Shown here: positions 1 to 64,000 of the stretch, piece by piece | Layout of the letters: the number at the start of each line of letters is the position of its first letter | Position numbering within the stretch: position 1 is the first letter of the stretch | Assembly: GCA_016933455.1 (NCBI GenBank) | Contig: JAFGAZ010000012.1 | Coordinates: forward strand, 1,625-65,624 | DNA: 64,000 bases | Source of the DNA: Candidatus Aenigmatarchaeota archaeon | GTDB lineage: Archaea > Aenigmatarchaeota > Aenigmatarchaeia > Aenigmatarchaeales > Aenigmatarchaeaceae | Reading direction: 5' to 3' | Program-made: the position numbers and the translations under genes | The notes under the pieces: generated by a model | Told to the model about the DNA's origin: nothing | The model's database searches: none | What the model saw: only the letters and a program-made list of their open reading frames with translations

Positions 1-139
1 CTCTTGGCGCATAATCTCCGAAAATTTCCTTAGCCATTTCTGGTTCTTGGGCTATTTTTTTGTATGCGAACACGTCAAACATTGTCAAAGGAACAAGTCC
101 TTTTTTGCAGAATACGCTTGGCGTTTTTTGACTTTCCAT
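1..139 (-). CDS. hypothetical protein, C-terminal part cut by window edge
   Basis: ATG at 139..137 (minus). Frame stays open to nt 1 (MESQKTPSVFCKKGLVPLTMFDVFAYKKIAQEPEMAKEIF...). No motif recognised. Confidence 0.3.
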   Translation of the reverse strand, partial: MESQKTPSVFCKKGLVPLTMFDVFAYKKIAQEPEMAKEIFGDYAPR

Positions 140-178
140 ACAATTCATAATGAGTAAAGAGATTTATGCTTAACTGAA

Positions 179-252
179 TGCCCCCGCCGCGATTTGAACG
201 CGGGTCTGTTCCTCCGCAGGGAACTGTTCTATCCAAGCTGAACTACAGGGGC
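179..252 (-). tRNA. tRNA-Arg (anticodon GCG)
   Basis: Reverse complement folds as a cloverleaf: acceptor GCCCCTG/CGGGGGC, D-arm GTTC..GAAC, anticodon stem GTTCC/GGAAC with loop CTGCGGA, T-arm CCGCG-TTCAAAT-CGCGG, discriminator A. CCA is not encoded. Confidence 0.85.
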
Positions 253-293
253 CTCAAGAATAAGATATTAATAAAGGTTAATAAAATATTGTT

Positions 294-1304
294 ATGATAA
301 ACGAACTCGACGAATACCTAAAGGATGTGCAGGCGGCAGATTTGGCTTCTCTTGAAACGTCCATAACCTCGAATGTGCTAGATCCATTGGAAAACCCTAT
401 TTCTTTCAACATCAAGCTGAGGAAAAACCCGGCATTCGGGACAAAGTCGAGAATAGACCTGGAAAGGGAGACAAGAAGAGTCGAGCTCACAGCGGAGCTA
501 AAGCCAAGGGCGCTTATGAACGACTGCATGTTCTGCGACCCGAAAAAGTGCGCCAACTTCGCGCCAGAGACAGGCCTTGAGAAGCAGTACATACAAAACA
601 AGGCCATAACCTTCTCGAACTGGTACGCAAGCGGCATAATACACGGCATCATAGTTTACAACTACACGACCCACATAACAAATCCCATTGACCTTTCTCA
701 CGAGGAGTGGGTGGACGGTTTGAGTCTTGTTCGGAAGATTGGAAAACTTACAAAGAAAAAGTATGTTTCCTTGCACAACAACTACGGCTTAAAGGCGGCA
801 GCCTCTTTGGAGCACTTCCATGGCCAGTACCACTGCGAGGACGAGCCATTGGCAATGACAAAACGAACAATGAAGAATGCTGACAAAGGATACTGGAAGT
901 CCTGGGTAAAGGCCCTAAACAACATGAACCTTGTGTTGGACTTTGATCAGAAGACAAAGACCGTGTTTTTCGTTGAATGGTCCCCTGCTTTCGGCAAGGT
1001 CGAGCTTGTTATAATGAATCTTGAGAACCCCTCGTTTGTTAACCTGAGTGACGACGAGATAGACGCAGTTGCCAAGTACATGCACAGGAGCGTTAGGATA
1101 ATTCGGGAGATAAGCGACCAGTTCAATGTCTTGAACTTCTCAGCTGCTTTGGATGACAATTATTGCAACCATTTCAGGATAATCCCAAGAGCCCCCATGA
1201 CAATTTCTCTAAAGGCATGGCAGGGATATCTGGAGTTCATGGGCGAGACTGTTCCTCACATAGACCCAAACAAGCTAGCAGACGCTGCCAGGGACATGAG
1301 TTAG
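294..1304 (+). CDS. GalT-branch HIT-superfamily nucleotidyltransferase (galactose-1-P uridylyltransferase / NDP-sugar phosphorylase-like)
   Basis: CMFCDP (CxxC zinc motif) followed about 115 aa later by HFHGQ, matching the H-x-H-x-Q active-site signature of the GalT family. 336 aa, ATG start. Confidence 0.55.
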   Translation: MINELDEYLKDVQAADLASLETSITSNVLDPLENPISFNIKLRKNPAFGTKSRIDLERETRRVELTAELKPRALMNDCMFCDPKKCANFAPETGLEKQYIQNKAITFSNWYASGIIHGIIVYNYTTHITNPIDLSHEEWVDGLSLVRKIGKLTKKKYVSLHNNYGLKAAASLEHFHGQYHCEDEPLAMTKRTMKNADKGYWKSWVKALNNMNLVLDFDQKTKTVFFVEWSPAFGKVELVIMNLENPSFVNLSDDEIDAVAKYMHRSVRIIREISDQFNVLNFSAALDDNYCNHFRIIPRAPMTISLKAWQGYLEFMGETVPHIDPNKLADAARDMS

Positions 1305-1373
1305 CATAAAAATTTCTAGTTTTGAGAGAAAAGGTATAGAAAACAATATATTTCATGGGTACCAATACTGGGC

Positions 1374-1793
1374 ATGGTAGATATTAAGACCAAAAGCCTA
1401 TACGATGTCAAACTCAGTAGCGGTTTTACTTACAATAAACTGGAACTGCCGTTTAGTTTTGGTTGTCAAGATTTTGCTCAAATGCCTTATTTCATTAAAG
1501 AGGCTTTGAGAGCAGATGAAATTGGTCTTGAAACGGCAGGCCAAAGCCATGACATTTACGTAAAAAAAGGCTCTAATATTACAGCCCGTTTGCGCATGTG
1601 CAACAATAATGGGAAAGGCGAAATTCTTGTCAAGAAAGATTTCAGAAACTTGGGAAATTTTATGTCTGAAAAAAACAAGAAAATTTTACAGGCAATGTTC
1701 AACTATTCTACAATTGACCATAAACTCACGGAATATCTGGAAGAACGCGGAATAGATGAAGAAAAAAACAAGATAACACAGTTGGCATTTTAA
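1374..1793 (+). CDS. hypothetical protein (139 aa)
   Basis: ATG-initiated ORF filling the gap between two confident genes. No motif recognised. Confidence 0.4.
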   Translation: MVDIKTKSLYDVKLSSGFTYNKLELPFSFGCQDFAQMPYFIKEALRADEIGLETAGQSHDIYVKKGSNITARLRMCNNNGKGEILVKKDFRNLGNFMSEKNKKILQAMFNYSTIDHKLTEYLEERGIDEEKNKITQLAF

Positions 1794-3122
1794 TTAAACA
1801 AGCTTCTTTACAACGCTAGAATACTTTTTGTACAAATCGTTTAGCTTTGTCTTGGTCTTCGCCTCGATGCACAGATTTATCTCGTGAGTGTTCATGCTGG
1901 GCCTGAACAAGACCCACTCGTTCTTGCTCAGTTTCATTCTGACACCGCCCATGACATGCTTTTCGTCGTGGTACTTTTTCTTGAGCCTTTTCATTACCTT
2001 CTTCTTGTTATCGTCGCTCCCGACATTCATGTAGAACTTGCCGATAGGGTTTATCATTGAGAACTTTTTGTCCTTTGCAATCTCAGACAGGCTCTTTTTG
2101 TTTTCTCTTAGTATCTTGGCCATCACGGCGGTTGCCAGAAAGCCGTCTGAAAAAGGATAGTAGTCGTTGAAGGAAAAGTGCGCGCTCTGCTCGCCCCCGA
2201 AAAGCGCCTTTTCGAATGCTATTCTCCTTTCGATATAGCCGTGCCCTATCTTGCTCCATATCAGCTTGCCGTCGCAATTTTCGGTAAGCTCCTTAAGGCC
2301 GCTGGACGCGTCTCTTGTAACTATTATCTTGCCCCTGCTTTTCTTGTCTAGGACATAGTCTATGAATATCGCCATGACTTTGCTTATGTCCACCTCGTTG
2401 CCTTTTTCGTCTATGAACACCGCCCTGTCCCCGTCGCCGTCAAAGGCAACCCCAAAGTCCGCCTTCTTTGCCTTTACCTTGTCTTTTAGTGTTTTTAGGT
2501 TGGACGGATTTAATGGGTCAGGGCTGTCGAAGCCAAAGAAGTTGACGTCCTGGATGTCGTGCAGGGCTGTGACTTCTAGGCCAAGCCTTTTTAGAAGGGG
2601 GATCGTTGTCACAGCAGAGCCGCCAAAGAACTCGGCAACTATTTTGCTGTCGATGCGGCCAATCTTTCTCTTGATGTATGTCAAGTAGTCGTCTGAAATC
2701 TTGCTCTTTGTCATCTTGCCGTTGCCCTCGATGAACTTGCCGAAACTGTAGGTCTTTTTCAAGTCATCGAGTTCGTTGATGAAGCTAATCCCGGACGGTC
2801 TGACCAGCTTTAGGCCGTTCCATTCCTTTGGATTGTGAGAAGCAGTAATCATTGCGCCGAACGTCTTCTTCTTCCATGCGTAAAAGTATAGCATGGGCGT
2901 TGTGACCATGCCAATGTTTACAACATTGCATCCTGTTGAGGTTATTCCCTTTGTGAACTGGTCGAATAGCCTTTTGGAAGAAAGCCTTGTGTCATAGCCA
3001 ACAGCGATGTTCTTGTTGCCCTTGAGCATTGTGCCAAGGGCCTTTCCCATTTTAAGCATTATCTTTTCGTCGATATCCTGCTTGTATATGCCACGTATGT
3101 CGTAGGCTCTAAACAATACCAT
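1794..3122 (-). CDS. alpha-D-phosphohexomutase (phosphoglucomutase/phosphomannomutase)
   Basis: Active-site serine loop TASHNPKEWNGLK and metal loop GVAFDGDGDRAVF. 442 aa. Confidence 0.9.
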   Translation of the reverse strand: MVLFRAYDIRGIYKQDIDEKIMLKMGKALGTMLKGNKNIAVGYDTRLSSKRLFDQFTKGITSTGCNVVNIGMVTTPMLYFYAWKKKTFGAMITASHNPKEWNGLKLVRPSGISFINELDDLKKTYSFGKFIEGNGKMTKSKISDDYLTYIKRKIGRIDSKIVAEFFGGSAVTTIPLLKRLGLEVTALHDIQDVNFFGFDSPDPLNPSNLKTLKDKVKAKKADFGVAFDGDGDRAVFIDEKGNEVDISKVMAIFIDYVLDKKSRGKIIVTRDASSGLKELTENCDGKLIWSKIGHGYIERRIAFEKALFGGEQSAHFSFNDYYPFSDGFLATAVMAKILRENKKSLSEIAKDKKFSMINPIGKFYMNVGSDDNKKKVMKRLKKKYHDEKHVMGGVRMKLSKNEWVLFRPSMNTHEINLCIEAKTKTKLNDLYKKYSSVVKKLV

Positions 3123-3171
3123 ATACTATAATTGTTATCTGGCTTAAAAAAAGAAAATTATGCGTATAGTA

Positions 3172-3450
3172 TTAGCTTTTGTAAAAAATTTTCTTGAAGT
3201 CGTTTAGCAGAAGAGATGTTTTTTTAAGCGATGTCAAGGCTTCTTCGCCTTTTTTTGTTCTTTTACATTCGTATCTATCTTGAGCAGGTTTCCTTTCTTC
3301 TAAAAGTTCTGAACCTATTAAAGAGTTGTAATATTTCAAAAAATTTACGTATGATGTGTTTGATTTGTGATATACACACGTTTTGGATTTCCAGTTTCCC
3401 GTATTTCTAAGAATATTTTCTACTATGTCGTTTCTGCTTCTTTTTGCCAT
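3172..3450 (-). CDS. small winged-helix DNA-binding protein (HTH_45-like)
   Basis: Start moved to ATG 3450 (MAKRSRNDIVENILR...). The pattern IVENIL..x..KT.VYHKSN.SY..F..Y...L....LLE resembles small archaeal wHTH proteins. AT-rich TATA-like sequence lies just upstream. Confidence 0.5.
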   Translation of the reverse strand: MAKRSRNDIVENILRNTGNWKSKTCVYHKSNTSYVNFLKYYNSLIGSELLEERKPAQDRYECKRTKKGEEALTSLKKTSLLLNDFKKIFYKS

Positions 3451-3484
3451 TATTATATTGATATAATAAACTTTAAACGTCTTT

Positions 3485-4954
3485 TCAAGAAACAATTGCT
3501 TTCGGGTGCAGAACAATGGTGTGCGGCTTTGTCATCTCGATTGCGCTGTGCATTACTCCCTGCCTGCCCATGCCGGATTCCTTGTCCCCGCCGAACGTGA
3601 AAAGTCCAACGCCGTGCGTCGGGTGGGCGTTCACATGCACAGAGCCTGACTCTATTCTAAGGCCAGCATCGATTGCCTTGTCAATATCCTGGGTGAATAT
3701 GCAAGAATCCAAGCCGAATTCCGACTTGTTGGAAAGCTCGATTGCTTCCTCATAATTCTTAACCCTGATTATCGTAACAACAGGGCCAAAGGTTTCCTCC
3801 CAGGCAATTCGCATGTTCTTGGTAACATTGTCTAGTAAAGTGGGCTCGAAATAGCCGTGCTCGTATTTCTTGCCTCCACACAAAAGCTTGGCTCCCTTTG
3901 AAATCGCGTCGTCAACAAGCTCCTTGACAAAGCTGGCAGCCTTTTCGTTGATCAGCGGGCCAACAACAGTGTCCTCCTTTGAAGGGTCGCCGAACTTCCA
4001 TTCCTTCATTTCTTCCATTGCCTTTTCAACGAACTTGTCCGCAATTGATTCAACAATTAGTATCCTGCTTATGGCATCGCACCTCTGCCCCGAGAACTTG
4101 AGAGAGCCTATCAGGCATTCTTTCACAGCATTGTCCAAGTTACAGTCGTCAAGTACAATGGCAGGCGCCTTCCCGCCAAGCTCCAAATGGAGCTTTTTCA
4201 TGCCTGCAATGCTTGCCAGGTGCTTGCCCCCCTCTGTTCCGCCGGTGAAGGAAATCATGTCAACGTCAGGATGCGCCACCATAAAGTCGCCTATCTCAGA
4301 GCCCGAGCCAGTCACTATGTTTACTGTCCCGTCTGGCATGCCCGCTTCCTGCATAATCTTTCCAAACATCAAAAGGGAAATCGGGTCTGCGCTTGCAGGC
4401 TTTACAATAACAGAGTTGCCTGCCGCTATTGCAGGAGCGATTTTAGAAATTGCTGTAAACAGAGGATAATTAAAAGGGCTTATTGCCAAAACAACCCCTA
4501 AGGGCTGCCTCATGACAAGGGCTGTGTCTCTTGTTTCCTTGAGAATGTCGCCTCCTATTATCTCGCCTCTTAGGGCCTTGGCTTCTTCTGCTGCAAGCTT
4601 TAGCCTTGTAACGGATGCATGCACCTCTCCTTTTGCAAGGCTTTGAGTCTTGCCCGACTCTTTGCATATGATGTCTATGAAATCTTCAGAGTACTTTTCC
4701 AAAAGCTCTGCCATCTTGATTAGAATCTCGGACTTTCTAAAGGCAGGCATGTTAGCCTTTGGTTTTGATTTGAAAGCAGCCTTTATTGCTTTCTCAGCAT
4801 CTATCTTGGATGCCTTTTGCACCTTTGCTACCAATGAGCCGTTTGCAGGGTTTATGACATCCAATGTTTTTTTTGTGGACGATTCCACCCAATTGCCGTT
4901 TATCAGAAGCTTGTAGGTGTCGCCTGATTTTATCTTGTCAAAAAGCTTGCGCAT
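3485..4954 (-). CDS. gapN: NAD(P)+ aldehyde dehydrogenase, probable non-phosphorylating glyceraldehyde-3-P dehydrogenase (GAPN)
   Basis: ALDH motifs LELGGKAP, FSGQRCDAISR (catalytic Cys) and EETFGPV. Start moved to ATG 4954 (MRKLFDKIKSG...), because the track's 95-aa extension overlaps the divergent PFK gene. The GAPN assignment rests on glycolytic context only. Confidence 0.8.
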   Translation of the reverse strand: MRKLFDKIKSGDTYKLLINGNWVESSTKKTLDVINPANGSLVAKVQKASKIDAEKAIKAAFKSKPKANMPAFRKSEILIKMAELLEKYSEDFIDIICKESGKTQSLAKGEVHASVTRLKLAAEEAKALRGEIIGGDILKETRDTALVMRQPLGVVLAISPFNYPLFTAISKIAPAIAAGNSVIVKPASADPISLLMFGKIMQEAGMPDGTVNIVTGSGSEIGDFMVAHPDVDMISFTGGTEGGKHLASIAGMKKLHLELGGKAPAIVLDDCNLDNAVKECLIGSLKFSGQRCDAISRILIVESIADKFVEKAMEEMKEWKFGDPSKEDTVVGPLINEKAASFVKELVDDAISKGAKLLCGGKKYEHGYFEPTLLDNVTKNMRIAWEETFGPVVTIIRVKNYEEAIELSNKSEFGLDSCIFTQDIDKAIDAGLRIESGSVHVNAHPTHGVGLFTFGGDKESGMGRQGVMHSAIEMTKPHTIVLHPKAIVS

Positions 4955-5047
4955 AATAGAATATTGGTATGCACTATATATTTGTATTGCTTGTGTAATG
5001 CGCGAATTGCTTTGCTTTTTTATTCTAAGAATTTCAAAATATAAACA

Positions 5048-6094
5048 ATGAAAAAAATGAAGATAGGCGTTATGACAGGCGGAGGCGACTGCCCTGGCCT
5101 TAATGCCATAATACAGGCCATAGTGAAAAAGGCCAACGACTACAAGTTTGAGGTAGTCGGATTTCTTGACGGCTATACAGGCCTTGTAGAAGGCAATGCC
5201 AAGACTTTGACTGTTGATGATGTCAACGACATTTATCAAGATGGCGGAACTATTATCGGGACATCAGGGGCAAATCCCTTCAAGCTAAAGGACGGCCAAA
5301 AAAAGATGCTTGATACTCTGGAAAAATTCAAGATAGACGTTATGATTATTGTGGGTGGGGACGGCACTTTGAGCTCTGCTAAAAAGTTAAGCGGGCTTGG
5401 CGTCAATGTCATTTGCATTCCAAAGACAATCGATAACGATTTGTCATCAACAGACTACTGCATCGGCTTTCAGAGCGCAGTTGAAACAGCGGCCGAGGAG
5501 ATATCAAGGCTGCAGACAACTGCAAAGTCCCATGACAGGGTGATGATTGCAGAGCTCATGGGAAGAAGTTCAGGCTGGCTGACCTTGATGTCAGGCCTTG
5601 CTGGGGGGGCCCATATAATTCTTGTTCCTGAAAAAGAAGTCGACATTGACAAGGTATGTAAGATAATAAAAAAGAGGAGAAAGCTTGGCAAGACCTACAC
5701 GGTTATCGCTGCATCAGAGGGCATAAACCTGAAAAACTGCGATATTCCTCTTGTTGCTAGCGATGAGAGAGACGAGTCCGGCAACATCAGGATGGTCACA
5801 AGAAGGGTTGCTGAGGTTTTGGAAAAAGAGATAGAGAAAAAGACAGGCATTTCGACAAGGTCTGTTGTTTTGGGGCATGTGCAAAGAGGGGGCTCGCCTG
5901 TTGCATTCGACATAAACTTTGGCATAAGGCTTGGCTTATCTGCTGTTGAAATGGCCAAGAAGAAAAAATTCGGCTATGCTGTCGTCATAAAGGGAGTTAA
6001 GATATCCAGTGTCAAGATAGAAGACGTTGTCGAGAAAACAAAGGTCTTGGACAAGAAACTTTTGAAGCTTGCGGACTTTTTTTCTATGATGTGA
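5048..6094 (+). CDS. pfkA: 6-phosphofructokinase (PfkA family; phosphoryl donor uncertain)
   Basis: GVMTGGGDCPGLNAII, IVGGDGTL, IPKTIDNDL, MGRSSG, LGHVQRGG. Confidence 0.9.
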   Translation: MKKMKIGVMTGGGDCPGLNAIIQAIVKKANDYKFEVVGFLDGYTGLVEGNAKTLTVDDVNDIYQDGGTIIGTSGANPFKLKDGQKKMLDTLEKFKIDVMIIVGGDGTLSSAKKLSGLGVNVICIPKTIDNDLSSTDYCIGFQSAVETAAEEISRLQTTAKSHDRVMIAELMGRSSGWLTLMSGLAGGAHIILVPEKEVDIDKVCKIIKKRRKLGKTYTVIAASEGINLKNCDIPLVASDERDESGNIRMVTRRVAEVLEKEIEKKTGISTRSVVLGHVQRGGSPVAFDINFGIRLGLSAVEMAKKKKFGYAVVIKGVKISSVKIEDVVEKTKVLDKKLLKLADFFSMM

Positions 6095-6098
6095 AATT

Positions 6099-7229
6099 AT
6101 GGACCATTTAGAATATTTCAGCAGTAAAAGAAATCCTCTGTCAGGAGATTTGGTTTTCGACGCCTTGTTTCCCCCAAAGGAAATAATTCTGGCCGCCAAT
6201 GCAAGAGTTTCCATGCAGATTATCGAGGGAATACTAAAGGCTGCCAAGGAAACGCAAAACGTTGTTATTTTGGAGATGGCTTTGTCTGAGATGAATCTTG
6301 ATGGCGGATATTGCGGGGTCACGCCAAAAACTTATGCCAATCGCGTAAGCAGGGCTGCAAAAAATGTTGGCTGGTATGGCTATGTTCTTCATGCTGATCA
6401 TCTAACTGTCAAGAAAGGAACTAGAGATGAGATTGAAAATCTGAAAAAGGAAATAGACGCAAGGGTTAATGCCAAGTTCTCCAGTTTCGCAATAGACACT
6501 TCGCTTCTTTTCGACAATACAAAGGGGAAATCTGAGGACCGTTTGAAAAAAGTCATAAAAAATTATGTCATACTTTTCAAACACCTCAAAGGCAAATTAG
6601 ACAGTTTCGGCAAAGAGGGCGAGGTCGGGGAGATAGGTATTAAGGAATTCACAAGGGTCGAAGATGCCATTTATTTTCTAGAAAAACTTAAGGAAAACGA
6701 TATAGAGCTTAATTGGCTTGCCATCTCAAACGGGTCAAAGCATGGGATTAGTGTTGATGAAAATGGAAACATAATACCGAATAACAATATCAACATAAAA
6801 ATAACGGAAAAGATTGCTGATGAGATTTCCAAAAAGTACAAGACAAGAATTGTGCAGCACGGGACAACAGGAACTCCAATTGATTTCATAGAGAAAAAAT
6901 TCCCCAAGGGCAAGATAAGCAAATGCAATGTTGCAACGCACTGGATGCTGCTTGTCTGGGACATACTCAAAACATACGAACCCAAATTATACAAGAAAAT
7001 TTACGATTGGACAATAGAAAAATACAAGAGCGATAGTGTCTGTGATGCAGAGACTTTTGCCAAAAACAGCAAGTACGCCATAAAGCATTTCTTTGACGAA
7101 ATAGAGAACATAAGCGATGCTGCCAAGAGCGCTATAAGGAAAAAGTCCTACGAAGACGCATTGATTTTCTTCAAAGCATTTGGAATGAAAAAGACAGCCA
7201 AAAAAGTCTATGAACACATGAACAAATAG
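6099..7229 (+). CDS. fba: class II fructose/tagatose-bisphosphate aldolase family protein
   Basis: Ordered class II aldolase motifs: VLHADHL (HxDH), FAIDTS, EGEVGEIG, ISNGSKHG, VQHGTTGTP. It starts 4 nt after the PFK stop. Confidence 0.7.
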   Translation: MDHLEYFSSKRNPLSGDLVFDALFPPKEIILAANARVSMQIIEGILKAAKETQNVVILEMALSEMNLDGGYCGVTPKTYANRVSRAAKNVGWYGYVLHADHLTVKKGTRDEIENLKKEIDARVNAKFSSFAIDTSLLFDNTKGKSEDRLKKVIKNYVILFKHLKGKLDSFGKEGEVGEIGIKEFTRVEDAIYFLEKLKENDIELNWLAISNGSKHGISVDENGNIIPNNNINIKITEKIADEISKKYKTRIVQHGTTGTPIDFIEKKFPKGKISKCNVATHWMLLVWDILKTYEPKLYKKIYDWTIEKYKSDSVCDAETFAKNSKYAIKHFFDEIENISDAAKSAIRKKSYEDALIFFKAFGMKKTAKKVYEHMNK

Positions 7230-7235
7230 CAACAT

Positions 7236-8411
7236 TCAAACTATTTTGTTTTCAACTAAAATTCTTAGAACTTCCGCAACGCTCCATGCCTGTGATGTTG
7301 TTCCCCCTGGCTCATAAGGTGAATTTCCTGAAAATACTTCCGGTAATGACTTGTATGGGCTCTCAAGGCAGAACCTAACCAAAGGTGTTAGAACCTCTTT
7401 GATTTCTTTTTCTCTTCCAAGCTTTGCCAGTGCGTCGCAGTAGCCGCCCATAAGCCAGGGCCAAGCAGTACCCTGATGATATGCCTTGTCTTTTTCCTCT
7501 ATAGGAAGAGATGTGTCGTACGTTCCAATGTATCGGTGGTCCTTTGGAGAGAGTGTTCTAAGGCCTCCTGGCGTTAGAAGCTCTTCCTCTACTTTCTTTA
7601 GCACCTGCTTTTGCCTCATTTTGGAAAGAAGGTCGTCATTGACAGCAAATATCATGTTGGGTCGAACAGACCAGCCGTAAGGGTCGCCGTCAACAACGTC
7701 CATTAGGCATCTTTGGCTTTTGTTCCAGAACTTTTTGCTAAAAGAGGCCCTGATGTTTTCCGTAAGGTAGACATGGTTGTTGTCAAAATTAGAAAGGAAT
7801 TTCAATGCCTCGTACCAGAGAACGTTTATCTCCACCGCCTTGCCGTTCCTTGGTGTTATGGGCTCTGCTTTGCCGAAGCAGTCGGCGTCCATCCAGGTCG
7901 CCTGAGCTGGGCTAACCAAAAAGCCGTCGTCATCCATCCAGATGTTTTGCCTTTTGCCGCATCTCTTGTAGAAGGTCCCCTTTTTGTAAGAGTCTATAAC
8001 GCTTTTCATGGTCGGCAGCATCTTCTTGACGAATTCGGAATCGTTCGTGTATTCATGGTACTTTTTCATGGCGTGGACAAACCACAAAGAAGCGTCAACT
8101 GAATTGTACTCTGCGCATTCCTTTTGAATGATGTTGGGTATTATTCCGTTTTTCTGGAATTTTGCAAACCTTTCGAAAACCTGTTTTGCCTCTTTGAACT
8201 TTTTTCTAGTCAAAAGTATACCCGGCAGTGAGACAAACGAGTCCCTGCCGTACTCGTGCAAAAACCAGTCGCGGCTCGCAGCCCATATCTGCACAGAGCC
8301 GCCCACCTTTTTGACAAACAAGTCGGCAGCTTGATTGAACGTTTTCAATACTGCTTTATTGTCCCATTCGAACTTTCCTGTTTTAAGCACAGTTTCCTGG
8401 TTGGCTGACAT
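7236..8411 (-). CDS. amylo-alpha-1,6-glucosidase / glycogen debranching enzyme (GDE_C catalytic domain only)
   Basis: YHQGTAWPWLMGGY and SQAWSVAEVLR are typical of the (alpha/alpha)6 GDE C-terminal domain. At 391 aa it lacks the N-terminal domain of longer archaeal homologues. Confidence 0.8.
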   Translation of the reverse strand: MSANQETVLKTGKFEWDNKAVLKTFNQAADLFVKKVGGSVQIWAASRDWFLHEYGRDSFVSLPGILLTRKKFKEAKQVFERFAKFQKNGIIPNIIQKECAEYNSVDASLWFVHAMKKYHEYTNDSEFVKKMLPTMKSVIDSYKKGTFYKRCGKRQNIWMDDDGFLVSPAQATWMDADCFGKAEPITPRNGKAVEINVLWYEALKFLSNFDNNHVYLTENIRASFSKKFWNKSQRCLMDVVDGDPYGWSVRPNMIFAVNDDLLSKMRQKQVLKKVEEELLTPGGLRTLSPKDHRYIGTYDTSLPIEEKDKAYHQGTAWPWLMGGYCDALAKLGREKEIKEVLTPLVRFCLESPYKSLPEVFSGNSPYEPGGTTSQAWSVAEVLRILVENKIV

Positions 8412-8495
8412 GATTACAATATTTAGAATACTGAAATAAAACCTTTATCCAAAGCGTTTTAAGCCTTTTGGGATTCAATAATTTATAGTGATATT

Positions 8496-8891
8496 ATGAA
8501 AAAACAGATAAATCAAAATAGATTATTCATTCCCCTATATCTCAAGGAAAGGGTAGTCGAGACATCAAAGAAAAGCTATGAATTCGAAAAAAACCAGGTA
8601 GATACGAAAGAAAATAAGGGTTTGTATAATCTTGAGAAAAAAGAAGACTACATTTTCAAGCTCACGAACCATATAATCAGCCCTTCCAAAATTTCTGTTC
8701 CAATGAACGATGTACTTAAAATCCTCGATAATATAGAAAAACCACAAGAAAAAGTAAAAGACGAAATACAAAAATATTCAATTGTTCTAAGAATGAGCCC
8801 CTTTGATAAAAAGCAAACACCTGATAATGGATACCTTGGTGGTATTGATGTTATGACAGGTGAAAAAGCAACTGATTATAGTTTTGATTGA
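8496..8891 (+). CDS. hypothetical protein (131 aa)
   Basis: ATG ORF in an otherwise empty gap. Lys/Glu-rich, no motif recognised. Confidence 0.4.
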   Translation: MKKQINQNRLFIPLYLKERVVETSKKSYEFEKNQVDTKENKGLYNLEKKEDYIFKLTNHIISPSKISVPMNDVLKILDNIEKPQEKVKDEIQKYSIVLRMSPFDKKQTPDNGYLGGIDVMTGEKATDYSFD

Positions 8892-8939
8892 TTTTGTTGT
8901 AAAGAAAAAGTTTAATAGACGATTCAAGGATATATAATT

Positions 8940-9602
8940 ATGAAGACGCCCGTCTTGATAGTTAACCTAAAGCAGTACGACCAGTCTCTCGGCAGAAACT
9001 CAATAAAGTTTGCAGAGATAGCTAAGAAGATGTCAGACAAGCACAATGTTTCTGTTGTTATTGCTCCGCCAGCCCCGATGATTGATGATACTTCTAGCAT
9101 ATGTTTGACAATGTCTCAGCACATTGATCCCTACGAGCCTGGTGCTCACACGGGTTCGCTTCTGGCAAAGCATGTAAAAGAGCTAGGTTGCATAGGCACC
9201 ATAATTAATCATTCTGAAAAAAGAATTTCTTATGAAAATATTGAAAAGTGCGTCGAGCTTTGCAAAAAGCACAGGTTAATTTCCGTTGTTTGCGCCAAGG
9301 ACAACAAGGAAGCAGGGGAATTGGCTGCATTAAAACCTGATTTTATTGCAGTGGAGCCTCCCGAGCTTATCGGAGGGGACATATGCGTTACAACAAAGCC
9401 TGAGGTTATTGTCGAATCCGTAAAGGCAGTTAGTGATGTTTCCCCTCAAACAAAAGTCCTGTGCGGTGCGGGAGTTAAGCACAGGGACGATGTTGAAAAG
9501 GCAATCGAACTCGGATCCCAGGGAATACTTGTTGCATCAGGGGTTGTAAAGGCAGACGACATAGAAAATGCAATGGAAGACCTTGTGATGGGGATGCTAT
9601 GA
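8940..9602 (+). CDS. tpiA: triosephosphate isomerase, archaeal type
   Basis: IINHSEKR, AVEPPELIGG, CGAGV. 220 aa, typical of short archaeal TIMs. Confidence 0.9.
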   Translation: MKTPVLIVNLKQYDQSLGRNSIKFAEIAKKMSDKHNVSVVIAPPAPMIDDTSSICLTMSQHIDPYEPGAHTGSLLAKHVKELGCIGTIINHSEKRISYENIEKCVELCKKHRLISVVCAKDNKEAGELAALKPDFIAVEPPELIGGDICVTTKPEVIVESVKAVSDVSPQTKVLCGAGVKHRDDVEKAIELGSQGILVASGVVKADDIENAMEDLVMGML

Positions 9603-10033
9603 AAACCAATTTGAAAAAATTTACTGGCAATAAAGTGACAATGAAAGTAAAGGATTCTGTAAAGAATGGAAAGAACATATACAAAAACACCAAAGGACAT
9701 GAAAATGAAATCAATACTGTTCTTGTTGACTTGCCTTCCAAGAAATCGGGTTTGAAGAACTTGATGGTCACCATGAACACTGTTTGTTCTGGTAAGGTGA
9801 ACAAAGAATCAAAGATGACAAGAGGCCACAAGCATGATGCCGACGAAGTTTATTTGTTTCTAAAAGGTTCCGGGAAGATAATAATCGACAAGAAAAAACT
9901 GACTGTTAAGAAAGACGACTTGGTTACAGTCCCGTCCAATAAATATCACAGAGTGATAAACACTGGGAGAAATGATTTAGTCTTTCTAACGATTTTCCAA
10001 AAGCATGGACAGAGCCATCTCAAGAGCTACTAG
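9599..10033 (+). CDS. pgiA: cupin-type glucose-6-phosphate isomerase (cPGI)-like
   Basis: SGKVNKESKMTRGHKHDADEVYLFLKGSG ... VTVPSNKYHRVINTGRNDLVFLTIF aligns by eye with the Pyrococcus cPGI core (PGKVGKEFFFTKGHFH..AEVYVALKGKG ... VYVPPYWAHRTVNIGDEPFIFLAIY). ATGA overlap with tpiA. Confidence 0.65.
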   Translation: MKTNLKKFTGNKVTMKVKDSVKNGKNIYKNTKGHENEINTVLVDLPSKKSGLKNLMVTMNTVCSGKVNKESKMTRGHKHDADEVYLFLKGSGKIIIDKKKLTVKKDDLVTVPSNKYHRVINTGRNDLVFLTIFQKHGQSHLKSY

Positions 10034-10034
10034 A

Positions 10035-12152
10035 TTATTCATCGATTTCTATTGAAACTGCAACATCTTCCACGATCATTCCTCTATCATAGCCATAGTA
10101 ATAGTCCTGGTAAGAAAGCTCTATTTCGCTTATCTCATCCAGAGTGTAGAGGTTATTTGCCTTGATCATTTTGTTGGATGCCGTGTACAGCACGTTGTCA
10201 ATGTAGAGCGACCTTCTTATCTCAGAGTTCCAGTCATAGTACCACTTTTCATCTTCCTTTACTGTCTGGTTAGTGTGCGTTACAGTTCCCCTAAGGGTTA
10301 TGCCGTCTGTCAAGTCGACATTCAACACATAAGCTCCTTGGAAGGTGTCCTCATAGTTGTTTTCATAGACCCTTACAGGCAATACCAGCAAGTTCTTTTC
10401 CCTGTCGAAAAGTATTGCCTTGTGTTCATACAAAGCCTCGGAATAGGTGCCGCTCTCCCCTATTATGTACTTTGAAATCTCAGTCGGGTTTGAAACGTCA
10501 CTCACATCAAAGAGCGATACCTTCATGCCCAATGTTCTTCCCTGTTCTGTTGCGTCCCTGCCGACTCCTATTATGTGCGTCTCGTCATATGGATGCAGAT
10601 ACTCGGAGACGCCTGTAATCTTTAGATAGCCCAGAACCTCTGGGTTGGTCGGGTTGCTAAGATCTAATACAAACAGCGGGTCTATCTGCCTGAAGGTCAC
10701 CATGTAAGCCTTGTCTCCCATAAACCTTACAGAGTGTATGGTCTCGCCGCTTGCCAAATCCTCGACCTTTCCTACTATGTTTAGGTTCTCGTCAAGGACA
10801 TACATGTGGTTTAGTGAATCTGTTCTCCAGTTGTTGGTGGTTGTGGCAACCCTAAAGTAGCCGTTGTGCTCGTCCATTGAGAACTGATCTAATGTGTATC
10901 CTGGAACCTCGCCGCTAGTGACATAGTCTATGACGCCCCCTGAAATGGATATCTTATGTATTATGCTCTTTTCAAGCTCCTTTGATATCTCCTGGTAGAC
11001 GTTTTGTACATCTTCTTCAACTCTTTTCATGAACTCTGCTCCCGCTTCCGGGTCAAGGGTTGCTATGTAGTCTTGCACAACTTCTCCGATATCGTTCATC
11101 TTTTCATAGTCTTCCTTATCGGAATTTCTTATGCCGTTTATCTTGAGCTGGACCTCGAAAGGTACGTTTGGAATTATGGCTTGGTCTATTATCCTGTCGT
11201 AATAGTCAGCCTCCCTTAGCCTTTGTGTGTATGTTACATAGATGTTGTTTTGGGAAACATGCATGTTTTGGGTATAGCCCAAAAGGAAGGTCTTGCTTGC
11301 AAAGTCCTCATTGTCTATTTTGGAGTTTATTGCCAAAACAGTCGTGAAAGTGTATGATGTGTCATAATGGTCAAAGTAGTATACGTCTGAAGCTGCCAGC
11401 CTTTTGGTGGAAGAGCCCGAGCTTATTGACGGCAGCTGTATCGGGTCAGAGCCTCCGTAGTAAATTGGCTGGTTAACTATCACATAGACATAGTCGCCAA
11501 TCATCCTAGAGTCATAATAGTTGCCCTCTGTTTCAACGTTTCTTTTCAAAACAGGGTTTGCTTTGTCTGTTATGTCATAGACCTTGACAAAGGACACCTG
11601 GGAAGATCTTGACGCTATGCCTATTTCAGGCAAGCCTGAGCTGTAGTAGTACTCCCAGCCGAAAAGTATGAGCCTGTTGTCATTGATTAGAATTTCGCTG
11701 ACGCTTCCATTGACCTTTATCTCTGAAACGTTTGTCATCTGTTCCGCAGGATATGCGTCAATTATAGTGACCTTGCCTCCAGATACAACATATATGTAGT
11801 CGCCGTCTGTCTTTATGATGTCAGCCTCGTCAACGCCCTCGACTTGGATGTTTGTTTCGGAGTAGCTTATTGCATCAGAAGAAGTTTGCGAAACTGTTTC
11901 TGCTTTGCCTGAATCAGAAATGCCCATGTTCATTTCCTCAGACACTCTTGAACCTGCTGCCATTGGGGCAATTGAAAGGTCGTACACGCTAGACGAGCTT
12001 GAGCTTTGCTTTAGGAAATTCTGCATCTCGCTGTAGGAATTAAATCTTTTTATTCCTTCTTGAGATTGTGCTGGATTCTGCAAAAAAGCTGCAGCCAAAA
12101 TAATAGAAACCAATACCAAACCTAAAATCATGAACGCTGTTTGACCTTTCAT
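10035..12152 (-). CDS. secreted beta-propeller domain protein (Beta_propel family) with class III-like signal peptide
   Basis: N-terminus MKGQTAFMILGLVLVSIILAAA. Family-typical blocks NIQVEGVDEADIIKTDGDYIYVV and FRQIDPLFVLDLSNPTNPEVLGYLKITGVSEYLHPYDETH. Confidence 0.75.
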   Translation of the reverse strand: MKGQTAFMILGLVLVSIILAAAFLQNPAQSQEGIKRFNSYSEMQNFLKQSSSSSSVYDLSIAPMAAGSRVSEEMNMGISDSGKAETVSQTSSDAISYSETNIQVEGVDEADIIKTDGDYIYVVSGGKVTIIDAYPAEQMTNVSEIKVNGSVSEILINDNRLILFGWEYYYSSGLPEIGIASRSSQVSFVKVYDITDKANPVLKRNVETEGNYYDSRMIGDYVYVIVNQPIYYGGSDPIQLPSISSGSSTKRLAASDVYYFDHYDTSYTFTTVLAINSKIDNEDFASKTFLLGYTQNMHVSQNNIYVTYTQRLREADYYDRIIDQAIIPNVPFEVQLKINGIRNSDKEDYEKMNDIGEVVQDYIATLDPEAGAEFMKRVEEDVQNVYQEISKELEKSIIHKISISGGVIDYVTSGEVPGYTLDQFSMDEHNGYFRVATTTNNWRTDSLNHMYVLDENLNIVGKVEDLASGETIHSVRFMGDKAYMVTFRQIDPLFVLDLSNPTNPEVLGYLKITGVSEYLHPYDETHIIGVGRDATEQGRTLGMKVSLFDVSDVSNPTEISKYIIGESGTYSEALYEHKAILFDREKNLLVLPVRVYENNYEDTFQGAYVLNVDLTDGITLRGTVTHTNQTVKEDEKWYYDWNSEIRRSLYIDNVLYTASNKMIKANNLYTLDEISEIELSYQDYYYGYDRGMIVEDVAVSIEIDE

Positions 12153-12203
12153 AATTATTCTTTGTCAAAGCGGCTTAAATACCATTTGCATTTTGTTAGG
12201 TTT

Positions 12204-13982
12204 TTACCTACCCAATTTTTCCAAAGCCAAATCGTGCGCCTTCAGGTAGTTCTTTGCTAGTATCTTCCAGTCGGAAAGCATTGCAAGATCCTTTGCCTCG
12301 GCCTTTTTGGGTATCCTGTTTTTTCTTTTCATGCTAACAACTTTCCAGAGAATGTCGCTCATATTGCTGACTATTTCTTCCCTGCCTTTTCCGTCCCTTT
12401 CCAAAACCATCATGCCTTCTCTTCCCTTTAGCTGCGGCTTGATGAATATGCCAAAGCCTGTCAAATCTGAAGTTACAGCCAAGACGCCGTTGGCTGCAGC
12501 ATCAAGAGGGGTGTAGCCCCATGGCTCGTAATATGACGGGAAGATGCCAAGGTGCATTCCCTGCACTGCCTGCTCATAGTTAAGACCCAAAAGCTTGTCA
12601 GTTGACGAAAGGTAAGAGGGGTAGAATATAACTTTGACCCTGTCTTCCTTCTTGTTGGTAAGGCCGTTTTTCCTAAAAGCCTTTATTATGCTGTCGTTTT
12701 CCTGGTCAATATTGAAAACACACAAAGGTGGAACGCCCTTTCGCTTGAATGCCAGCATCTTTCTTTTCAGTTCCAAAAGAAAGTCGTTCCTGAAAATATT
12801 CGAAGTTTTAGGCATCTTGCCCCTTACTATTGATTCTATTGTCATATCCTCTATCCAAGGCATCTCTTCGTGTATTTCTTCTTGCATGTCCTCATAGAGC
12901 CTTATGCTTTCAAGCAGTTCTATGTTGGGACCCGCTGTCCAGCTGGGTACAAAGAAGAAAACAAAAATGTTTTTCTTCTCGCCCTTCTCCTTCATCTTGT
13001 CATTTAGCTTGCCAAGCGCGTCTATTAGGATGTCGTAGCCCTTGTTTCTGAACTCGTATCTGCCTGATGTAAAGAAGAACAATGAATCGAAAAGATTGGT
13101 GTCATAGTAAGGTCCAAAGTAAGCATTAAGAAAGTCCTTTATCTTCTTTCTGTATTTTCTGTGGGATATTGCAAGCTCTTCCATGGTGGGGAACTTTGAA
13201 GTGTCCAGGCCGTTTGGCAAAACCATGTCGGGTTTTTTGCCCAGTATGTATTCTGCCTCCTTGGCGGTTATTTCTGAAACCGTTGTGAATATGTCGGCGT
13301 TTTCCGCACAGGATTTTTCCATCAAATGCTTTGACTGGATGCCGTAATTGTATGACCTTTTGGGGTCTATGGTTTTTGCGCTGTTTACTTCCGTGTACAG
13401 GTCCTCTCCGCTTCCTGCTATCGACCTGCCAAGTATTGTGGCATGCGTTGTAAACACTGTGGGCACCTTTCCCTTCAGATAAAGCAGCCCTGCCCCAGAC
13501 AGCCACTCATGGAACTGGCAAACCACCTTTTTGTCTTTTAGTTTTGCAATTACCTTTTCAAGAAGCATGCCAACTACCGTTGACCAAACAACAGGCTCGT
13601 CAAAATCATATCCTGCGTTCCAAGAGTCTATCTTGTATTCGTTCCACAGCCTTTCCTTTATCTTGTTGGCATTCTTCATCATGCCAGAATAGTCGACAAG
13701 TATGACGTTCGGCTTGCTGGGTATTAGCCACTTGCCATAGAAGCAGCTTATGCCCATCTTTTCCATTTCCAAAAAAGCGTTCTTGAGAAATATCGGTGGC
13801 TTGCGCTTCATTGTTTCAAGAACCGCCTTTTCCTTGAACCACGGGCCTATCAAAAAGTAGTCTTCCTTGTAGTGTTCGACCATTCTCGAAGCCTTTGACT
13901 TTAAGACAGCGTATATGCCGCCCACCTTGTTACACACCTCAAAGGATGTCTCAAACAGCATTTGGTTTTTGCTTTCGCTCAT
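12204..13982 (-). CDS. glycogen synthase, GT3 (eukaryote-type) family
   Basis: N-terminal FEVCNKVGGIYAVLKSKA matches the GT3 glycogen-synthase signature (E..N.VGGIYTV). 592 aa. ATGA overlap with the upstream GH57 gene. Confidence 0.75.
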   Translation of the reverse strand: MSESKNQMLFETSFEVCNKVGGIYAVLKSKASRMVEHYKEDYFLIGPWFKEKAVLETMKRKPPIFLKNAFLEMEKMGISCFYGKWLIPSKPNVILVDYSGMMKNANKIKERLWNEYKIDSWNAGYDFDEPVVWSTVVGMLLEKVIAKLKDKKVVCQFHEWLSGAGLLYLKGKVPTVFTTHATILGRSIAGSGEDLYTEVNSAKTIDPKRSYNYGIQSKHLMEKSCAENADIFTTVSEITAKEAEYILGKKPDMVLPNGLDTSKFPTMEELAISHRKYRKKIKDFLNAYFGPYYDTNLFDSLFFFTSGRYEFRNKGYDILIDALGKLNDKMKEKGEKKNIFVFFFVPSWTAGPNIELLESIRLYEDMQEEIHEEMPWIEDMTIESIVRGKMPKTSNIFRNDFLLELKRKMLAFKRKGVPPLCVFNIDQENDSIIKAFRKNGLTNKKEDRVKVIFYPSYLSSTDKLLGLNYEQAVQGMHLGIFPSYYEPWGYTPLDAAANGVLAVTSDLTGFGIFIKPQLKGREGMMVLERDGKGREEIVSNMSDILWKVVSMKRKNRIPKKAEAKDLAMLSDWKILAKNYLKAHDLALEKLGR

Positions 13983-15139
13983 TGCAATCTCCTCTTTATG
14001 TCTTGCATTATGTTCATGTAATTTATGAAAGCGTCATAAGGGGAGTTGTAGGGATTAAAGTATTTGTGCACATCCCCGTCAGCCCACCACTTTGTGCACA
14101 TATAGTAGAAATGGTCTGAAGTTTGCAAAAGCCTCCAAAGATGCATTAGTTCCGGTTTGTTTTTTACAAGGCCCTCTAGCTTTGACATTTGCTCAAAGGC
14201 CAGCTGTTGCATCTCGTTTTCCAGCCATGCGGACGTGTCTCTTTGCACATCAGCCCATGACAATACAAAGGGCACGTCTATTTCCCCGACAGGTCTGTGG
14301 TTTGTCACAATTTCCGACGGCGTCTTGAAATCGAGGTGGTCGTATTTCAAGACCTCGTTGGGCAGATGTTTTAGGAATTCGAATATGCCAGTGTCCTCCC
14401 ACTGGTGCTCCCCGAAGGTCTCATAGTCGATAAACAAGTTGACGCAGTCGCCCTGGCAAGATGATATCCAGGAAGCGTACTTGTCTGCTGTCAAAGGGTG
14501 TTGTTCCCACCACTTGGCAGAGAAGCGAAAGCCAATGTCATCGCTTAGCTTGTAGTTTCTTAGCATGGCTGATATGTTCGAGCAGTTCTTTGGACGGTAA
14601 AGATAATTGGGGGATCTCCAGCCAAGTATGTTTTCATGGCCCTCTGTTATTATGCCCTTAAAGCCCATGCCCTCCACTGTCTTTGCTATGTCGTTTGAGT
14701 ACATGGCTTCAGTGTTCCTGAAAACCTGAGGCTTTTGGTTAAAGTTGTCCTTTATCATGTCCTTGTGCATCTCTATTTGCTTTTTGAATTCATCAATGGA
14801 GAAAAGAGCTGCCAGCGAGTGATAGTATGTCTCGTTTAGAAACTCGACAGAGCCTGTTTTTGAAAGCTCAACAAAGGAATCCAAAACATCCGGAGCGAAC
14901 TTTTTGCACTGCTCCATGAAAACCCCTGTTAGGCTAAAAGATATCCTGAACTTTTTATCATGGTTGTCTATCAAATCCAGCAATACCTTGTTTGTCGGAA
15001 GGTAGCATTTTCTTGAGATCCTTTCGAAATATTTCCTGTTCCTTTCGTCGTCGAAATACGGGACGTTTTTTGAAAAAACATTAAAGCGATTGAGCCTCAT
15101 TGGCTGGTGCACCTGGAAATAGAAGCATATTGATGTCAT
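13979..15139 (-). CDS. glycoside hydrolase family 57 (AmyC-like alpha-amylase / glucan-processing enzyme)
   Basis: Start moved to ATG 15139 (MTSICFYFQVHQPMRL). GH57 motifs HQP and DYETFGEHQWE. ATGA overlaps at both ends. Confidence 0.8.
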   Translation of the reverse strand: MTSICFYFQVHQPMRLNRFNVFSKNVPYFDDERNRKYFERISRKCYLPTNKVLLDLIDNHDKKFRISFSLTGVFMEQCKKFAPDVLDSFVELSKTGSVEFLNETYYHSLAALFSIDEFKKQIEMHKDMIKDNFNQKPQVFRNTEAMYSNDIAKTVEGMGFKGIITEGHENILGWRSPNYLYRPKNCSNISAMLRNYKLSDDIGFRFSAKWWEQHPLTADKYASWISSCQGDCVNLFIDYETFGEHQWEDTGIFEFLKHLPNEVLKYDHLDFKTPSEIVTNHRPVGEIDVPFVLSWADVQRDTSAWLENEMQQLAFEQMSKLEGLVKNKPELMHLWRLLQTSDHFYYMCTKWWADGDVHKYFNPYNSPYDAFINYMNIMQDIKRRLQ

Positions 15140-16278
15140 AGAGATCTCCTGTAAACATCTATTGTTTTGTCTGCAACGCTGTCCCATCCGAATATGTCAA
15201 GTTCCCTGTAGGAATTTCTTCTCATGCATTTTCCAAGAACAGGATAATCCAAAATCCCCATTATTATGTTGGCCATCTCGTGCGTGTCCCAGTAGTCTAC
15301 CTTGAAGCAGTGTGATATTTTCTCGGCAACTCCCGCGTTCTTTGAAACTATTACAGGCGTTCCTGAAGCTATTGCCTCAAGGGCGGTTATGCCAAAGGGC
15401 TCTGCAACAGATGGCATGACATATGCGTCTGCCATGGAATAAGCCTGGCGCATCTCATCTTCTGACAAGTAGCCGGTAAAGACAACGTTTCCCATTATGT
15501 TCATGTTTATTGATGTTTTGATAAGCTCGCTTAGCTTTTCTCCTTGGCCCGATACTGCAAAGAGCACGTCCTTTCTTTTCTCCAGAACCTTTGCAGCTGT
15601 TTGCAAAAAGAATATGGGGCCTTTTTGGTTTGTGAGCCTGCCTAAAAATAATATGACCTTCCTATTCCCCTTTTCTGTCAAACCGAAGAATTTCTTGCGG
15701 TCTATGCCGTTGTATATGACTGTTATCTTACCAGAATCAGCTCCGTACCTTTCTATTAGCTGCACTTTCATCTGCTCGCTAACTGTTATCACAAGGTCCG
15801 CATTCAAAACGCCTGACTTTTCAATTTCTACTATTCTTTGATTGGGAAATATGTTTGCTGTTCTGTCGTATTCTGTTGAGTGCATGGTAAGAACAAACGG
15901 CTTGCTTTTCCTTTTTTTTATCTCAATGCCAGCAGGAACGCTTATCCAGTCATGGGAGTGTATGACATCAAAATCGTATTTCATGGCCAAATCAACGCAT
16001 TTCTTGTTGAACGACTCTACTTCCTGGAAAAAGTTCCAACCATAGCCCTTTTCGAATGTTTCAGGCGGCGTGGTGTTGTACGTGGAGACTACGGAACTTC
16101 CCACTTCAACTATTTCCACGTTCTTTAGATTGTGCTTTACGTTGCTTAGCCTTTTTGGTATGAACAAAAGAACACTAATACCCTTTTCGCCAAGGTTCTT
16201 TACCAATTCATAGCAATGAGTACCAAGACCTCCTGTCTTCGCAGGGGGAAACTCCCACCCTAAAATAAGAACTCTCAT
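15136..16278 (-). CDS. GT-B glycosyltransferase (GT4/GT5; archaeal glycogen-synthase-like)
   Basis: MRVLILGWEFPPAKTGGLGTHCYEL resembles the archaeal GlgA-type N-terminus. E-x7-E region PSVAEPFGITALEAIASGTPVIVS. Confidence 0.8.
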   Translation of the reverse strand: MRVLILGWEFPPAKTGGLGTHCYELVKNLGEKGISVLLFIPKRLSNVKHNLKNVEIVEVGSSVVSTYNTTPPETFEKGYGWNFFQEVESFNKKCVDLAMKYDFDVIHSHDWISVPAGIEIKKRKSKPFVLTMHSTEYDRTANIFPNQRIVEIEKSGVLNADLVITVSEQMKVQLIERYGADSGKITVIYNGIDRKKFFGLTEKGNRKVILFLGRLTNQKGPIFFLQTAAKVLEKRKDVLFAVSGQGEKLSELIKTSINMNIMGNVVFTGYLSEDEMRQAYSMADAYVMPSVAEPFGITALEAIASGTPVIVSKNAGVAEKISHCFKVDYWDTHEMANIIMGILDYPVLGKCMRRNSYRELDIFGWDSVADKTIDVYRRSL

Positions 16279-16396
16279 TACATCAACTTTTCATCTAAAA
16301 TTCCTAAAAATCCAGATGAATTTTATCTCAATTTGGACAAGATAATAATAAGATAAGCTTTATATTAAAGATATCTTATAAAAGATTATATAAAGG

Positions 16397-16699
16397 ATGA
16401 TTCGAATGACAAAAAACGTTTCAGATGAACAAGCTTTTTGGTTTTCTACAGAGGAAGGGAGCGCAGGTTTTGTTGCCCACGACACGCTCGAATTAAGGGA
16501 TGCTTTCAGAAAAGTTCCCATGAAGTCAATAAAGTTCCACCTAAGAGAGGACAAGAACGATTTCGAGGCATGGCTAAGGAATGTTATGGAAGATCATGCT
16601 GTTGCAGACAGTGTTGTCAAGATAAAGGAAGACTTTTCCAAAGGCTCCTTGAAGGGAGTTGCTCTAAGAAAAACTCTAGTTAAGACCCTAAAGAAGTAA
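16397..16699 (+). CDS. conserved-looking small protein (100 aa), function unknown
   Basis: ATG ORF divergent from the glycogen operon. FWFSTEEGSAGFVAHDTLELRDAF..IKFHLRE.KNDFEAWL. No catalytic motif. Confidence 0.5.
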   Translation: MIRMTKNVSDEQAFWFSTEEGSAGFVAHDTLELRDAFRKVPMKSIKFHLREDKNDFEAWLRNVMEDHAVADSVVKIKEDFSKGSLKGVALRKTLVKTLKK

Positions 16700-16726
16700 A
16701 ACAATCGCGTTTCTTAATGGAATAGC

Positions 16727-16736
16727 TTTAAATATA
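16727..16736 (+). promoter_or_regulatory. TATA-box-like element upstream of the zinc-finger/aEF-1beta pair
   Basis: TTTAAATATA lies about 40-50 nt upstream of ATG 16774/16785. Confidence 0.35.
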
Positions 16737-16773
16737 TTTAATCAATAACTGTTATTCTATAAAGTGAGCTTAA

Positions 16774-16937
16774 TGAAACTAATATGCACAAGTTGCGGGG
16801 AAAATGTCGTAGGGCAGGAAGAGTTTGTCAAATTCAAGTGTCCTGCATGTGGCGAAGTAGAGGTAATAAGATGCAAGAAATGCAAGAAAATGTCAAACCC
16901 CTACAAGTGCTCAGCTTGCGGTTTTGAGGGTCCATAA
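16774..16937 (+). CDS. COG2888/HVO_2753-like 4 x CxxC zinc-finger protein, reading frame interrupted after the first CxxC (or a 50-aa version starting at ATG 16785)
   Basis: ATG 16774 reads MKLICTSCG, then stops (aaa atg tcg TAG). The frame offset by one base (backward from 16800) reads ENVVGQEEFVKFKCPACGEVEVIRCKKCKKMSNPYKCSACGFEGP* ending at 16937. Adding one G to the GGG run at 16798-16800 would restore a 54-aa protein with four CxxC pairs. It sits immediately upstream of aEF-1beta, as is typical for this family. Confidence 0.6.
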
Positions 16938-17185
16938 TGGGTATTGTAGCTGTTGAACTAAAGATAATGCCCTCTTCTCCTGAGGTCGATTTGGAGAAGA
17001 TAAAATCAGAAATTTCTAGTATGATGAAGCTGCAAGACTCCAAGATAGAGCCTTTGGCTTTTGGCCTAAACCAGCTCAAGATTCTTGTGGTTGTGCCTGA
17101 CAGCGAGATGGGAGACATCGAGGGAAAGATAAAGGAAATTGAGGGTGTTTCAGAGGTAGAGTCGGGATCTGTTACAATTCTTTGA
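16937..17185 (+). CDS. ef1b: translation elongation factor aEF-1 beta
   Basis: MGIVAVELKIMPSSPEVDLEKIK...EPLAFGLNQLKILVVV...IEGVSEVE. 82 aa. TAATG overlap with the upstream gene. Confidence 0.9.
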   Translation: MGIVAVELKIMPSSPEVDLEKIKSEISSMMKLQDSKIEPLAFGLNQLKILVVVPDSEMGDIEGKIKEIEGVSEVESGSVTIL

Positions 17186-17198
17186 TTCTACAGAACTA

Positions 17199-17207
17199 TT
17201 TAAATAA
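17199..17207 (+). promoter_or_regulatory. TATA-box-like element for the 17249 gene
   Basis: TTTAAATAA lies about 45 nt upstream of the ATG. Confidence 0.35.
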
Positions 17208-17235
17208 TATCAACGGCTATTAAGATTAGAAAATA

Positions 17236-17241
17236 GGAGGT
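17236..17241 (+). promoter_or_regulatory. Shine-Dalgarno-like GGAGGT
   Basis: GGAGGT lies 7 nt upstream of ATG 17249. Confidence 0.4.
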
Positions 17242-17248
17242 AATAGAA

Positions 17249-17476
17249 ATGGTAGAATTCGAAACAAAAGAAACCCGTGAAGTCAAGTTTGGAAACAACA
17301 AGTTCTTAGAAGTAGCAAGAAAGATAGCAAAGACACCTGATGGTGACAATGAGTTTATTTCGATCTCGAAAGGATTCGTAACACCCATGGGTCAGAAGAG
17401 ATTCAAGAACGCTTTGGGTTTCCCAGCTGAAGACGAAATCAAAACACAGTTGATTGAAGCATTGCAGAACATATGA
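17249..17476 (+). CDS. small conserved protein (75 aa), weak PC4/YdbC-like resemblance
   Basis: Has its own TATA and SD. The pattern FGNNKFLEV..K....GDNEFISISKGFVTPMGQKRFKNALGF recalls PC4-type ssDNA-binding folds. This is from memory only. Confidence 0.5.
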   Translation: MVEFETKETREVKFGNNKFLEVARKIAKTPDGDNEFISISKGFVTPMGQKRFKNALGFPAEDEIKTQLIEALQNI

Positions 17477-17539
17477 TTTTTCAAGACTCTATCAACTAAA
17501 GCTTCATTAGATTTATAGTCAATCAGGAATGAGATGAGA

Positions 17540-17671
17540 CTAAACTTTCTTTTTACCATGACACAGCTTGCAGCCGCACTGTTCTTTGCATCTAACGCAA
17601 ACCATGGCCCCGCACATTGGGCATGTCTGCGTTGCCATGCCGCCGCAGGATTGGCATATTCCCATCATCAT
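17540..17671 (-). CDS. Cys-rich mini-protein (43 aa), zinc-ribbon-like
   Basis: Hand translation: MMMGICQSCGGMATQTCPMCGAMVCVRCKEQCGCKLCHGKKKV* (10 Cys). It starts 4 nt after the stop of the upstream regulator gene. Absent from the ORF track (under 60 aa). Confidence 0.5.
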   Translation of the reverse strand: MMMGICQSCGGMATQTCPMCGAMVCVRCKEQCGCKLCHGKKKV

Positions 17672-17675
17672 GATA

Positions 17676-18146
17676 TCACTTTAGCTTGTGCAAAAGACCC
17701 ACATACTTGTTTACACGGTTGACCTCGTCTTCTAGAATGTTTAGAGCTTTCATAACATTCTTCTTCTCTTCACCGTCCTTTATTATTTCAAGCTCGTCTT
17801 TGTACTCGTCGAACTTTGCCAGGGTCCCGTCTATGCTTTTTTGTATCCTCATTATGAAGGCTTTCTTTAGGCCTTCAAGCAGATTGCCGTGCAATTCGAC
17901 ATAGAGCTTCCTGTCCCCTGCCTTTTTGGTCTTCTTTATCATACCCAAAAACTCAAGAAGGTCCAAGCTAAGAGAAACAGTGGATAGAGAATAGCCGGTT
18001 TTCTTTGCCAGCTCGTTTAATGACAATTTTTTATTAGAAACCAAAAGAGCGCCTATCACCCTGCCGTGAATTTCAGAGTAGCCGATTGCTGTTGCTATCT
18101 CAGCAAATGTCGTGTATATGCCCTTTTCAATGTCTTTTGTCTTCAT
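17676..18146 (-). CDS. wHTH transcriptional regulator (COG1510/GbsR-MarR-like)
   Basis: HGRVIGALLVSNKKLSLNELAKKTGYSLSTVSLSLDLLEFLGMIKK, then a helical C-terminal half. Confidence 0.7.
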   Translation of the reverse strand: MKTKDIEKGIYTTFAEIATAIGYSEIHGRVIGALLVSNKKLSLNELAKKTGYSLSTVSLSLDLLEFLGMIKKTKKAGDRKLYVELHGNLLEGLKKAFIMRIQKSIDGTLAKFDEYKDELEIIKDGEEKKNVMKALNILEDEVNRVNKYVGLLHKLK

Positions 18147-18147
18147 T

Positions 18148-18714
18148 CTACCACAATAATGAGTATATTGACAGTGTTATAATAATTGCAACTGTTGCTC
18201 CAGCAAAAAGCTGGTATGTGTCGTGTGCCTTTGCCTTGAGCCTAATCCACATGGTGATGATAGTTATCAGGTAAAGCGGTGTTAGATGGGCTCCGAAAAC
18301 AAATACCAATGCTGTTGTTGGACCTGCCATCCCAGAAGCATGAGCCGATATCTTCCAAAGGATGTTCACAATGGCTATTGCAGATGTCACAAAAAAGTAT
18401 GACAAGGAAAGCAGAAACATTACTTTTGAATCCAGCAACCAAAAGGTAACTGAGCAAGCCAAAAAGCAAAGTATTGTTACAAGATATGGTTTTGACCTTC
18501 TTTTCCTATCCTCTATGTCAAAGTCCTTTTCAAAATAGTAGACAATTAAAACAGGAGCCAGGATAAGGAAGATGGTTGCTATCAGCATGCTTGAAAGGCC
18601 AGTTGCATTGCCAAGGCCTATTGGAGAAAACAGAGAAAAAACTAGAGATGCCATGATAGCACCTGAAGTCGGGGAAAGAATCAACGACATGATGTCGTAC
18701 TTGCTATATCTCAT
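18148..18714 (-). CDS. polytopic membrane protein, possibly a divergent PAP2-type phosphatase
   Basis: About 6 hydrophobic segments. KISAHASGMAGP and IRLKAKAHDTYQ loosely match PAP2 motifs C2/C3. 1-nt gap to the regulator gene. Confidence 0.55.
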   Translation of the reverse strand: MRYSKYDIMSLILSPTSGAIMASLVFSLFSPIGLGNATGLSSMLIATIFLILAPVLIVYYFEKDFDIEDRKRRSKPYLVTILCFLACSVTFWLLDSKVMFLLSLSYFFVTSAIAIVNILWKISAHASGMAGPTTALVFVFGAHLTPLYLITIITMWIRLKAKAHDTYQLFAGATVAIIITLSIYSLLW

Positions 18715-18788
18715 CGTAGATAATTTTATATAATCTCGAACTTATAAACTTTTATAACTTTTGAAAAGTTGCAAAAGTTGGTTTTATC

Positions 18789-20309
18789 ATGAATGTTATC
18801 AAGACAACACAAACATTATGCCCAGAGTGCCTAAAGATTCTGCTTGGGACGATTTTCGAAAAGGACGGCAAGGTCATGATTAAGAAGACCTGTCCCGAGC
18901 ACGGGGATTTTGAGGACGTTTACTGGGGCGACTATGAGATGTACAAGAGGTCGGAAAAGTTCGCTAAAGACGGCAAGGGAATTGACAACCCCAATGTCGA
19001 ACTGAGCAAGGCCTGCCCCCAGAACTGCGGACTTTGCAATATGCACAAATCCCACACAGCACTTGGAAACATAGTTGTCACCAACCGCTGCGATTTGCAG
19101 TGCTTTTATTGCTTCTTCTATGCCAAGGCCATGGGCTACGTATACGAGCCTACCTTGGACCAAATAAGAGAGATGCTAAGAAACATGAGAAAGGAAAAGC
19201 CGGTTCCCTGCACTGCTGTGCAGCTAACAGGCGGCAACCCGGAAATCAGAGAGGACCTATTGGACATAATAAAGATTGCAAAAGAGGAGGGCTATCACCA
19301 CGTTCAGCTAAATATCAACGGCACGCACAAACTGCAGCACGATGCAGAGTGGGCAAAGAAGGTAAGGGATGCTGGTGTTAACACTGTTTATCTTAGCTTT
19401 GACGGCACAACTCAGCAGACCAATCCCAAGAATCATAAGGAGATTCCAAAGATGCTGGAAAACGCAAGAAAGGCCGGTATGGGCATTGTTCTTGTCCCCA
19501 CTGTTATCAATACTGTCAATGATCACGATGTTGGAAATATTCTAAGGTTTGGAATAAAAAATATAGATGTCGTGCGCGGCATAAACTTCCAGCCGGTCTC
19601 GCTTGTTGGAAGGATATCAAAGGCCGACAGGGAAAAGATGAGAATAACAATTCCTGATGTGATAAAGAGAATGGAGGAGCAAACAAACGGCGCTGTTTCC
19701 AAGGACGATTGGTATCCTGTTCCAACCGTTGCCCCAATAACTCATTTTGTAGAGGCCATAACAAAGAAGCCAATGTACGAGCTTTCTGCTCACCATGCAT
19801 GTGGAATGGCAACATACCTTTTCCTTGACGGTGATAAGATTGTTCCTCTTCCAAGGTTTGTTGATGTCGAGGGTCTTGTAAAGTACCTTGATGAGAAGGC
19901 TGAAGAGATCAAGGGTGGCAAGAACAGGGCAATAACTTCCATGAAAGTTATAAGCAAGATAGGAAGCTTTATTGACAAGGAAAAGCAGCCCAAGAACTTG
20001 GACCTAAAGAGGATTCTAATCAATGCTTTGGTCAAGCACAACTACAAGGCTTTGGGCGAATTGCACCACAAGTCGTTGTTTGTAGGAATGATGCACTTCC
20101 AGGATTTGTATAATTACGACATCGAAAGAGTGAAGAGATGCTGCATACACTATGCCCAGCCTGACGGCAAGATTGTTCCGTTCTGCGCTTTCAACGTCAT
20201 ACCTCAGTGGTACAGGGACAAGATACAGAAAGAGTACTCGCTTTCAATAGAAGAATGGGAAAAGAAGACCGGAAGAAAGCTGGAAGACGATTTCTACAAG
20301 AGACAGTAG
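18789..20309 (+). CDS. radical SAM enzyme (COG1964-type, N-terminal zinc-ribbon; same broad family as tetraether lipid synthase Tes/GDGT-MAS)
   Basis: LCPECL...CPEHG, then NRCDLQCFYCFF (CxxxCxxC). 506 aa. The Tes-like assignment is inference. Confidence 0.8.
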   Translation: MNVIKTTQTLCPECLKILLGTIFEKDGKVMIKKTCPEHGDFEDVYWGDYEMYKRSEKFAKDGKGIDNPNVELSKACPQNCGLCNMHKSHTALGNIVVTNRCDLQCFYCFFYAKAMGYVYEPTLDQIREMLRNMRKEKPVPCTAVQLTGGNPEIREDLLDIIKIAKEEGYHHVQLNINGTHKLQHDAEWAKKVRDAGVNTVYLSFDGTTQQTNPKNHKEIPKMLENARKAGMGIVLVPTVINTVNDHDVGNILRFGIKNIDVVRGINFQPVSLVGRISKADREKMRITIPDVIKRMEEQTNGAVSKDDWYPVPTVAPITHFVEAITKKPMYELSAHHACGMATYLFLDGDKIVPLPRFVDVEGLVKYLDEKAEEIKGGKNRAITSMKVISKIGSFIDKEKQPKNLDLKRILINALVKHNYKALGELHHKSLFVGMMHFQDLYNYDIERVKRCCIHYAQPDGKIVPFCAFNVIPQWYRDKIQKEYSLSIEEWEKKTGRKLEDDFYKRQ

Positions 20310-20346
20310 AAATTAATTTTAAATTTTTTGAAACTTTATAATTTCT

Positions 20347-20907
20347 ATGGAGTTAAAGACTAAAAGGCTTGTTCTAAGAACAATAACAAAAGACGATGTT
20401 CAAGACTTGATTAGTGGTTTGAACAACATAAATGTTTCTAGAAACTTGGCTCTAGTGCCTTTTCCTTATACACAAGAAGATGCCATTTGGTGGATAAACA
20501 AGTGTTCTGAAGAGGAAAAAAAGAAGCCGAGGACAGACTACAATTTTTCCATAGAACACTTTGTCGACAAAAGAATAATTGGTTCTGTCGATCTTTCACA
20601 TGTTGACGAATTCAACGGAACAGCTACTTTAGGATACTGGCTGAATGAAAAATATTGGAAACAAGGTATAATGACAGAAGCTGTTGAAAGATTATTGGAA
20701 TATGCTTTCCAAGAAATTGGGTTAAGAAGAATAAACGTTTCGGCTTTCGTTGAAAATGATGGGTCTAATGCTTTGATAAAAAAAATGGGTTTTGATGAAG
20801 AGGGAAAAAGAAATAAAGCAGTAAAAAGCAAAGCTGATGGGAAAATACATGATGAATTTATTTATGGACTTTTGAAAATTAATTGGAAAAGAAAAATAAT
20901 TTTATAA
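20347..20907 (+). CDS. GNAT N-acetyltransferase (RimJ/RimL-like)
   Basis: LRTITKDD..., LGYWLNEKYWKQGIMTEAVERLLEYAFQEIGLRRI, FIYGLL. Confidence 0.8.
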   Translation: MELKTKRLVLRTITKDDVQDLISGLNNINVSRNLALVPFPYTQEDAIWWINKCSEEEKKKPRTDYNFSIEHFVDKRIIGSVDLSHVDEFNGTATLGYWLNEKYWKQGIMTEAVERLLEYAFQEIGLRRINVSAFVENDGSNALIKKMGFDEEGKRNKAVKSKADGKIHDEFIYGLLKINWKRKIIL

Positions 20908-20931
20908 TGGTTAAAATTCTTAATGTATCTT

Positions 20932-21942
20932 ATGGGAGTTCAGATATCTAGGATACTGCCTAAGAAGGAAATAGAGTTTAGGGACCTTTCGGGCAAGACT
21001 TTGGCAGTTGATGCTTTTTTGTGGATTCATCAGTTCCTTAGCATAATAAGGCAAAGGGACGGTACGCCTCTTAGGGATTCTAACGGCAGGACAACAAGCC
21101 ACCTTAGCGGCATACTATATCGTTCTGCAAAGCTTATGGAAAACGACATAAAGCTGGTTTGGGTATTCGACGGCGAAAAGCCTGACCTTAAGACCATGAC
21201 AATAGAGGAAAGAAAGGAAAGAAAAGAGGACGCCTTGAAAAAGTGGAAAGAGGCTTTGGATCTTGGGAACATGGAAGAGGCAAGAAAGGCTGCGCAGATG
21301 TCTTCTTCCATAACAGGCGAGATGATTGAAGAGTCAAAAAAATTGCTTTCTTACATGGGCATACCTGTTGTGCAGGCCCCGTCGGAAGGGGAGGCCCAGT
21401 GCGCCCACATGTGCCGCAACAACGTTGTCTATTCTGTTGCCAGCCAGGACAGCGACAGCCTTTTGTTTAATACTGCAAGGCTTGTTAGAAACCTTTCCAT
21501 TACTGGCAAGAGAAAAATACCCGGAAAGAATTCTTATGTTGAAATAAAACCTGAGATAATAGAGCTCAAATCGGTTCTAAAGGAACTTGGGATAACGCGC
21601 GAACAGCTTGTCATACTTGGAATTCTTGTTGGTAGCGACTATAATCCAGGCATAAAGGGCATAGGTCCAAAGAAGGCTCTCAAGCTTGTCAAGACAGAAA
21701 AGACTTTGGAAAACGTCTTAAAGAAAATAGAATGGGACTATGACACGCCTGCTCAGGCCGTGTATGATTTTTATCTAAACCCTCCTGTTGAGGATGTTGA
21801 ATTGAAATTTGGTGAGGTCGACTGCGAAAAGATCACAAAGCTGCTTGTTGACGATCACGACTTTTCCCAGGACAGGATAGACAAGGTGACAAAGACCTTG
21901 ACTCAAGACAAGCAGAAATCTTTAGGAAGCTGGTTGAAATGA
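20932..21942 (+). CDS. fen: flap endonuclease 1
   Basis: Start set at MGVQI (ATG 20932). AVDAFLWIHQFL, VWVFDGEKPDLK, VQAPSEGEAQCAHM, SQDSDSLLF, GIGPKKALKL. Confidence 0.9.
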   Translation: MGVQISRILPKKEIEFRDLSGKTLAVDAFLWIHQFLSIIRQRDGTPLRDSNGRTTSHLSGILYRSAKLMENDIKLVWVFDGEKPDLKTMTIEERKERKEDALKKWKEALDLGNMEEARKAAQMSSSITGEMIEESKKLLSYMGIPVVQAPSEGEAQCAHMCRNNVVYSVASQDSDSLLFNTARLVRNLSITGKRKIPGKNSYVEIKPEIIELKSVLKELGITREQLVILGILVGSDYNPGIKGIGPKKALKLVKTEKTLENVLKKIEWDYDTPAQAVYDFYLNPPVEDVELKFGEVDCEKITKLLVDDHDFSQDRIDKVTKTLTQDKQKSLGSWLK

Positions 21943-23054
21943 AGTTCACAGAGGCATTGGATTTCAAAAAGTTGGTCACATACATTCCAAACAAGATAGA
22001 GCCAGTTCATAACTGGTACTATTTCAAGGAGGGCTTTTCAAAGCAGCTTGTCGACACATTTATCCAGAGATTTGGTCTTAATAGCAAATCTCTTGTGCTA
22101 GAACCTTTTTGCGGTTCAGGCACAACGCCCCTTGCATGCAAGCAGCATGGCATAAGGTCTGTCGGGTTTGAAGTTTCTCCGTTCTTTGCTTTTGTTTCCA
22201 AGGTAAAAACAAGAGACTATGATTTGGAAAAATTAAAGAGAGACATTGACATAGCCATATCTTGGAAATTCGAAAGGCCTGAGAGCATACCCAACGAAAA
22301 GCACATAAGAAAAGTGTTTTCCAAATACACTTTGCAGGATGCAATCTTCTACAAGAACAAGATAATGGAAATAGAGAATAATTATTCAAGAGATTTTTTG
22401 CTACTAGGTCTTATAGACTCTGCAATGAAATCCAGCTGGACAAAAAAGGACGGCGCTGTTGTCAAGATACAAAAGAAGGGCAAGCCCCCTTTGAAAAAGT
22501 TCTTCAAGTACAAGATAAAGAAGATGTTCAAGGACTTGAAAAGGTCAAACATCAAGCCTGTTGAGACGCAGATAATTCTGGGGGATTCGAGAAATCTTAG
22601 CCTTGACAATGAAACAGTTGATGCAGTTATAACATCCCCTCCATATCTAAACAAGATAGAGTATTCCAAGATATACAACATTGAGACTTCTTTGTTCTTT
22701 GATTTCCCAAAAAGCAAAGTAAGGTCATACATTGGTTCGAAAGTGGACGAGTTTGGCAGCGAGATCGGATTTTCAGATTTTCCCCTAACAGCCAAGGCTT
22801 ATTTTAGCGACATGAACGACGCAATAAAGGAAATGTATAGAGTCTGCAAGGATGGCTCAAAGCTTGCAGTAGTTATAGGTGGTGGCTGTTATCCTGACAG
22901 AGCAATAGAATGTGATAGGATAACTGCTGAGCTTGCCGAGAAAGTAGGGTTTAAGGTAGAAGAAATTTTGGTTGCCAGAAACTCCTGGTGTACAAGGGCA
23001 AGAACAATCAAAGTCGGTCAGGTCAGGGAAAGCATAATACTTTTGGAGAAATAA
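21939..23054 (+). CDS. SAM-dependent N6-adenine/N4-cytosine-type methyltransferase, orphan (DNA or RNA target unresolved)
   Basis: Motif I EPFCGSGTTPLAC at about residue 55 and motif IV VITSPPYLNK at about residue 230. ATGA overlap with fen. Confidence 0.65.
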   Translation: MKFTEALDFKKLVTYIPNKIEPVHNWYYFKEGFSKQLVDTFIQRFGLNSKSLVLEPFCGSGTTPLACKQHGIRSVGFEVSPFFAFVSKVKTRDYDLEKLKRDIDIAISWKFERPESIPNEKHIRKVFSKYTLQDAIFYKNKIMEIENNYSRDFLLLGLIDSAMKSSWTKKDGAVVKIQKKGKPPLKKFFKYKIKKMFKDLKRSNIKPVETQIILGDSRNLSLDNETVDAVITSPPYLNKIEYSKIYNIETSLFFDFPKSKVRSYIGSKVDEFGSEIGFSDFPLTAKAYFSDMNDAIKEMYRVCKDGSKLAVVIGGGCYPDRAIECDRITAELAEKVGFKVEEILVARNSWCTRARTIKVGQVRESIILLEK

Positions 23055-23057
23055 AAT

Positions 23058-23693
23058 TTACTTAAAGCCGTGCTTGCCTTTCAAAGGAACAAACATGAAA
23101 TTTCCAAGGTCCTTCTTTTCACCCTTCTTTGTAACCGAATATAATTTTTGCAGATACAAATTCCCAACAGGTATCAAAAGAATTCCATCTGGTTTTAACT
23201 GCTTCAAAAGCTCTTTTGGTATTTCGGGAGACCCTGCTGTGACGATTATCCTGTCATAAGGCTTGTGCTTTTCCAAACCAACTGAGCCGTCTCCCTTGAA
23301 AACCTTCGCGTTCTTTATTTTCATTTTTTCAAGATTTTCCTTGGAGAATTTTACAAGCTCAGGTATTATTTCCAAACTATATACAATGCCATTTTCTCCG
23401 ACCATATCAGCTAGAATGGCTGTTTGCCACCCGGAGCCTGTGCCTATTTCTAATATCGTTTGCCCTTCTTTGACATCCAGAGCCTCTGTCATGGCAACTA
23501 CTGTTGCGGGCTGAGATATTGTCTGGTCCTTTCCTATGTATAAGGGAACATCCCTGTAGGCCATGTATCTTACAGAATTTGGAACAAAGTTCTCTCTTGG
23601 TACATTTCTTAGAGCCTTTTCCACATTTCTTGACTTTAGGTATCCGATGCTTTTGAGGTGTGTAATTAGGCTCTCGTTTTCAACGTTTACCAT
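23058..23693 (-). CDS. pcm: protein-L-isoaspartate O-methyltransferase
   Basis: ISQPATVVAMTE, LEIGTGSGWQTAILA, IIVTAGSPEIP. Confidence 0.9.
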   Translation of the reverse strand: MVNVENESLITHLKSIGYLKSRNVEKALRNVPRENFVPNSVRYMAYRDVPLYIGKDQTISQPATVVAMTEALDVKEGQTILEIGTGSGWQTAILADMVGENGIVYSLEIIPELVKFSKENLEKMKIKNAKVFKGDGSVGLEKHKPYDRIIVTAGSPEIPKELLKQLKPDGILLIPVGNLYLQKLYSVTKKGEKKDLGNFMFVPLKGKHGFK

Positions 23694-23726
23694 ATATTTA
23701 TTTTGTCTGTATTACATAAAGAATTT

Positions 23727-24545
23727 ATGCCTGAGAGTCTTTCTGGTCTTGAAAAAAGGATAAAGAGCCTTCAAGTGCAAGGCGCCAAAAATATTGCGAT
23801 TGAAAGCCTGATATTTCTAAGAACGCTTGTCAAGAAAAAGGGTTTCAGGAACGACTTTAGGGAGGCTGTAAAGAGGCTAGAAAAAACAAGGCCGACAGCC
23901 GTTGTTCTTCACAACTGTTTAGAAGAGATAAAGAAAGAAAAAGATGTCAAGGCGATTGAAAGGCTTCTAAGACAGCTAAAGGATGCTGACAAGCAAATAG
24001 CCCTTAAGGGAAGGGGCCTGATAAAGGACAAGACAAGGATAATGACAAGATGCCATTCAAGCGAGGCTTTGGCTTTAATAAAATACGCTTGGAAGGACAG
24101 AAAGAAGATGAAGGTTTACGCCACTGAGACAAGGCCAAAATGGCAGGGAGTTAAAACCGCAAACGAGCTTGCCAAGCTCGGTATTCCCGTAACTTTGATA
24201 GTTGATTCTGCAATGGGTTTTTTCATAGACGATGTCGACATGGTAATAGTGGGTACGGATGCCATGAGAAATGAAGGCTTTGTGAACAAGATAGGAACAT
24301 ACATGCTAGCCCTTTTGTGCAAGGAGCACAAAAAGCCCCTTTATGTTGTGGGAGATACTTTGAAGCTTGATAAAAGAAAATACATACAAATAGAGGAAAG
24401 AGACCCAGACGAGGTTTACAAGGAAAATCTAAAAAATCTCTATGTTAGAAACCCGGCATTTGACATAACGCCTTGGAAATATGTTAAAAGGGTTATAACT
24501 GAAAAGGGTGTTATGACGCCTGGTAACATTAAGAAATTGTTATAA
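23727..24545 (+). CDS. ribose-1,5-bisphosphate isomerase (eIF-2B alpha/beta/delta family, e2b2)
   Basis: The track start 23703 is TTG. The first in-frame ATG is 23727 (MPESLSGLEKRIK). IF-2B family blocks TRCHSSEA (Cys), ETRP..QG and VGTDAM (Asp). Sits adjacent to RuBisCO. Confidence 0.75.
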   Translation: MPESLSGLEKRIKSLQVQGAKNIAIESLIFLRTLVKKKGFRNDFREAVKRLEKTRPTAVVLHNCLEEIKKEKDVKAIERLLRQLKDADKQIALKGRGLIKDKTRIMTRCHSSEALALIKYAWKDRKKMKVYATETRPKWQGVKTANELAKLGIPVTLIVDSAMGFFIDDVDMVIVGTDAMRNEGFVNKIGTYMLALLCKEHKKPLYVVGDTLKLDKRKYIQIEERDPDEVYKENLKNLYVRNPAFDITPWKYVKRVITEKGVMTPGNIKKLL

Positions 24546-24562
24546 GCGTAAACAATATCTAT

Positions 24563-24571
24563 CTTAAATAA
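24563..24571 (+). promoter_or_regulatory. TATA-box-like element upstream of rbcL
   Basis: CTTAAATAA lies about 31-39 nt upstream of ATG 24602. Confidence 0.3.
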
Positions 24572-24601
24572 CAAAAAGAAAGAAGAAAAAAAGTGTTTAA
24601 A

Positions 24602-25828
24602 ATGGGTTACAAAGATTTCATTGATTTGAGCTACAAGCCAAAGGATGACATAGTTTGTCAGTTCAGGGTCGAGCCCGCAAAGGGCATTTCTGTCAAAAGA
24701 GCGGCCGAGATGGTCGCCGGCGAGTCTTCTGTTGGCACTTGGACTGATGTTTCTACCATGAAGCCTAGGATTAAAAAAATAGGGGCCAGGATATTTTCGA
24801 TAAAAGGAAAGAATGTCAAGATAGCGTATCCATCAATTCTTTTCGAGAAAGGCAACATGCCCCAGATACTTTCAAGCATTGCTGGCAATGTTTTTGGCAT
24901 GAAGGCGGTCGAAGGCCTAAGGCTCGATGATGTTTCTTTTCCAAGAAGCATTACCAATTCTTTCCAAGGTCCGTTATATGGTATCAAAGGAATAAGAAAG
25001 CTTCTTGGTGTTAAGAAAAGACCTTTTGTTGGTACAATAGTAAAGCCCAAGATAGGTCTTAATGAGAGCGAGCATGCAAAGGTTGCATACGATGCTTGGT
25101 CTGGTGGCATAGACATTGTAAAGGACGATGAGAATCTATCAAGCCAGAAATTCAACAAATTCGAAAAAAGAATAGTAAAGACATTAAAGATGAGAGACAA
25201 GGCAGAAAAAGAGACTGGTGAGAAAAAAGTTTACATGGCAAATGTCACAGCAGATGTTGGAACCATGCTTAGAAGGGCCGAATTTGTAAAGGATAATGGC
25301 GGCAGGTACATGATGGTAGACATTCACACTGTGGGATGGTCTGCTCTTGAGACTCTTAGGGAAGCTAATGATGATCTTAAACTTGTTATGCATGCACATA
25401 GGGCAGGTCACGCTGCCTTTACAAAGGATCCTAGGCATGGCATTTCCATGAGGGTCATTTCCCAGATAACAAGGTTAATAGGCCTTGACCAGTTGCATGT
25501 TGGAACTGCTGTGGGCAAGATGTTTGAGACAAAGCAAGATGTTCTAAACAACTGTGACGCCCTAAGAAGCAACATGAACGGCATAAAAACAACAATGCCG
25601 GTGTCTTCAGGAGGCCTTCATGCTTGCATGATACCTGCTCTTGTCAAGATATTTGGTAATGATTTCATAATCCAGGCTGGTGGTGGAGTGCACGGCCACA
25701 AGGACGGGACTGTTGCAGGCGCAAAATCCATGAGACAGGCGCTAGATGCTGCCATGAATGATATTCCTTTAAAAGAATGCGCAAAGAAAAATAAAGAGTT
25801 GGCAACTGCCATAAGACAATGGGATTAA
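24602..25828 (+). CDS. rbcL: RuBisCO large subunit, form III (archaeal type)
   Basis: GTIVKPKIGL, DIVKDDENL (carbamyl-Lys/Asp/Glu), MHAHRAGHAAF, SSGGLH, QAGGGVHGH. ATG 24602 preferred over the track's GTG 24593. No small-subunit gene nearby. Confidence 0.9.
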   Translation: MGYKDFIDLSYKPKDDIVCQFRVEPAKGISVKRAAEMVAGESSVGTWTDVSTMKPRIKKIGARIFSIKGKNVKIAYPSILFEKGNMPQILSSIAGNVFGMKAVEGLRLDDVSFPRSITNSFQGPLYGIKGIRKLLGVKKRPFVGTIVKPKIGLNESEHAKVAYDAWSGGIDIVKDDENLSSQKFNKFEKRIVKTLKMRDKAEKETGEKKVYMANVTADVGTMLRRAEFVKDNGGRYMMVDIHTVGWSALETLREANDDLKLVMHAHRAGHAAFTKDPRHGISMRVISQITRLIGLDQLHVGTAVGKMFETKQDVLNNCDALRSNMNGIKTTMPVSSGGLHACMIPALVKIFGNDFIIQAGGGVHGHKDGTVAGAKSMRQALDAAMNDIPLKECAKKNKELATAIRQWD

Positions 25829-25829
25829 T

Positions 25830-26198
25830 ATGGAAAACGAAAAAAAGAGCAGAATTCCGAGGATAAAGCTGACAAGAAACGACTATGTCGCAATAGTTGC
25901 GCTTTTGTTGTTCGTTATAGTTCTAACAATACCTACTTACTTGCCAAAGGACAATTGCGAGGTTGCAAGACCAGAGTACAAGTGTGCAACTTTCGAGCAG
26001 GTTATGATAGAAAACTGCCAGTATTGGAGTGAGTATGGCTGCGATACTGATTCGGATATCAGCCTTGTTCAAGTGGAATGGTACATAGAAAATTTGTGCG
26101 ATTTGCAAAACAGATACCATGGAACAGACCTTGATTGCTCCAATCTCAAGATGGCATGCAACATTATTACAAAAAGCGACACTTGTTCCTTGGCCTGA
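25830..26198 (+). CDS. membrane-anchored Cys-rich small protein (122 aa)
   Basis: One N-terminal TM (YVAIVALLLFVIVLTIPTYL), then a domain with 8 Cys. Starts 1 nt after the rbcL stop. Confidence 0.5.
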   Translation: MENEKKSRIPRIKLTRNDYVAIVALLLFVIVLTIPTYLPKDNCEVARPEYKCATFEQVMIENCQYWSEYGCDTDSDISLVQVEWYIENLCDLQNRYHGTDLDCSNLKMACNIITKSDTCSLA

Positions 26199-26243
26199 TA
26201 GAATTTTATTAACTAAAATTTCTAATTAAAGTTAGTTGATTTC

Positions 26244-27692
26244 ATGGTAGATTACGAAAAAATAGGCTTCAAATGTGGCGTTGAGATACACAACCGTCTG
26301 GACACCAAAACTAAATTGTTCTGCGGCTGCAAGCCGAGGTTTTCCAAAGAAAAGCCTGACAATCTTGTCAAGAGAAAGCTTAGGGCTGTTGCCGGAGAGA
26401 TGGGTCAGGTTGATTCTGCTGCTTTGTACGAGTATCTTAAAGATAGGACCTTTTTTTACCAATGCTTCCCAGAGGAGACATGCCTTGTGTGCGTTGACGA
26501 GGAGCCTCCAATGTCTGTAAACAAGGAGGCTTTGGAAATAGCTCTGCAGATAGCCAAGATGCTAAAGGCTGAAATTCCCGAGGAAATTCATGTTATGAGA
26601 AAGACGGTTGTTGACGGTTCCAACACTTCCGCATTCCAAAGAACAGCCATAGTTGGTCTAAACGGTGTTTTGAAAACTTCCCAGGGTGATGTCGGCATAA
26701 CCAACATATGCCTTGAGGAGGAGTCTGCAGGTAAGGTCAAGAAAGACGGCAATGAGCTAACTTATCGTCTTGACAGGCTTGGCATTCCTCTTGTTGAGAT
26801 AGGCACTGCGCCTGACATAAAAAATCCTGAGCATGCAAAGGAGGTTGCTGAAAAAATAGGCATGCTTGTTAGGTCCACAGGCAAGAGCCAACGAGGTATT
26901 GGCGTTACAAGAGAGGATGTTAATGTTTCTATAAAGGGGGGTGCAAGGGTCGAGATAAAGGGCGTTCAAGCTCTTGACATGATACCGCTTCTTATTGAAA
27001 ACGAAATCAAAAGGCAGCAAGAGATGATAAAGAAGGGTGAAAAGCCGATCGAGGAGACAAGGGTTGCCAAGGACGACGGTACTACAAAGTTCACAAGGCC
27101 CCTTCCTGGTGGGGAGAGGATGTATCCTGAGACCGACGCTGAAAGCATCATGGTTACAAAACATATGCTTTCCAAAATAAAGATACCTGAAACATGGGAG
27201 GAGAAGGCAGAAAGATTTTGCAAGATTCTTCCTGACGGCATGGTTGACCAGGTGCTAAAGAGCGATTATCTTGGCATTTTTGAGAAGCTTGTTGAGAAAT
27301 ACGACCCGGTTCTTGTGGCAAATACGGTCACATCCACTGTAAAAGACATTCGAAGAAATGGTCTTGATACTGATTTGATAACTGACGAGATATTAGAGGA
27401 GCTATTTTCTTTTGTCAAAGAAAAGAAAATTTCCAAGGAGGCAATACCTAAGGTTCTGGAAGTTGTTTGCAAAAATGATATTTCTGTTTTGGATGCTATC
27501 GACAAAGCTGGTCTTGAGTCTATGGACGAAAAGCAGCTTGAAAAGATAGTGGAGAAAACACTAAATGATCATTTTGATTTGGCTAAAGAAAAAAGGTTCG
27601 CCCCTTTGATGGGACTTGTCATGAAAGAAGTTCGAGGAAAAATAGGCGGAGACATTGTCTCCAAGGTTCTAAAAAAGAAACTGGAAAAATAA
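26244..27692 (+). CDS. gatE: Glu-tRNA(Gln) amidotransferase subunit E-like (GatE), short form
   Basis: GFKCGVEIHNRLDTKTKLFCGC, VVDGSNTSAFQRT (GatE-specific; GatB has YPDLPKGYQISQ), RMYPETD, YqeY-like tail FAPLMGLVMKEVRGK. 482 aa versus about 610-630 in canonical GatE. Confidence 0.75.
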   Translation: MVDYEKIGFKCGVEIHNRLDTKTKLFCGCKPRFSKEKPDNLVKRKLRAVAGEMGQVDSAALYEYLKDRTFFYQCFPEETCLVCVDEEPPMSVNKEALEIALQIAKMLKAEIPEEIHVMRKTVVDGSNTSAFQRTAIVGLNGVLKTSQGDVGITNICLEEESAGKVKKDGNELTYRLDRLGIPLVEIGTAPDIKNPEHAKEVAEKIGMLVRSTGKSQRGIGVTREDVNVSIKGGARVEIKGVQALDMIPLLIENEIKRQQEMIKKGEKPIEETRVAKDDGTTKFTRPLPGGERMYPETDAESIMVTKHMLSKIKIPETWEEKAERFCKILPDGMVDQVLKSDYLGIFEKLVEKYDPVLVANTVTSTVKDIRRNGLDTDLITDEILEELFSFVKEKKISKEAIPKVLEVVCKNDISVLDAIDKAGLESMDEKQLEKIVEKTLNDHFDLAKEKRFAPLMGLVMKEVRGKIGGDIVSKVLKKKLEK

Positions 27693-27711
27693 AAATAGGA
27701 GTCCTTTCGGA

Positions 27712-28977
27712 CTACCATTTGGGCTTGAATTTGCTGCTGTCTCTTGGAACAGAACTTCCGCTTCTTCTCCTTCCGCCCCTTGAGCCACCAGAGCTTCTTG
27801 AACCAAATCCTCTTCTAGGACCGCCCCTTCCTCTTGGACCGTCGTTTCTCCTGCCCGTGTCAAACGGAAGCATCTTGAGGTTTTCTATCTCAAGCTTCTT
27901 TATGTCGTAGGAGAACTCGTTCACAATCCTTCTAAAGGAGTCGTGGTCTTCCCTGCTTAGCATGGAAATTGCCTTTCCCTCTTCACCAGCTCTTGCTGTT
28001 CTTCCTATTCTGTTGGCAAAGCTTTCCGCGTCCTTTGGTATGTTGTAGTTGAATATGTGCGAGACGTTCTTTATGTCAAGTCCTCTTGATGCAACGTCTG
28101 TTGCCACAACCACTTTAACCTTGCCTTCATGGAAGTCGTTTAGCACTCTTTCCCTTCTGGCCTGGGTTAGGCCGCCGTGAATTGCCACAGCGTCGATGTT
28201 TTGGTTTTTTAGGTTTTTTGCAATCATGTCTGTTTCCCTTCTGGAATTGCAGAATATCATTGCAAGCTCAGGGTTTTCCTGCTTTACTAGGTGCACGAGC
28301 AAAGAGAATTTGCTCTTTCTGTCGGCATTGCAGTAGAACTGCTTTAGCATGCTCTCGTCTACCTTTATCTTGGTTCTTATGTCCTTTGCGTTTTTTGTGA
28401 ACCTTCTTTTCATCCTGTCTAGTCTTTCTGGCATTGTTGCGCAAAAGAGCAGATTTTGCTTGTCTTCGGGCATTCCCTTTTCAATGTCGTCGATGTCCTC
28501 TGCAAAGCCCATGTCTATCATCTTGTCGGCCTCGTCTAGAACAAAGACCTTGATGTTTTTTAGGTCCATGTTGCCCCTTCTTATGTGGTCAAGCACCCTT
28601 CCAGGAGTTCCCACTATTATCTCGGCTTTCTTAAGGCCTCTGAGCTGTGGCTCAAAGCCCACGCCGCCGTATATGGTTTGCACAAACAAACCCTTTTTGC
28701 TAGAGAACTTTTCTAGTTCCTTTGCAGTTTGTATTGACAATTCCCTTGTAGGGGAAAGTACTAGGGCTTGTATGCCGCTTCCTTTCTCTGTTTTTTCAAC
28801 AAGGGGTATGCCGAAGGCCGCAGTCTTGCCAGAACCTGTCTGGGACTGGCCGATAACATCATGACCGTCTTTAATAAGAGGTATTGTTTCAGCCTGTATC
28901 TGCGTAGGCTCCTCAAAGCCTATGTTTTTCAAAGAGCTCAATACACAGCTCTCTATGTTTAATTCTTCAAATTTCAT
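27712..28977 (-). CDS. DEAD-box ATP-dependent RNA helicase with RGG-rich C-terminal tail
   Basis: Q-motif region, SQTGSGKT, VLDEADKM, (S/C)AT, HGGLTQARR, ASRGLDI, RIGRTARAG. Tail GPRGRGGPRRGFGSRSSGGSRGGRRRSG. Confidence 0.9.
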   Translation of the reverse strand: MKFEELNIESCVLSSLKNIGFEEPTQIQAETIPLIKDGHDVIGQSQTGSGKTAAFGIPLVEKTEKGSGIQALVLSPTRELSIQTAKELEKFSSKKGLFVQTIYGGVGFEPQLRGLKKAEIIVGTPGRVLDHIRRGNMDLKNIKVFVLDEADKMIDMGFAEDIDDIEKGMPEDKQNLLFCATMPERLDRMKRRFTKNAKDIRTKIKVDESMLKQFYCNADRKSKFSLLVHLVKQENPELAMIFCNSRRETDMIAKNLKNQNIDAVAIHGGLTQARRERVLNDFHEGKVKVVVATDVASRGLDIKNVSHIFNYNIPKDAESFANRIGRTARAGEEGKAISMLSREDHDSFRRIVNEFSYDIKKLEIENLKMLPFDTGRRNDGPRGRGGPRRGFGSRSSGGSRGGRRRSGSSVPRDSSKFKPKW

Positions 28978-29185
28978 TCAAATCAAATCCTTAATTTTTT
29001 CAAAAAGTCACACATGCAATAGAATTAGTATAACAAACTAACGCTATTTTAACAAGGCATTGTACTTTTATTACTATTTAATAGGAACTAATAGTATTTA
29101 AAACTTGTTTTTTCACGAAACATTCATTACTCCGGAGTAAATAATAAGCATTTAAGCTTTTATGCCCTATAAAGTTTTGATTTTA

Positions 29186-30943
29186 GTGTGTGGTATAATA
29201 GGTTACACGGGCAACAAGAAAGCTTCGAAAGTGGTTCTAAAAGGTCTTATGACCTTGGAATACAGGGGCTATGATTCTGCAGGCATAGTGACGCTTGATC
29301 CAAAGATAAGAATACAAAAGAATGTTGGTAAGATAAATCAGATAGACTTTGACATGGAAAAGTTGCCAGGAAACGTTGGTATTGGTCACACAAGATGGGC
29401 CACGCATGGCGGGGTCACAAAGGAGAATTGTCATCCTCATATTTCAAACAACGGCAAAATTGCGGTTGTTCACAATGGCATAATAGAGAACTATCAGGAG
29501 CTGAGAACTTTTCTTGAGGCAAAGGGTTTTGTTTTTAATACACAGACAGATACTGAAGTTATACCCAACCTGATAGAGATGTACATGAAGGAAAACGATT
29601 TTCTGGATGCTGTCAAAAAATCCATAAAGATGCTCGAGGGAAGCTATGCCCTTGCCATAGTTTGCGAGGGCCTTGAAAAAGTAATAGCAGTTAGAAAAGA
29701 CTCGCCCCTTGTTGTCGGAGTCGGAGATGAAGAATTTTTTGTCGCATCAGATGTTCCTGCTTTTATTGAGCATACAAAAAAGGTGATATATCTTCATGAG
29801 AACGATCTTGTCATAATCAACAAAAAATTGAAAATATTCAATCTCAAAGAGGACAGAGAGGTTGAAAGGCCTGTGCATAACATTGATTGGGACATGGAGC
29901 AAGCAAAGAAAGGCAACTTTGAGCATTTCATGCTAAAAGAGATTGCCGAGCAAACAGAGAGCATCAAGAAATCCCTGAGGAACAACACGAAGGAAATAGA
30001 AAGGGTTTCTTGGATGATAAACGATGCCAGAAAGGTTTATCTCATAGGATGCGGTTCGTCTTACCATGCATGCCTTTCCGCAAGCTACAAGTTCTCATCT
30101 CTTGCAAAGAAACACCTTGATGTTGTTTTGGCATCCGAATTTTCCAATTACAGGGATCTTATTGAGCAAGACAGTCTTGTGATAGCTGTTTCACAGTCAG
30201 GCGAGACCGCAGACATTTTGGAGGCCGTAAAGTCCGCAAAGGAAAAAGGAGCCAAGGTAGTATCCATTGTCAATGTTACAGGGTCATCGCTTACAAGAGA
30301 GTCTGACGAGCTTTTGATGATGAACTCAGGCCCTGAGATATCTGTGCTTTCTACCAAGACGTATACTTCGCAACTTGTTGTTCTCACGCTTTTGGCGTAT
30401 GCAACAGCTGGCAGGTATGACGAGGGAAAGGCCAAGATAAAAGATCTTATCAATTATGTTTACTACATAACATCGGCCAATGCAAGAGACTATATAAGAA
30501 AACTTTCCGAGAAGATAAAGGACTCTGAGCACATATACCTAATCGGCAGGGGTCTTCAGTACCCAACAGCTCTTGAAGCTGCTCTTAAGATCAAAGAGGT
30601 TTCATACATACATGCGGAGGGTTTTGCCGGAGGTGAGCTAAAGCATGGCGCAATAGCCATGATAGAAAAGGGAACGCCTTGCATTGTATTCACTTCAGAT
30701 TTGACCGAAAAAGAAATGGTCGGCAATGCATCAGAGCTCAAGGCAAGAGGGGCATACATAATAGGTATAGGCCCAAGAAACAACGACCTTTTTGACTTCT
30801 TCATAAAAGTCATGCAAGCCGACGAGGCCAACTCCATATGCCAGATAATACCAATACAGATTCTTGCCTACCAGTTGGCATTGCTAAGGGGCTGCGATCC
30901 CGACAGGCCGAGAAATCTAGCCAAGTCTGTTACTGTCAAATAA
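29186..30943 (+). CDS. glmS: glutamine--fructose-6-phosphate aminotransferase (isomerising)
   Basis: Start set at GTG 29186, so the nucleophile Cys is residue 2 (M-CGIIGYTG), as Ntn amidotransferases require. Two SIS domains. C-terminal PRNLAKSVTVK. Confidence 0.9.
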   Translation: MCGIIGYTGNKKASKVVLKGLMTLEYRGYDSAGIVTLDPKIRIQKNVGKINQIDFDMEKLPGNVGIGHTRWATHGGVTKENCHPHISNNGKIAVVHNGIIENYQELRTFLEAKGFVFNTQTDTEVIPNLIEMYMKENDFLDAVKKSIKMLEGSYALAIVCEGLEKVIAVRKDSPLVVGVGDEEFFVASDVPAFIEHTKKVIYLHENDLVIINKKLKIFNLKEDREVERPVHNIDWDMEQAKKGNFEHFMLKEIAEQTESIKKSLRNNTKEIERVSWMINDARKVYLIGCGSSYHACLSASYKFSSLAKKHLDVVLASEFSNYRDLIEQDSLVIAVSQSGETADILEAVKSAKEKGAKVVSIVNVTGSSLTRESDELLMMNSGPEISVLSTKTYTSQLVVLTLLAYATAGRYDEGKAKIKDLINYVYYITSANARDYIRKLSEKIKDSEHIYLIGRGLQYPTALEAALKIKEVSYIHAEGFAGGELKHGAIAMIEKGTPCIVFTSDLTEKEMVGNASELKARGAYIIGIGPRNNDLFDFFIKVMQADEANSICQIIPIQILAYQLALLRGCDPDRPRNLAKSVTVK

Positions 30944-30970
30944 AACAGAAAAAAAATTCAAAAAGAGTTT

Positions 30971-31375
30971 TCATCTCTTGAGCTTCTTTCCTATAAAGCC
31001 GCCTATGGCTCCAAGGATTATGCCCATTGCGATGAACCAGGCAAATGCACCTACATAAGGTGAAAGCATACCGCCCAATAATGCCACAACGGAATCAAGG
31101 AATGAAATTCCTGTTGATGCGGTTATCCACTCCGATCCTATTAACATTGTTATAAGACCGCCTAGAACTCCGCCAATCACGCATGCGATTATTCCGTTGA
31201 TAACTGCATTTATCGGCTTTGCTGCCATTCTGCCTATGTACATACCTGCTATCAATGCTGAGATCAACACAGCATATGGTGCCAGGTTTATTGGTAGCAT
31301 ACCACCTACCATGCCAAGGGCAATTGCCAATACCACGTAGATTAATGCTCCTTTCAAAAATGGTTTATAGTCCAT
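30971..31375 (-). CDS. small Gly-rich polytopic membrane protein (134 aa)
   Basis: Start moved to ATG 31375 (MDYKPFLKGALIYVVLAIALG...), because the longer track ORF overlaps the upstream methylthiotransferase gene. 4 hydrophobic glycine-zipper-like segments. Confidence 0.55.
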   Translation of the reverse strand: MDYKPFLKGALIYVVLAIALGMVGGMLPINLAPYAVLISALIAGMYIGRMAAKPINAVINGIIACVIGGVLGGLITMLIGSEWITASTGISFLDSVVALLGGMLSPYVGAFAWFIAMGIILGAIGGFIGKKLKR

Positions 31376-31421
31376 GTACTCACTTTTTAGAATAATAATT
31401 TCCCTGAATATAAACCTTGCT

Positions 31422-32696
31422 TTAAACGGATTCCGACAGGATGTATGCCTTGTCCGCCTTGATAGCCTCGACATTGACAAATTTTCCAAAATTGTTGCCT
31501 TCAAGCTCGACAATGAACAATTTGTAGGCGCAGTTCCTGCCAAACCACTGGTTCTTTTTATTGCCCTTCTTGAAAAGCAGTATTCTTCCCTTCCATCCCA
31601 GCCATTCCTTGTTTTTTTCCAAGGAAAGCTGCCTGACAATCTTGGATAGTTTAATGCTTCTTTTAATTATTGCATCGGAATTTACTTGCTTCATCTTTGC
31701 TGCGGGCGTGTTCGGCCTTGAGCCGTACTTTGACACATTTACCCAGTCAGGCCTTACTTTTTTCACCAAATCAATAGTGTTTTGGAACTGCTCTTCCGTT
31801 TCTCCTGGAAAGCCAACAATGACATCGCTCCATAAATTGCATCTGAAACTTTGCTTGAATTTTGATATTATCTTTTCAAAATCCCTGACACTATGACCTC
31901 TGTTCATTTTTTTAAGGATCGCGTCATCACCGGACTGAACAGGCAAGTGAAGGAATTTGTATACCTTTTCATTTTCATATGCCCTGATTAGTTTAGGGAG
32001 AATTGGCAGAACGTTTCTTGGGTTCATCATGCCGACTCTAATCATAAAGTCCCCTCTGATTTTTGTCATGTCGTTCAATAGTTCTGGTAGCTTGCCGTTG
32101 CCATATGAAGCATTATCTTGTGACGTTATCCACATCTCCTTGCAGCCTTGTTTGATTGAATTTCTTACCTCCTTTAGGATGTCTTCTTTCGGATACGAGA
32201 AGAGCTTTCCTTTGGCCAATCTGACACAGCAGTATGAGCAGGAAGAATTGCAACCTGTTGATATAGGAACTATGTCTATTAGAGAATTTTTTCTAATTTT
32301 TGCAAGACATGCTTTTACTTGATTTGATTTTCCTACCAATTCAATTCTCTTTCCTTTTATGGTTTGCTTTGCTGCTTTAACTATGTCATTGACATGATGC
32401 GTGCTAACAAGGCTTGCATTAGGAAATTTTTTTACAAGAATTTCATGTATGCCTTCTGGCATGCAACCTGATATTATAATTTTTTTTCTCGGATATTCTT
32501 CGATTATATCGCTTATTCTTCTTAGTATCTTATGCTCTGTTGGCGTTTTGACATAGCATGTAACAAATATCAAAAGACCTGCATTCTTTTCATTGTCAAC
32601 AATTCTAAAGCCAGAATTTTTCAAAAGACCCGCTATTGCTTCCCCTTCGGCTTGGGAGTTTGAACAGCCGTATGATTCCACATAAACATTTGTCAT
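31422..32696 (-). CDS. radical-SAM methylthiotransferase, archaeal/eukaryotic MtaB (CDKAL1)-type
   Basis: UPF0004 domain VYVESYGCSNSQAEGE, radical SAM GCNSSCSYCCV, C-terminal TRAM-like domain. Confidence 0.85.
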   Translation of the reverse strand: MTNVYVESYGCSNSQAEGEAIAGLLKNSGFRIVDNEKNAGLLIFVTCYVKTPTEHKILRRISDIIEEYPRKKIIISGCMPEGIHEILVKKFPNASLVSTHHVNDIVKAAKQTIKGKRIELVGKSNQVKACLAKIRKNSLIDIVPISTGCNSSCSYCCVRLAKGKLFSYPKEDILKEVRNSIKQGCKEMWITSQDNASYGNGKLPELLNDMTKIRGDFMIRVGMMNPRNVLPILPKLIRAYENEKVYKFLHLPVQSGDDAILKKMNRGHSVRDFEKIISKFKQSFRCNLWSDVIVGFPGETEEQFQNTIDLVKKVRPDWVNVSKYGSRPNTPAAKMKQVNSDAIIKRSIKLSKIVRQLSLEKNKEWLGWKGRILLFKKGNKKNQWFGRNCAYKLFIVELEGNNFGKFVNVEAIKADKAYILSESV

Positions 32697-32734
32697 GTAA
32701 TCAAGAATTATATTTTCAAAAGAATTATAAGAAG

Positions 32735-33133
32735 CTAATCACTGATTATTGTGACGATAACTTCTCTTTCCCTATCCTTTGTGTCAAAGTTGGCAACCAT
32801 TATCTCTTGCCATGTGCCGAGCTGCATCTTGCCATCCTTTATCGGGATAGTTTGGCTGCTTCCCATAATAGCGGACCTTATGTGAGAATGGGCGTTTTCT
32901 GCATGCTGGTATATTCCCTTCTCAGGGGCTATTTTTTCCATTGCTTTTCTTAGGTCTTCAAGAAGCATGGGATCGTCCTCGTTTATTATAACAGAACATG
33001 TGGCTCCTACCGAGAACAAAGAGCACAAACCGTCTTTTATTTTGGATTTCCTAAGAACATCTTCGACCATGCCTGTTATGTTAACGATTTTCTGAGACTT
33101 TACTTTCAATTTAACAGAGTCCTTGTACATCAT
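32735..33133 (-). CDS. YjbQ/UPF0047 family protein (secondary thiamine-phosphate synthase-like)
   Basis: ITGMVEDVL, LCSLFSVGATCSVIINEDDP, HAENAHSHIRSAIMGSS, DGKMQLGTWQ. Start moved to ATG 33133/33130 to avoid overlapping the upstream gene. Confidence 0.8.
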   Translation of the reverse strand: MMYKDSVKLKVKSQKIVNITGMVEDVLRKSKIKDGLCSLFSVGATCSVIINEDDPMLLEDLRKAMEKIAPEKGIYQHAENAHSHIRSAIMGSSQTIPIKDGKMQLGTWQEIMVANFDTKDREREVIVTIISD

Positions 33134-33155
33134 ATAATTAGATTGATGTTGAAGA

Positions 33156-33824
33156 TTATAAAATTTGTTTGTCAACAAACTTGGCATCAATTATTTTGTA
33201 TACCAGTCTGTTCTTTTCCAGTATTTTCTCAGTTTTTGTTATTTCAAGCTTTCTTGAGAATATGGGGCAATCCAAAACCAATGTCTCGAGCTTGCCGCTT
33301 TCGCCGCTTATGTCAATTCCCTTTTTCTTGAGGGACGCTATTGCTTTTTTGTCTATCATCTTTCCTAGCCACGTTTTGGTAAAGCCTTTCTTTGGAGCAG
33401 CTGTCACCATTATCTCATACTTTTGTTCTAGCATTTCCTTCAAAATATCAAAGGGTTTTTTGCCCCACAAAGGAAACAATGCCTTAAGGCCAAGTTCTTT
33501 GCAAACATCCACAATCATCTTCTTTTGGTGCTTGTTTGCAACAGCCCCGCAAACAACGCCCTCGACCTCGAGGTTTGTCAAAAGCACCTTTAGGTCCTTT
33601 GACTCCAATTCGTCCATGCCAGTTGAGCCCTTTGATATCAGCTGCATGCCAAGAAGCCTTGACTGCATAAAGGCAAGCCCGACATTTGGCGTGTAGAATA
33701 TGTAGCTTTCAGGCTTTTGGGAAATTGCTGTTGCCAGCTTTTCAACAGAATGACCCATCTCCTGGGCCTTTTGTATGGCAAAAACCGAATCCTTTCCACC
33801 GGAAAACAAGGCTACTAATTTCAT
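33156..33824 (-). CDS. PP-loop ATPase of the diphthine-ammonia ligase (Dph6/MJ0570) family
   Basis: MKLVALFSGGKDS (SGGxDS PP-loop). The track's first codon (33836) is TTG; the ATG is at 33824. Confidence 0.75.
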   Translation of the reverse strand: MKLVALFSGGKDSVFAIQKAQEMGHSVEKLATAISQKPESYIFYTPNVGLAFMQSRLLGMQLISKGSTGMDELESKDLKVLLTNLEVEGVVCGAVANKHQKKMIVDVCKELGLKALFPLWGKKPFDILKEMLEQKYEIMVTAAPKKGFTKTWLGKMIDKKAIASLKKKGIDISGESGKLETLVLDCPIFSRKLEITKTEKILEKNRLVYKIIDAKFVDKQIL

Positions 33825-33871
33825 GCTAATCAACAATTAACTTATAAATACTTTATAAAGTATTAATAATA

Positions 33872-33880
33872 TTTAAATAA
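33872..33880 (+). promoter_or_regulatory. TATA-box-like element upstream of tbp
   Basis: TTTAAATAA. Its spacing (centre about 16 nt before ATG 33892, about 31 nt before ATG 33907) favours the second ATG as a near-leaderless start. Confidence 0.35.
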
Positions 33881-33891
33881 AGTGATATTCT

Positions 33892-34434
33892 ATGAAAAGT
33901 TTTAAAATGAAAATAGAGAATGTTGTTGCTTCATCTTCTTTGAACGTGCCAATCAAGCTTGAGAAGCTGGTCGCGAACCTTAGCGGAATCGAGTACGAGC
34001 CAGAGCAGTTCCCAGGTTTGGTGATGCGTTTAAAGGACCCGAAAGCTGCTGCTTTAATTTTTTCTTCGGGAAAGATAGTATGTACTGGAGCAAAGTCCCC
34101 AAAGGACGCAAATATAGTAGTCTCAAAGATTGTGGCTAGAATGAACAAGCTGGGCCTTAAGATACCCAAGACATACAAGGTAAGGCTTGAAAACATAGTC
34201 GCTTCTGCAAAGTTGGATACTGAGCTGAATTTGAATAATATTGCTTTTACTTTGGAAAACACCGAATACGAGCCAGAGCAGTTCCCTGGTCTGGTATATA
34301 GGATGGATGATCCAAGAGTAACATTCCTTCTTTTTGGTAGTGGCAAAATTATTTGCACTGGTGGAAGAAGTATAGCTGATGTGAAGCGAGCAATAGTTAA
34401 GCTTGACAAACGCTTAAGAAAATTAGACGCGTAG
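33892..34434 (+). CDS. tbp: TATA-box binding protein
   Basis: Two TBP repeats (IENVVASSSL.../LENIVASAKL...), each with EYEPEQFPGLV and SGKI(V/I)CTG. Alternative start at ATG 33907. Confidence 0.92.
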   Translation: MKSFKMKIENVVASSSLNVPIKLEKLVANLSGIEYEPEQFPGLVMRLKDPKAAALIFSSGKIVCTGAKSPKDANIVVSKIVARMNKLGLKIPKTYKVRLENIVASAKLDTELNLNNIAFTLENTEYEPEQFPGLVYRMDDPRVTFLLFGSGKIICTGGRSIADVKRAIVKLDKRLRKLDA

Positions 34435-34441
34435 TGTTTTC

Positions 34442-36445
34442 ATGGAAGTTGAAAAGTTTGAAGAATTTTTTAGTCAATACTATGAAAAGGATTTGCTTGC
34501 GGCTGCGGCTAAAGGCGAAAAATCCCTTGTAGTCGACTTTTCACTTCTAGACAAGTTCGACCCCGAGCTTGCAGACCAGCTGCTAAACAGCCCTGATGAG
34601 GTCATGGATTATGCCAGGGAAGCCCTTTCCAACATAGACTTGCCTGAGGGCAATTTGGAAATAGAGCCAAGGTTCAAGAACCTGCCTGAGCAAAACATTC
34701 TAAGGATTAGGAATTTGCGTTCCGAGCACATTGGCAAGTTCGTTTCTTTGGACGGAATTGTTAAAAGAGCTTCCGAGGTCAAGCCCGAGGTTTCCTATGC
34801 TGTTTACGAATGTCCCCTTTGCCAGGAGAAAATTTCTGTTATGCAGGATGAAAGGACAATAAAGCCCCCTGCAAGGTGCACCAATCCAGAGTGCAGGGTA
34901 AAGTCCGGCTTTGTTCAGGTTGACAGGAAACTTTTCGATGCTCGTTGGATTTTCATTGAAGAGCCCTTTGAAATGGCTGACGGTGACAGGCCGGGAGAAA
35001 CTTCTGTTTATCTAAAGAACGACTTGACTACACCCAACATGCAAAGAAAAACAGATCCAGGCAACAGGATTCGCGTTAACGGTGTTTTGAAGGAAATACA
35101 AAGAACTGTCAGAGGCAAGGTCAAGACCCAAATGGACACATATGTTGAGGCCAATTTTGTCGAGCCCACTGAGATAGAGTGGGAAGAGGTAATAATTTCC
35201 GAAGAGGACGAGGAGAAGATAAAGGAATTTGCAAATGATCCAAAAGTTTACAAAAGGCTTGTCGATTCAATAGCACCTTCCATATTCGGCATGGACGAGA
35301 TAAAGAAGGCTGTTATTTTCCAGCTTTTTGGTGGCGTTCCACAAAAGCTGCCAGACAGGACCAAGATAAGAGGAGATATACACATTTTGCTTATCGGTGA
35401 CCCTTCAACTGGTAAAAGTCAGATACTCAAGCTTGTTTCAAAAGTCATACCAAGAGGAAAATACGTTGCCGGTAGGGGAGCTACCGCAGCTGGTCTTACT
35501 GCCACTGTTGTCAAGGACGAGGAATTTCTTGGTGGATGGGTTTTGGAGGCTGGAGCCATGGTGCTTGCAAACAAGGGTATCATAGCAATAGACGAGTTTG
35601 ACAAGATGACAAAAGAGGACCAGATCGCCATGCACGAGGCTTTGGAGCAGCAGACGGTTTCTGTTGCCAAAGCTTCGATTGTGGCAACGCTTCCTGCACA
35701 GGTCTCTGTTCTTGCTGGCGCCAATCCCAAGTACCTAAGGTTCGACCCTTACAAGTCTGTTGCCGAGCAGGTGGAAATTCCTGACACCTTGCTTGGAAGG
35801 TTTGACTTGAAATTCGCCCTAAAAGACATTCCAGACAAGGTCAAGGACGAAAGGTTGGCAACACACATAATAGAGACAAGGCTAAAGCCAGAGACTGTGA
35901 CACCCGAGATATCCCCTGAGTTCATAAGAAAATATGTTGCTTATGCAAGAAAGTACTGCAAACCCGAGATGACAAGAGAAGCAGCTGATAGGCTCAAGAA
36001 CTTTTACCTTGACATGAGGAGTCTGTATACTGGCGAAGGTGCAATAGCCATAACCCTTAGACAAAACGAGGGTCTGCTTAGACTTGCCGAGGCTTCTGCA
36101 AAGATAAGGCTTTCCCCGAAAGTCGAAATACAAGACGCTGAAAGAGCTGTTGAGATAATGAGGTATTCCATACAGCAGCTTGGTTATGATTATGAGACAG
36201 GAAAAATAGACATAGACAAGACAGAAGGCATGCCAGCTTCGCAAAGAAGCAAGATACATGCTATTTTGGACATACTAGAGATGCTTGAAAAGAAGCTTGG
36301 AAAGCCTGTTTCAAAAGAGGAAATTATTGCCACCGCGGAGGAGCAAGGTATTAAAGCTTCGACCACAGAAGAATTATTGAGAAGACTAAAAACAGAAGGT
36401 TCTATATTTGAACCAAGAGTGAATTATATTGAGAGGATAGGTTAA
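34442..36445 (+). CDS. mcm: MCM replicative helicase
   Basis: Zinc motif CPLCQ..CTNPEC, Walker A GDPSTGKSQ, Walker B IDEFDKM, SVLAGANP, arginine finger LGRFDL, C-terminal wH. No intein. Confidence 0.95.
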   Translation: MEVEKFEEFFSQYYEKDLLAAAAKGEKSLVVDFSLLDKFDPELADQLLNSPDEVMDYAREALSNIDLPEGNLEIEPRFKNLPEQNILRIRNLRSEHIGKFVSLDGIVKRASEVKPEVSYAVYECPLCQEKISVMQDERTIKPPARCTNPECRVKSGFVQVDRKLFDARWIFIEEPFEMADGDRPGETSVYLKNDLTTPNMQRKTDPGNRIRVNGVLKEIQRTVRGKVKTQMDTYVEANFVEPTEIEWEEVIISEEDEEKIKEFANDPKVYKRLVDSIAPSIFGMDEIKKAVIFQLFGGVPQKLPDRTKIRGDIHILLIGDPSTGKSQILKLVSKVIPRGKYVAGRGATAAGLTATVVKDEEFLGGWVLEAGAMVLANKGIIAIDEFDKMTKEDQIAMHEALEQQTVSVAKASIVATLPAQVSVLAGANPKYLRFDPYKSVAEQVEIPDTLLGRFDLKFALKDIPDKVKDERLATHIIETRLKPETVTPEISPEFIRKYVAYARKYCKPEMTREAADRLKNFYLDMRSLYTGEGAIAITLRQNEGLLRLAEASAKIRLSPKVEIQDAERAVEIMRYSIQQLGYDYETGKIDIDKTEGMPASQRSKIHAILDILEMLEKKLGKPVSKEEIIATAEEQGIKASTTEELLRRLKTEGSIFEPRVNYIERIG

Positions 36446-36446
36446 T

Positions 36447-37193
36447 ATGGATATCAAAAGGCTTACAGCAAAGAAAGTTTCTGTAAAGGAAATCCAGGAA
36501 GGCAAGTACGTGAAGCGAGAGGGTTTCCAGAGCAGCTATGTTCTGACCAATCTTGGAAGAAGGCTTTCAAGAGTTAGGCTCTTGGCTTTAATTGTTAACA
36601 AATTCGTGAGCGATGATGAAAAGTACGCTTCAATAACCTTGGATGACTCGACTGACACCATAAGATGCAAGTCGTTTGTCAACACCAAGATATTCGACGG
36701 CTTTGGACCCGGGGACCTTGTGGACCTTTTCGGCAAGCTTCGCGAATACAACGGCGAGATATACATAATGGCCGAGATAATAAGAAAGGCAGACCCTAAC
36801 ATGGAAACTTTAAGGATGCTCGAGCTTGAGAACACAAGCGAGGAGCAAAGAAAGAAGATAAAAAAGATACAGGGGCTGCAAAAGCAGACATCTGATGCAG
36901 ACGAGCTAAAAGCCTTGGTTAAGGATTTCATGGGAGTCGAAGACCTTGACGGCATTGTCGAGGCTCAGGCTGTTAGCGAGAAGATAATAGAGGAAAAAAC
37001 AGTGACAACCAGCACCATAAAGAGTCAGCTGCTAAAGATGATAGAAAAGCTAGACAAGGGAGACGGTGCTGACTATCAGGAGATCTTGAAAAAGTCCATG
37101 TTTTCCGAAAACGAAGTCGACATTGCTATTCAGGATTTACTAGAATCTGGCATGTGCTACGAGCCCACGCCGGGAAAAATAAGGAAGTTGTGA
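36447..37193 (+). CDS. OB-fold + C-terminal winged-helix protein, RPA32/Stn1-like
   Basis: VRLLALIVNKFVSDDEKYASITLDDSTDTIRCKSF......GDLVDLFGKLREYNGEIYIMAEII matches the RPA32-type OB pattern. C-terminal DIAIQDLLESGMCYEPTPGKI is wH-like. 1-nt gaps to mcm and eif2b. Confidence 0.5.
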   Translation: MDIKRLTAKKVSVKEIQEGKYVKREGFQSSYVLTNLGRRLSRVRLLALIVNKFVSDDEKYASITLDDSTDTIRCKSFVNTKIFDGFGPGDLVDLFGKLREYNGEIYIMAEIIRKADPNMETLRMLELENTSEEQRKKIKKIQGLQKQTSDADELKALVKDFMGVEDLDGIVEAQAVSEKIIEEKTVTTSTIKSQLLKMIEKLDKGDGADYQEILKKSMFSENEVDIAIQDLLESGMCYEPTPGKIRKL

Positions 37194-37194
37194 T

Positions 37195-37602
37195 ATGGAA
37201 TACGAAAAATTGCTAAACAAGGCTTACGAAAAAATGCCCAAGATAGAAAAGACAGTCGACAGGCTCGAGGTCCCTGATCCGGAGATAATAATCCAGGGAA
37301 GGCAGACAATAATTAGGAACTTTTCCCAGATATGCGAGATCATAAGAAGAGACCCCAATCATCTTTTGAAATTCCTAACAAAGGAACTTGCAACGCCAGG
37401 GGGTTTTGATGGCACAAGAGCCACAATGCAGTCAAAGATATACAGGAAGCTAATCGAAAACAAGATGAAAGCTTATGTTCGTGACTATGTCATATGCAAA
37501 GAGTGCGGCAAGCCTGACACCAAGCTTGTCAAGGAAAACAGGATAGATTTTCTAAAATGCGAGGCGTGCGGTGCCAAGTCTCCTGTCAAGTCGATAAAGT
37601 GA
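37195..37602 (+). CDS. eif2b: translation initiation factor aIF-2 beta subunit
   Basis: YEKLLNKAYEKMP, GRQTIIRNF..I......RDPNHLLKFLTKELATPG, zinc ribbon CKECGKPDT...CEACGA. Confidence 0.9.
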   Translation: MEYEKLLNKAYEKMPKIEKTVDRLEVPDPEIIIQGRQTIIRNFSQICEIIRRDPNHLLKFLTKELATPGGFDGTRATMQSKIYRKLIENKMKAYVRDYVICKECGKPDTKLVKENRIDFLKCEACGAKSPVKSIK

Positions 37603-37606
37603 CACA

Positions 37607-37957
37607 ATGAAAGGCCAATTCTTCATGGTGGCTACGGTAATAATGATAATTACGCTAATGGCCCTTGTCAGGTACTTTTACAGCTTCTCTGACATAAACC
37701 TAACCCAGATAAAGGAGATAAGCGAGCTTGAGTATGTGCCATACATTAGGCAAAGTCTTGATGACGTTATAGCCTCTAATAGCGGGGATTGCAACAAGCT
37801 TCAGGTTGATTTCGACCAGACCGTTGTTTTTCTTGAGAACAAGATGATAGAAAGGGGCATGGTCTTAGACATCGATTACACTGTCAACTGTCCTTCTGCG
37901 CCTCTTGTTACATATTCTTTTGAAATACAAAGTCCGGATATTCTAATTGAGGCATGA
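37607..37957 (+). CDS. small secreted protein with class III (type IV pilin-like) signal peptide
   Basis: MKGQFFMVATVIMIITLMALV has the K-G/Q cleavage-type motif plus a hydrophobic helix. 116 aa. Confidence 0.45.
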   Translation: MKGQFFMVATVIMIITLMALVRYFYSFSDINLTQIKEISELEYVPYIRQSLDDVIASNSGDCNKLQVDFDQTVVFLENKMIERGMVLDIDYTVNCPSAPLVTYSFEIQSPDILIEA

Positions 37958-37959
37958 CA

Positions 37960-39021
37960 TCATTTCAAGAAAAGCTTCATGAAAGGCATCTGCTCTCTTA
38001 CTTTTCTTTTCGAGCAGTGTAGCCTTTCTGACAATTCCCCATAAAACTCGTCGTCTTCTGCTCTTTTCTTTTTAGTCCTGCCAAGAATCATGAACATGTC
38101 AGGTGGCCTATACATCGTAAAGCCCTTTTTGCTTCCAAGAGAAGACATGGAAGCTATCATGTCCTTCATGTACTTTTTGAATCTCCAGTTCTGGTTCTTG
38201 TAGATTTTTTCCCTGAACATGTCAGCCTTGCTTAGAAGGTCGAAGGCTTTTGCAATGTCTTGCGTTTTGCTAAATTCGGTTGTGATGTTTTGCTCTGTCC
38301 ACCAGAGTATTTCATCTGCATTTTTTTCCGAAAGGTTTATTGCATCAAGAGCGGTCTTTATGTCTTTCTTGAAAATTGCCTGCATTGTCTCAAATATTGA
38401 AAGCTGTATTTCTCTGTACCCCATGGCCCTCATCTCGAGGTCGTTTAAAGCAGAACGCATGTCCCCGTTTGAGTTTTCCGAAATGTCTGACAGGATTTGT
38501 TGGTCTATCTTGAAACCCTCTTTTTCCGCCACGTTTGCAAGAAACTTTGCTATCATGTTCTTTGGAATCTTTCTGAACTTTAGCATGTCGCAGTACCTTC
38601 TTATGCTCTGCAGCTTCTTGTCGTAGGGGTTTTGGGAAATTAGTATTACAGGATGAGCGCTCTTTTTTATTATCTCAATTATTTCCCCAGAGCCCCCTCT
38701 GTCGCTCATGCCAGAGAGGTTTTCCGCCTCGTCAACAAGAATTAGCCTCCCTCCCATCAAGGAGCCCTCCTTTGTTGCCGGTATTAGCTTTTTCATGGAT
38801 TCCGCGTTTCTCTTGTCGCTGGCGTTAACTTCCAGAATACGAAGGTTTCTTTCCTTTGCTATTAGTTCCACCAATAGATTTTTCCCAAGACCTGATGTCC
38901 CGTGAAGCATTAAAGCCTTGCCAGGCTTCCATTTCTCCAGCCAAGAAATAATGTCGCTTATCATGGACTTTTGGCTAACCACTTCTTCCAAAGATTTCGG
39001 TTTGTATTTGTCAACAAGCAT
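37960..39021 (-). CDS. rfcL: replication factor C large subunit (short form)
   Basis: DKYKPKSLEEV, Walker A LHGTSGLGKN, Walker B LVDEAENL. 353 aa versus about 470-500 typical. Confidence 0.8.
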   Translation of the reverse strand: MLVDKYKPKSLEEVVSQKSMISDIISWLEKWKPGKALMLHGTSGLGKNLLVELIAKERNLRILEVNASDKRNAESMKKLIPATKEGSLMGGRLILVDEAENLSGMSDRGGSGEIIEIIKKSAHPVILISQNPYDKKLQSIRRYCDMLKFRKIPKNMIAKFLANVAEKEGFKIDQQILSDISENSNGDMRSALNDLEMRAMGYREIQLSIFETMQAIFKKDIKTALDAINLSEKNADEILWWTEQNITTEFSKTQDIAKAFDLLSKADMFREKIYKNQNWRFKKYMKDMIASMSSLGSKKGFTMYRPPDMFMILGRTKKKRAEDDEFYGELSERLHCSKRKVREQMPFMKLFLK

Positions 39022-39144
39022 CTAATCAACATCCTCAGATATTAAGGGTCCCCTGTAGTTGCATTTCTTGCACTTCCACACAAGGCCTCCTGCCCATGGA
39101 ATAAAAATGACATCCTGGCTTTTGCAATTCGGGCACTGCTTCAT
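39022..39144 (-). CDS. zinc-ribbon mini-protein (40 aa) between rfcS and rfcL
   Basis: Hand translation: MKQCPNCKSQDVIFIPWAGGLVWKCKKCNYRGPLISEDVD*. ATG lies 1 nt after the rfcS stop; the TAG abuts the rfcL ATG (39021). Confidence 0.5.
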   Translation of the reverse strand: MKQCPNCKSQDVIFIPWAGGLVWKCKKCNYRGPLISEDVD

Positions 39145-39145
39145 T

Positions 39146-40093
39146 CTATTGCCTGCTAACAGTGAACTGCGCCAAAAGCGCCTCGAGCTGTATCAATTCG
39201 TTGCCTGTCTGCATCCTGTACTCAAAGTCCCCGACCTTTTCGATAAGGCATGCCTTTGCCGTTTCTGATACGTCAAGGTCGTATATCTGGCTGGAAATTC
39301 TTTTTATGATGTCTTGGCCTGATATCCCTCTTTTCAGCAAAAGTTCCTTTAGGATGCTTCTTGCTTCAACAAATTTGCCCTTTAGGGCAAGATTTACCAT
39401 TTCCTTTATTTCTTCCGGCTCTGCCTGCGCAGCCACCTCGTATATGGTGTCCTTTGTTATCTTCTTTCCAAGAGTCGCAGAGGACTGCAGAAGGTTCACT
39501 GCCTTTCGCATGTCACCCTCAGAAATATCATATATGGCATCAAGGCCGTCCTCGCTGATTTCTATTTTCTCGCCTTTGACTATCCTGTCAAGATAGTCAA
39601 CAACATCCTTTTTGGAAAGGAACCTGAACCTGAAAACCGCGGTCCTGCTCTGGATAGGCGATATGAGCTTTGATGAGTAGTTGCAGCTTATTATGAACCT
39701 GCATGTGTCAGAGTATTTTTCCATTATCCTTCTAAGCGCGTTTTGCGCATCTGACGTTAGGGCGTCCCCCTCGTCTAGAAATATTATCTTAAAGTTCGAG
39801 TTAACGGACTTTGTCCTAGAGAAGCTCTTTATTCTGGTCCTTATAACGTCAATTCCCCTCATGTCCGAGGCGTTGGTTTCCTGGAAGTTGTGCGTCCAGT
39901 TCTCCCCGAAAAGCTCCTTTGCTATGGCTATTGCGCAGCATGTTTTGCCGGTTCCTGGGGGCCCTGCAAATATCATGTGGGGTATTGTCTTGTTTTTCAC
40001 AAACGACTTTAGCCTGTCAACGACGTGTTTTTGGTTGACCACGTCATCTAGTTTGTGAGGCCTGTATTTTTCAGTCCATATAGAGAAGTTCAT
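39146..40093 (-). CDS. rfcS: replication factor C small subunit
   Basis: WTEKYRPHKLDDV, GPPGTGKT, FLDEGDALT, SRTAVFRF (SRC-motif variant). 315 aa, no intein. Confidence 0.95.
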   Translation of the reverse strand: MNFSIWTEKYRPHKLDDVVNQKHVVDRLKSFVKNKTIPHMIFAGPPGTGKTCCAIAIAKELFGENWTHNFQETNASDMRGIDVIRTRIKSFSRTKSVNSNFKIIFLDEGDALTSDAQNALRRIMEKYSDTCRFIISCNYSSKLISPIQSRTAVFRFRFLSKKDVVDYLDRIVKGEKIEISEDGLDAIYDISEGDMRKAVNLLQSSATLGKKITKDTIYEVAAQAEPEEIKEMVNLALKGKFVEARSILKELLLKRGISGQDIIKRISSQIYDLDVSETAKACLIEKVGDFEYRMQTGNELIQLEALLAQFTVSRQ

Positions 40094-40191
40094 AAGAGCA
40101 CCTGTAATAATACCTTATGGAGAGTTAATAAATTTAAATGTAAGACTTAAAAGCTTTCATTTACAACTTAATGCTTATCGAAAGCGTTTAC

Positions 40192-40200
40192 TTTAAATAA
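40192..40200 (+). promoter_or_regulatory. TATA-box-like element upstream of rpl40e (leaderless spacing)
   Basis: TTTAAATAA centred about 26 nt upstream of ATG 40222. Confidence 0.4.
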
Positions 40201-40221
40201 AGTAATCAAGAAAGTGATTTT

Positions 40222-40398
40222 ATGCCAAAGACAAAAATAGAAGCTGTAACAAACAGGTTGTACAACAGGGTTTTCATATGCATGAAGTGCAACGCCAAGC
40301 TAAGGACCGACCAAAGAAAGGTGTCCCAAGGCAAGGTAAAGTGCAGGAAATGCTTCTCAAAGGACCTAAGACCCAAATCCAAAGAAAGGAAGATATGA
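40222..40398 (+). CDS. rpl40e: 50S ribosomal protein L40e
   Basis: Hand translation: MPKTKIEAVTNRLYNRVFICMKCNAKLRTDQRKVSQGKVKCRKCFSKDLRPKSKERKI* (CxxC...CxxC ribbon, basic). Under 60 aa, so absent from the track. Confidence 0.8.
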   Translation: MPKTKIEAVTNRLYNRVFICMKCNAKLRTDQRKVSQGKVKCRKCFSKDLRPKSKERKI

Positions 40399-41207
40399 TG
40401 CTAGCTTGTCTTGAAATGACAAGACCTTTGAACGGATTGATGTCAGTTTTCGCTGTCTTTGTCGCTGCAACGCTTGTCAACTTTCCTATATCTTATCCCA
40501 TGCTCTTGGCCTTTCTTGTGGTATTTCTCGTTTCAGGGGCAGGCATGGTCATAAACGACTATTTTGACTATGACATAGACAAAATAAATCGTCCCAAAAG
40601 GCCTCTGCCTTCTGGCAGAGTTTCAAAGAGAATGGCTCTTGTTTTTGCCTTCGTACTTTTCCTAATAGCCAACGTCTTGGCATTGATGCTCAATGTGCAG
40701 ATTTTGGCATTAACTGTTTTCAACACAATTGTCGCCTTTGTCTATTCTTGGAAGCTGAAAAGAAAGCTGCTTATAGGAAACATGACTGTTAGCTGGATGG
40801 TGGCCTCAACTTTCATTTTTGGCAGCCTGCTTACCAAAACCTTAGATCCAATAATAATAATACTTTTCATGCTATCGTTTTCCGCCAATCTTGGCAGGGA
40901 GATAACAAAAACCATTGAGGACATGAAGGGCGACATGAAAGCCAAGGCAAACACCCTGCCGATAGTGGCAGGCAAGAACTTTGCCGCGTGGGTTGCCTGC
41001 ATTTTCGTGATATTTTCCATATTCTTCAGCTTCATGCCGTATATGTTCGGTTTGCTTGGAGTGAACTACCTTTCACTTGTGATAGTTGCTGATATTTTCT
41101 TTGCAATATCATGCCCCTTGGCATTGGTCACTCCTCACAAGTCCCAGAAAGTAATGAAAATAGCCATGATCATAGCACTGACGGCATTTCTTCTCGGAGC
41201 CTTCTAG
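40395..41207 (+). CDS. UbiA-family prenyltransferase, digeranylgeranylglyceryl phosphate synthase-like
   Basis: Start at ATG 40395 (MMLACLEMTRPLNG). NDYFDYDIDKINRPKRPLPSG. About 8 TM segments. ATGA overlap with rpl40e. Confidence 0.8.
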   Translation: MMLACLEMTRPLNGLMSVFAVFVAATLVNFPISYPMLLAFLVVFLVSGAGMVINDYFDYDIDKINRPKRPLPSGRVSKRMALVFAFVLFLIANVLALMLNVQILALTVFNTIVAFVYSWKLKRKLLIGNMTVSWMVASTFIFGSLLTKTLDPIIIILFMLSFSANLGREITKTIEDMKGDMKAKANTLPIVAGKNFAAWVACIFVIFSIFFSFMPYMFGLLGVNYLSLVIVADIFFAISCPLALVTPHKSQKVMKIAMIIALTAFLLGAF

Positions 41208-41892
41208 CAAAGCTTCTATAGTCTTCCACAAGATGCCCTTCGCTTCTGCATTTGCCTCTTGAATAGCAGCTGGCCAGAAACACCTTTGCTGTTTTTCCGG
41301 GTATAATATCCTGGTCAGAGTCGCCTATGTAAGTAAAATCCTCAAGACCTGAGCCGTATTTTTTCTTTAGAAAGTTGTCTACTTTTTTTTTCTTGTCTTT
41401 CCCGTCTAGCATATCTATCACCACTTTGTCAAACTTGTTTTCTTTGAAAAGCATTTCGTTCGAAACAACATCTGTTATGTGCGGTGGTCTTAGGATGTAC
41501 TTTGCTGCAGGGTTTCTGCTGCAAACTATGACAGGCTTGCCTGCTTTTTTGAAAGTATTCAGCAGCTCCAAATAGCCAGAGTCTATACGCCTTTCTAAAA
41601 AGCGCTTTCCTGCTGTGTCTATGTCTTCTTCGCTCATGCCCTTTGCGAACGAGTGGTAAAGAGCGTTATACAAAGAGCTCTCTATTTTGTGTATTTTTCC
41701 CCTGCTGGCGTTTTTCGAAAACCAGAAAGAAAGATAAGCTGCCGGGGAGTAAGGCTTGCCTTTTTTCAATGAATCGGATGTAAAACGGATAAAGTTATCT
41801 GGCAATTTTAGTCTCAAGACAGTTGGGTAAGAGACGCCGTCAGCATCCGAAACCAGGCCTTTAGAATTGGCAATTTTTCTGAATATATCCAT
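41170..41892 (-). CDS. HAD-superfamily hydrolase-like protein
   Basis: Motif I LVSDADGV, motif II IVCSRN, motif IV IGDSDQD. The 3' end overlaps the convergent UbiA gene by 38 nt. Confidence 0.55.
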   Translation of the reverse strand: MDIFRKIANSKGLVSDADGVSYPTVLRLKLPDNFIRFTSDSLKKGKPYSPAAYLSFWFSKNASRGKIHKIESSLYNALYHSFAKGMSEEDIDTAGKRFLERRIDSGYLELLNTFKKAGKPVIVCSRNPAAKYILRPPHITDVVSNEMLFKENKFDKVVIDMLDGKDKKKKVDNFLKKKYGSGLEDFTYIGDSDQDIIPGKTAKVFLASCYSRGKCRSEGHLVEDYRSFARRLREEMPSVL

Positions 41893-41961
41893 TTTATTCT
41901 TTGAATAGTTGGTAAGTAGTTTTTTTAAACCCTGTGGGAGAAAGTAATATAAGTGATTATC

Positions 41962-42255
41962 ATGTTCGATAAGATTGACAAAATAATAAAGGAAAAAAAG
42001 CTAACACCGCCTGACTGTACTTATCATACTCTAAGGCCTTTGGAAAACGGGGGCAGGCTTAGGGTTCTTGTTGTCAAGGGGGAGGACGTTGCCCATGCCG
42101 AGCTAATTTGTCCTTTCTGCGGCAAGTACACCTATTCAAAGCAGGAGTACAAGAAGGTGTCCAAGACATCCAAGATAAGGATGAGAGTCGAGTGCTCAAG
42201 CTGCGGCAAGAAGACCAAGGTCGAGAAGCTCAAGGGAAAGAAAGAGAAGAAATGA
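41962..42255 (+). CDS. zinc-ribbon small protein with Lys-rich tail
   Basis: ATG 41962 (the track start 41953 is GTG). CPFCGK...CSSCGKK, C-terminal KVEKLKGKKEKK. Confidence 0.5.
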   Translation: MFDKIDKIIKEKKLTPPDCTYHTLRPLENGGRLRVLVVKGEDVAHAELICPFCGKYTYSKQEYKKVSKTSKIRMRVECSSCGKKTKVEKLKGKKEKK

Positions 42256-42308
42256 TTTCTTATAATCGAATAAATAAATATCTCTTCTAAATAACTATAA
42301 CATAATAT

Positions 42309-42382
42309 GCCTTGGTAGCTCAGCCTGGTAGAGCGCTTGCTTGGTAAGCAAGAGGTCGCGAGTTCGATTCTCGCCCAAGGCT
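42309..42382 (+). tRNA. tRNA-Thr (anticodon GGT)
   Basis: Acceptor GCCTTGG/CCAAGGC, D-arm GCTC..GAGC, anticodon stem CTTGC/GCAAG with loop TTGGTAA, T-arm GCGAG-TTCGATT-CTCGC. Confidence 0.85.
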
Positions 42383-42390
42383 CTTTAACA

Positions 42391-42399
42391 TTTAAATAA
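42391..42399 (+). promoter_or_regulatory. TATA-box-like element for tRNA-Pro
   Basis: TTTAAATAA centred about 27-30 nt upstream of the tRNA 5' end (42425). Confidence 0.45.
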
Positions 42400-42424
42400 T
42401 CTTCTTCTATATTCTTTCTATTGC

Positions 42425-42499
42425 GGGCTCGTAGTATAACTTGGTTTAGTATTCCAGCTTTGGGAGCTGGAGATCGGAGTTCAAATCTCCGCGAGCCCA
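42425..42499 (+). tRNA. tRNA-Pro (anticodon TGG)
   Basis: Acceptor GGGCTCG/CGAGCCC, anticodon stem CCAGC/GCTGG with loop TTTGGGA, T-arm CGGAG-TTCAAAT-CTCCG, discriminator A. The D-stem is weak (two G-U pairs). Confidence 0.8.
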
Positions 42500-43093
42500 T
42501 TAAATTTTTCTAATAAATGTCAGAAAACCCGTGTGCGCAAGCATTTGTGTTTTAGGTCTAGTGTATGTGTCTCCCTCTATCTGCCACTCTCTTTGAAGCT
42601 TCTCCAAAATCTTCGGCTTTCCAAATTCGTACTTTTGCACTTCCTTCCAAAGGTCTTGTATCTGCTCGATGTGCATGGAGTATACAACAAGATATCCTCC
42701 TGACTTTAACGCTTTGAAGGCATGGCCTACAACCCTTTCGGGATTTTTCATGTCCAGTGTCACCAAGTCAACATCCTTTTCCTTTATGCCTTTGGTAATG
42801 TCAGCATTCTTTATCTTGACGTTCTTGAAGCCGGCTTTCTTTATGTTGGCGCTTGCAATGTCAAAGAACCTCTCCTCTTTTTCGTATGTGTAGACCTTGC
42901 AGCCCAGATTGCCAAGAAAAAGCGAAAGAAAACCTGAGCCTGAACCAGCATCAACCACTTTCCAGTCGTGCGTGCAGCCAGTAAAGGCTATGATATCGCC
43001 AATGTCTTTTTGCGTTATTACAGCAGGGCCCCTTTTGGCCTTGCGCAAAAAGTCGTTTATGTTTTCAAGACTCTTCATAATAATCTTTCTCAT
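42500..43093 (-). CDS. trmI: tRNA (adenine-N1)-methyltransferase, TrmI/Gcd14-like
   Basis: VVDAGSGSGFLSLFL (motif I), VDLVTLDMKNP, LKSGGYLVVY. Confidence 0.7.
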   Translation of the reverse strand: MRKIIMKSLENINDFLRKAKRGPAVITQKDIGDIIAFTGCTHDWKVVDAGSGSGFLSLFLGNLGCKVYTYEKEERFFDIASANIKKAGFKNVKIKNADITKGIKEKDVDLVTLDMKNPERVVGHAFKALKSGGYLVVYSMHIEQIQDLWKEVQKYEFGKPKILEKLQREWQIEGDTYTRPKTQMLAHTGFLTFIRKI

Positions 43094-43124
43094 TTATAAG
43101 TAACATTGAAAAATATAATAAAGT

Positions 43125-43943
43125 ATGTTCGAACTTTTGTTGTTCTTGATTGCCTTCATAGGCAGCCTTGCATGCGGCTTGTATGACCTTAAGACATCAA
43201 ACGTTCCTGATTCTGTTTGTCTTCTTATGATAGCATCGGGTTTTATCATTCATATAGTATACGGCTTTTCAACAGGCGACTTTGCCAATCTTGTAAACTC
43301 CTTATTGTTCGGGGGGCTTTTCCTCGGCTTTGGCCTTCTCATGTACTTTACCGGTCAGTGGGGAGGCGGGGACGGAGAGCTGCTAGTCACAATAGGAGTG
43401 CTTCTTCCAACAATGACTAGCGTAAGCACGATATTTCCCTTTTCCATAAGCTTTTTTGTAAACAGCTTTTTCATAGGGGCAATATATTCCATAATATACT
43501 CCCTGATACTTGTGTGCAGAACGCCCAAGATAAGCAAAAAGTTTGTTTCCAACATGAAAAGCAGCAAGGTGCTTTTTGCATGCGTTGTTGTTGCAGCCTT
43601 TTCAACTATATTTCTTTTCTTTTCGCAGCCGGCATTTTTTGCAATAACCATACTCTTGCTTGTGCTGATTGTTTTCCAAAGGTTTTCCAAGACAATAGAG
43701 GAGAGCTTCTATAGGAGAATACCCACAAAGAAGCTGCAGGTTGATGACATGCTAGGAGAGGACATACCAAAGCTTAGGTTATACAAGCGCTATATCAAGG
43801 GCCTTTCGCAAAAGCAGGTTGACAGAATAAGAAAGCACAAGAGATATGTGATAGTGCGCGACGGCATAAGATACGGTCTGGTCTTTCCCCTAAGCTTGCT
43901 CTTCACTTATTTCATCGGGGACTTTTTGCTCTTCTTTGTGTAG
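43125..43943 (+). CDS. A24-family prepilin/preflagellin aspartyl peptidase (PibD/FlaK/EppA-like)
   Basis: First catalytic Asp in GLYDLKTSNVPD, second in GQWGGGDGELL (GxGD). Polytopic membrane protein. Confidence 0.75.
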   Translation: MFELLLFLIAFIGSLACGLYDLKTSNVPDSVCLLMIASGFIIHIVYGFSTGDFANLVNSLLFGGLFLGFGLLMYFTGQWGGGDGELLVTIGVLLPTMTSVSTIFPFSISFFVNSFFIGAIYSIIYSLILVCRTPKISKKFVSNMKSSKVLFACVVVAAFSTIFLFFSQPAFFAITILLLVLIVFQRFSKTIEESFYRRIPTKKLQVDDMLGEDIPKLRLYKRYIKGLSQKQVDRIRKHKRYVIVRDGIRYGLVFPLSLLFTYFIGDFLLFFV

Positions 43944-44873
43944 TTGAACGTATGAATCAACCACTTCTTTTATTGCTTCATCTAGGCCCACTGTGGGCTC
44001 AAAGCCAAGGTCTGTTTTGGCCTTTGTCATGTCAAATGTCATGTTGGTTGTGAGCATGTCGACATGGCAAGGAAGCATTAGCGGCTTTTCTTTGGAAAGC
44101 CTGCCTTTTATCATGCTAGAGTGCATTTTGGCTTTGGCAAAAAGACTTGACGTGTGCTTTGTCGGAGGTTCCACACCCAGATGTTTGCAAAACATGGCAA
44201 GCAGTTGCTTTTGAGTCTTAAAGTCCTTGCCTGCCACTATGTATGTGTTTTTAGGCTTTCCCAAGGAGTTGGCCAAAACAAGCGCCTGTATAATGTCGCT
44301 TACATGTATCCACTGCAAAAAGTTTTTGCCATCACCTAGTATGTGAAAATCCCCTTTTTCAAGTTCAGAAATAAGAAAGCCAAAGTCCTCTGCGAAATCA
44401 GAGCCGAGAGCTTCTGGAGACCTGACAACAATGCCGTTGTTTTCCAAAACCAAATTCTCAGCCTCCTCCTTTGTCTCAGCGTAAAAGCTTGTGGGGCTGC
44501 ATTTTGTTTTTTCGCTAACAGGCAGTTCCTTAAAGTTCTTTCCCATGACCGATGTTGTGCTAAGGTAGATTACCTTCTTGCCCTTGCTTGCATCAATAAC
44601 GTTTTTTGTGCCAAGCACGTTCACTTCGTACATGTCGTCTTTTGGAGAAAAATTGTCTGTAACAGCAGCCAGATGATAGATTGTGTCAACATCTTTCATG
44701 GCCTTTTCAAGCGTGCTTATGTCTAGTACGTTCCCGTAGAATATCTCGACGTTCTCGTCTTTTATCATGTTGTCTTTTACAAGAGCTCTTATAGTGTTTC
44801 CGCTTCTTAGCAGAGAAGTGATTAGGTTCTTTCCTATCTTTCCAGAGGCTCCTGTTATTAGTATGCTTGCCAT
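43890..44873 (-). CDS. NAD-dependent epimerase/dehydratase (extended SDR)
   Basis: ILITGASGKIGKNL Rossmann motif and YAETK (YxxxK). The 3' end overlaps the convergent peptidase gene by 54 nt. Confidence 0.8.
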   Translation of the reverse strand: MASILITGASGKIGKNLITSLLRSGNTIRALVKDNMIKDENVEIFYGNVLDISTLEKAMKDVDTIYHLAAVTDNFSPKDDMYEVNVLGTKNVIDASKGKKVIYLSTTSVMGKNFKELPVSEKTKCSPTSFYAETKEEAENLVLENNGIVVRSPEALGSDFAEDFGFLISELEKGDFHILGDGKNFLQWIHVSDIIQALVLANSLGKPKNTYIVAGKDFKTQKQLLAMFCKHLGVEPPTKHTSSLFAKAKMHSSMIKGRLSKEKPLMLPCHVDMLTTNMTFDMTKAKTDLGFEPTVGLDEAIKEVVDSYVQLHKEEQKVPDEISEEQA

Positions 44874-44932
44874 GTAAAATCAATTATAGTTTGATTTACA
44901 ACTATAAATTGTTCCTTGCTTTAAAGAAAATA

Positions 44933-45442
44933 TTACTTGATAAGATATGTGCCTGGCAGCTTCTTTGATGCCTTTTTCAGGGCTGCTCTTACTTCTTTTT
45001 CTGTGTTTGGTTTTGACTTTACGCTGAAAACTCTTTGGCCCTCTTTTATCCTGGCTGCCTGCCCTATGGGCTTGCCAAAGCTTCTTCTCATTCCCTGCGA
45101 GAACCTGTCAGCTCCTGCTCCTGTTGCTATTGAGTTTTCCCTTAGAACATGATGGGGATATACCAAAACTTTGAAGAAGAATGTTCCTTCTCCTAGCTTT
45201 TTGCTTAGGTGTTTTAGGGTTGTAATTCTGGCAGATTCCAAGGCATTCGATCTTATCTGGACATTGTCTTTGCATACAAGCTCTAGTGTCTGCTCATAGT
45301 CGCCCTTTGCGCCCATTTCGAATTGGTGTATCTTTCCTACAGGCACACCTTTTACATAGCTCTTTCTAGGCTTGTGTATCGAAATCCTTGTGAAAGGCTT
45401 TTTCGTTATTTTGTTGTATGCTCTTCCTGGTCTTAAACCCAT
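44933..45442 (-). CDS. rpl10e: 50S ribosomal protein L10e (uL16)
   Basis: MGLRPGRAYNKITKKPFTRISIHKPRKSYVKGVP. ATG 45442 (the track start 45457 is TTG). Confidence 0.9.
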   Translation of the reverse strand: MGLRPGRAYNKITKKPFTRISIHKPRKSYVKGVPVGKIHQFEMGAKGDYEQTLELVCKDNVQIRSNALESARITTLKHLSKKLGEGTFFFKVLVYPHHVLRENSIATGAGADRFSQGMRRSFGKPIGQAARIKEGQRVFSVKSKPNTEKEVRAALKKASKKLPGTYLIK

Positions 45443-45487
45443 AAAATCATCTTTCAAAGATTACGCACGAGAATTTTATAAATGTTT

Positions 45488-46660
45488 CTAAAGCTTCCAA
45501 AAGCTCTTTTTCTTCTTCTCTTTGCTCTTAACATTATGCTTTCTAACGGCCCTTTCAACTGTTTTTAGGACCTTTTTGTCATTGCCAACACCGCATGTGT
45601 TGCCAACCCCTATGAGTAGTATTTTTTCGTTTTTCTTGGACCTTTTCACAGAATCCAATATGCTCTCCTTTGCATTTGCAACTGAGTCGTATATCTCCTT
45701 TTTCATTGGCATTAGGGCTTCCATGTCAGAGACCTTTACCACAACAGCGTCCAAAGGCATCATCTTCTTGGCTGCAAAGTCCTCTATTGCAAACCTCTCA
45801 ACGCCTATGCCTCCCATTGCAACTCCTACACCCTCTGCTATTATGCCGGTCTTTTCTCCCTCAAGCTTGAGGCCTGCGTCAACTGTTATTATCTTGTTTA
45901 TTTTCTGCTTTTTGGTGAACTTTGTTAGGAACTTGCCCGGGTTTCCTGTTGTTGCACCTGGTCCGTCTGCCTTTGAAACCCATACCTGCCTGCCCTCTAT
46001 GCTTGTCTTGGCCACTGCGAATTCCTCGTCCTTGTAAATTGTCACCTTGCCATCTATCATGCTTGCAGCAACCAAAGGCCCTATGCCGTCGCCTATTGGC
46101 ACGCCGTCCACGAATGCCTTTGTTGCCTTCATGGAAGCTTTTGCCATTCTTGTTATGAGCGGTATTTGCATCTGGATGACCATTGCGTACTGGAACATCT
46201 TGTATTTTTTTATCATCTCGATATAGTGCCTAACTATCTTGGCTATCTGATGCGTTGTTATTGCCCCTGAAAGCGCGTCCCTTACGTTCTTTTTGTCATC
46301 CTCTGATGCATTGGGCATTAGCTGGTTTACAAAATACTTGAACCTGTAATCGTAATTTTTGACCAGATGGTCGAGCTTTCTCATTATGCCGTAAGGATCA
46401 GTGCTTATGGGAGATACTGCGAAAAAGTCCATGAACTTTGATATCTTTTCTTTTTTCTTCTTGTCAGTTCCCTTTGGCAATTTCCTGTATATGTATCCCT
46501 TTGACTTTCTGGCCATCTCCTCAAGGTCTGCGGCTTCTTTTTCAAGCTTCATTATGGTCTGCGCTGTCATAAGCCTTGGTCCGAATAGTATCATTATTAC
46601 AAAAAGCACTAGCCATACTACCGTTGATATCCAGTCACCGCCGAGAAGTTGCGAAATCAT
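45488..46660 (-). CDS. conserved archaeal membrane-anchored protein (DUF1512-like, from memory)
   Basis: N-terminal TM WISTVVWLVLFVIMILFGP, then a 360-aa soluble domain. No catalytic motif recognised. Confidence 0.55.
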   Translation of the reverse strand: MISQLLGGDWISTVVWLVLFVIMILFGPRLMTAQTIMKLEKEAADLEEMARKSKGYIYRKLPKGTDKKKKEKISKFMDFFAVSPISTDPYGIMRKLDHLVKNYDYRFKYFVNQLMPNASEDDKKNVRDALSGAITTHQIAKIVRHYIEMIKKYKMFQYAMVIQMQIPLITRMAKASMKATKAFVDGVPIGDGIGPLVAASMIDGKVTIYKDEEFAVAKTSIEGRQVWVSKADGPGATTGNPGKFLTKFTKKQKINKIITVDAGLKLEGEKTGIIAEGVGVAMGGIGVERFAIEDFAAKKMMPLDAVVVKVSDMEALMPMKKEIYDSVANAKESILDSVKRSKKNEKILLIGVGNTCGVGNDKKVLKTVERAVRKHNVKSKEKKKKSFWKL

Positions 46661-46705
46661 CTAATCACTTTTTAATTGGTTGCAGTTTACTGCTTATATA
46701 ATTAA

Positions 46706-47293
46706 CTACAACAAAAACAGCAAAATTGCGGTTGTCACGGGTATTGTTATGTTGTCATCCACTTTTGGCAGTGCTTCGACAAGGGTTGCTGCAATTGCTG
46801 CTATTATTGCCTTTATCGGGTTTGTGAAAAAGTATAGCACGAAAACTGCTGTCAAAAAGAAGGTGGTGCTGCCCTCCCATGTTTTCTTCTTGTTTATTGG
46901 AAGCTTTCTTTTGCCGAAAAAATAGCCTACAAGAGTCGATGTGGCGTCTGCTAATGCTAGCACTGCAATTGACGCTGCTGCTATTTCTGTTGGGAAGATG
47001 AATGTAACCAAAAAGCATCCTATGTAGAAGGTTATGGCGCCGTGGAATGACCTTTCGTTTTTCCTCTTGCAGCTTTTTATTTCCTCCTCGACTATCTCCT
47101 CGAATTCGTCTAGCTTCTTGTTTCGGACAAGCTTGTATTTGTTCTTGTTCTTCATGTATTCGTCTAGTATCAGGAAAGAAAGCGATGTTGCAAGCATTGC
47201 CAGCGAGGCCAAGAACTTGCCAAGTATGTAGATTAGGGCTATGCTGAATATGCCCATTGCATGTATTGTTTTTCTTTTGATTTCCCTGTTCAT
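46706..47293 (-). CDS. CTP_transf_1-family membrane enzyme (polyprenol/dolichol kinase or CDP-alcohol-forming cytidylyltransferase-like)
   Basis: N-terminal REIKRKTIHAMG. C-terminal LADATSTLVGYFFGKRKLPINKKKTWEGS matches the GD..AS..G..FGK....KTxEGS block. Confidence 0.6.
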   Translation of the reverse strand: MNREIKRKTIHAMGIFSIALIYILGKFLASLAMLATSLSFLILDEYMKNKNKYKLVRNKKLDEFEEIVEEEIKSCKRKNERSFHGAITFYIGCFLVTFIFPTEIAAASIAVLALADATSTLVGYFFGKRKLPINKKKTWEGSTTFFLTAVFVLYFFTNPIKAIIAAIAATLVEALPKVDDNITIPVTTAILLFLL

Positions 47294-47297
47294 TGTA

Positions 47298-47597
47298 TCA
47301 CTTCTTTGTTCTTTTCTTTCCTATATATTTTTTGATTGCTTTGAAGAACTTTAGCATTTTGTGGTAGGACTCGTATGAAATAAAGAGTATCAGCCCTATG
47401 AACGAGAAAGTTATGGCTGTCTCGATGTTTGTGACAAGGGGCAAGCCCATGTAGTTGGCAACCCACGGGAACACAAAGCCTGCAACAGAAACCAGAGCGG
47501 CCCTTACAAAGAACCTAAACATCTTGTACGAGACAAAGATTACAACTATGAATACCATGAAGACCAAAATGGATTCCAAGGTCAGCTCCACGACCAT
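47298..47597 (-). CDS. small 3-TM membrane protein (99 aa) with basic tail
   Basis: Three hydrophobic segments. C-terminal KKYIGKKRTKK. 4-nt gap to the downstream gene and 32 nt to minD. Confidence 0.5.
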   Translation of the reverse strand: MVVELTLESILVFMVFIVVIFVSYKMFRFFVRAALVSVAGFVFPWVANYMGLPLVTNIETAITFSFIGLILFISYESYHKMLKFFKAIKKYIGKKRTKK

Positions 47598-47629
47598 ATA
47601 GAATAATGGTGGATTTTCTTTAAAATATG

Positions 47630-48400
47630 TTAATCAGTGCCGAGAAATCTTTTTATTCTGCCCTTAAAGCTCGTGTCCTCTTTGATGCCTATTAGGTGTC
47701 CTGCCAGCCTTTTCATTTCCCTGCTTGCTGAAGACCTGGGTTTGTGCAAAACCAAAGGCGATCTTTTTGCAAGGCTTACCTGGACATTGTTGTCATGCGG
47801 TATGCTGGCTATCACTGGCAGCTCTGTTAGTATCTCAACTTCCTTTCTTGAAAGCTCGTGGCGTTTCTTGGATACCATGTTCATGACAACACCGACCGGC
47901 CTTTTGCCAAGACCCTTTATTATTTCCTTGCATTTTATGACATCCGTGACCGCAGGTATGTTGGGGTTGGTTACAAAGATTATCTCATCGCTTGCCTCTA
48001 TTGCTGATATTGCCTCGTTGCCAAGCCCTGGCGCTGAATCTAGAAGTATGATGTCTGCCTTTTTGTGCAGCTCCTTTATCACGTGCTTTAGCTTCTTTGA
48101 GTCCACGCCCTCTATTTCCCCAAGCCTTATTGACGCAGGTACTATTTTCATGCCGCTTGGATGCTCATACATGGCTTCCTTAAGCTCGGTTTCCCCCCTT
48201 AGCAGGTGGTTTAGTGTGACAGGGCAATAGTACATGCCCAACGACAGGCTAAGATGAGATGTCGTCAGGTTGCAGTCAACTACTGCAACGTTTTTGTTGA
48301 ACTTTTTTGCCAGAGCAGCGCCTAGGTTAGAGACGATTGTGGTTTTCCCCACACCACCTTTGCCTGATATTATGCCTATTTTTCTTTTTTTCTTGACCAT
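47630..48400 (-). CDS. minD: MinD/ParA-family P-loop ATPase (archaeal MinD-like)
   Basis: Deviant Walker A SGKGGVGKTT, Walker B ILLDSAPG. Start at ATG 48400 (MVKKKRKIGII). Confidence 0.85.
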   Translation of the reverse strand: MVKKKRKIGIISGKGGVGKTTIVSNLGAALAKKFNKNVAVVDCNLTTSHLSLSLGMYYCPVTLNHLLRGETELKEAMYEHPSGMKIVPASIRLGEIEGVDSKKLKHVIKELHKKADIILLDSAPGLGNEAISAIEASDEIIFVTNPNIPAVTDVIKCKEIIKGLGKRPVGVVMNMVSKKRHELSRKEVEILTELPVIASIPHDNNVQVSLAKRSPLVLHKPRSSASREMKRLAGHLIGIKEDTSFKGRIKRFLGTD

Positions 48401-48404
48401 GCAA

Positions 48405-49370
48405 TCACTTTGCACTCTTCGTGCTAAGGTTTAGTATCTTTTCCTCGTACTTTGTCCTCATTTCCTCGTAGCTGTGCCTTGATATTAGGCCTTCCCTGTA
48501 CTCTTCCTCAAGCAGGCCCTTGGCCTCTTCAAGGCTTCTTATCTCGTCGTCGACCTTGCTGTCTTGCTTTTCTCGCCTTATCAGCCTTTTTATCTTAAGG
48601 CCAGGTATGCTGCCTGGCGTTATATTGCTTTTTTTATTTCTTCCCAAAACAAAGAACCAAAGAAACATGGCTATAATTATAATTATCAAGGCCAGTATTA
48701 AAATCGTCTCGAATGAAATGCCCTTTGCTTGCGTTACTGGGCTTGTTTCTGCTATTGAAAGGTCGTATTCGGCCTTTTTGACTATAACTTCGACTTCCCT
48801 TATCTTTTCACCCGCCTCGTCGTAAAGCCTGCCGTACACATCGCTTGATGCAGCTTCAAGCAGCAAAGTTGCCTCGTCTATTTGTGCCCTTATCTCGCTT
48901 ACATCGCTGCCCCCTGCAGCTATACCATTTGCCTCGCTTTTTAGGCTTATTAGCTGGTCGCTAAAGTCCTGTATTTCCGATAGTAAGGAGTCTGTTCTTG
49001 ATGCGAATATCTCAACAGAAAAGTCTTCCCATGTAGTGACTTCGTCTGACACCGCTCTTAGTGAAAAGTCAAAGCTTCCGTTCTCCTCCTCGGCAGGAAC
49101 ATAAAGCTTGAATAGGAAAGCTGCTGTTTCTCCTGGCTGCACGCGCTTGGCTTCGTCTTGGGCCTCAAACCATGATGATTTTTCACCATCTATTAAAACC
49201 TGCACATTGTTTAGAGCAACATCTCCCGTGTTTTCCACGTCTATGCTAAGGTATCTTACCCAGCCCTTTTCGACCAGTATGTTTTCCTCAAAGCCTGTTA
49301 TCTCTATGCTTTGAGCAAAGGCTATGCTGGCAAAGAGAAGCATTATTATCAGTATTAGTATTTTTTTCAT
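48405..49370 (-). CDS. type I membrane protein: signal peptide, CARDB/NEW3-like Ig domain, helical stalk, TM, cytoplasmic SHOCT-like tail
   Basis: Start at ATG 49370 (MKKILILIIMLLFASIAFAQS). LSIDVENTGDVALNNVQVLIDG...VQPGETAAFLFKLYVP. TM ILILALIIIIIAMFLWFFVL. Tail EEEYREGLISRHSYEEMRTKYEEKIL. ATGA overlap with the upstream wHTH gene. Confidence 0.65.
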   Translation of the reverse strand: MKKILILIIMLLFASIAFAQSIEITGFEENILVEKGWVRYLSIDVENTGDVALNNVQVLIDGEKSSWFEAQDEAKRVQPGETAAFLFKLYVPAEEENGSFDFSLRAVSDEVTTWEDFSVEIFASRTDSLLSEIQDFSDQLISLKSEANGIAAGGSDVSEIRAQIDEATLLLEAASSDVYGRLYDEAGEKIREVEVIVKKAEYDLSIAETSPVTQAKGISFETILILALIIIIIAMFLWFFVLGRNKKSNITPGSIPGLKIKRLIRREKQDSKVDDEIRSLEEAKGLLEEEYREGLISRHSYEEMRTKYEEKILNLSTKSAK

Positions 49371-49579
49371 TTCGCCCACCACATGATCTTCTCCTTGGGG
49401 CCGTGGCTTGATTTTTCCACCTTGCTGCCAATAAGGCCCATTGACTTTAGCTTGTAGCAGTGAGAATTGGCCGTAGGCCATGTTATCTTAGAATGTTTTG
49501 CAATAAGGTAGGTGGACATGGGTTTTTTAGCTTTCTTTAGAACTTCTAGTATTTTCTTGTCTACCTCGGTTGTTATCAT
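49367..49579 (-). CDS. small winged-helix protein (70 aa)
   Basis: KKILEVLKKAKKPMSTYLIAKHSKITWPTANSHCYKLKSMGLI is an HTH plus wing pattern. Confidence 0.6.
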   Translation of the reverse strand: MITTEVDKKILEVLKKAKKPMSTYLIAKHSKITWPTANSHCYKLKSMGLIGSKVEKSSHGPKEKIMWWAK

Positions 49580-49593
49580 AATATATTAATATA

Positions 49594-51117
49594 TTAATAT
49601 ATATTTAAAAATTCTTCAGCAGACTGCTGCTCTTGTTCCTCGACTTCTTTGACGGCTGATGGCACGATTTCTCTTAGACCGTCTGCAAATACCTGGGCTA
49701 TGTCGTCGTAGCCGTACTCCTGCCAGGACTCTCCTATCTCCGCCAGGGTGTTTTCCACCATGTTCTCTTTTTTCTTGTCCCAAAGGCCCTGACTCTTTAG
49801 CTGCTCGACGTTGTTTTTCAGCTCATCTATGTAGGACTTTATGTCGGTCGTGTTCTCTGCCCTTGAAATCATGTTCAAAATCTCGAAAAAGTTCATCCTT
49901 GCATCCGACTTTAGCACGTTCTCGGATACCTTTGATATCTTGGAGCTTACCTCCTTTAGTTTCTCGAGCATGTTTCGCGATATCTCTGTTTGCAGCCTCA
50001 TGGTTGAGCCGACACCCTCGCCCTCTATCGACTTTAGCCTATCTTCCATTTCCCTGCCCTTTTGTTCTAATAGCGTCATGCCGCTTTCCAGTTCGTTTAT
50101 TATTGATGGCAAAGACTTTATGCTGAAAGATTTCTCTCCCTCCAGTTTCTTTAGTTCTTCCTCCACCTTCTTTAGCAGGCTTTCGTTTTTTTGCTTTAGT
50201 TCGTTGTAGGAGGATTTTGATATCTCGCCCTTTCTGTCCTGCTCTTCCAAAGTTGCCAGAAGCCTTAGAATGTGCTCCTTTTTCGTTCTCATGTTGTCTC
50301 TTCTGTTTATTATTTCCTCTTCGGGTATCTTGAGAACTTCCTGAACGTCTTTTAGCTGCTCTTCTATTTTTTCCCTGCTTGAAACTATGACATTGTTAAC
50401 GCCCTTCTTGAAGATGTCCATGTCGTCCTTGGAAACAAAGCTCCCTAGTTTTATGTTTATCTCGTCCACTGATTTGGTAATTTCCCTGCTCAGATCGTCT
50501 ACCTTTTCTAGCCTTATTTTGAACTGGGGAAAGTCCTTCATCCTATTCTCTGTTTCTATGTAGAATCTCTCTGTTTTTGCAGACAACCTGTCAACATCCC
50601 TTTTCGTCTGCTCCATTTTGGCAGCCGCATCGTCCATCTTCTTTAGGGTCTCTGTCAGGTTCTCGATGCTTCGTATGTTTTCGGTGATGTTTTCCATGTT
50701 CTCTATTTTTCTTACAAGCTCCTTGTTGCCAAGTTCCATCTTTTCTATCTTCATTTCAAGGCTCTCTATTTCGGTTTTTCTTTTTTCCATGTCCTTTCTT
50801 ATCCGCATGGGCTCGATGTCTGTTACAGAATCAGAAAGCATCTTGACCTTTGTTTCCATCTCCTTTATCATGGTCTCTCTTTGGAATATCATGGACCTAA
50901 GCTCGCCTATCTTTTCTGACAGGTCCCGTATTCTCTCGTCTGCTTGGAACTTTACATCTTTAAGAGCAATAAACTCGGCCCCGAGCTTTTCTATCCTCAT
51001 CATTATTTCCTTGAGGCTAACTTCCTGCTCGAACTTGTATTTTTTCTCCTCTTCCTTGGGCCTTTCTTTTATTATGCCCTTTTCCTTGAGTATCTCTACC
51101 ACTGTTTTGGTTTCCAT
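49594..51117 (-). CDS. 507-aa coiled-coil protein (Glu/Lys-rich), function unknown
   Basis: ATG 51117 (the track's 51120 is TTG), 4 nt after the giant gene's stop. Heptad-rich throughout. Internal SHOCT-like motif DRKGEISKSSYNELKQKNESLL. Confidence 0.7.
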   Translation of the reverse strand: METKTVVEILKEKGIIKERPKEEEKKYKFEQEVSLKEIMMRIEKLGAEFIALKDVKFQADERIRDLSEKIGELRSMIFQRETMIKEMETKVKMLSDSVTDIEPMRIRKDMEKRKTEIESLEMKIEKMELGNKELVRKIENMENITENIRSIENLTETLKKMDDAAAKMEQTKRDVDRLSAKTERFYIETENRMKDFPQFKIRLEKVDDLSREITKSVDEINIKLGSFVSKDDMDIFKKGVNNVIVSSREKIEEQLKDVQEVLKIPEEEIINRRDNMRTKKEHILRLLATLEEQDRKGEISKSSYNELKQKNESLLKKVEEELKKLEGEKSFSIKSLPSIINELESGMTLLEQKGREMEDRLKSIEGEGVGSTMRLQTEISRNMLEKLKEVSSKISKVSENVLKSDARMNFFEILNMISRAENTTDIKSYIDELKNNVEQLKSQGLWDKKKENMVENTLAEIGESWQEYGYDDIAQVFADGLREIVPSAVKEVEEQEQQSAEEFLNIY

Positions 51118-51121
51118 CAAA

Positions 51122-54100
51122 TCACTTCTCTTCCATGCTCTTGAGCCTGGTGTTTATAGAATCAATATACGTCTCGGCCATCCTCATCTGTCCGGTCTTG
51201 ACTTTTTCACCGGCCAGCTTGAGCTCAAGCTCCATGTCATAAGTATCTATTCCCTTGCTCTTTAATTTTTCTACTTTTTCTGCCAGCTCCTTTATCTTGT
51301 CAGCATAATCCTCGTACTTTTGCAGCTCCTCGTCTGTTAGCCTGAACGTGTCGTGTAGCAATGGCCTAAAGGTTATGAACCATGGCTTGCCGTCGTTGTA
51401 CGATGGGTTTTGAACCATGCCTGTTCCAATGTCTAGCTTGGGTATGGACTCTGCATAGTCCCAGCCGTACTTTGTCTTTATCCTGTTTACGTCTCCCTCG
51501 TACTTTGTTCTGAGCTGCATTTCAGTTGCAATAACAGCCCTTATGGCTCCCTTGAAATCCAAAAGCACCTGCGAAATCATCACAAGACCGATTCCCCACT
51601 TTCTGAATTCCCTGCAAGCTCTCTCTATTGCCTGGTATCCTCCGCCTTCAAGGGAAGCTCCTGATTTCTTGGAGTACTTTGGAAGTAGCCTGTGCACCTC
51701 GTCAAATACTACCATTAGTTTCATCTTCCTTGACTCTGGCCAGGACACCTTGAACATGTAGTCGACAGTCTTTCTGATAAAGTAATCCAGTTGGTCTGCT
51801 GTTAGCTTGTTTAACACGAAAACGGTCATCTCTCCTGGCTTTACATACTTTTCTATCTCAAGCTTGAGGAAGGGATCTTTTATCGGGACAATCGAACCCT
51901 TGAAAGACCTTGCCTCTTCTTCCTTCATGCCGAATTTCTTGTAGTTGTTAATCATTTCCTTGTCATTGTTGGATCTGATAAAGCCTGTCCACTGGGCTGT
52001 GGGGTCGAAGACTATGACTGGAATGTTCTTCTTTAGGGCCTCTTCAGCCATGACCATGGCAGCCACTGTCTTTCCAGAGCCCGTGCCGCCTGCTATTATG
52101 GTGTGGGTTGTCAATTTCTCTTCTTCAATGTAGGCATTTGTATTGGTCTCGGCTATCTTTCCAAGCAAAAGCCCCTTCTTGGGCAGCTTGTTTAGCTTGA
52201 CAGGCCTTACATACCTGCCCCTGACCCTTTTCTGAGAGTGCCATTTCTCGAATAGTTTCCAACCCAAAAGGAAGCTGGGTATTGCTACGAAAAGAACTAT
52301 GTATGTCATCCAGTTGGTGAACAGGTCTATTAGGAATGTTATTATCCATGGCTGGTCGACTACGCTAAATGAAGTCACAGACGTGGCTATCTTGTCGTCG
52401 TACGATGCCACGGCTTCTAGCACGTAAAGACCCAATGCGGTGTCCTCTGGTATTCTCATTCTCCTCACAAAAGTGGTGGACGTTTCAACTGCTATTGATT
52501 CCTCATCCACTGTTAATATTTCCTGGGTTTCAGTAGATTTTATGGTGTAGTTGTTTATTATATCTACTCTTTTAGTCATTCCCAAATTGTATATTGTCAC
52601 CTGGTATTCTAAAATTCCTCCCGGCCTTACTTCTTTTGTTATGGCGTCAACCTTGAGGTCTAGGAGCTTTTCTCTTTCATATTCCACCCTGAGTATAACG
52701 TCTATTGTCTCGACAACTCCGTCGTATTCAACTTTAATCTTGCCGTTGTAAACGCCCGGAATAGTTGTCGGCATTGTTGTGAACTTTATCTTGGCATTGA
52801 CTGTCTCTCCTGCTTGTATGTCTAATGTGTCGTCCTCGAACATTGTGTATGGCCATATGGCGCCGTCAACGGAGAGCTTGACTTGTTTTGCCACTGACCT
52901 CTTGTTTGTTAGGCCTATGCTTACTAATTGGTATTCGCCCGGATAGAGTCTGACTTCGATTAATCTTGTTGTAAGGGTTATGTCTGTTTGTATTGCATCT
53001 TTTTCTTCGACCGTTGTTGTTGGAGCTGACCCTCCTCCTGGTGATCCTCCTGTCGGTCCTGTTGGTGTTGTTCCGCAGTCTGCGGGGCAGAAGGCGCTAG
53101 TTTCTCCATACAGCGATTCGCAAGCACCGTCCCCGCATATGAACTCTGCCACAGCATATGCTCCTGATATTTCCGACATGCTGGTTGTCAGGGTGTTGTT
53201 GAATATGTCAAGAGTCGAGCTAAGCCTTGTCCAGCACGAGTTGTCCGTTGCCGGAGTCCTGTTTGAGAACAGCCAGTTCTCGCACCTGTATATGCCAAGT
53301 GATGTCTCAGAGGAGTAGCCTGTTCCCGTGTAGTTCATGATTAGTGTTGCGTCAGTGTAGTTGAGTATTGTCTGGAAGTACAATGCCTTTGCAACTCTCG
53401 AGTTGGCCCCTCCGATAAGGAACGTTGACAGCGGGTCTATCAGGGTGGCGTTGTCTATATCGGAGGCTATGCTAACGTTGGAAAGGTTCACTGCGTTGTT
53501 TAGAGTGCCAATGCCCACATCATAGTATCTCATGTGCGCTATGTTGCTGTAGTATCCTGAAGCGTTCGATTCAAAGCTGTCAAGCAGGCTTCCTGTTGTG
53601 TTGAACATGTCAAATGATACGTCCACCGGGTAGCTTTCCGCATCTACTGATGTTCCGTTAAACCATGCCGGAACGTATACCTCGAACCATCCTGACTCGT
53701 TGCCCCAGTTGTTCGACGAATCATTCGCAAACACTGTAAAGTAATAGTCGCCGACCTCTGTTAGATTTGATAAAGTATAATCCCAAGTATCTCCTCCTGC
53801 AGGCGACATTGAGTAGTTTGCTACAGTTCCGTTTATTGCTGGGTATGTTACCTGCGCTATCACAGTACTAACTCCGCCTGCGTCAGTTACATTGGCCTCT
53901 ATTGTAACGTCGCTAAGAGGCAAAATAGAGTTGGCCTCTACTGTTATCTCGGGAGGCGTTAGGTCAGGTCCTCCTGTTGCAACTATTCCAAACCATTCTG
54001 CTATTATTCTTATTAGAGATATTATTCTGTCTGCAAAGGCGTTTACGTTCAAAGCTTCTGTTATGTTGACAAGCAGTGTTCTGTATCTGCTAACAGAGTC

Positions 54101-57100
54101 TGTTACTGACATTACAACGCTAACGATCCTTTCGTAAACGCGGCCTGATATGCTGACATCTGTAAGTACATTTATTTGCTCGGTTATCATCATCAAAATA
54201 GACTGCGTTCTTGCTGCAAATTCGTTTAGATAAATGCTGTCAGCTATGTTTCTTGTGAATGACATTAGCCTGTTTGCTGCATCGCTAATTCCAAGAGCTT
54301 GGATCGTATCTCTTATGTAGACAAAGTTCCTTGTGACACTGTCGCCTATGTTGAATGTCTCTGAAATCCTAATGAATAGTGACTGCAACCTGCTTACTAT
54401 TGCGTTCGTATTGAGTGTTTCAGAGACGCTTCTTGTGATACTAGATAGCCTGCTTGCATAATCTGAAGTTGTTATTTGTTGGATTACGTTTATCAGGGTC
54501 GCAAGTGTCCTGTCCACTGTGCTCTGGAAACCAAAGCTGTCTGTTGCTGACCTTATTGCAGAAATTATCCTGCCTGTAATGCTGCTTATATCAAGACTTT
54601 GATTTATCTGCAGTGTTATTGCCTGGATTCTTGAAGCGATTTCATTTATGCTAATAGATTGCTGCAATGTTCTTGAGAACATCATCAGTCTCTGTGAAGC
54701 GTTGTTTATTATAAGCGAGTCTATAATCTCTCTGATGTACACAAAGCCCCTTGAAACACCCGAGGATATGCCAAAGCTTTCTGACATTACCCTTGTCAGA
54801 GCCTGCAGTCTTGCTGCAAGGTTCTGCGCTGTTATGCTCTGTGATATCTGCCTGATTATTGCTTGCAGCCTTGATGCGTAATCAGACAAACCTATTGGAT
54901 TAGTTACACTTCTTACGGCTATCGATATCCTGCTGGACAGCTCGTTTATGTTGAACGAATCTGCAAGTATCCTGGTCAAAGCCTGTAGTCTTGAGACTCC
55001 TTCATTTATGCCAAAGTAGCCAGTTGCTGTTCTGTAAAAGTCAGATAATCTGCTTGCATTGTTTTGCAGACCAAATGACTCTAATATCTCAAGTAGCATG
55101 GCGGTTGTTCTTTCCACAAGCGATTCTATGCCAAGACTGTCTGAAACAGTCCTCATTATTGCCTGCAATCTGCTTGAAACGTTTTCAATTGATATTGTCT
55201 GGCTTATCTGTATTGTTATGTCCTGCAACCTATCAGATAGAACGTTCAAGTTGAGCTGCTGCGTTATAGTCCTTAGGTAGCTGTAAATCTGGTTGCTTGC
55301 GTCGCTTATGTTTATTGTTTCTATCACGTCCCTAAAGTATGAAAAGCCCCTAAATATGTTCGATTCAAAAGTCAGGGTGTCATATACACCTCTTAGCATT
55401 GTTGTTAGCCTCTGCGAAATCTCGTTCACAGACAATTGCTGTGTTATCGATCTTATCACGCTTGCAAATCTTGTGGAATAGTTCTCAATTCCTATCGAAT
55501 CTGAGACGCTTCTTATTATGGTAAATATCCTATTGGAAACTTCGTTTATGTCAAAGGAATCCGTTATCATTCTTGATATCAATTGCAGCCTTGATGCGCT
55601 GTCGCTTATGCCAAAGTAGCCAGTTGCTGTTCTGTAGAAATCAGCAAGCCTGCTTGCGCTGTCGCTCATGCCAAAGCTTTCTGTTATCTGCAAAAGCATT
55701 GCAGTGAGCCTGTCAACTGCGCTGTCTATGCCAAAGAAGTCCGTTACTGACCTCATTATGATTGCAAATCTTTCAGAGATGTTGTTGACGTTTATTGTCT
55801 GTGCAAAGTACCTTGTTATGTCTTGTATTCTGTCTGCTACGTTGTTTATGCCAAGCTGTTCTGACATCATCCTAAAGTAGTTATACAACTGGCCAGTCGC
55901 ATCGCTTATGCTGAACGTGTCGCTTATGCTTCTGAAGTAGACAAAGCCTCTGAATATTCCAGAGTTAAATGATATCGTGTCGAATATATTTCTGAATATG
56001 GATGCGAATCTTTCAGAGACATTGCTCACATTTATCGAGTCGGATAATATCCTAAGTATGCTTGCCATTCTTTCCGATGCTGTTTGCATTGTTATGCTAT
56101 CTGTTGCCGACCTGAAAGCGCTCATCAGTCTTGATGCCGATTCATTGAATTGGAGAATGTTTCCTAATGTTCTAAGTATCGCTTGGAGTCTTGATGCAAG
56201 GTTGCTTATGTTTAGAGTCTCTGTTGCGTTTCTTGTGATCAATGCCAGTCTTGATGACGCATTCTCTATACTAAAGAAGTCTGATATCTGCCTAAACATC
56301 AAAGCCAGCTCTTGCGAAACATTGCTTACGGAAAGCTGCTGGGTTATTGCCCTGAATATTGAAGAGAGTCTGGAGACGCTTTCGTTTAGTGTTATCTGCA
56401 GAGCCACTTCTACTCTGTTGTATCCCATCTTGTCTGCTATTGTCTGCAAATTGAAAGTTATCGTGTCGAATATAATTCTAAGGTATGCGTACATGTTGTT
56501 TGCAGCATCCGTTATGCCGAGGCTTTCAAGCGCCATCCTAATGTATGTTGGTACAAGGCCCGAGCTTGAGGATGCTGAGAAGTATGATGTCACTGATCTA
56601 ATTCCTGTTGCTATTCTTGTTGCATAGTCGTTTAGTGACAGTGCCTGGCTTATCATCTGCGTTATTGACTGCAGCCTGCCAGCCAGATTGTTTAACGCTA
56701 TATTCTGCGTTGCCTGCCTTAGCATTGTTGCAAGCCTTCCTGATGCATTTTCGATGCTGAAAGTTTCGAATACGTCTCTTAGGTATGCAAAGCCTCTTTC
56801 CGTTGCCTGGCCTAGGCCAAACGAATCCGTTACTGTTCTTATTATTTCCTGCAGCCTGCTGCTTGCGGCATTTATTGCGATGCTGTCTGCTATGCTTCTG
56901 AAGATGCTTGCCAGTCTTTCCGAAGCCTCTGATATACCGAAGCTGTCTGTCACTATCCTGAATATAGAGGTTATCCTTTGTGCGGCGTTGTTTATTCCCA
57001 AGCTTTCTGTCAACAGTCTTTGTATTTCAACTAACCTGTTTGCAGAGTTTTGCAATCCTATGGTTTCTGATAGAAGTCTTAACATTGTTGATAACCGTTG

Positions 57101-60100
57101 GGAAATGTTTTCTATTTGGAAAGATTCTGTCACTGACCTTACGAATGAGAAGCCCCTTGAAACCGCATCCGAAAGTTGCAATGTATCGGTTATGCTTCTA
57201 AATATAGATGATAATCTTTCGGCAACGTTTCCTAGGTTTATATCCTGTCCTATAATCCTAAGCATTGCTGTTAGCCTATCTGCCGAGTCGCTTATGCCAA
57301 AGCTTTGCACAACGCTTCTTAGGGTTGCTGTTAATCTGTCAGCTATACTATCAATTCCAAAACTATCTGTCGCTGTTCTATATGCTGACAAAATCCTGTT
57401 GGATATGTTTTCAATCGAAAGCGTTTCTGTTATTTCTGTTATCAAATATTGCAATCTTCCTGCAAAGTTTTCCAAGCTTAATGTATCAGTAACAATTCTT
57501 GAGAAGGTCACCAGCCTGTTGGCATAATTTTCTATACCAAAGGAATCTGCTGTTATTCTCAGGAATGAAAAGCCCCTTTCTATTGCCGAGTCGAATGAAA
57601 GTATTTCATAAACGTTTCTAATAATTGAGGCTATTCTTTCTGCTATGTTGTTTAATGATAACGAGTCTGTAATTTCTCTAACAAAGCTTCCAAGTCTTGA
57701 CATTGAAAATGTCGTTGTGAAATAGTCAGTTATGGTCCTGAAGATGTCACTTAGCCTTCCAGACGTTTCTGTTAATGTGAAACCTTGCAGCGGATTCCTG
57801 TTGTATTCCCCTAGCCTTCCTGTCTCATCGTCTAAGGAAAATATCTGTGAAGAGTTCAGGAAGTGCTCTCCTATGTAGAGGGGTATCTGCAATGACGAAG
57901 ATGTATAGTTTTCTCCTTCCGAAGCTCTAGCTGTGTAGTAGTAGTAACTATTGTCCAAAGTAGTTGTGTCGTTCCAAAGGTTATAGTCTGAGCAGTTATT
58001 GCCTGCTCTACATAATATTTCTTCTGCAGATAATACGCGTGGATATATTTTCACTTCATCTATTGTTCCATTGAAGAATGAATCACCATTCGTTAGTCTT
58101 CTCATAGAACCTATAGTTATACTTCTATCATAGCTTCCCATAGCATTGGATGATACAAATTCGTTTTCTAAACCATTTATATAAAATTTTATTGAACCTG
58201 TATTGTTATCAACAGATATTGCTACATGTGTCCATTCATTATTAGTAATTGTATAGCTACTGTCATATAGATCTCCATTACCATCCATCCATACTAATTC
58301 ATTATCTAATCCGCCGCCTTGATTATTTAATCCAAAATCCCATGCCTCTGTTCCTGTGTATCCTAGACTTCCTTTGCTTACTATTCCTTGCCAGTCATCG
58401 CCTTCATCTTTCCAATTTATCCAAGCTTCAATTGTAATTTTATCTTCTAATGTTAATGATTCTGAATTAGAAATTTCAATATAATCGCCTAATCCATCAA
58501 ATTCTAAGCAGTTCCCATAAGTACAGCCGGATGACCATATTGGTACTCCATGTGTGGAGTTTTTCAAAGTTCCTGTGTTGTTGTTGCCAGTATCATCAAA
58601 TGTGTAATTGTTCTCACCTTCGTCAAAGTGCCATATTGCTGAGACTGTTCCGTTTCTGTAAAAGTCATAGTAGACATCTGAATCGCCTGTGTTCTCTTCT
58701 GACATAGAGAAGTTATTTTCTATGGAGTTGTCTGACCTGGTCTCGTATAGTTCTTTTATTTCGCCTGTTGATAATGAGCGGTTCCACAATCTCACCTCGT
58801 CCATAGTTCCTGTGAAATTTTCCGAATATGCGATATTTGCCCTGCCCAATTTTATTTCCTTTAAGCTGTTGGAAAAGTCACCTTCTCCCGATATGTCGAA
58901 TGAGTTCTCAAAATCCCCGTCCATGAAAATCGAAACATTGTCTCCGAAATAAAAGACTGAGACAGAATGGTGCCAAATGCCGTCATTATAAGAACCAACG
59001 GTGCTTCCGGACTCGCCAGTGCTAACGCCGTCGCTTAATTCAACTCCTACGTTTCCGCCTACTGATAAATATGTGTGCCATCCCTGGCTCCAGGACTCGG
59101 AACCCTTCGAGATGAACCTTTCTTTTCTTCCAGATGATGTAGTTTTGAACCACCATTCAACTGCAAAGTCAGATGAACCGAGCGTGTTCAGGTTGGAATA
59201 GTTGTATATTTCCACAAAGTCAGCAATGCCATCGTATTCCAATGCTTTGCCTAGTTTACCATTAGTCCATGAAGGGCACGCTTCACCTCCACAAACACCT
59301 GTTTGATTTTTCAAGTATCCTGTATTGTTATTTCCTGATTTATCATATGTGATATTACGAATACCTTCATCAAACTTCCAGTATCCGACAAGTCCTGAAG
59401 TATTTACCTCGGCAGTGTTGTTGCTAAGAGTAATGTTTGGCTTTGCCTTGCTAATTAGCATCCATGAAGTGCTTGTCGAGGACGAATAGTTCTCTGATGT
59501 GGAGTAAACGCAGGTATAGTTCCAAAGGCCTGCGGGCAAGACAATTGTCTCATCGATAGGTGTTGTTCCCGTATCGACCTGGCTACCGTTTCTATAAAGT
59601 GTTAGAGTTGCTGAACTATCGCCTGTTACCAAGCTGCATTCTGCTACATCCGTCAGTCCATAGTCTGTGTTGTTGTTGGTAAGCGAGATTGAAACAGATG
59701 ATGTTGCCTTTCCTATATTGATAAAGTACGACTTGGAAGCCGAAGAATAGTTTGTATTTCCAGATGTGTTGTAGACATACCAGTGTGTCTCGTTCGCAAA
59801 TGTCATGATGTCAGACTGTGGATTGCTTGAGCCCACTGAGGTGTTGTAGTATCTGTAAAGCGTGAATGTGGGGACGTTTCCAAATAATCCTGTAAAGTAA
59901 CCTGTTGCATTAGACGCCTGGCCGTATGTATAGCTCTTGTTGCCTTCTGTTCCGTTTATGGTCAGGTTCATGTAGCTTTCTGTCGAAGAGTTCTGGTTTA
60001 TCGTTACAGTGTCAGTAACTCCTGTTGCATTAGCAGTCCAGTTAGCGCCTCCTGTAGCATTGAACCTGTAAGCATATGATCCGACTCCTAGGTATATCTG

Positions 60101-63100
60101 CTCCTGGTAGGTTTCGGTGTCGTCTACCATGGAAGAGTCCCTCCAAAGCTGGTATGTAACGTCGCTGTCTCCGCTGTTGGATTCGGTTCCTGTTACTGTT
60201 GACTGGTAGGGGTATGTTTGCGTTGTTCCTCCTGATATGGACAAGTCCATTGTCGCCTTGCTGACGCTCAAGGGAAGCAGTATTGAAGACTTTGTATAGT
60301 TCTGGGTCGGTGGCATGAAAGCCTCGTAATAGTATGATCCGGCTCCCAAAATCGTTGCGTCATATTCTGTAGAGTTCTTGGCTCCCCTAAGGACTGCTAT
60401 TTCTTCGTCTGTTAATGTCCTGTTATAGACTCGGAATTCGTCAACCATACCGTCGAAATATTCGTTTGAGAAGCATGCCCAGTATGTGTTTCCAACATAC
60501 CAGTAATTGGTATTCGAATCTGCAACAGTACCAAAATCTGACCTGCTGTTGCTTCCAACAAGACCGTTTTCGTCGTATAACTGTATATCGAACACTCCGT
60601 CGTAAGCATCTGTCGAGCTTTCTTGTTTTATTCTAAACACTGCAAAGTACCACTTGTTTTCCCATGTTATGCTGCTTATGCTCTGACCCTTGCCTCCCGA
60701 CTGGTCATAACATGTTCCATATACGCTGTCTACTCCTATAGAATAGCCCCATCTCTTGTAGAAAAGCCAGCTCTGTGAATTCAATTCAGATACATCTGGT
60801 TTGAACCATGCCGTCATGGTGAGATTGTTACCGTTCACAAGAGGCTCTAGACTGTCGCTTCTTACATACTCCTTTTTATCCAATTCCAAGGCCTTTCCGA
60901 ACTTTCCTTGGGTCGCGTTGGGGTCGTTGTCTAGTTGAAGCATGTCTATGTTTGTAGTGAATGGTGTCGTGTCAGCTGCTTCCAATGACCATATTATCTT
61001 ATCTACTTTTTCTGTGTGGAGATCGTCTAGTCTTATCCAATCAAGATTTATGTGCTGGTAGTATCTTGAGAGGTCCGAACGGTTAAAGTCCCATTGTATG
61101 TAATCGATTGTGGAAAGGTCCAAAGCGCCTGGAGCTTCGTCTGTTGGGCTTGAGAGGTCTAATGCATAAGCCTTCCAGTTGGCATACTGGCAGCCCAAGT
61201 CCCAATAGGCCCAATCACCTGAAGTGTCGTATGCATAAAGTCTAAGGTAATCTGTTTCTTCGCAAGGAACACAGTGTGACATCATGAAATGTAGGTAAGA
61301 ATTTGAAGACCAGTCCCAGTTTCCTGTTGGGTTATATCTGAAATAATAATCCGTGTTAGTGCTCAAATCGTCCCCATAAACATAGAACCTTACGTAATAG
61401 TCCCCTTCCCTGTTGGAATCCACTATTGATATTGAAGACGACCCTCCAGTATTGTTTTTTGACCAATCTGTTATTGACTCGCAGTTTGTTATTGTTGTAT
61501 TGCTGCCTCCGTTTGAATTGTCCTTTCCTCCATATCCGTTCATGTAAGCCATATAGAGCCATTTATTCTCCCAATTATCCGAGGAAAAGTCAATGTCCCA
61601 GTAGCGGTAGTTGTCGTCAGAGTCGTATACGTATACTCTTGCTTGATTAAAGTCTGTGCTAGATCTATTATTTCTGATCCAGAATGTCTGCTCAAAGTTG
61701 TTATTCCAATTCCACGTTCCTGAGGGATCGTAAGATATATTGTATGTGTTGCTTGCCGAAGGTGATGAAACCGTGTCTTTCAAAGAGTATGTTCCGTCCT
61801 TCTTTTCAGTATAATCCAGTGAAAGGCTTGTTCCTGTAAAGTCTGATGTTGATTCCATCGAGCTCGTGGTTGTCGGTGTTGGATAAAGCCTTGCATCGGA
61901 GTTTGATTCGCTTGCGTCATGAACAATTGAGCCTTCTATTTCGTCAAAAGACCAGTAGAGTATGTAATCATCCAGAGTGTTCGTTGTGTTATTTACTCTG
62001 AACATGTAGGCTCCGTTGATATCATTTGCATTGTTTTCGGACACGCTAAAGTTCGTCTGCGTTCCGTATGTTACCGATGATTGGTATATTTCCTTTATTT
62101 CATCTGATGAAAGTGTTCTGTTCCATACCCTAACCTCATCTATGGTGCCATTCATTATTCTTACTGCATCGTTTCCCTTTCCTATTATAACGCTATTCGA
62201 ATCGTTTCTCAAAACTCCTGTAACGGTAAATAAGAAGCTATTTACCAATGTTCCATTTACATATATTTTTCCGGTCCCGTTAGGTAGATAAGTTCCAACG
62301 ACATGATACCAAGCATTTGTCTGTATGTCTATATCCCCGCTGTTGTCGCAGTCCCAATCCGTGTCATTTGCTACACAGAATTCTATACCGTCAACTCCCG
62401 TATGGAAAACTATTTCATACGCATTTCCGTATTGGACTTTTCCTATTATCGGATAAACTTCTCCTCCACTAAACTCATTTAACTTGGCCCAACCTTCTAC
62501 GGTTAATTCGTTCATACTGCCTAGAGAATTTGAATCCTGGATTTCTACATAATCCCCTTCACCGTCAAACTCCAAACCTTGACCGAATCTTCCCTCTGTC
62601 CATGTCGGCACACCGTGCGTCGAGTTCTGCAAAGTTCCGTCATTATCCCAACCACTTGCGTCATATGTCGTGTTACCGATACCCTCGTCTAACTTCCAGT
62701 AGCCTACAAGACCGGAAGTGTTGACTTCTGCTGTATTGTTGCTCAACGTGATGTTCGGCTTTGCCTTGCTAATTAGCATCCAGGATGTGCTTGTAGAGGA
62801 CGAGTAGTTCTCTGATGTTGAATAAGCGCAAGTATAGTTCCAAAGTCCTGCAGGGAGTACTGTTGTTTCGTCTATTGGTGATGTTCCTGTGTTAGTTATC
62901 GTCTGATTTCTATACAATGTCAATGTGGCTGAGCTATCTCCTGTTACAAGCGAACATTCTGCTATGTTTGTCAAGCCGTAATCGGTATTGTTATTGGTTA
63001 ATGCTATTGAGACTGACGAAGAACCCTTGTTGACCAAAGCATAATACGTCAGACCTGTAGAGTTGTCTGAATAATTCTCGTTTCCTGTTGCATTTACCTT

Positions 63101-64000
63101 GTAAGCATACGTTCCGTTTGATAATAGTATCTGCTCACTTGTTCCCTTTGATACACCGTCCCTGTAAAGGGAAGGTGTCAGTACAGTTGATGTTCCGGTT
63201 GCGTTCACAGCTTCAGGATAGGTGTATGTTTCATTGTCGTTTAATGTCGTGTTCAGGTATAGATTTACGGGGTTTGATGCTTTGGCTATTGTCAAAGTGT
63301 TGCTATCACTTTCAGCAGTGTAATTGGTAGTTGCAGTCATGTTGCAAATAACTTCAACGCCTCCAGGTGCTGCGGCAAATACAGTTGAGCTGTCGTTGTA
63401 TTCGTTGTGCTCAAGTCCGTCATAGTAAAGATTTGATGTACCATCTCCCTCGCAAGTGCAAGTCAGTGTTGTCGCTGCGCCGTAGGTGTATGACCATCCG
63501 TTTGAGGAAGCTATGGTACATGTAGTTGTTGTGTTCTGCTCAACAGTCATTGTCTGCGTGTCCATGTCGTCTGTTGCTGAAAAGTTTGTGCAGCCTGTGG
63601 TGTTCAATTTGTATTCATAGCTACCCACGCCTAGCGTTATGTCCGTTTCTCCACTTCCCTTGTCAGAATCATCCCTCCATACCTTGTATGTGCATCCTCC
63701 GTCAACAGAATTTGATTCAGAGTAGCTGACAGTCACCTGCTTTGGATATGTATATGTCCATGTGCTGTCTGTTATTGTGAGCGAGCCTGTGGGTGTTGCC
63801 TTATTTACTGTCAAAATGTCCGTATCGCTTCCAGCAGTCCAGTTATCACAACCTGTTGTATAGTAAGTATAATTGTAAACATCAGCTCCAAGAACCGTGG
63901 TGTCGCTTACCGAAGACCCAGAATCAATAGAGCTTCCGTTCCTTAATAGCTCGTACGTGCAGTCGCTGTCCCCTATGTTCGATTCAGATCCATAATAGTC
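51122..64000 (-). CDS. giant multidomain surface protein (more than 4,290 aa, N-terminus outside window) with C-terminal TM segment and cytoplasmic HerA/FtsK-like ATPase
   Basis: Single open frame from the window edge to TGA 51124..51122. Hand translation of 63815..64000 has no stop and continues the Ig-like module (..SESNIGDSDCTYELLRNGSS..). See the domain sub-features below. Confidence 0.9.
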   Translation of the reverse strand, partial: DYYGSESNIGDSDCTYELLRNGSSIDSGSSVSDTTVLGADVYNYTYYTTGCDNWTAGSDTDILTVNKATPTGSLTITDSTWTYTYPKQVTVSYSESNSVDGGCTYKVWRDDSDKGSGETDITLGVGSYEYKLNTTGCTNFSATDDMDTQTMTVEQNTTTTCTIASSNGWSYTYGAATTLTCTCEGDGTSNLYYDGLEHNEYNDSSTVFAAAPGGVEVICNMTATTNYTAESDSNTLTIAKASNPVNLYLNTTLNDNETYTYPEAVNATGTSTVLTPSLYRDGVSKGTSEQILLSNGTYAYKVNATGNENYSDNSTGLTYYALVNKGSSSVSIALTNNNTDYGLTNIAECSLVTGDSSATLTLYRNQTITNTGTSPIDETTVLPAGLWNYTCAYSTSENYSSSTSTSWMLISKAKPNITLSNNTAEVNTSGLVGYWKLDEGIGNTTYDASGWDNDGTLQNSTHGVPTWTEGRFGQGLEFDGEGDYVEIQDSNSLGSMNELTVEGWAKLNEFSGGEVYPIIGKVQYGNAYEIVFHTGVDGIEFCVANDTDWDCDNSGDIDIQTNAWYHVVGTYLPNGTGKIYVNGTLVNSFLFTVTGVLRNDSNSVIIGKGNDAVRIMNGTIDEVRVWNRTLSSDEIKEIYQSSVTYGTQTNFSVSENNANDINGAYMFRVNNTTNTLDDYILYWSFDEIEGSIVHDASESNSDARLYPTPTTTSSMESTSDFTGTSLSLDYTEKKDGTYSLKDTVSSPSASNTYNISYDPSGTWNWNNNFEQTFWIRNNRSSTDFNQARVYVYDSDDNYRYWDIDFSSDNWENKWLYMAYMNGYGGKDNSNGGSNTTITNCESITDWSKNNTGGSSSISIVDSNREGDYYVRFYVYGDDLSTNTDYYFRYNPTGNWDWSSNSYLHFMMSHCVPCEETDYLRLYAYDTSGDWAYWDLGCQYANWKAYALDLSSPTDEAPGALDLSTIDYIQWDFNRSDLSRYYQHINLDWIRLDDLHTEKVDKIIWSLEAADTTPFTTNIDMLQLDNDPNATQGKFGKALELDKKEYVRSDSLEPLVNGNNLTMTAWFKPDVSELNSQSWLFYKRWGYSIGVDSVYGTCYDQSGGKGQSISSITWENKWYFAVFRIKQESSTDAYDGVFDIQLYDENGLVGSNSRSDFGTVADSNTNYWYVGNTYWACFSNEYFDGMVDEFRVYNRTLTDEEIAVLRGAKNSTEYDATILGAGSYYYEAFMPPTQNYTKSSILLPLSVSKATMDLSISGGTTQTYPYQSTVTGTESNSGDSDVTYQLWRDSSMVDDTETYQEQIYLGVGSYAYRFNATGGANWTANATGVTDTVTINQNSSTESYMNLTINGTEGNKSYTYGQASNATGYFTGLFGNVPTFTLYRYYNTSVGSSNPQSDIMTFANETHWYVYNTSGNTNYSSASKSYFINIGKATSSVSISLTNNNTDYGLTDVAECSLVTGDSSATLTLYRNGSQVDTGTTPIDETIVLPAGLWNYTCVYSTSENYSSSTSTSWMLISKAKPNITLSNNTAEVNTSGLVGYWKFDEGIRNITYDKSGNNNTGYLKNQTGVCGGEACPSWTNGKLGKALEYDGIADFVEIYNYSNLNTLGSSDFAVEWWFKTTSSGRKERFISKGSESWSQGWHTYLSVGGNVGVELSDGVSTGESGSTVGSYNDGIWHHSVSVFYFGDNVSIFMDGDFENSFDISGEGDFSNSLKEIKLGRANIAYSENFTGTMDEVRLWNRSLSTGEIKELYETRSDNSIENNFSMSEENTGDSDVYYDFYRNGTVSAIWHFDEGENNYTFDDTGNNNTGTLKNSTHGVPIWSSGCTYGNCLEFDGLGDYIEISNSESLTLEDKITIEAWINWKDEGDDWQGIVSKGSLGYTGTEAWDFGLNNQGGGLDNELVWMDGNGDLYDSSYTITNNEWTHVAISVDNNTGSIKFYINGLENEFVSSNAMGSYDRSITIGSMRRLTNGDSFFNGTIDEVKIYPRVLSAEEILCRAGNNCSDYNLWNDTTTLDNSYYYYTARASEGENYTSSSLQIPLYIGEHFLNSSQIFSLDDETGRLGEYNRNPLQGFTLTETSGRLSDIFRTITDYFTTTFSMSRLGSFVREITDSLSLNNIAERIASIIRNVYEILSFDSAIERGFSFLRITADSFGIENYANRLVTFSRIVTDTLSLENFAGRLQYLITEITETLSIENISNRILSAYRTATDSFGIDSIADRLTATLRSVVQSFGISDSADRLTAMLRIIGQDINLGNVAERLSSIFRSITDTLQLSDAVSRGFSFVRSVTESFQIENISQRLSTMLRLLSETIGLQNSANRLVEIQRLLTESLGINNAAQRITSIFRIVTDSFGISEASERLASIFRSIADSIAINAASSRLQEIIRTVTDSFGLGQATERGFAYLRDVFETFSIENASGRLATMLRQATQNIALNNLAGRLQSITQMISQALSLNDYATRIATGIRSVTSYFSASSSSGLVPTYIRMALESLGITDAANNMYAYLRIIFDTITFNLQTIADKMGYNRVEVALQITLNESVSRLSSIFRAITQQLSVSNVSQELALMFRQISDFFSIENASSRLALITRNATETLNISNLASRLQAILRTLGNILQFNESASRLMSAFRSATDSITMQTASERMASILRILSDSINVSNVSERFASIFRNIFDTISFNSGIFRGFVYFRSISDTFSISDATGQLYNYFRMMSEQLGINNVADRIQDITRYFAQTINVNNISERFAIIMRSVTDFFGIDSAVDRLTAMLLQITESFGMSDSASRLADFYRTATGYFGISDSASRLQLISRMITDSFDINEVSNRIFTIIRSVSDSIGIENYSTRFASVIRSITQQLSVNEISQRLTTMLRGVYDTLTFESNIFRGFSYFRDVIETINISDASNQIYSYLRTITQQLNLNVLSDRLQDITIQISQTISIENVSSRLQAIMRTVSDSLGIESLVERTTAMLLEILESFGLQNNASRLSDFYRTATGYFGINEGVSRLQALTRILADSFNINELSSRISIAVRSVTNPIGLSDYASRLQAIIRQISQSITAQNLAARLQALTRVMSESFGISSGVSRGFVYIREIIDSLIINNASQRLMMFSRTLQQSISINEIASRIQAITLQINQSLDISSITGRIISAIRSATDSFGFQSTVDRTLATLINVIQQITTSDYASRLSSITRSVSETLNTNAIVSRLQSLFIRISETFNIGDSVTRNFVYIRDTIQALGISDAANRLMSFTRNIADSIYLNEFAARTQSILMMITEQINVLTDVSISGRVYERIVSVVMSVTDSVSRYRTLLVNITEALNVNAFADRIISLIRIIAEWFGIVATGGPDLTPPEITVEANSILPLSDVTIEANVTDAGGVSTVIAQVTYPAINGTVANYSMSPAGGDTWDYTLSNLTEVGDYYFTVFANDSSNNWGNESGWFEVYVPAWFNGTSVDAESYPVDVSFDMFNTTGSLLDSFESNASGYYSNIAHMRYYDVGIGTLNNAVNLSNVSIASDIDNATLIDPLSTFLIGGANSRVAKALYFQTILNYTDATLIMNYTGTGYSSETSLGIYRCENWLFSNRTPATDNSCWTRLSSTLDIFNNTLTTSMSEISGAYAVAEFICGDGACESLYGETSAFCPADCGTTPTGPTGGSPGGGSAPTTTVEEKDAIQTDITLTTRLIEVRLYPGEYQLVSIGLTNKRSVAKQVKLSVDGAIWPYTMFEDDTLDIQAGETVNAKIKFTTMPTTIPGVYNGKIKVEYDGVVETIDVILRVEYEREKLLDLKVDAITKEVRPGGILEYQVTIYNLGMTKRVDIINNYTIKSTETQEILTVDEESIAVETSTTFVRRMRIPEDTALGLYVLEAVASYDDKIATSVTSFSVVDQPWIITFLIDLFTNWMTYIVLFVAIPSFLLGWKLFEKWHSQKRVRGRYVRPVKLNKLPKKGLLLGKIAETNTNAYIEEEKLTTHTIIAGGTGSGKTVAAMVMAEEALKKNIPVIVFDPTAQWTGFIRSNNDKEMINNYKKFGMKEEEARSFKGSIVPIKDPFLKLEIEKYVKPGEMTVFVLNKLTADQLDYFIRKTVDYMFKVSWPESRKMKLMVVFDEVHRLLPKYSKKSGASLEGGGYQAIERACREFRKWGIGLVMISQVLLDFKGAIRAVIATEMQLRTKYEGDVNRIKTKYGWDYAESIPKLDIGTGMVQNPSYNDGKPWFITFRPLLHDTFRLTDEELQKYEDYADKIKELAEKVEKLKSKGIDTYDMELELKLAGEKVKTGQMRMAETYIDSINTRLKSMEEK
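51340..52190 (-). other. HerA/FtsK/VirB4-clade P-loop NTPase domain of the giant protein (approx. limits)
   Basis: THTIIAGGTGSGKTV (Walker A), KLMVVFDEVHRLLP (Walker B), GIGLVMISQ. Followed by a coiled-coil tail at 51125..51340. Confidence 0.7.
52255..52350 (-). other. transmembrane segment of the giant protein
   Basis: WIITFLIDLFTNWMTYIVLFVAIPSFLLGW, followed by KLFEKWHSQKRVRGRYVRPVKLNKLPKK (positive-inside). Confidence 0.7.
52355..52990 (-). other. two CARDB/NEW3-like Ig domains preceding the TM (approx.)
   Basis: RLYPGEYQLVSIGLTNKRSVAKQVKLSV...IQAGETVNAKIKFTTMPTTIPGVYNGKI, and RPGGILEYQVTIYNLGMTKRV... Confidence 0.4.
53975..57830 (-). repeat. about 64 tandem 20-aa (60-nt) coding repeats with 6-10-unit super-repeats
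   Basis: Units such as RLASIFRSIADSIAINAASS, RLQEIIRTVTDSFGLGQATE, RGFAYLRDVFETFSIENASG. A 31-nt identity at 55006..55036 and 55606..55636 is offset by exactly 600 nt. Confidence 0.9.
58000..58640 (-). other. LamG/ConA-like lectin domain 4 (approx.)
   Basis: AIWHFDEGENNYTFDDTGNNNTGTL...CLEFDGLGDYIEI...WTHVAISVD...IKFYINGL...FNGTIDEVKIYPRVLSAEEI. Confidence 0.75.
58741..59400 (-). other. LamG/ConA-like lectin domain 3 (approx.)
   Basis: GLVGYWKFDEGIRNITYDKSGNNNTGYL...ALEYDGIADFVEI...WHHSVSVF...FTGTMDEVRLWNRSLSTGEIKELY. Confidence 0.75.
59330..59712 (-). repeat. internal duplication, copy B (Ig module + LamG start)
   Basis: Roughly 75-80% nt identity by eye to 62640..63025. Shares an identical 26-mer GGCTTTGCCTTGCTAATTAGCATCCA (59439..59464 vs 62756..62781). 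Confidence 0.85.
60385..60915 (-). other. LamG/ConA-like lectin domain 2 (approx.)
   Basis: GKFGKALELDKKEYVRSDS...LTMTAWFKP...WYFAVFRI...FDGMVDEFRVYNRTLTDEEIAVL. Confidence 0.65.
61025..61835 (-). other. two tandem jelly-roll, CBM-like modules (approx.)
   Basis: YNISYDPSGTWNWNNNFEQTFWIRNN...ARVYVYDSDDNYRYWDIDFSSDNWENKW, and YYFRYNPTGNWDWSSNSYLHFMMSH...LRLYAYDTSGDWAYWDLGCQYANWKAYALDLS...IDYIQWDF. Confidence 0.35.
62075..62718 (-). other. LamG/ConA-like lectin domain 1 (approx.)
   Basis: GLVGYWKLDEGIGNTTYDASGWDNDGTL...GLEFDGEGDYVEI...LTVEGWAKL...WYHVVGTY...IYVNGTL...MNGTIDEVRVWNRTLSSDEIKEIY. Confidence 0.75.
62640..63025 (-). repeat. internal duplication, copy A
   Basis: Protein level: SLVTGDSSATLTLYRN...LPAGLWNYTC.YSTSENYSSSTSTSWMLISKAKPNITLSNNTAEVNTSGLVGYWK in both copies, 3,317 nt apart. 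Confidence 0.85.

Follow-up and report, generated by a model that had tools for sequence, protein, structure and literature searches.

A giant SPEARE-type surface protein and its conserved gene partners in a DPANN archaeon

When a giant surface-protein gene is followed at once by a row of small, tightly packed genes, do these belong with it, or do they merely lie next to it? The question is raised by a chromosomal segment from the metagenome-assembled genome (MAG) of a Candidatus Aenigmarchaeota archaeon, a tiny DPANN symbiont. The window—the whole stretch of DNA that was analyzed—is 64,000 nt long. A preliminary description joined five such genes to the giant protein in one module: those for a coiled-coil protein, a small winged-helix protein (wHTH), an Ig-domain membrane protein (Ig-TM), a MinD/ParA ATPase and a 3-TM protein. 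Three of these, coiled-coil, Ig-TM and MinD, do belong; the wHTH gene belongs in part (3/30 clusters), and the 3-TM gene does not. Since the three small genes travel with the giant gene in many distant relatives, the adhesin seems to be a single component of a membrane machine built from four proteins, its partners previously undescribed.

The giant gene and the layout of the locus

All features discussed here lie on the minus strand. The window holds the 3' part of the giant gene (51122..64000), which runs to at least 4,292 codons. Its reading frame is still open at base 64000, with zero in-frame stop codons between 63814 and 64000 and no upstream stop, and its N-terminus therefore lies outside the window. 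Four stretches match Laminin_G_3 (E 5.5e-72), and the region near the C-terminus matches DUF87 (E 1.9e-9) and ResIII (E 4.4e-5). An AlphaFold2 model of the C-terminal 730 aa places two membrane-proximal Ig-like beta-sandwich domains at residues 112–318 (52361..52981; pLDDT >90), a single TM helix, also evident from hydropathy, within a long helix at 323–365 (52259..52348), a cytoplasmic HerA-like P-loop ATPase core (51350..52192), and a C-terminal three-helix tip at 661–729 (51128..51334). The core matches DUF87/HerA_C/FtsK in Pfam, and HerA structures rank top in Foldseek searches of the PDB (4d2i, E 6e-13). Its Walker A (52067–52090), Walker B (51683–51712) and REFRKWG motifs are invariant across 49 homologues, and the catalytic motifs of the predicted ATPase are intact. 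The consensus of the tip is kept in the ATPase-family alignment; nanohaloarchaeal SPEARE proteins are also reported to have a coiled coil there (PMC10266531). In most family members the ectodomain is huge, LamG-rich and hypervariable, and short forms of ~725 aa exist with the two Ig domains only and no adhesin. The product of the giant gene is thus of the SPEARE type: outside the cell a very large, variable adhesin region and a pair of Ig domains, then one membrane-spanning helix, and in the cytoplasm a HerA-like ATPase with a short helical tip. The preliminary description rightly saw a large surface protein, but its published architecture (PMC6642349, PMC10266531) went unrecognized.

The five ORFs directly behind the giant gene (47298–51117) and the giant-gene stop lie exactly where they had been placed. 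The giant-gene stop, TGA at 51124–51122, is separated by 4 nt from the coiled-coil ATG at 51117, and the coiled-coil stop at 49594 by 14 nt from the wHTH ATG at 49579. The wHTH and Ig-TM genes overlap through ATGA (49367–49370); 4 nt lie between the Ig-TM stop at 48405 and the MinD ATG at 48400, and 32 nt between MinD and the 3-TM gene. The minimal spacing is thus as claimed, but it is not distinctive here: the same close packing on the same strand runs on through four further genes (gaps of 4, 45, 30 and 59 nt), those for ribosomal protein L10e and an epimerase among them. Because it extends beyond the five genes and into L10e, spacing alone is uninformative about a module.

Conserved partners, a shared motif and transcription signals

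Conservation is more telling. Neighborhoods were compared in 55 dereplicated metagenomic clusters and in named MAGs labelled Aenigm-, Micr- and Parvarchaeota, the loci being those of the best 80 ATPase matches (41–71% identity), a sampling of part of the family. The coiled-coil gene has the tightest linkage to the ATPase gene of any accessory gene, being its immediate downstream neighbor in 51 of 52 dereplicated clusters. Ig-TM proteins that have the same tail are encoded in 25/30, MinD in 18/30 (within 10 kb of the ATPase gene and among different flanks), and one or other of them in 26/30. MinD can follow the coiled-coil gene or the Ig-TM gene, or lie on the opposite strand. The module is conserved in the named genomes L002, L008, L010, L012, L014, L015 and L097, and L011, the contig of which begins at the coiled-coil gene, has the same order from there onward. 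In L010, L011, L012, L097 (where a GTPase, RIO kinase and S15 follow) and clusters that lack DUF1512, all the housekeeping flanks are different and the genes come in varying order, and still the three genes stay linked to the ATPase gene; without DUF1512, Ig-TM is found in 15/20 clusters and MinD in 8/20. Close Aenigmarchaeota relatives, for their part, have the whole block in common, down to an A24 peptidase. The giant gene, the coiled-coil gene, the second surface protein and MinD are, then, a conserved gene module across divergent lineages.

The coiled-coil gene (49594..51117) encodes a cytoplasmic protein of 507 aa that earns its label: heptad periodicity covers 418/507 residues (203 ± 52 in shuffles), 40.6% of residues are charged, and only 1.2% are proline. 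Its homologues share a conserved N-terminal EKIGELRS region. None of 143 representatives joins the ATPase and coiled-coil families in a single protein.

The Ig-TM protein (48405..49370; 321 aa) comprises, in order, a signal peptide, an Ig domain, a three-helix bundle, a TM helix, a basic linker and a helix-turn-helix motif tail, as judged from homologue alignments, AlphaFold2 (pLDDT 79) and Foldseek, the matches of which are Ig-like. The Ig sandwich proposed for it stands, while its CARDB/NEW3-like affiliation falls short (NEW3/NPCBM_assoc, 17.3 bits against a cut-off of 24.4). It does echo the C-terminal plan of the giant protein, as suggested, for its Ig domain can be aligned to the latter's first membrane-proximal Ig domain (hhalign probability 73%, E 3e-5). 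At 321 aa it is a minimal form; in most relatives the second surface protein spans 1,100–2,100 aa.

These two proteins have a 36-aa helical-hairpin motif in common, internal in the coiled-coil protein (aa 283–318; 50164..50271) and at the cytoplasmic C-terminus of Ig-TM (aa 280–315; 48426..48533). Coiled-coil homologues carry one to three copies in 52 of 53 cases, and Ig-TM homologues exactly one in 28/30, 1–17 residues from the end. In alignments of Ig-TM tails the motif is the invariant block, and AlphaFold2 models it as helix, EGLIS turn, helix. A profile built from the tails alone recovers 42/53 coiled-coil proteins and 0/424 other ORFs; the motif itself is present in 2/346 other ORFs, both of which come immediately after the ATPase gene. 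The shared motif is genuine and specific. By eye, its pattern, G-h-I-[ST]-x-x-E-[YF]-x-x-x-K-x-K, resembles that of SHOCT (PF09851), which is a lead only. Of the earlier claim of a SHOCT-like motif in both proteins, then, the sharing holds but the label is not confirmed by HMM: Pfam reported no SHOCT match for ten motif-bearing fragments at E up to 10.

The MinD/ParA assignment is sound. The protein (47630..48400; 256 aa) passes the NCBIfam archaeal MinD model TIGR01969 (minD_arch) with 237.8 bits against a cut-off of 201.75, has the deviant Walker A motif GKGGVGKT (48341–48364), and ends in a basic, amphipathic C-terminus (47633–47671) of the kind seen in its homologues.

The wHTH gene (49367..49579; 70 aa) is present as an ORF and scores 21.0 bits with HTH_24, just under the cut-off of 21.9. 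It occurs in only 3/30 clusters, however, and so is a lineage-specific add-on rather than a module-wide member. Between it and the coiled-coil gene lies a boundary element (49580..49629) that combines a hairpin plus T5 (49629–49607), a TATA-like box, TTTTTAAATATATA (49611–49598), and a double palindrome, TTAATATATTAATATATT (49597–49580), that abuts the wHTH ATG. The palindrome occurs once in the window (0.22 expected) and recurs 5' of wHTH genes in related loci, L004 for example, where the upstream gene is ERCC4. wHTH genes always have it directly upstream and, of 14 matches in 1.48 Mb of loci, 12 either mark the start of a wHTH gene or stand at the end of a contig, beyond which such a gene may lie. 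The protein is probably an autoregulatory component.

The 3-TM gene (47298..47597; 99 aa, two clear hydrophobic segments and one weaker) had been counted as a member of the module and is better left out. Found in 10/30 clusters, never without DUF1512 following, it tracks the housekeeping block g195–DUF1512–L10e; g195, the next membrane-protein gene, starts only 4 nt after it. A TATA-like box, ATATTTTAAAGAAAA (47614..47628), lies ~30 nt upstream of its start, and some 20 related loci have kept a box of the TTTTTAAAA type equally far from the start. The gene belongs to the next, housekeeping unit.

T-run and TATA-like elements thus divide the five-gene region, and the palindrome at the wHTH start, together with the conserved box before the 3-TM gene, suggests three transcription units rather than one operon. 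In the L004–L006 lineage, wHTH, Ig-TM and MinD are kept with neither an ATPase gene nor a coiled-coil gene within 10 kb. This gene set, and the signals for separate transcription units, point to linked sub-modules.

Proposed mechanism and alternatives

At the level of the gene neighborhood, the idea of a multi-component system rather than a lone adhesin is upheld; as to mechanism, we infer every step beyond conserved neighbors with a shared motif. Our preferred reading, to which we give moderate credence, is that the SPEARE-type giant protein and its three partners act as a trans-envelope contact machine. The cytoplasmic ATPase domain, like other members of the HerA family, would form a ring under the membrane and so gather several ectodomains at one spot. 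The coiled-coil protein, with its one to three motif copies, might use the shared motif to link this ring with the second surface protein's tails, and the two surface proteins would so be joined in one trans-envelope complex. MinD, as an ATP-dependent dimer bound to the membrane by its amphipathic C-terminus, could place the complex at one site or limit the number of complexes, much as archaeal MinD paralogues do for motility and chemosensory machinery. Hydrolysis of ATP by the ring could then do mechanical work at the contact between cell and host: translocation of DNA or protein, perhaps, or remodeling of the complex. The wHTH protein may repress its own wHTH/Ig-TM/MinD transcript at the palindrome.

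Some observations sit less easily with such a machine. The ring would supply one TM helix per subunit only, and no channel-forming partner was identified. The L004–L006 gene set does without the ATPase and coiled-coil genes nearby, four clusters with at least 9 kb of downstream sequence have the coiled-coil gene with neither Ig-TM nor MinD, and ATPase and coiled-coil protein are nowhere fused among the representatives.

Could the locus serve division or segregation instead, with a membrane-anchored DNA pump of the FtsK/HerA type that works at the division site alongside MinD and a coiled-coil scaffold? The ATPase is of the FtsK–HerA superfamily, MinD is annotated as a division ATPase, the locus lies among housekeeping genes, and the short forms have no adhesin. 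In some lineages the wHTH protein and its palindromic site would add a partition-like DNA-binding element, and palindrome, wHTH and ParA-like ATPase together recall SegAB-type cassettes. We consider this unlikely, if worth keeping in mind. It predicts neither the huge, hypervariable, LamG-rich ectodomain nor the linked second large surface protein. An FtsK gamma domain was not found, and the FtsK Pfam match is limited to the Walker A region; the coiled-coil matches to CdvA are weak and sub-threshold (16–17 bits against 30); wHTH is confined to its few clusters; and MinD, in place of ParA-like features, shows a C-terminus that targets the membrane. In Haloferax, moreover, the MinD paralogues MinD4 and MinD2 are known to position motility and chemosensory machinery, not the division ring.

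Likewise unlikely is the ‘straw’ akin to type IV secretion that has been put forward for the SPEARE proteins of nanohaloarchaea (PMC10266531), in which a VirB4/TraG-like ATPase drives secretion of effectors into the host. Pfam and NCBIfam do give matches to TrwB, T4SS-DNA_transf, TraD, VirB4 and CedB/CedD, all of them weak and all over the Walker A region, and in some loci (L016, L022, L077) another ATPase gene comes next downstream, an arrangement also seen in nanohaloarchaea. The listed Foldseek matches of the ATPase part are to HerA, however, with no VirB4, TrwB or FtsK among the 50 matches listed. VirB4 (TIGR00929) scores 17 bits against 643, its N-terminal domain is not reported, VirB2-, VirB6- and VirB8-like genes were not found at the locus in the window, and neither the coiled-coil protein nor MinD, the conserved partners, is a component of T4SS.

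That the genes are neighbors only, adjacent by virtue of compact DPANN genomes and the synteny of close relatives, is quite improbable as a general account. Packing that continues unchanged into L10e and the epimerase, the block kept whole down to the A24 peptidase, promoter- and terminator-like signals that split the region, and the missing giant and coiled-coil genes of L004–L006 all fit it, and for the 3-TM gene it is the correct reading. For the coiled-coil, Ig-TM and MinD genes it is largely refuted, by their linkage to the ATPase gene despite different flanks and shuffled order, and by a specific motif that two of these partners, and nothing else, have in common.

A HerA-based anti-phage defense system is very improbable: PADLOC HerA models match the ATPase domain (best E 1.7e-16, 57.9 bits; mad8 2.6e-13), and HerA is a scaffold in the Sir2-HerA and DUF4297-HerA systems found among the PDB matches, but no Sir2, DUF4297, NurA or other effector was found nearby, a TM helix and giant ectodomain are part of the same chain as the ATPase, the locus, where close Aenigmarchaeota relatives carry it, sits at a fixed, syntenic housekeeping position rather than in a variable island, and the Ig-TM and 3-TM proteins have zero PADLOC matches.

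Comparison with known systems

The contact machine we favor finds its closest counterpart in the SPEARE proteins of Nanohaloarchaeota (Hamm et al. 2019, PMC6642349; reinterpreted in PMC10266531), which have the same architecture as the giant protein: very long and mostly extracellular, with adhesion domains of the laminin-G and Ig-like kinds, a lone TM helix towards the C-terminus, a conserved cytoplasmic P-loop region that matches ResIII/DUF87, a coiled-coil tip, and short versions, of ~717 aa. Similar intracellular regions have already been noted in Aenigm-, Micr- and Woesearchaeota (PMC6642349). The assignment is by published architecture, set beside NAR1_1133 and the nanohaloarchaeal sequences by description. 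The SPEARE literature as searched describes the giant protein by itself, or followed by a proteasome activator and a second ATPase that is VirB4/TraG-like; of MinD, a coiled-coil partner or a second surface protein with a motif tail it makes no mention. The within-window part of our giant gene, in turn, shows no serine-protease or toxin domain.

To the hexameric HerA translocases (Sulfolobus HerA with NurA; Sir2-HerA, DUF4297-HerA) the giant protein is akin in its RecA-like core, its Walker A, Walker B and arginine-finger-type motifs, and its best structural matches. It differs in that its model shows no N-terminal HAS-barrel, its ATPase domain is TM-anchored and fused to an ectodomain, the locus has no nuclease or Sir2 partner, and sequence scores fall far under the family cut-offs.

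Among FtsK/HerA-superfamily motors of contact-dependent transport, the conjugative coupling proteins TrwB/VirD4, EssC/EccC (T7SS) and the archaeal CedB/CedD likewise employ a membrane-held P-loop ring that acts at or across the envelope, held by N-terminal TM segments and accompanied by single-pass partners with extracellular domains. Similarity to them is confined to the Walker region (CedD 41 bits against 600; TraD 27 against 366); they have two or more TM helices where the giant protein has one, and the adhesin ectodomain and the partner set are different here.

Haloferax MinD4/MinD2 and TadZ/CpaE of bacterial Tad pili are, like the MinD described here, MinD-family ATPases with a deviant Walker A motif and an amphipathic C-terminus, tied to a large envelope machine—in our case by gene adjacency—rather than to MinC/MinE. 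The partners here are instead a HerA-like adhesin and a coiled-coil protein. The shared motif, finally, is like SHOCT in being short, two-helical and at a cytoplasmic C-terminus, but at 36 aa it is longer, has a conserved LLEEEYRE lead-in, and is also internal and repeated in the coiled-coil protein.

Layout of the locus and the giant protein

The five genes behind the giant gene encode, in order, a coiled-coil protein (507 aa), a wHTH protein (70 aa), an Ig-TM protein (321 aa), a MinD (256 aa) and a 3-TM protein (99 aa). All five are present on the minus strand where the preliminary description had placed them (47298–51117), and the gaps reported there—4, 14, –4, 4 and 32 nt, counting from the giant-gene stop at 51122—are correct. 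Tight packing had also been taken as the mark of this particular set, and in this the description went too far: the genes belong to an uninterrupted run on the minus strand from 43890 to 64000, and similar spacing (4, 45, 30 and 59 nt) continues downstream through the genes for a 195-aa membrane protein, a DUF1512 protein, ribosomal protein L10e and an epimerase. The 195-aa protein (‘g195’, 46706–47293) has multiple TM segments and a weak match to a cytidylyltransferase family (CTP_transf_1, E 0.0034). The DUF1512 gene (45488–46660) follows it directly, and the two lie 3′ of the 3-TM gene in every close relative.

The Ig-TM protein matches locus tag JW700_02730 of a Candidatus Aenigmarchaeota MAG exactly, and the same fragment is present in one Logan assembly, that of run SRR13394437. 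The remaining genes in the window—MCM, GatB, GlmS, a glycogen cluster and tRNAs—are ordinary chromosomal ones; the stretch is chromosome and not a mobile element. The glycogen-metabolism cluster (12204–16278) includes a PF05693 glycogen synthase, a GH57 enzyme and a GT4/GT5 synthase, and is adjoined by the gene for a 705-aa Beta_propel (PF09826) protein (10035–12152). A 122-aa ORF at 42132–42500 on the minus strand overlaps the plus-strand genes for tRNA-Thr and tRNA-Pro (42309–42499), and so is probably spurious.

No stop codon interrupts the giant reading frame upstream of 63814, its listed TTG start, and it stays open to base 64000; it therefore spans at least 4,292 codons, and the N-terminus of the protein, with any signal peptide, lies outside the window. 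Pfam finds Laminin_G_3 in four stretches (E 5.5e-72) and Laminin_G_2 as well and, near the C-terminus, ResIII (E 4.4e-5), DUF87 (E 1.9e-9), HerA_C and FtsK. From an alignment of 49 homologues, AlphaFold2 models the last 730 aa (mean pLDDT 82.7) as a disordered linker rich in Cys, Pro and Thr, two Ig sandwiches, a long TM helix, a RecA-like ATPase and, at the end, three helices (661–729). The TM helix, residues 323–365 of the model, contains the single hydrophobic segment of the protein (aa 3823–3852), and the ATPase follows it. Walker A, Walker B and a REFRKWG block are invariant in the 49 homologues; judged by these residues, the ATPase is probably active.

This is the architecture described for the SPEARE proteins of Nanohaloarchaeota by Hamm et al. 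in 2019 (PMC6642349): giant, LamG-bearing, mostly extracellular proteins with a C-terminal TM helix and a conserved, ResIII-like intracellular region. Similar intracellular sequences were noted there in Aenigm-, Micr- and Woesearchaeota, together with a 717-aa version. A 2023 paper (PMC10266531) took this region instead for a VirB4/TraG-like ATPase with a coiled-coil tip behind it and, citing a second ATPase gene downstream, proposed a T4SS-like ‘straw’. Our giant protein resembles SPEARE in being very long and mostly extracytoplasmic, with laminin-G and two Ig domains; in having one TM helix near the C-terminus, beyond which the protein is cytoplasmic; and in ending with a P-loop region (ResIII/DUF87-like) and a coiled-coil tip, the three terminal helices. 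By its domain plan, it is a member of the published SPEARE architecture. The serine protease domain that supplies the S and P of the acronym is disputed in a later paper; in the giant protein, the Pfam scan of the 4,230 aa within the window, short of the N-terminus, reports no protease family.

As modeled, the ATPase domain is a member of the FtsK-HerA superfamily, closest in fold to HerA. A Foldseek search of the PDB places HerA hexamers at the top (Sulfolobus HerA, 4d2i, E 6e-13), followed by Sir2-HerA, DUF4297-HerA and HerA-NurA, and VirB4, TrwB and FtsK are absent from the 50 matches listed. Scores fall far below the cut-offs for HerA, CedB/CedD, TraD and VirB4, and the domain thus belongs to no named family. 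HerA_Thermprot (NCBIfam) gives 29.7 bits against a cut-off of 800, short of a family-level HerA score; VirB4 (TIGR00929) gives 17.4 against 643; TrwB_AAD_bind reaches 23.7 bits over 45 residues only; and FtsK (PF01580) matches 45 residues around Walker A with 29.4 bits, less than the full motor. We considered membership of CedB/CedD, TraD or VirB4 (compare PMC11868833) and rejected it, as the similarity is confined to Walker A. The ATPase region has no match to the VirB4 N-terminal domain (CagE_TrbE_VirB), nor does the Pfam scan report an FtsK gamma domain there. The model has no HAS-barrel N-terminal to the ATPase, only a short beta-hairpin between the TM helix and Walker A, and no NurA, Sir2 or DUF4297 gene lies near the window locus.

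The ATPase family comprises 361 representatives at 50% identity (E up to 1e-30). Among the 150 of these that were listed, lengths reach 7,878 aa. Most of them carry the ATPase at their C-terminus or close to it; in 39 of 143 representatives, at least 150 aa come after it. None of these 39 extensions matches the coiled-coil profile or the motif described below, and a ‘Rosetta-stone’ fusion of ATPase and coiled-coil protein is thereby rejected for these representatives. The eight extensions that were scanned contain no Pfam domains. Four extensions, those of representatives P0252, P0289, P0300 and P0262, comprise three charged ER/K-type helical sequences and one of low complexity; any likeness to the coiled-coil partner is at best an analogy.

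The accessory proteins and the motif that two of them share

The coiled-coil protein has no TM segment. It is highly charged (40.6%) and poor in proline (1.2%), and heptad periodicity takes in 418 of its 507 residues, compared with 203 ± 52 in shuffled sequences. Only SMC/Rad50-type coiled coils match it in NCBIfam. The wHTH protein falls just short of Pfam HTH_24 (21.0 bits versus a threshold of 21.9, E 2.4e-4). MinD passes the NCBIfam cut-off for archaeal MinD (TIGR01969, 237.8 bits versus 201.75) and carries the deviant Walker A GKGGVGKT at aa 13–20 (pattern KGGxGK[ST]). The C-termini of MinDs, FKGRIKRFLG, GFFSRFLRKFKK and SFITRLLKALKI, alternate basic and hydrophobic residues; this amphipathic, basic character is kept in relatives, as expected of an amphipathic C-terminal helix. 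The 3-TM protein matches no family.

We placed the start of the Ig-TM protein at an MKK signal peptide by alignment of homologues. Its AlphaFold2 model (321 aa, pLDDT 79) runs from the signal peptide through an Ig sandwich (22–122), a three-helix bundle (125–209) and a TM helix (220–243) to a disordered basic linker and a helix-turn-helix tail. The Ig domain had been called NEW3/CARDB-like. The Ig sandwich is indeed there, but the family is not: Foldseek returns generic Ig domains, and NPCBM_assoc scores 17.3 bits versus 24.4 with the window protein, although a match to it is recorded in long homologues such as that of the locus L097. A match to TIGR04561/PF27867 (‘membra_charge’) was likewise discarded, at 19.7 bits versus 30 and covering the TM helix and charged linker only. 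The comparison of this protein to the C-terminal plan of the giant protein in miniature is a fair one, since hhalign matches its Ig domain (E 3e-5) to the first of the two that lie next to the membrane in the giant.

The tail of the Ig-TM protein and the coiled-coil protein share a specific 36-aa motif: in the model, a helix, an EGLIS turn and a second helix. Ig-TM tails display a near-invariant block, LLEEEYREGLISxxSYEEMKxKYEEKIL. Coiled-coil homologues have one copy in close relatives, and two or three in the loci L010–L012. A strict regular expression missed distant copies of the motif, and profiles were used instead. By profile, one to three copies occur in 52 of 53 coiled-coil proteins, and exactly one, 1–17 residues from the C-terminus, in 28 of 30 Ig-TM proteins; there are none in 56 ATPase proteins or 22 MinDs, and two in 346 other ORFs that are 150 aa or longer, each of the two directly 3′ of an ATPase gene. 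To avoid circularity, a profile was also built from the Ig-TM tails only, and this detects 42 of the 53 coiled-coil proteins and none of 424 others. The common motif noticed in the preliminary description is thus real and, by these counts, specific.

The name given to it, SHOCT-like, is not borne out by Pfam. SHOCT (PF09851) is absent from the hmmscan lists of 10 motif fragments at E up to 10, with the proviso that HMMER's filters may hide very weak matches. These fragments, the tail, the coiled-coil motif and eight more, gave sub-threshold matches to other families only: GvpG (E 5.6e-4), the CdvA coiled-coil domain (PF18822, E 0.005–0.014; 16–17 bits versus 30 in three fragments) and DMAP_binding. 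By eye, the pattern is one that we take to resemble SHOCT.

Conservation of the module and its predicted transcription

Homologues of the Ig-TM protein reveal four relatives—two Aenigmatarchaeota MAGs, an ‘uncultured archaeon’ and an ‘archaeon’—that share the order giant/ATPase, coiled-coil, (wHTH), Ig-TM. MinD comes directly after Ig-TM in three of the four; in L012, the nearest MinD is ~9 kb further on. At L011, from a Micrarchaeum MAG, the contig begins at the coiled-coil gene, and from there on the order is unchanged. Farther afield, the homologue of Ig-TM forms the last ~320 aa of a surface protein of 1,200–1,500 aa. The counterpart in most relatives is a second large surface protein, 1,100–2,100 aa, with the same last 320 residues (L008, 6626–10912; L010, 7244–10909; L011, 3982–8268; L097, 11432–16570; and many of L017–L096); sizes are bimodal, ~330–350 aa or >1,000 aa. 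The giant varies, too, among relatives found through the ATPase domain. Some Aenigmarchaeota have a short ATPase protein of 722–728 aa, made up of a signal peptide, a Cys-rich stub, two Ig domains, a TM helix and the ATPase, and the same coiled-coil, Ig-TM and MinD genes follow it, without the wHTH gene. Two such loci, L014 (2203–4434) and L015 (6351–8907), in which the protein is ~725 aa, encode four small conserved proteins upstream of it, secreted or in the membrane, as well as a large beta-helix protein. In these loci, the adhesin may have a gene of its own. L015 also has a 72-aa wHTH-like gene, upstream and not between the coiled-coil and Ig-TM genes.

Across greater distances, the core persists while its surroundings change. 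L097, from a Parvarchaeota-labeled MAG and likewise found through the ATPase domain, encodes a giant of 4,833 aa, a coiled-coil protein of 473 aa, an NPCBM_assoc surface protein of 1,712 aa and a MinD of 236 aa, and the genes after MinD (GTPase, RIO kinase, S15) are wholly different. Other loci contain additional genes. In L010 (Aenigmatarchaeota), a second coiled-coil protein of 448 aa with SMC-like matches (5901–7247) sits where wHTH would be, after the coiled-coil partner and before the large Ig-TM protein; it was the sole result when the lineage-specific extra genes of L010, L011 and L014 were scanned with NCBIfam. In L016 (9001–10659), L022 (12306–13616) and L077 (872–2167), a separate second ATPase-domain ORF stands between giant and coiled-coil, just as described for the SPEARE loci of nanohaloarchaea (PMC10266531), although some of these may be frameshifts.

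Scanning metagenomes with the ATPase alignment yielded 80 loci (the best matches). All ORFs were searched with profiles for each gene, and the loci then collapsed to 55 clusters upon dereplication at 90% identity. A coiled-coil gene lies downstream of the ATPase gene in 51 of the 52 clusters with at least 1.5 kb downstream, and no more than 200 bp away in 44 of them. Thirty clusters have at least 9 kb downstream: the Ig-TM protein is found in 25 of these, MinD in 18, both in 17, and one or the other in 26. The figure for MinD is a lower bound because the Ig-TM homologue, often ~2,000 aa, fills the fetched flank. In the same 30, the wHTH gene occurs in three, and the 3-TM gene in 10, never without DUF1512. 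Thus the suggestion that all five neighbors accompany giant-protein homologues holds for coiled-coil, Ig-TM and MinD, partly for wHTH, and not for 3-TM, which tracks DUF1512 instead. The SPEARE-type ATPase protein, the coiled-coil protein, the motif-tailed surface protein and MinD form a conserved gene module. The larger module first proposed must be trimmed to match, with wHTH a part-time member and 3-TM left out.

MinD does not keep to one position: depending on the locus, it follows coiled-coil or Ig-TM, or is encoded on the other strand, and linkage that survives rearrangement is a classic sign of functional coupling. A 1–2 Mb archaeal genome has only a few MinD paralogues, and chance adjacency within 10 kb would amount to a few percent. 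There is one exception. Loci L004–L006 (Ig-TM 54% identical) keep the block wHTH, Ig-TM, MinD, 3-TM, g195, DUF1512, with no giant or coiled-coil gene within 10 kb. Upstream of wHTH they encode, instead, ERCC4, a Hef-like helicase and a soluble DUF87 protein (L004, 6281–9751). The DUF87/HerA-like protein, 422 aa, was considered as a stand-in for the giant and is probably not one: with the ATPase family it shares ~70 columns, in the Walker A region only. Beside Hef and ERCC4, in what is probably a cluster for DNA repair, it is probably a DNA-repair HerA.

Signals in the DNA divide the window genes further. The last codons of the coiled-coil gene form a small hairpin followed by T5; next come a TATA-like element, TTTTTAAATATATA, and a double palindrome, TTAATATATTAATATATT, that ends at the wHTH ATG. 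The palindrome (TTAATATATTAA, 49580–49597) abuts the start codon, and is unique in the window, where 0.22 matches are expected. Over 1.48 Mb of fetched loci, the pattern T[CT]AA[TC]ATATT[AG]A turns up 14 times. Eleven of the matches are immediately 5′ of a wHTH gene, among them the one in L004, which has ERCC4 on its upstream side, and a twelfth lies at a contig end just 3′ of a coiled-coil gene, where a wHTH gene may follow. The loci concerned are L002–L008, L019, L033, L037 and L038. The palindrome is a candidate auto-operator that would overlap the start of a leaderless transcript, and its conservation directly upstream lends indirect backing to the predicted DNA binding of the wHTH protein. 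A TTTTTAAAA-type box, ~30 nt 5′ of the 3-TM ATG (47614–47628) and conserved in ~20 loci, has the look of a TATA promoter, of archaeal type, for a unit made up of 3-TM and g195. Scans for sigma-70-type promoters mean little for an archaeon, and only the T-run and the AT-rich elements were used. From the T-run, the TATA-like elements and the palindrome, we predict that giant and coiled-coil make up one transcription unit, wHTH, Ig-TM and MinD a second, and 3-TM with g195 and the genes after it a third. The first would end near 49607, the second would start without a leader at 49579, and the third would start near 47600. These units match the phylogenetic pattern of gene co-occurrence.

What the module may do

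Much of the diversity of archaea falls to DPANN lineages, whose members live attached to host cells. To explain how they attach and exchange material, giant proteins of the SPEARE type are cited most often; these have so far been discussed singly, and their domains are disputed. In the literature that we searched, we found no prior description of the accessory genes: MinD, the coiled-coil partner and the second surface protein with its motif tail go unmentioned there. A 2023 preprint describes coiled-coil proteins at type IV pilus loci of DPANN archaea, which is a different context. The multi-gene module, the shared motif and the regulatory palindrome appear to be new descriptions.

A bold reading, less likely than not, is that the SPEARE-type protein is the outward subunit of an unrecognized archaeal machine for cell-cell contact, widespread in DPANN lineages: its membrane-anchored HerA-like ring would carry the adhesin and be coupled to a second surface protein through a 36-aa hairpin on a coiled-coil adaptor, MinD would place or license the assembly, and ATP would be spent on moving DNA or protein between symbiont and host. 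Our main reading, which we favor, is more general: the HerA-like domain would form a ring under the membrane; the coiled-coil protein would tie this ring, by way of the motif, to the tails of the second surface protein; MinD would position the complex or limit it; hydrolysis of ATP would perform work at the point of host contact; and, where present, wHTH would regulate its own synthesis.

The module might act in division or chromosome segregation, instead. This is possible: short ATPase forms exist, the ATPase falls in the FtsK-HerA superfamily, and a MinD is present, but such a role sits poorly with LamG ectodomains that are giant and hypervariable, and with the other large surface protein. 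A T4SS-like role is supported neither by the fold nor by the partners, although ‘translocation at a contact’ overlaps our own reading. Defense against phages is unlikely; PADLOC's HerA matches are generic, and it found no effector. Pure synteny, with no functional link among neighbors, is refuted for coiled-coil, Ig-TM and MinD, and is correct for the 3-TM gene.

The contact-machine reading aside, a giant protein that bears the ATPase is almost never without its coiled-coil partner and, usually, has a motif-sharing surface protein and a MinD, too. What was a ‘big adhesin’ becomes a predicted complex of four defined parts, and the function of SPEARE-type proteins becomes directly testable; nothing established is overturned. 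The predictions concern which of the proteins bind one another and by which 36 residues, which ATPase governs placement, and which small regulator recognizes which palindrome. It also supplies annotation handles for hundreds of genes that are labeled ‘hypothetical’ or mis-annotated, such as the coiled-coil homologues that JGI calls ‘chromosome segregation ATPase’. Should the contact-machine reading be true, the module would represent a new class of contact-dependent translocation apparatus, analogous to the coupling proteins of T4SS and to EssC of T7SS, but not homologous to them.

Follow-up and report, generated by a model that had tools for sequence, protein, structure and literature searches.

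Results

Organisation of the giant gene and its neighbours

The DNA analysed here is a stretch of 64,000 nucleotides from contig JAFGAZ010000012.1 of a Candidatus Aenigmatarchaeota archaeon, in the following called the window. One reading frame on its minus strand runs from base 64000 to the stop codon TGA at 51124..51122 and comprises 4,292 codons with zero internal stops and zero N. An uninterrupted frame between window edge and this TGA had been described in a first-pass annotation of the sequence, and the present translation agrees with it. The same holds for its doubt about TTG 63814 as the real start. This codon is merely the first start codon usable for the ORF lister, and the frame stays open beyond it up to the edge of the window. 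Hence, the native N-terminus must be encoded beyond the window, and with it a signal peptide, should there be one. The features of the gene (aa positions counted from base 64000) and of three neighbouring genes are:

51122..64000, minus strand: giant ORF assigned to the SPEARE family, 4,292 codons plus stop TGA 51124..51122, 5' end cut by the window edge
62711..64000, minus strand: N-terminal array of sequon-rich modules of ~90 aa (aa 1-430), presumed Ig-like, without profile support
62093..62566, minus strand: LamG domain 1 (aa 479-636), Pfam Laminin_G_3, E 3.9e-28
61001..61903, minus strand: two modules rich in W, Y and D (aa ~700-1000), candidate jelly rolls, Agarase_CBM at E 0.013 only
60395..60874, minus strand: LamG domain 2 (aa ~1043-1202), Laminin_G_3, E 8e-14
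59366..60283, minus strand: second array of ~90-aa modules (aa 1240-1545), within an internal duplication
58754..59194, minus strand: LamG domain 3 (aa ~1603-1749), Laminin_G_3, E 9.5e-20
58016..58495, minus strand: LamG domain 4 (aa ~1836-1995), Laminin_G_3, E 2.7e-27; source of a partial NCBIfam match to TafC
53996..57790, minus strand: ~63 tandem 20-aa repeats (aa 2071-3335), fold possibly helical
53150..53968, minus strand: post-repeat beta-rich region (aa 3345-3617), common to the close relatives L008 and P0205
53012..53143, minus strand: Cys-rich motif FICGDGACESLYGETSAFCPADC and Pro/Gly/Thr linker (aa 3620-3663)
52355..53017, minus strand: two juxtamembrane Ig-like (NEW3/CARDB-like) domains (aa 3662-3882), in the conserved family core
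52250..52351, minus strand: hydrophobic segment, predicted single transmembrane (TM) helix (aa 3884-3917)
52175..52249, minus strand: basic cluster after the TM helix (aa 3918-3942), fitting the positive-inside rule
51335..52198, minus strand: predicted HerA-clade P-loop ATPase core (aa 3935-4222), with Walker A at 52067-52093, Walker B at 51683-51718 and REFRKWG motif at 51569-51613
51125..51334, minus strand: C-terminal three-helix/coiled-coil tail (aa 4223-4292), from the AF2 model
49594..51120, minus strand: conserved coiled-coil partner gene (508 aa), starting 2 nt past the stop of the giant gene
48405..49481, minus strand: 358-aa single-pass membrane protein with NEW3-like Ig ectodomain, TM helix and cytoplasmic coiled coil; linkage to the giant gene variable
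47630..48415, minus strand: archaeal MinD-type ATPase

Two parts of the protein can be distinguished. The variable part is an adhesin ectodomain of more than 3,880 aa, in which lectin-like LamG domains and presumed Ig-like modules are combined with a stalk of ~63 repeats of 20 aa. At the Cys-rich/Pro-Gly linker it meets the conserved family core, which consists of the two juxtamembrane Ig-like domains, one TM helix, the P-loop ATPase of predicted HerA clade and the three-helix tail.

Ectodomain

All four LamG domains listed in the first-pass annotation were found as Laminin_G_3 (Pfam, E 4e-28 to 8e-14). For the Ig-like modules proposed there, ends resembling L-T-[VI]-x-K-A are present at aa 63, 151, 236, 408, 1244, 1332 and 1514, but the Ig fold itself had no significant match in Pfam. 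Neither did the two modules described as CBM-like jelly rolls, which reached only the Agarase_CBM value given above. Part of the ectodomain is duplicated internally, as aa 114-689 and 1208-1796 share 42% identity. No protease or toxin domain was detected anywhere in the 4,292 aa with Pfam and NCBIfam.

About 64 repeats of 20 aa had been counted before. We identified ~63 copies in aa 2071-3335, with a strict period of 20 aa and a consensus of roughly TDSFGIxNxAxRLxxxxRxV. Searched by sequence against the PDB, they matched a designed helical repeat only weakly (E 1e-3), and no match was obtained against PHROGs. An AF2 model of 300 aa, for which repeat blocks from the window itself had been stacked into a pseudo-alignment, had a pLDDT of 31.6; MAFFT had staggered the overlapping blocks in this alignment, which contributed little to the prediction.

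The NCBIfam match to TafC, the tip adhesin of haloarchaeal Tat fimbriae (PMC11821415), reflects a LamG adhesin domain in common (partial match, E 2.8e-32). The giant protein scores 112 bits against a cut-off of 410 and has no pilin-like donor-strand domain. An identity as TafC or as fimbrial subunit was rejected, since the match covers a LamG domain alone and not the repeats.

Linker, transmembrane segment and topology

The Pro/Gly/Thr linker noticed earlier is located at aa 3620-3663 and is accompanied by the Cys-rich motif. Fused and unfused members of the family diverge at this junction. Of the CARDB-like domains placed before the membrane, a pair is conserved throughout the family, but its fold assignment is limited to a weak match to NEW3/NPCBM_assoc (E 8e-4). 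The expected single hydrophobic segment with a following Lys/Arg cluster was located as well: EKWHSQKRVRGRYVRPVKLNKLPKK stands directly after a strong hydrophobic segment at aa 3884-3917.

N-x-S/T sequons occur exclusively upstream of the TM helix (117/117), and their density there, already remarked upon in the first reading, exceeds expectation. The ectodomain outside the repeats contains 98 sequons compared to 48.6 +/- 5.8 in shuffled sequences, and none of 500 shuffles reached the observed count. The cytoplasmic part has 0 with 1.3 expected, a difference that is not significant alone. Lysine amounts to 2.0% of the ectodomain and 12.4% of the tail. From hydrophobicity, the Lys/Arg cluster, sequons and lysine content the bulk of the protein is predicted to be extracytoplasmic, with a single TM helix near the C-terminus and a cytoplasmic C-terminal part. 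The hydrophobic segment and the sequon distribution support the layout that had been read from the translation, in which one TM helix links a giant ectodomain rich in sequons to an ATPase in the cytoplasm.

ATPase

The C-terminal part carries a Walker A motif AGGTGSGKT (aa 3970-3978) and a Walker B motif LMVVFDEVH (from aa 4095). Both motifs and REFRKWG are invariant among 81 homologues. A P-loop ATPase of HerA/FtsK type had been assigned to this region, and Pfam, the profile search against the PDB and the fold search point to the HerA branch. The central domain of DUF87/HerA was matched in Pfam with 38.4 bits (cut-off 23.2 bits). The best chains in a phmmer search against the PDB were HerA 8wiv and 4d2i, with REFRKWGIGLVMISQ aligned to REGRKFGVGLTIVSQ of HerA. 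With a profile of the family, HerA was found at E 7e-11, FtsK and DotL at E > 0.01 and VirB4 not at all; only HerA-type chains reached E < 1e-6. The best partial matches in NCBIfam were CedD, the HerA of Thermoproteota type, TraD, CedB and TraB, all far under their cut-offs.

The AF2 monomer model of the C-terminal part (pLDDT 92.8, pTM 0.88) has a TM helix running straight into a RecA-like core. The coiled coil of about 70 aa suggested for the C-terminus was modelled confidently as a three-helix tail (aa 4223-4292). Foldseek ranked HerA of Sulfolobus (4d2i) first with E 7e-14, and VirB4 (4ag5) followed at rank 42 with E 2.8e-9. Judged by sequence and model, the ATPase is assigned to the HerA branch of the FtsK-HerA superfamily, and the motor is nearer to HerA than to VirB4 or ResIII.

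In common with the HerA DNA translocase of Sulfolobus solfataricus (PDB 4d2i) are the RecA-like core, Walker A and B and the motif RE-x-RK-x-G-x-G-hhh-SQ. HerA is the best match in sequence profile and fold, yet the identity is only about 12-19%. The canonical N-terminal barrel domain of HerA is absent from the AF2 model, its place being taken by TM helix and ectodomain, and HerA is soluble whereas the ATPase described here is predicted to be anchored in the membrane. A NurA nuclease was not found among the scanned ORFs of the window. The HerA-NurA and anti-phage HerA complexes differ in this respect, as the giant has no NurA, SIR2 or DUF4297 partner.

Neighbouring genes

The coiled-coil partner was conserved in all six loci first examined, in SG9 and SVXNc, and downstream in 71 of 74 genome loci. 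In Pfam and NCBIfam it showed generic coiled-coil similarity to SMC/Rad50 only. The MinD gene is linked to the giant gene in a minority of loci (16/74), for which reason a MinD or FtsK-like role in cell division was rejected as main explanation.

Membership in the SPEARE family and authenticity of the fusion

Over its last ~650 aa, the giant protein can be aligned from end to end with SPEARE proteins already published. In blastp, aa 3640-4292 matched the C-terminus of the 8,553-aa SPEARE of Ca. Nanopetramus SG9 (36% identity over 643 aa, E 9e-129) and SVXNc_0300 of Ca. Nanohalococcus (9,409 aa; 33% over 633 aa, E 4e-120). The link to the named SPEAREs was made through AQV86_02330 and the SVXNc genome; a cluster look-up of the accessions listed by Hamm et al. 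gave no match among the homologues. The first-pass annotation knew of no described system with such an architecture. This was incorrect, as the family was published in 2019 and 2023. We consider it almost certain that the gene encodes a SPEARE-family giant surface protein of a DPANN archaeon with the architecture given above.

The family is present on at least 560 archaeal genome contigs, of which the best 80 are mostly from DPANN archaea and chiefly from Aenigmatarchaeota. Among the 80 best loci of related genomes, 57 keep the frame open upstream of the TM-ATPase part over 1,000 aa or more, and 43 over the entire 10-kb flank. The best 120 matches listed per protein search (all <=710 aa) gave the impression of a short family. 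This was rejected by reading the frames in the DNA: many short database proteins are pieces of giants, either called too short or cut off by the end of a contig.

In principle, an adhesin gene could have been joined to a separate gene of a membrane ATPase by a chimeric assembly or an unnoticed frameshift, and four close relatives (L007, L009, L011 and L012) do encode the ATPase separately from large surface proteins. There, a short ATPase gene with its own signal peptide lies downstream of separate large surface-protein genes. Nevertheless, the chance of such an artefact is negligible. In L008 and P0205 the in-frame junction is the same, comprising post-repeat region, Cys-rich motif, Pro-Gly linker, two Ig-like domains, TM helix and ATPase, and in L001 the same repeats continue in frame as far as the contig end. 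With these three other assemblies, most of the best 80 loci and the closed genomes of cultivated nanohaloarchaea, the in-frame fusion of ectodomain and ATPase reported at first reading is genuine. Furthermore, the GC content is uniform (0.427 compared to 0.422) and the window is free of N. Fused and unfused forms coexist among close relatives, the ectodomain being either fused or separately encoded.

Discussion

DPANN archaea have small cells and reduced genomes, and the cultivated ones depend on direct contact with host cells. SPEARE-type proteins are leading candidates for moving material between both partners. Their layout of ectodomain, TM helix, ATPase and coiled coil and the hypothesis of transfer at the host contact were known before (Hamm et al. 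2019, PMC6642349; La Cono et al. 2023, PMC10266531). The suggestion made in the first-pass annotation, an adhesion or contact apparatus that also drives transfer, is the same idea. Added here are the HerA-like type of the motor, a dedicated coiled-coil partner, the spread of the family, giant size as a common property of the best loci and the modularity of fused and separate forms. The window places the family outside the halophiles, in a lineage with Aenigmatarchaeota closest. These comparative points are concrete targets for biochemistry and cryo-ET.

Hamm et al. (2019) described SPEARE as mostly extracytoplasmic, with a TM segment near the C-terminus, a conserved intracellular domain and LamG domains, and reported relatives in Aenigmarchaeota, Woesearchaeota and Micrarchaeota (PMC6642349). 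Proteomic evidence exists for Ca. Nha. antarcticus only; peptides of the ectodomain and of the TM-plus-cytoplasmic part occurred in separate size fractions (PMC6642349). Thus, the two parts may work apart after cleavage. La Cono et al. (2023) reported a signal peptide, an Ig array, a TM segment, a cytosolic 'VirB4/TraG-like' ATPase and a coiled coil, and proposed a secretion conduit (PMC10266531). The protease and nuclease domains of the founding members were disputed in the same study and are therefore not treated as defining for SPEARE here; in the giant protein, no protease or nuclease family was matched in Pfam or NCBIfam. LamG domains are represented in its ectodomain by the four Laminin_G_3 domains, and the other modules are candidates for adhesion domains.

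The SPEAREs of Nanohaloarchaeota (Ca. Nanohaloarchaeum antarcticus NAR1_1133, SG9 AQV86_04780, Ca. Nanohalococcus occultus SVXNc_0300) have the same domain order, i.e. a variable ectodomain of LamG/Ig type, two Ig-like domains, one TM helix, the cytoplasmic ATPase and a coiled-coil tail. They are likewise followed by a coiled-coil gene homologous to that of the window (E about 1e-21). Differences concern the lineage, as the closest relatives of the ATPase belong to Aenigmatarchaeota and not to Nanohaloarchaeota, and the ectodomain, where four LamG domains and ~63 repeats of 20 aa contrast with ~75 Ig domains or reported protease/toxin-like regions. In addition, the nanohaloarchaeal giants are adjoined by a short paralogue, in whose stead the window contains the 358-aa membrane protein and the MinD gene. 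This paralogue is what had been described as a 'second VirB4/TraG ATPase'; it belongs to the SPEARE ATPase family and is not a distinct VirB4.

As a whole, the locus is best explained by a SPEARE giant adhesin with a HerA-type motor moving a polymer at the contact site, an explanation that we regard on balance as somewhat probable. The mechanism of translocation itself is drawn by analogy and is offered tentatively, as possible rather than probable. The cytoplasmic ATPase would form a hexameric ring under the membrane, like other FtsK-HerA ATPases, on a base made up of six TM helices and the juxtamembrane Ig-like domains. Outside, the ectodomains, long and glycosylated, would attach to the surface of a host cell or another partner. 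Where the cells touch, the motor would use ATP to drive the movement of a polymer, and the coiled-coil partner would brace or regulate it. DNA would be the most likely substrate if HerA, FtsK/TraB and the Ced import ATPases of archaea are taken as models. A single TM helix per subunit offers little material for a channel, and a polytopic channel protein of the CedA or VirB6 kind was not found linked to the giant gene. These observations speak against translocation, as does the absence of the canonical HerA barrel domain and of a NurA partner.

The same ATPase ring and its coiled-coil partner could instead tether, cluster, tension or recycle the adhesin from inside, with nothing crossing the membrane. 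This anchoring or remodelling function would be akin to what HerA does as a scaffold in defence complexes; SIR2-HerA and DUF4297-HerA, in which HerA is the assembly platform, were among the top structural matches. It would also suit the long coiled-coil partner linked in 71/74 loci, the helical tail of the ATPase itself and a single TM helix per subunit with no channel protein found linked. We still consider it unlikely. Other membrane-anchored members of the FtsK-HerA superfamily, namely FtsK, SpoIIIE, TraB, VirD4 and the Ced import ATPase CedB, move DNA, and the invariant catalytic motifs argue for an active motor, though they would be compatible with both models.

Even less likely is the type IV secretion-like 'straw' of La Cono et al. 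(2023, PMC10266531), in which the ATPase is of VirB4/TraG type and the giant protein a conduit injecting effectors into the host. This hypothesis has been published, VirB4 and VirD4 are in the same superfamily as the ATPase, and weak matches to the TraD, VirB4 and TraC models, to FtsK_SpoIIIE and to the VirB4 structure 4ag5 were obtained. However, the fold search places HerA structures about five orders of magnitude ahead of VirB4, and the profile search, as given above, yielded HerA-type chains only at E < 1e-6. The N-terminal domain CagE_TrbE_VirB is absent according to Pfam and NCBIfam. Besides the giant ORF, 48 ORFs of the 64-kb window were scanned. None was found to encode a VirB6, VirB2 or VirD4-like protein, and VirB6, VirB2 and VirB3/8-like components were found neither there nor in the called genes of related loci. 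The supposed second ATPase of the nanohaloarchaeal loci is, as stated, a short SPEARE paralogue. More generally, VirB4, VirD4/TraG/TraD and FtsK/SpoIIIE/TraB share the FtsK-HerA superfamily with the giant's ATPase, and several of them are N-terminally membrane-anchored hexameric DNA pumps acting at membranes. They were nevertheless weaker matches than HerA, and the giant protein lacks both the N-terminal domain of VirB4 and the gamma domain of FtsK, with no other T4SS component nearby. The original reading of SPEARE, a DNA-uptake pore with intracellular restriction endonuclease and serine protease (Hamm et al. 2019, PMC6642349), is highly improbable in this form, although the idea of DNA uptake overlaps with our preferred explanation. 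Pfam ResIII was matched at aa 3962-4108 (E 4.5e-5), the same kind of match that was behind the original name. But it is limited to the P-loop core, where it is overlapped by the stronger DUF87, and neither Helicase_C nor a nuclease domain was detected with Pfam. Protease and toxin domains were likewise not found in the giant protein with Pfam and NCBIfam, and La Cono et al. came to the same conclusion for the nanohaloarchaeal proteins (PMC10266531).

Among the known systems closest to the favoured polymer-moving adhesin is the Ced system of Sulfolobales. CedB and CedD act in DNA import (PMC11868833) and are archaeal ATPases of the same superfamily in a membrane system for cell-to-cell DNA import (PMC11868833; PMC9905601). 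The giant protein scores 41.6 bits against 600 for CedD and 23.7 against 700 for CedB, matching in the Walker A region alone. Ced proteins have no ectodomain, and a CedA-like polytopic partner was not found beside the giant. The conserved core (Cys-rich/Pro-Gly linker, two Ig-like domains, one TM helix, HerA-clade ATPase and helical tail) could, together with the coiled-coil partner that is adjacent in nearly all loci, supply the energy at the base of a cell-to-cell translocon widespread in DPANN archaea and unrelated to T4SS or Ced. Such a translocon might drive host DNA or a different polymer through the membrane of the symbiont where the two cells touch, while interchangeable giant ectodomains, fused or separate, would set host specificity. 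This extension is speculative and rather doubtful.

Many database entries of the family cover the last 350-700 aa only, which flags a systematic mis-annotation of these giants.

Architecture of the giant protein

The giant gene was read from base 64000 to the TGA at 51124..51122 as a single minus-strand frame of 4,292 codons with no internal stop (ORF listing and full translation). This agrees with the first-pass annotation, made from the sequence alone, which had described an uninterrupted frame and had rejected the TTG at 63814 as the real start; this TTG is merely the first position that the ORF lister could use. Since the frame runs on to the window edge, the N-terminus is absent from the window. 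The GC content of the gene is 0.427 versus 0.422 for the remainder of the window, which contains no N. The features are as follows, with amino acids counted from the window edge.

aa 479-636, ~1043-1202, ~1603-1749 and ~1836-1995, minus strand: four LamG domains (Laminin_G_3, Pfam)
aa 2071-3335 (window 53996-57790), minus strand: a repeat of exactly 20 aa in about 63 copies, consensus ~TDSFGIxNxAxRLxxxxRxV
after the 20-aa repeats and before the Cys-rich motif, minus strand: beta-rich region
aa 3620-3663, minus strand: Cys-rich motif FICGDGACESLYGETSAFCPADC and Pro/Gly/Thr linker
after the Cys-rich/Pro-Gly linker and before the hydrophobic segment, minus strand: two Ig-like domains with a weak NEW3 match
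aa 3884-3917, minus strand: the sole strong hydrophobic segment, with a K/R cluster behind it, then the ATPase and last a helical tail

The four LamG domains had been proposed before and were recovered by Pfam, and the count of repeats is close to the earlier estimate of about 64. Neither the ~90-aa modules nor the W/Y-rich pair gave a significant Pfam profile match. A partial NCBIfam match to TafC, which is the tip adhesin of haloarchaeal Tat-fimbriae and bears a LamG domain (PMC11821415), covers just the fourth LamG domain, and the reading of the giant as TafC was rejected. The ectodomain also contains a segmental duplication (aa 114-689 versus aa 1208-1796, 42% identity over 606 aa). The duplicated segments, at 58.6-60.4 kb and 61.9-63.7 kb of the window, comprise Ig-like modules and a LamG domain. 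Within them a 230-nt block (59343-59572 versus 62661-62890) shows 81% DNA identity; this block is younger than the duplication around it.

For the 20-aa repeat no Pfam or PHROG assignment was found within the giant, and AF2 gave no confident fold. The repeat is widespread: phmmer against 1.84 billion representatives returned 1,536 matches at E <= 1e-3, 596 of them at <= 1e-10. It is part of a large repeat family without Pfam match. Two of three other inspected proteins with the repeat carry an N-terminal LamG or jelly-roll-type domain before it, namely P0349 with LamG and P0351 with a weak jelly-roll-type (PepX_C) match. Each of these two proteins also matches PHROGs without known function.

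All 117 N-x-S/T sequons lie upstream of the TM segment, as had been noticed from the sequence. Their number in the non-repeat ectodomain is double that expected from composition, and the observed count was reached in none of 500 shuffles. Lys makes up 2.0% of the residues before the TM and 12.4% of those behind it. From the sequon positions and the Lys rise a topology with the ectodomain outside and the ATPase inside is predicted. Thus, the earlier proposal of a huge ectodomain joined through one TM to a cytoplasmic ATPase stands as a predicted topology.

Identity of the ATPase

DUF87, the HerA central domain, passes the Pfam cut-off in the giant; FtsK_SpoIIIE and HerA_C are slightly under theirs, and ResIII is a weaker match overlapping DUF87. 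With phmmer against the PDB only HerA-type chains were found, and REFRKWGIGLVMISQ pairs with HerA REGRKFGVGLTIVSQ. The Walker A, Walker B and REFRKWG columns are invariant in an alignment of 81 sequences of the ATPase family. The AF2 model of aa 3880-4292 is confident (pLDDT 92.8, pTM 0.88) and consists of one long TM helix, the RecA-like core and a set of three helices at the C-terminus. Foldseek with this model ranked Sulfolobus HerA 4d2i first (E 7e-14), followed by HerA-NurA and anti-phage HerA complexes; VirB4 appeared at rank 42 (E 2.8e-9). The family profile against the PDB gave HerA with E 7e-11, FtsK and coupling proteins merely with E > 0.01, and no VirB4. The best NCBIfam matches (CedD, the serine-rich protein model NF033849, Thermoproteota-type HerA, TraD, CedB and TraB) are all far under their cut-offs. 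Taken together, the Pfam, phmmer, Foldseek and family-profile results identify the domain as a divergent member of the HerA clade within the FtsK-HerA superfamily, in line with the first-pass placement of the P-loop NTPase in the HerA/FtsK clade. Unlike canonical HerA, the ATPase has no N-terminal barrel domain.

Membership in the SPEARE family

The first-pass annotation knew of no described system with this architecture. This part does not hold: the layout is published for the SPEARE proteins of nanohaloarchaea (PMC6642349, PMC10266531). Hamm et al. (2019) described these proteins of up to 8,553 aa as mostly extracytoplasmic, with a TM near the C-terminus and at least one LamG domain, and reported short versions of 655 and 717 aa (PMC6642349). 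Expression was reported from proteomics, with peptides of the ectodomain and of the TM/cytoplasmic part in separate size fractions (PMC6642349). These fractions hint that the protein may be cleaved, perhaps at the Cys-rich/Pro-Gly linker. The conserved intracellular part was interpreted as a type III restriction enzyme, with similar sequences in Woesearchaeota, Aenigmarchaeota, Micrarchaeota and Altiarchaeales (PMC6642349). La Cono et al. (2023) reinterpreted it as a VirB4/TraG-like ATPase with a coiled coil after it and presented a secretion 'straw' model (PMC10266531).

With a nanohaloarchaeal member as query, the search gave AQV86_02330 of Ca. Nanopetramus SG9 and short paralogues of Ca. 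Nanohalococcus and Ca. Nanohalovita. The 8,553-aa and 9,409-aa giants sit immediately upstream of the SG9 and Ca. Nanohalococcus short paralogues. The last 650 aa of the window giant align end to end with both (E 9e-129 and 4e-120), and the coiled-coil partners encoded downstream match as well (E ~1e-21). The alignment and the partner match place the window giant in the SPEARE family. The finding is real and striking and the architecture was correctly interpreted; the protein adds a new member to a family already published.

The 'second VirB4/TraG ATPase' beside the nanohaloarchaeal giants is SVXNc_0299 (L086, CP104395) and AQV86_02330 (L088, CP012986), both short paralogues of the giant's own C-terminal module. 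After them come the coiled-coil partner and a conserved gene of 108 aa.

Relatives and fusion of the ectodomain

The TM-ATPase-tail region has 429 protein-database relatives at E < 1e-5; those bearing a source name are all from DPANN archaea and are annotated as DUF87, DUF853 or HerA-like. Complete short members of 550-700 aa begin with a signal peptide, followed by two Ig-like domains, a TM helix, the ATPase and, last, the tail. In each of two protein searches the best 120 matches listed were <= 710 aa. Many short entries are truncated, as the DNA frames show, and several of the listed matches that were checked turned out to be truncated gene calls. For a Micrarchaeota locus (L005; GCA_026396285.1, JAPLXB010000045.1) the open frame spans 2,019 aa (3042-9101), within which public annotation calls only a 366-aa 'DUF853 family protein' (P0107). 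It is overlapped, in another frame, by an ORF of at least 1,122 aa that lies upstream and whose called gene of 1,889 aa has Kelch-type beta-propeller Pfam matches; this overlap suggests a frameshift or a mis-call.

Scanning one genome per GTDB species gave at least 560 relatives. The best 80 are mostly from Aenigmatarchaeota, but also from Micrarchaeota, Nanoarchaeia, Pacearchaeota, Woesearchaeota and Nanohalarchaeota. Of these 80 loci, 57 have at least 1,000 aa of open frame upstream of the TM-ATPase, and 43 are open across the full 10-kb flank. L004 encodes a 3,904-aa fused gene, then a short paralogue. The syntenic locus L001 (72% identity) carries 20-aa repeats of the window type in frame up to the contig end; it is a fused giant as well.

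The exact junction of the window giant was found in L008 (71% identity) and in the fragment P0205, and an assembly artefact as the origin of the fusion is effectively excluded. In contrast, the equally close loci L007, L009, L011 and L012 are unfused. Their short forms of ~730 aa have their own signal peptide and are preceded by separate surface-protein genes of 1,381-2,212 aa and a gene of ~311-323 aa. The break point between both forms is the Cys-rich/Pro-Gly linker. Thus, the ectodomain is a module that is either fused or split at this linker.

Partner gene and possible function

Downstream of the giant the following genes were found.

49594..51120, minus strand: coiled-coil partner, 508 aa, all coiled coil, starting 2 nt past the giant's stop
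47298-49481, minus strand: downstream of the partner, a 358-aa protein that crosses the membrane once (NEW3-like Ig domain, TM, cytoplasmic coiled coil), then archaeal MinD, then a hydrophobic protein of 99 aa without family match

The N-terminal ~200 aa of the partner are conserved in every locus first examined, and 71 of 74 genome loci have a homologue no more than 2.5 kb downstream. Homologues of the 358-aa protein occur in 38 and MinD in 16 of the 74 loci; the order of the three genes is the same in L001.

By sequence comparison, the motor is a conserved, apparently active HerA-clade ATPase, the partner is dedicated, and the ectodomain is hypervariable and modular. We propose that the ATPase domains may form a hexameric ring under the membrane, that the six ectodomains would bind the host surface and that the hexamer could transport DNA or a different polymer at this contact. 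For the proposed movement, HerA, FtsK/TraB and the Ced import ATPases (PMC11868833) serve as analogues. A T4SS-like conduit for effectors is the weakened alternative, as the ATPase places with HerA and no T4SS components were found among the remaining genes of the 64-kb window. The original protease/restriction reading of SPEARE is a further rival, but no protease or restriction domains were found in the giant. A hub that anchors or remodels together with the coiled-coil partner, with no translocation, also competes with the proposed polymer movement.

The other window genes are those of an ordinary chromosome of DPANN type, with genes for glycolysis and glycogen metabolism, a probable form III RuBisCO, MCM, RFC and ribosomal protein L10e; no T4SS or Ced channel components were found among them. 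At 23703-25828 an IF-2B-family gene adjoins the RuBisCO large-subunit gene, probably of form III; this pairing is in keeping with the archaeal route of AMP/nucleoside salvage that is common in DPANN. A prepilin-type peptidase gene (Peptidase_A24) at 43125-43943, ~7 kb away from the giant, suggests that the organism also has type IV pilus-like surface structures.
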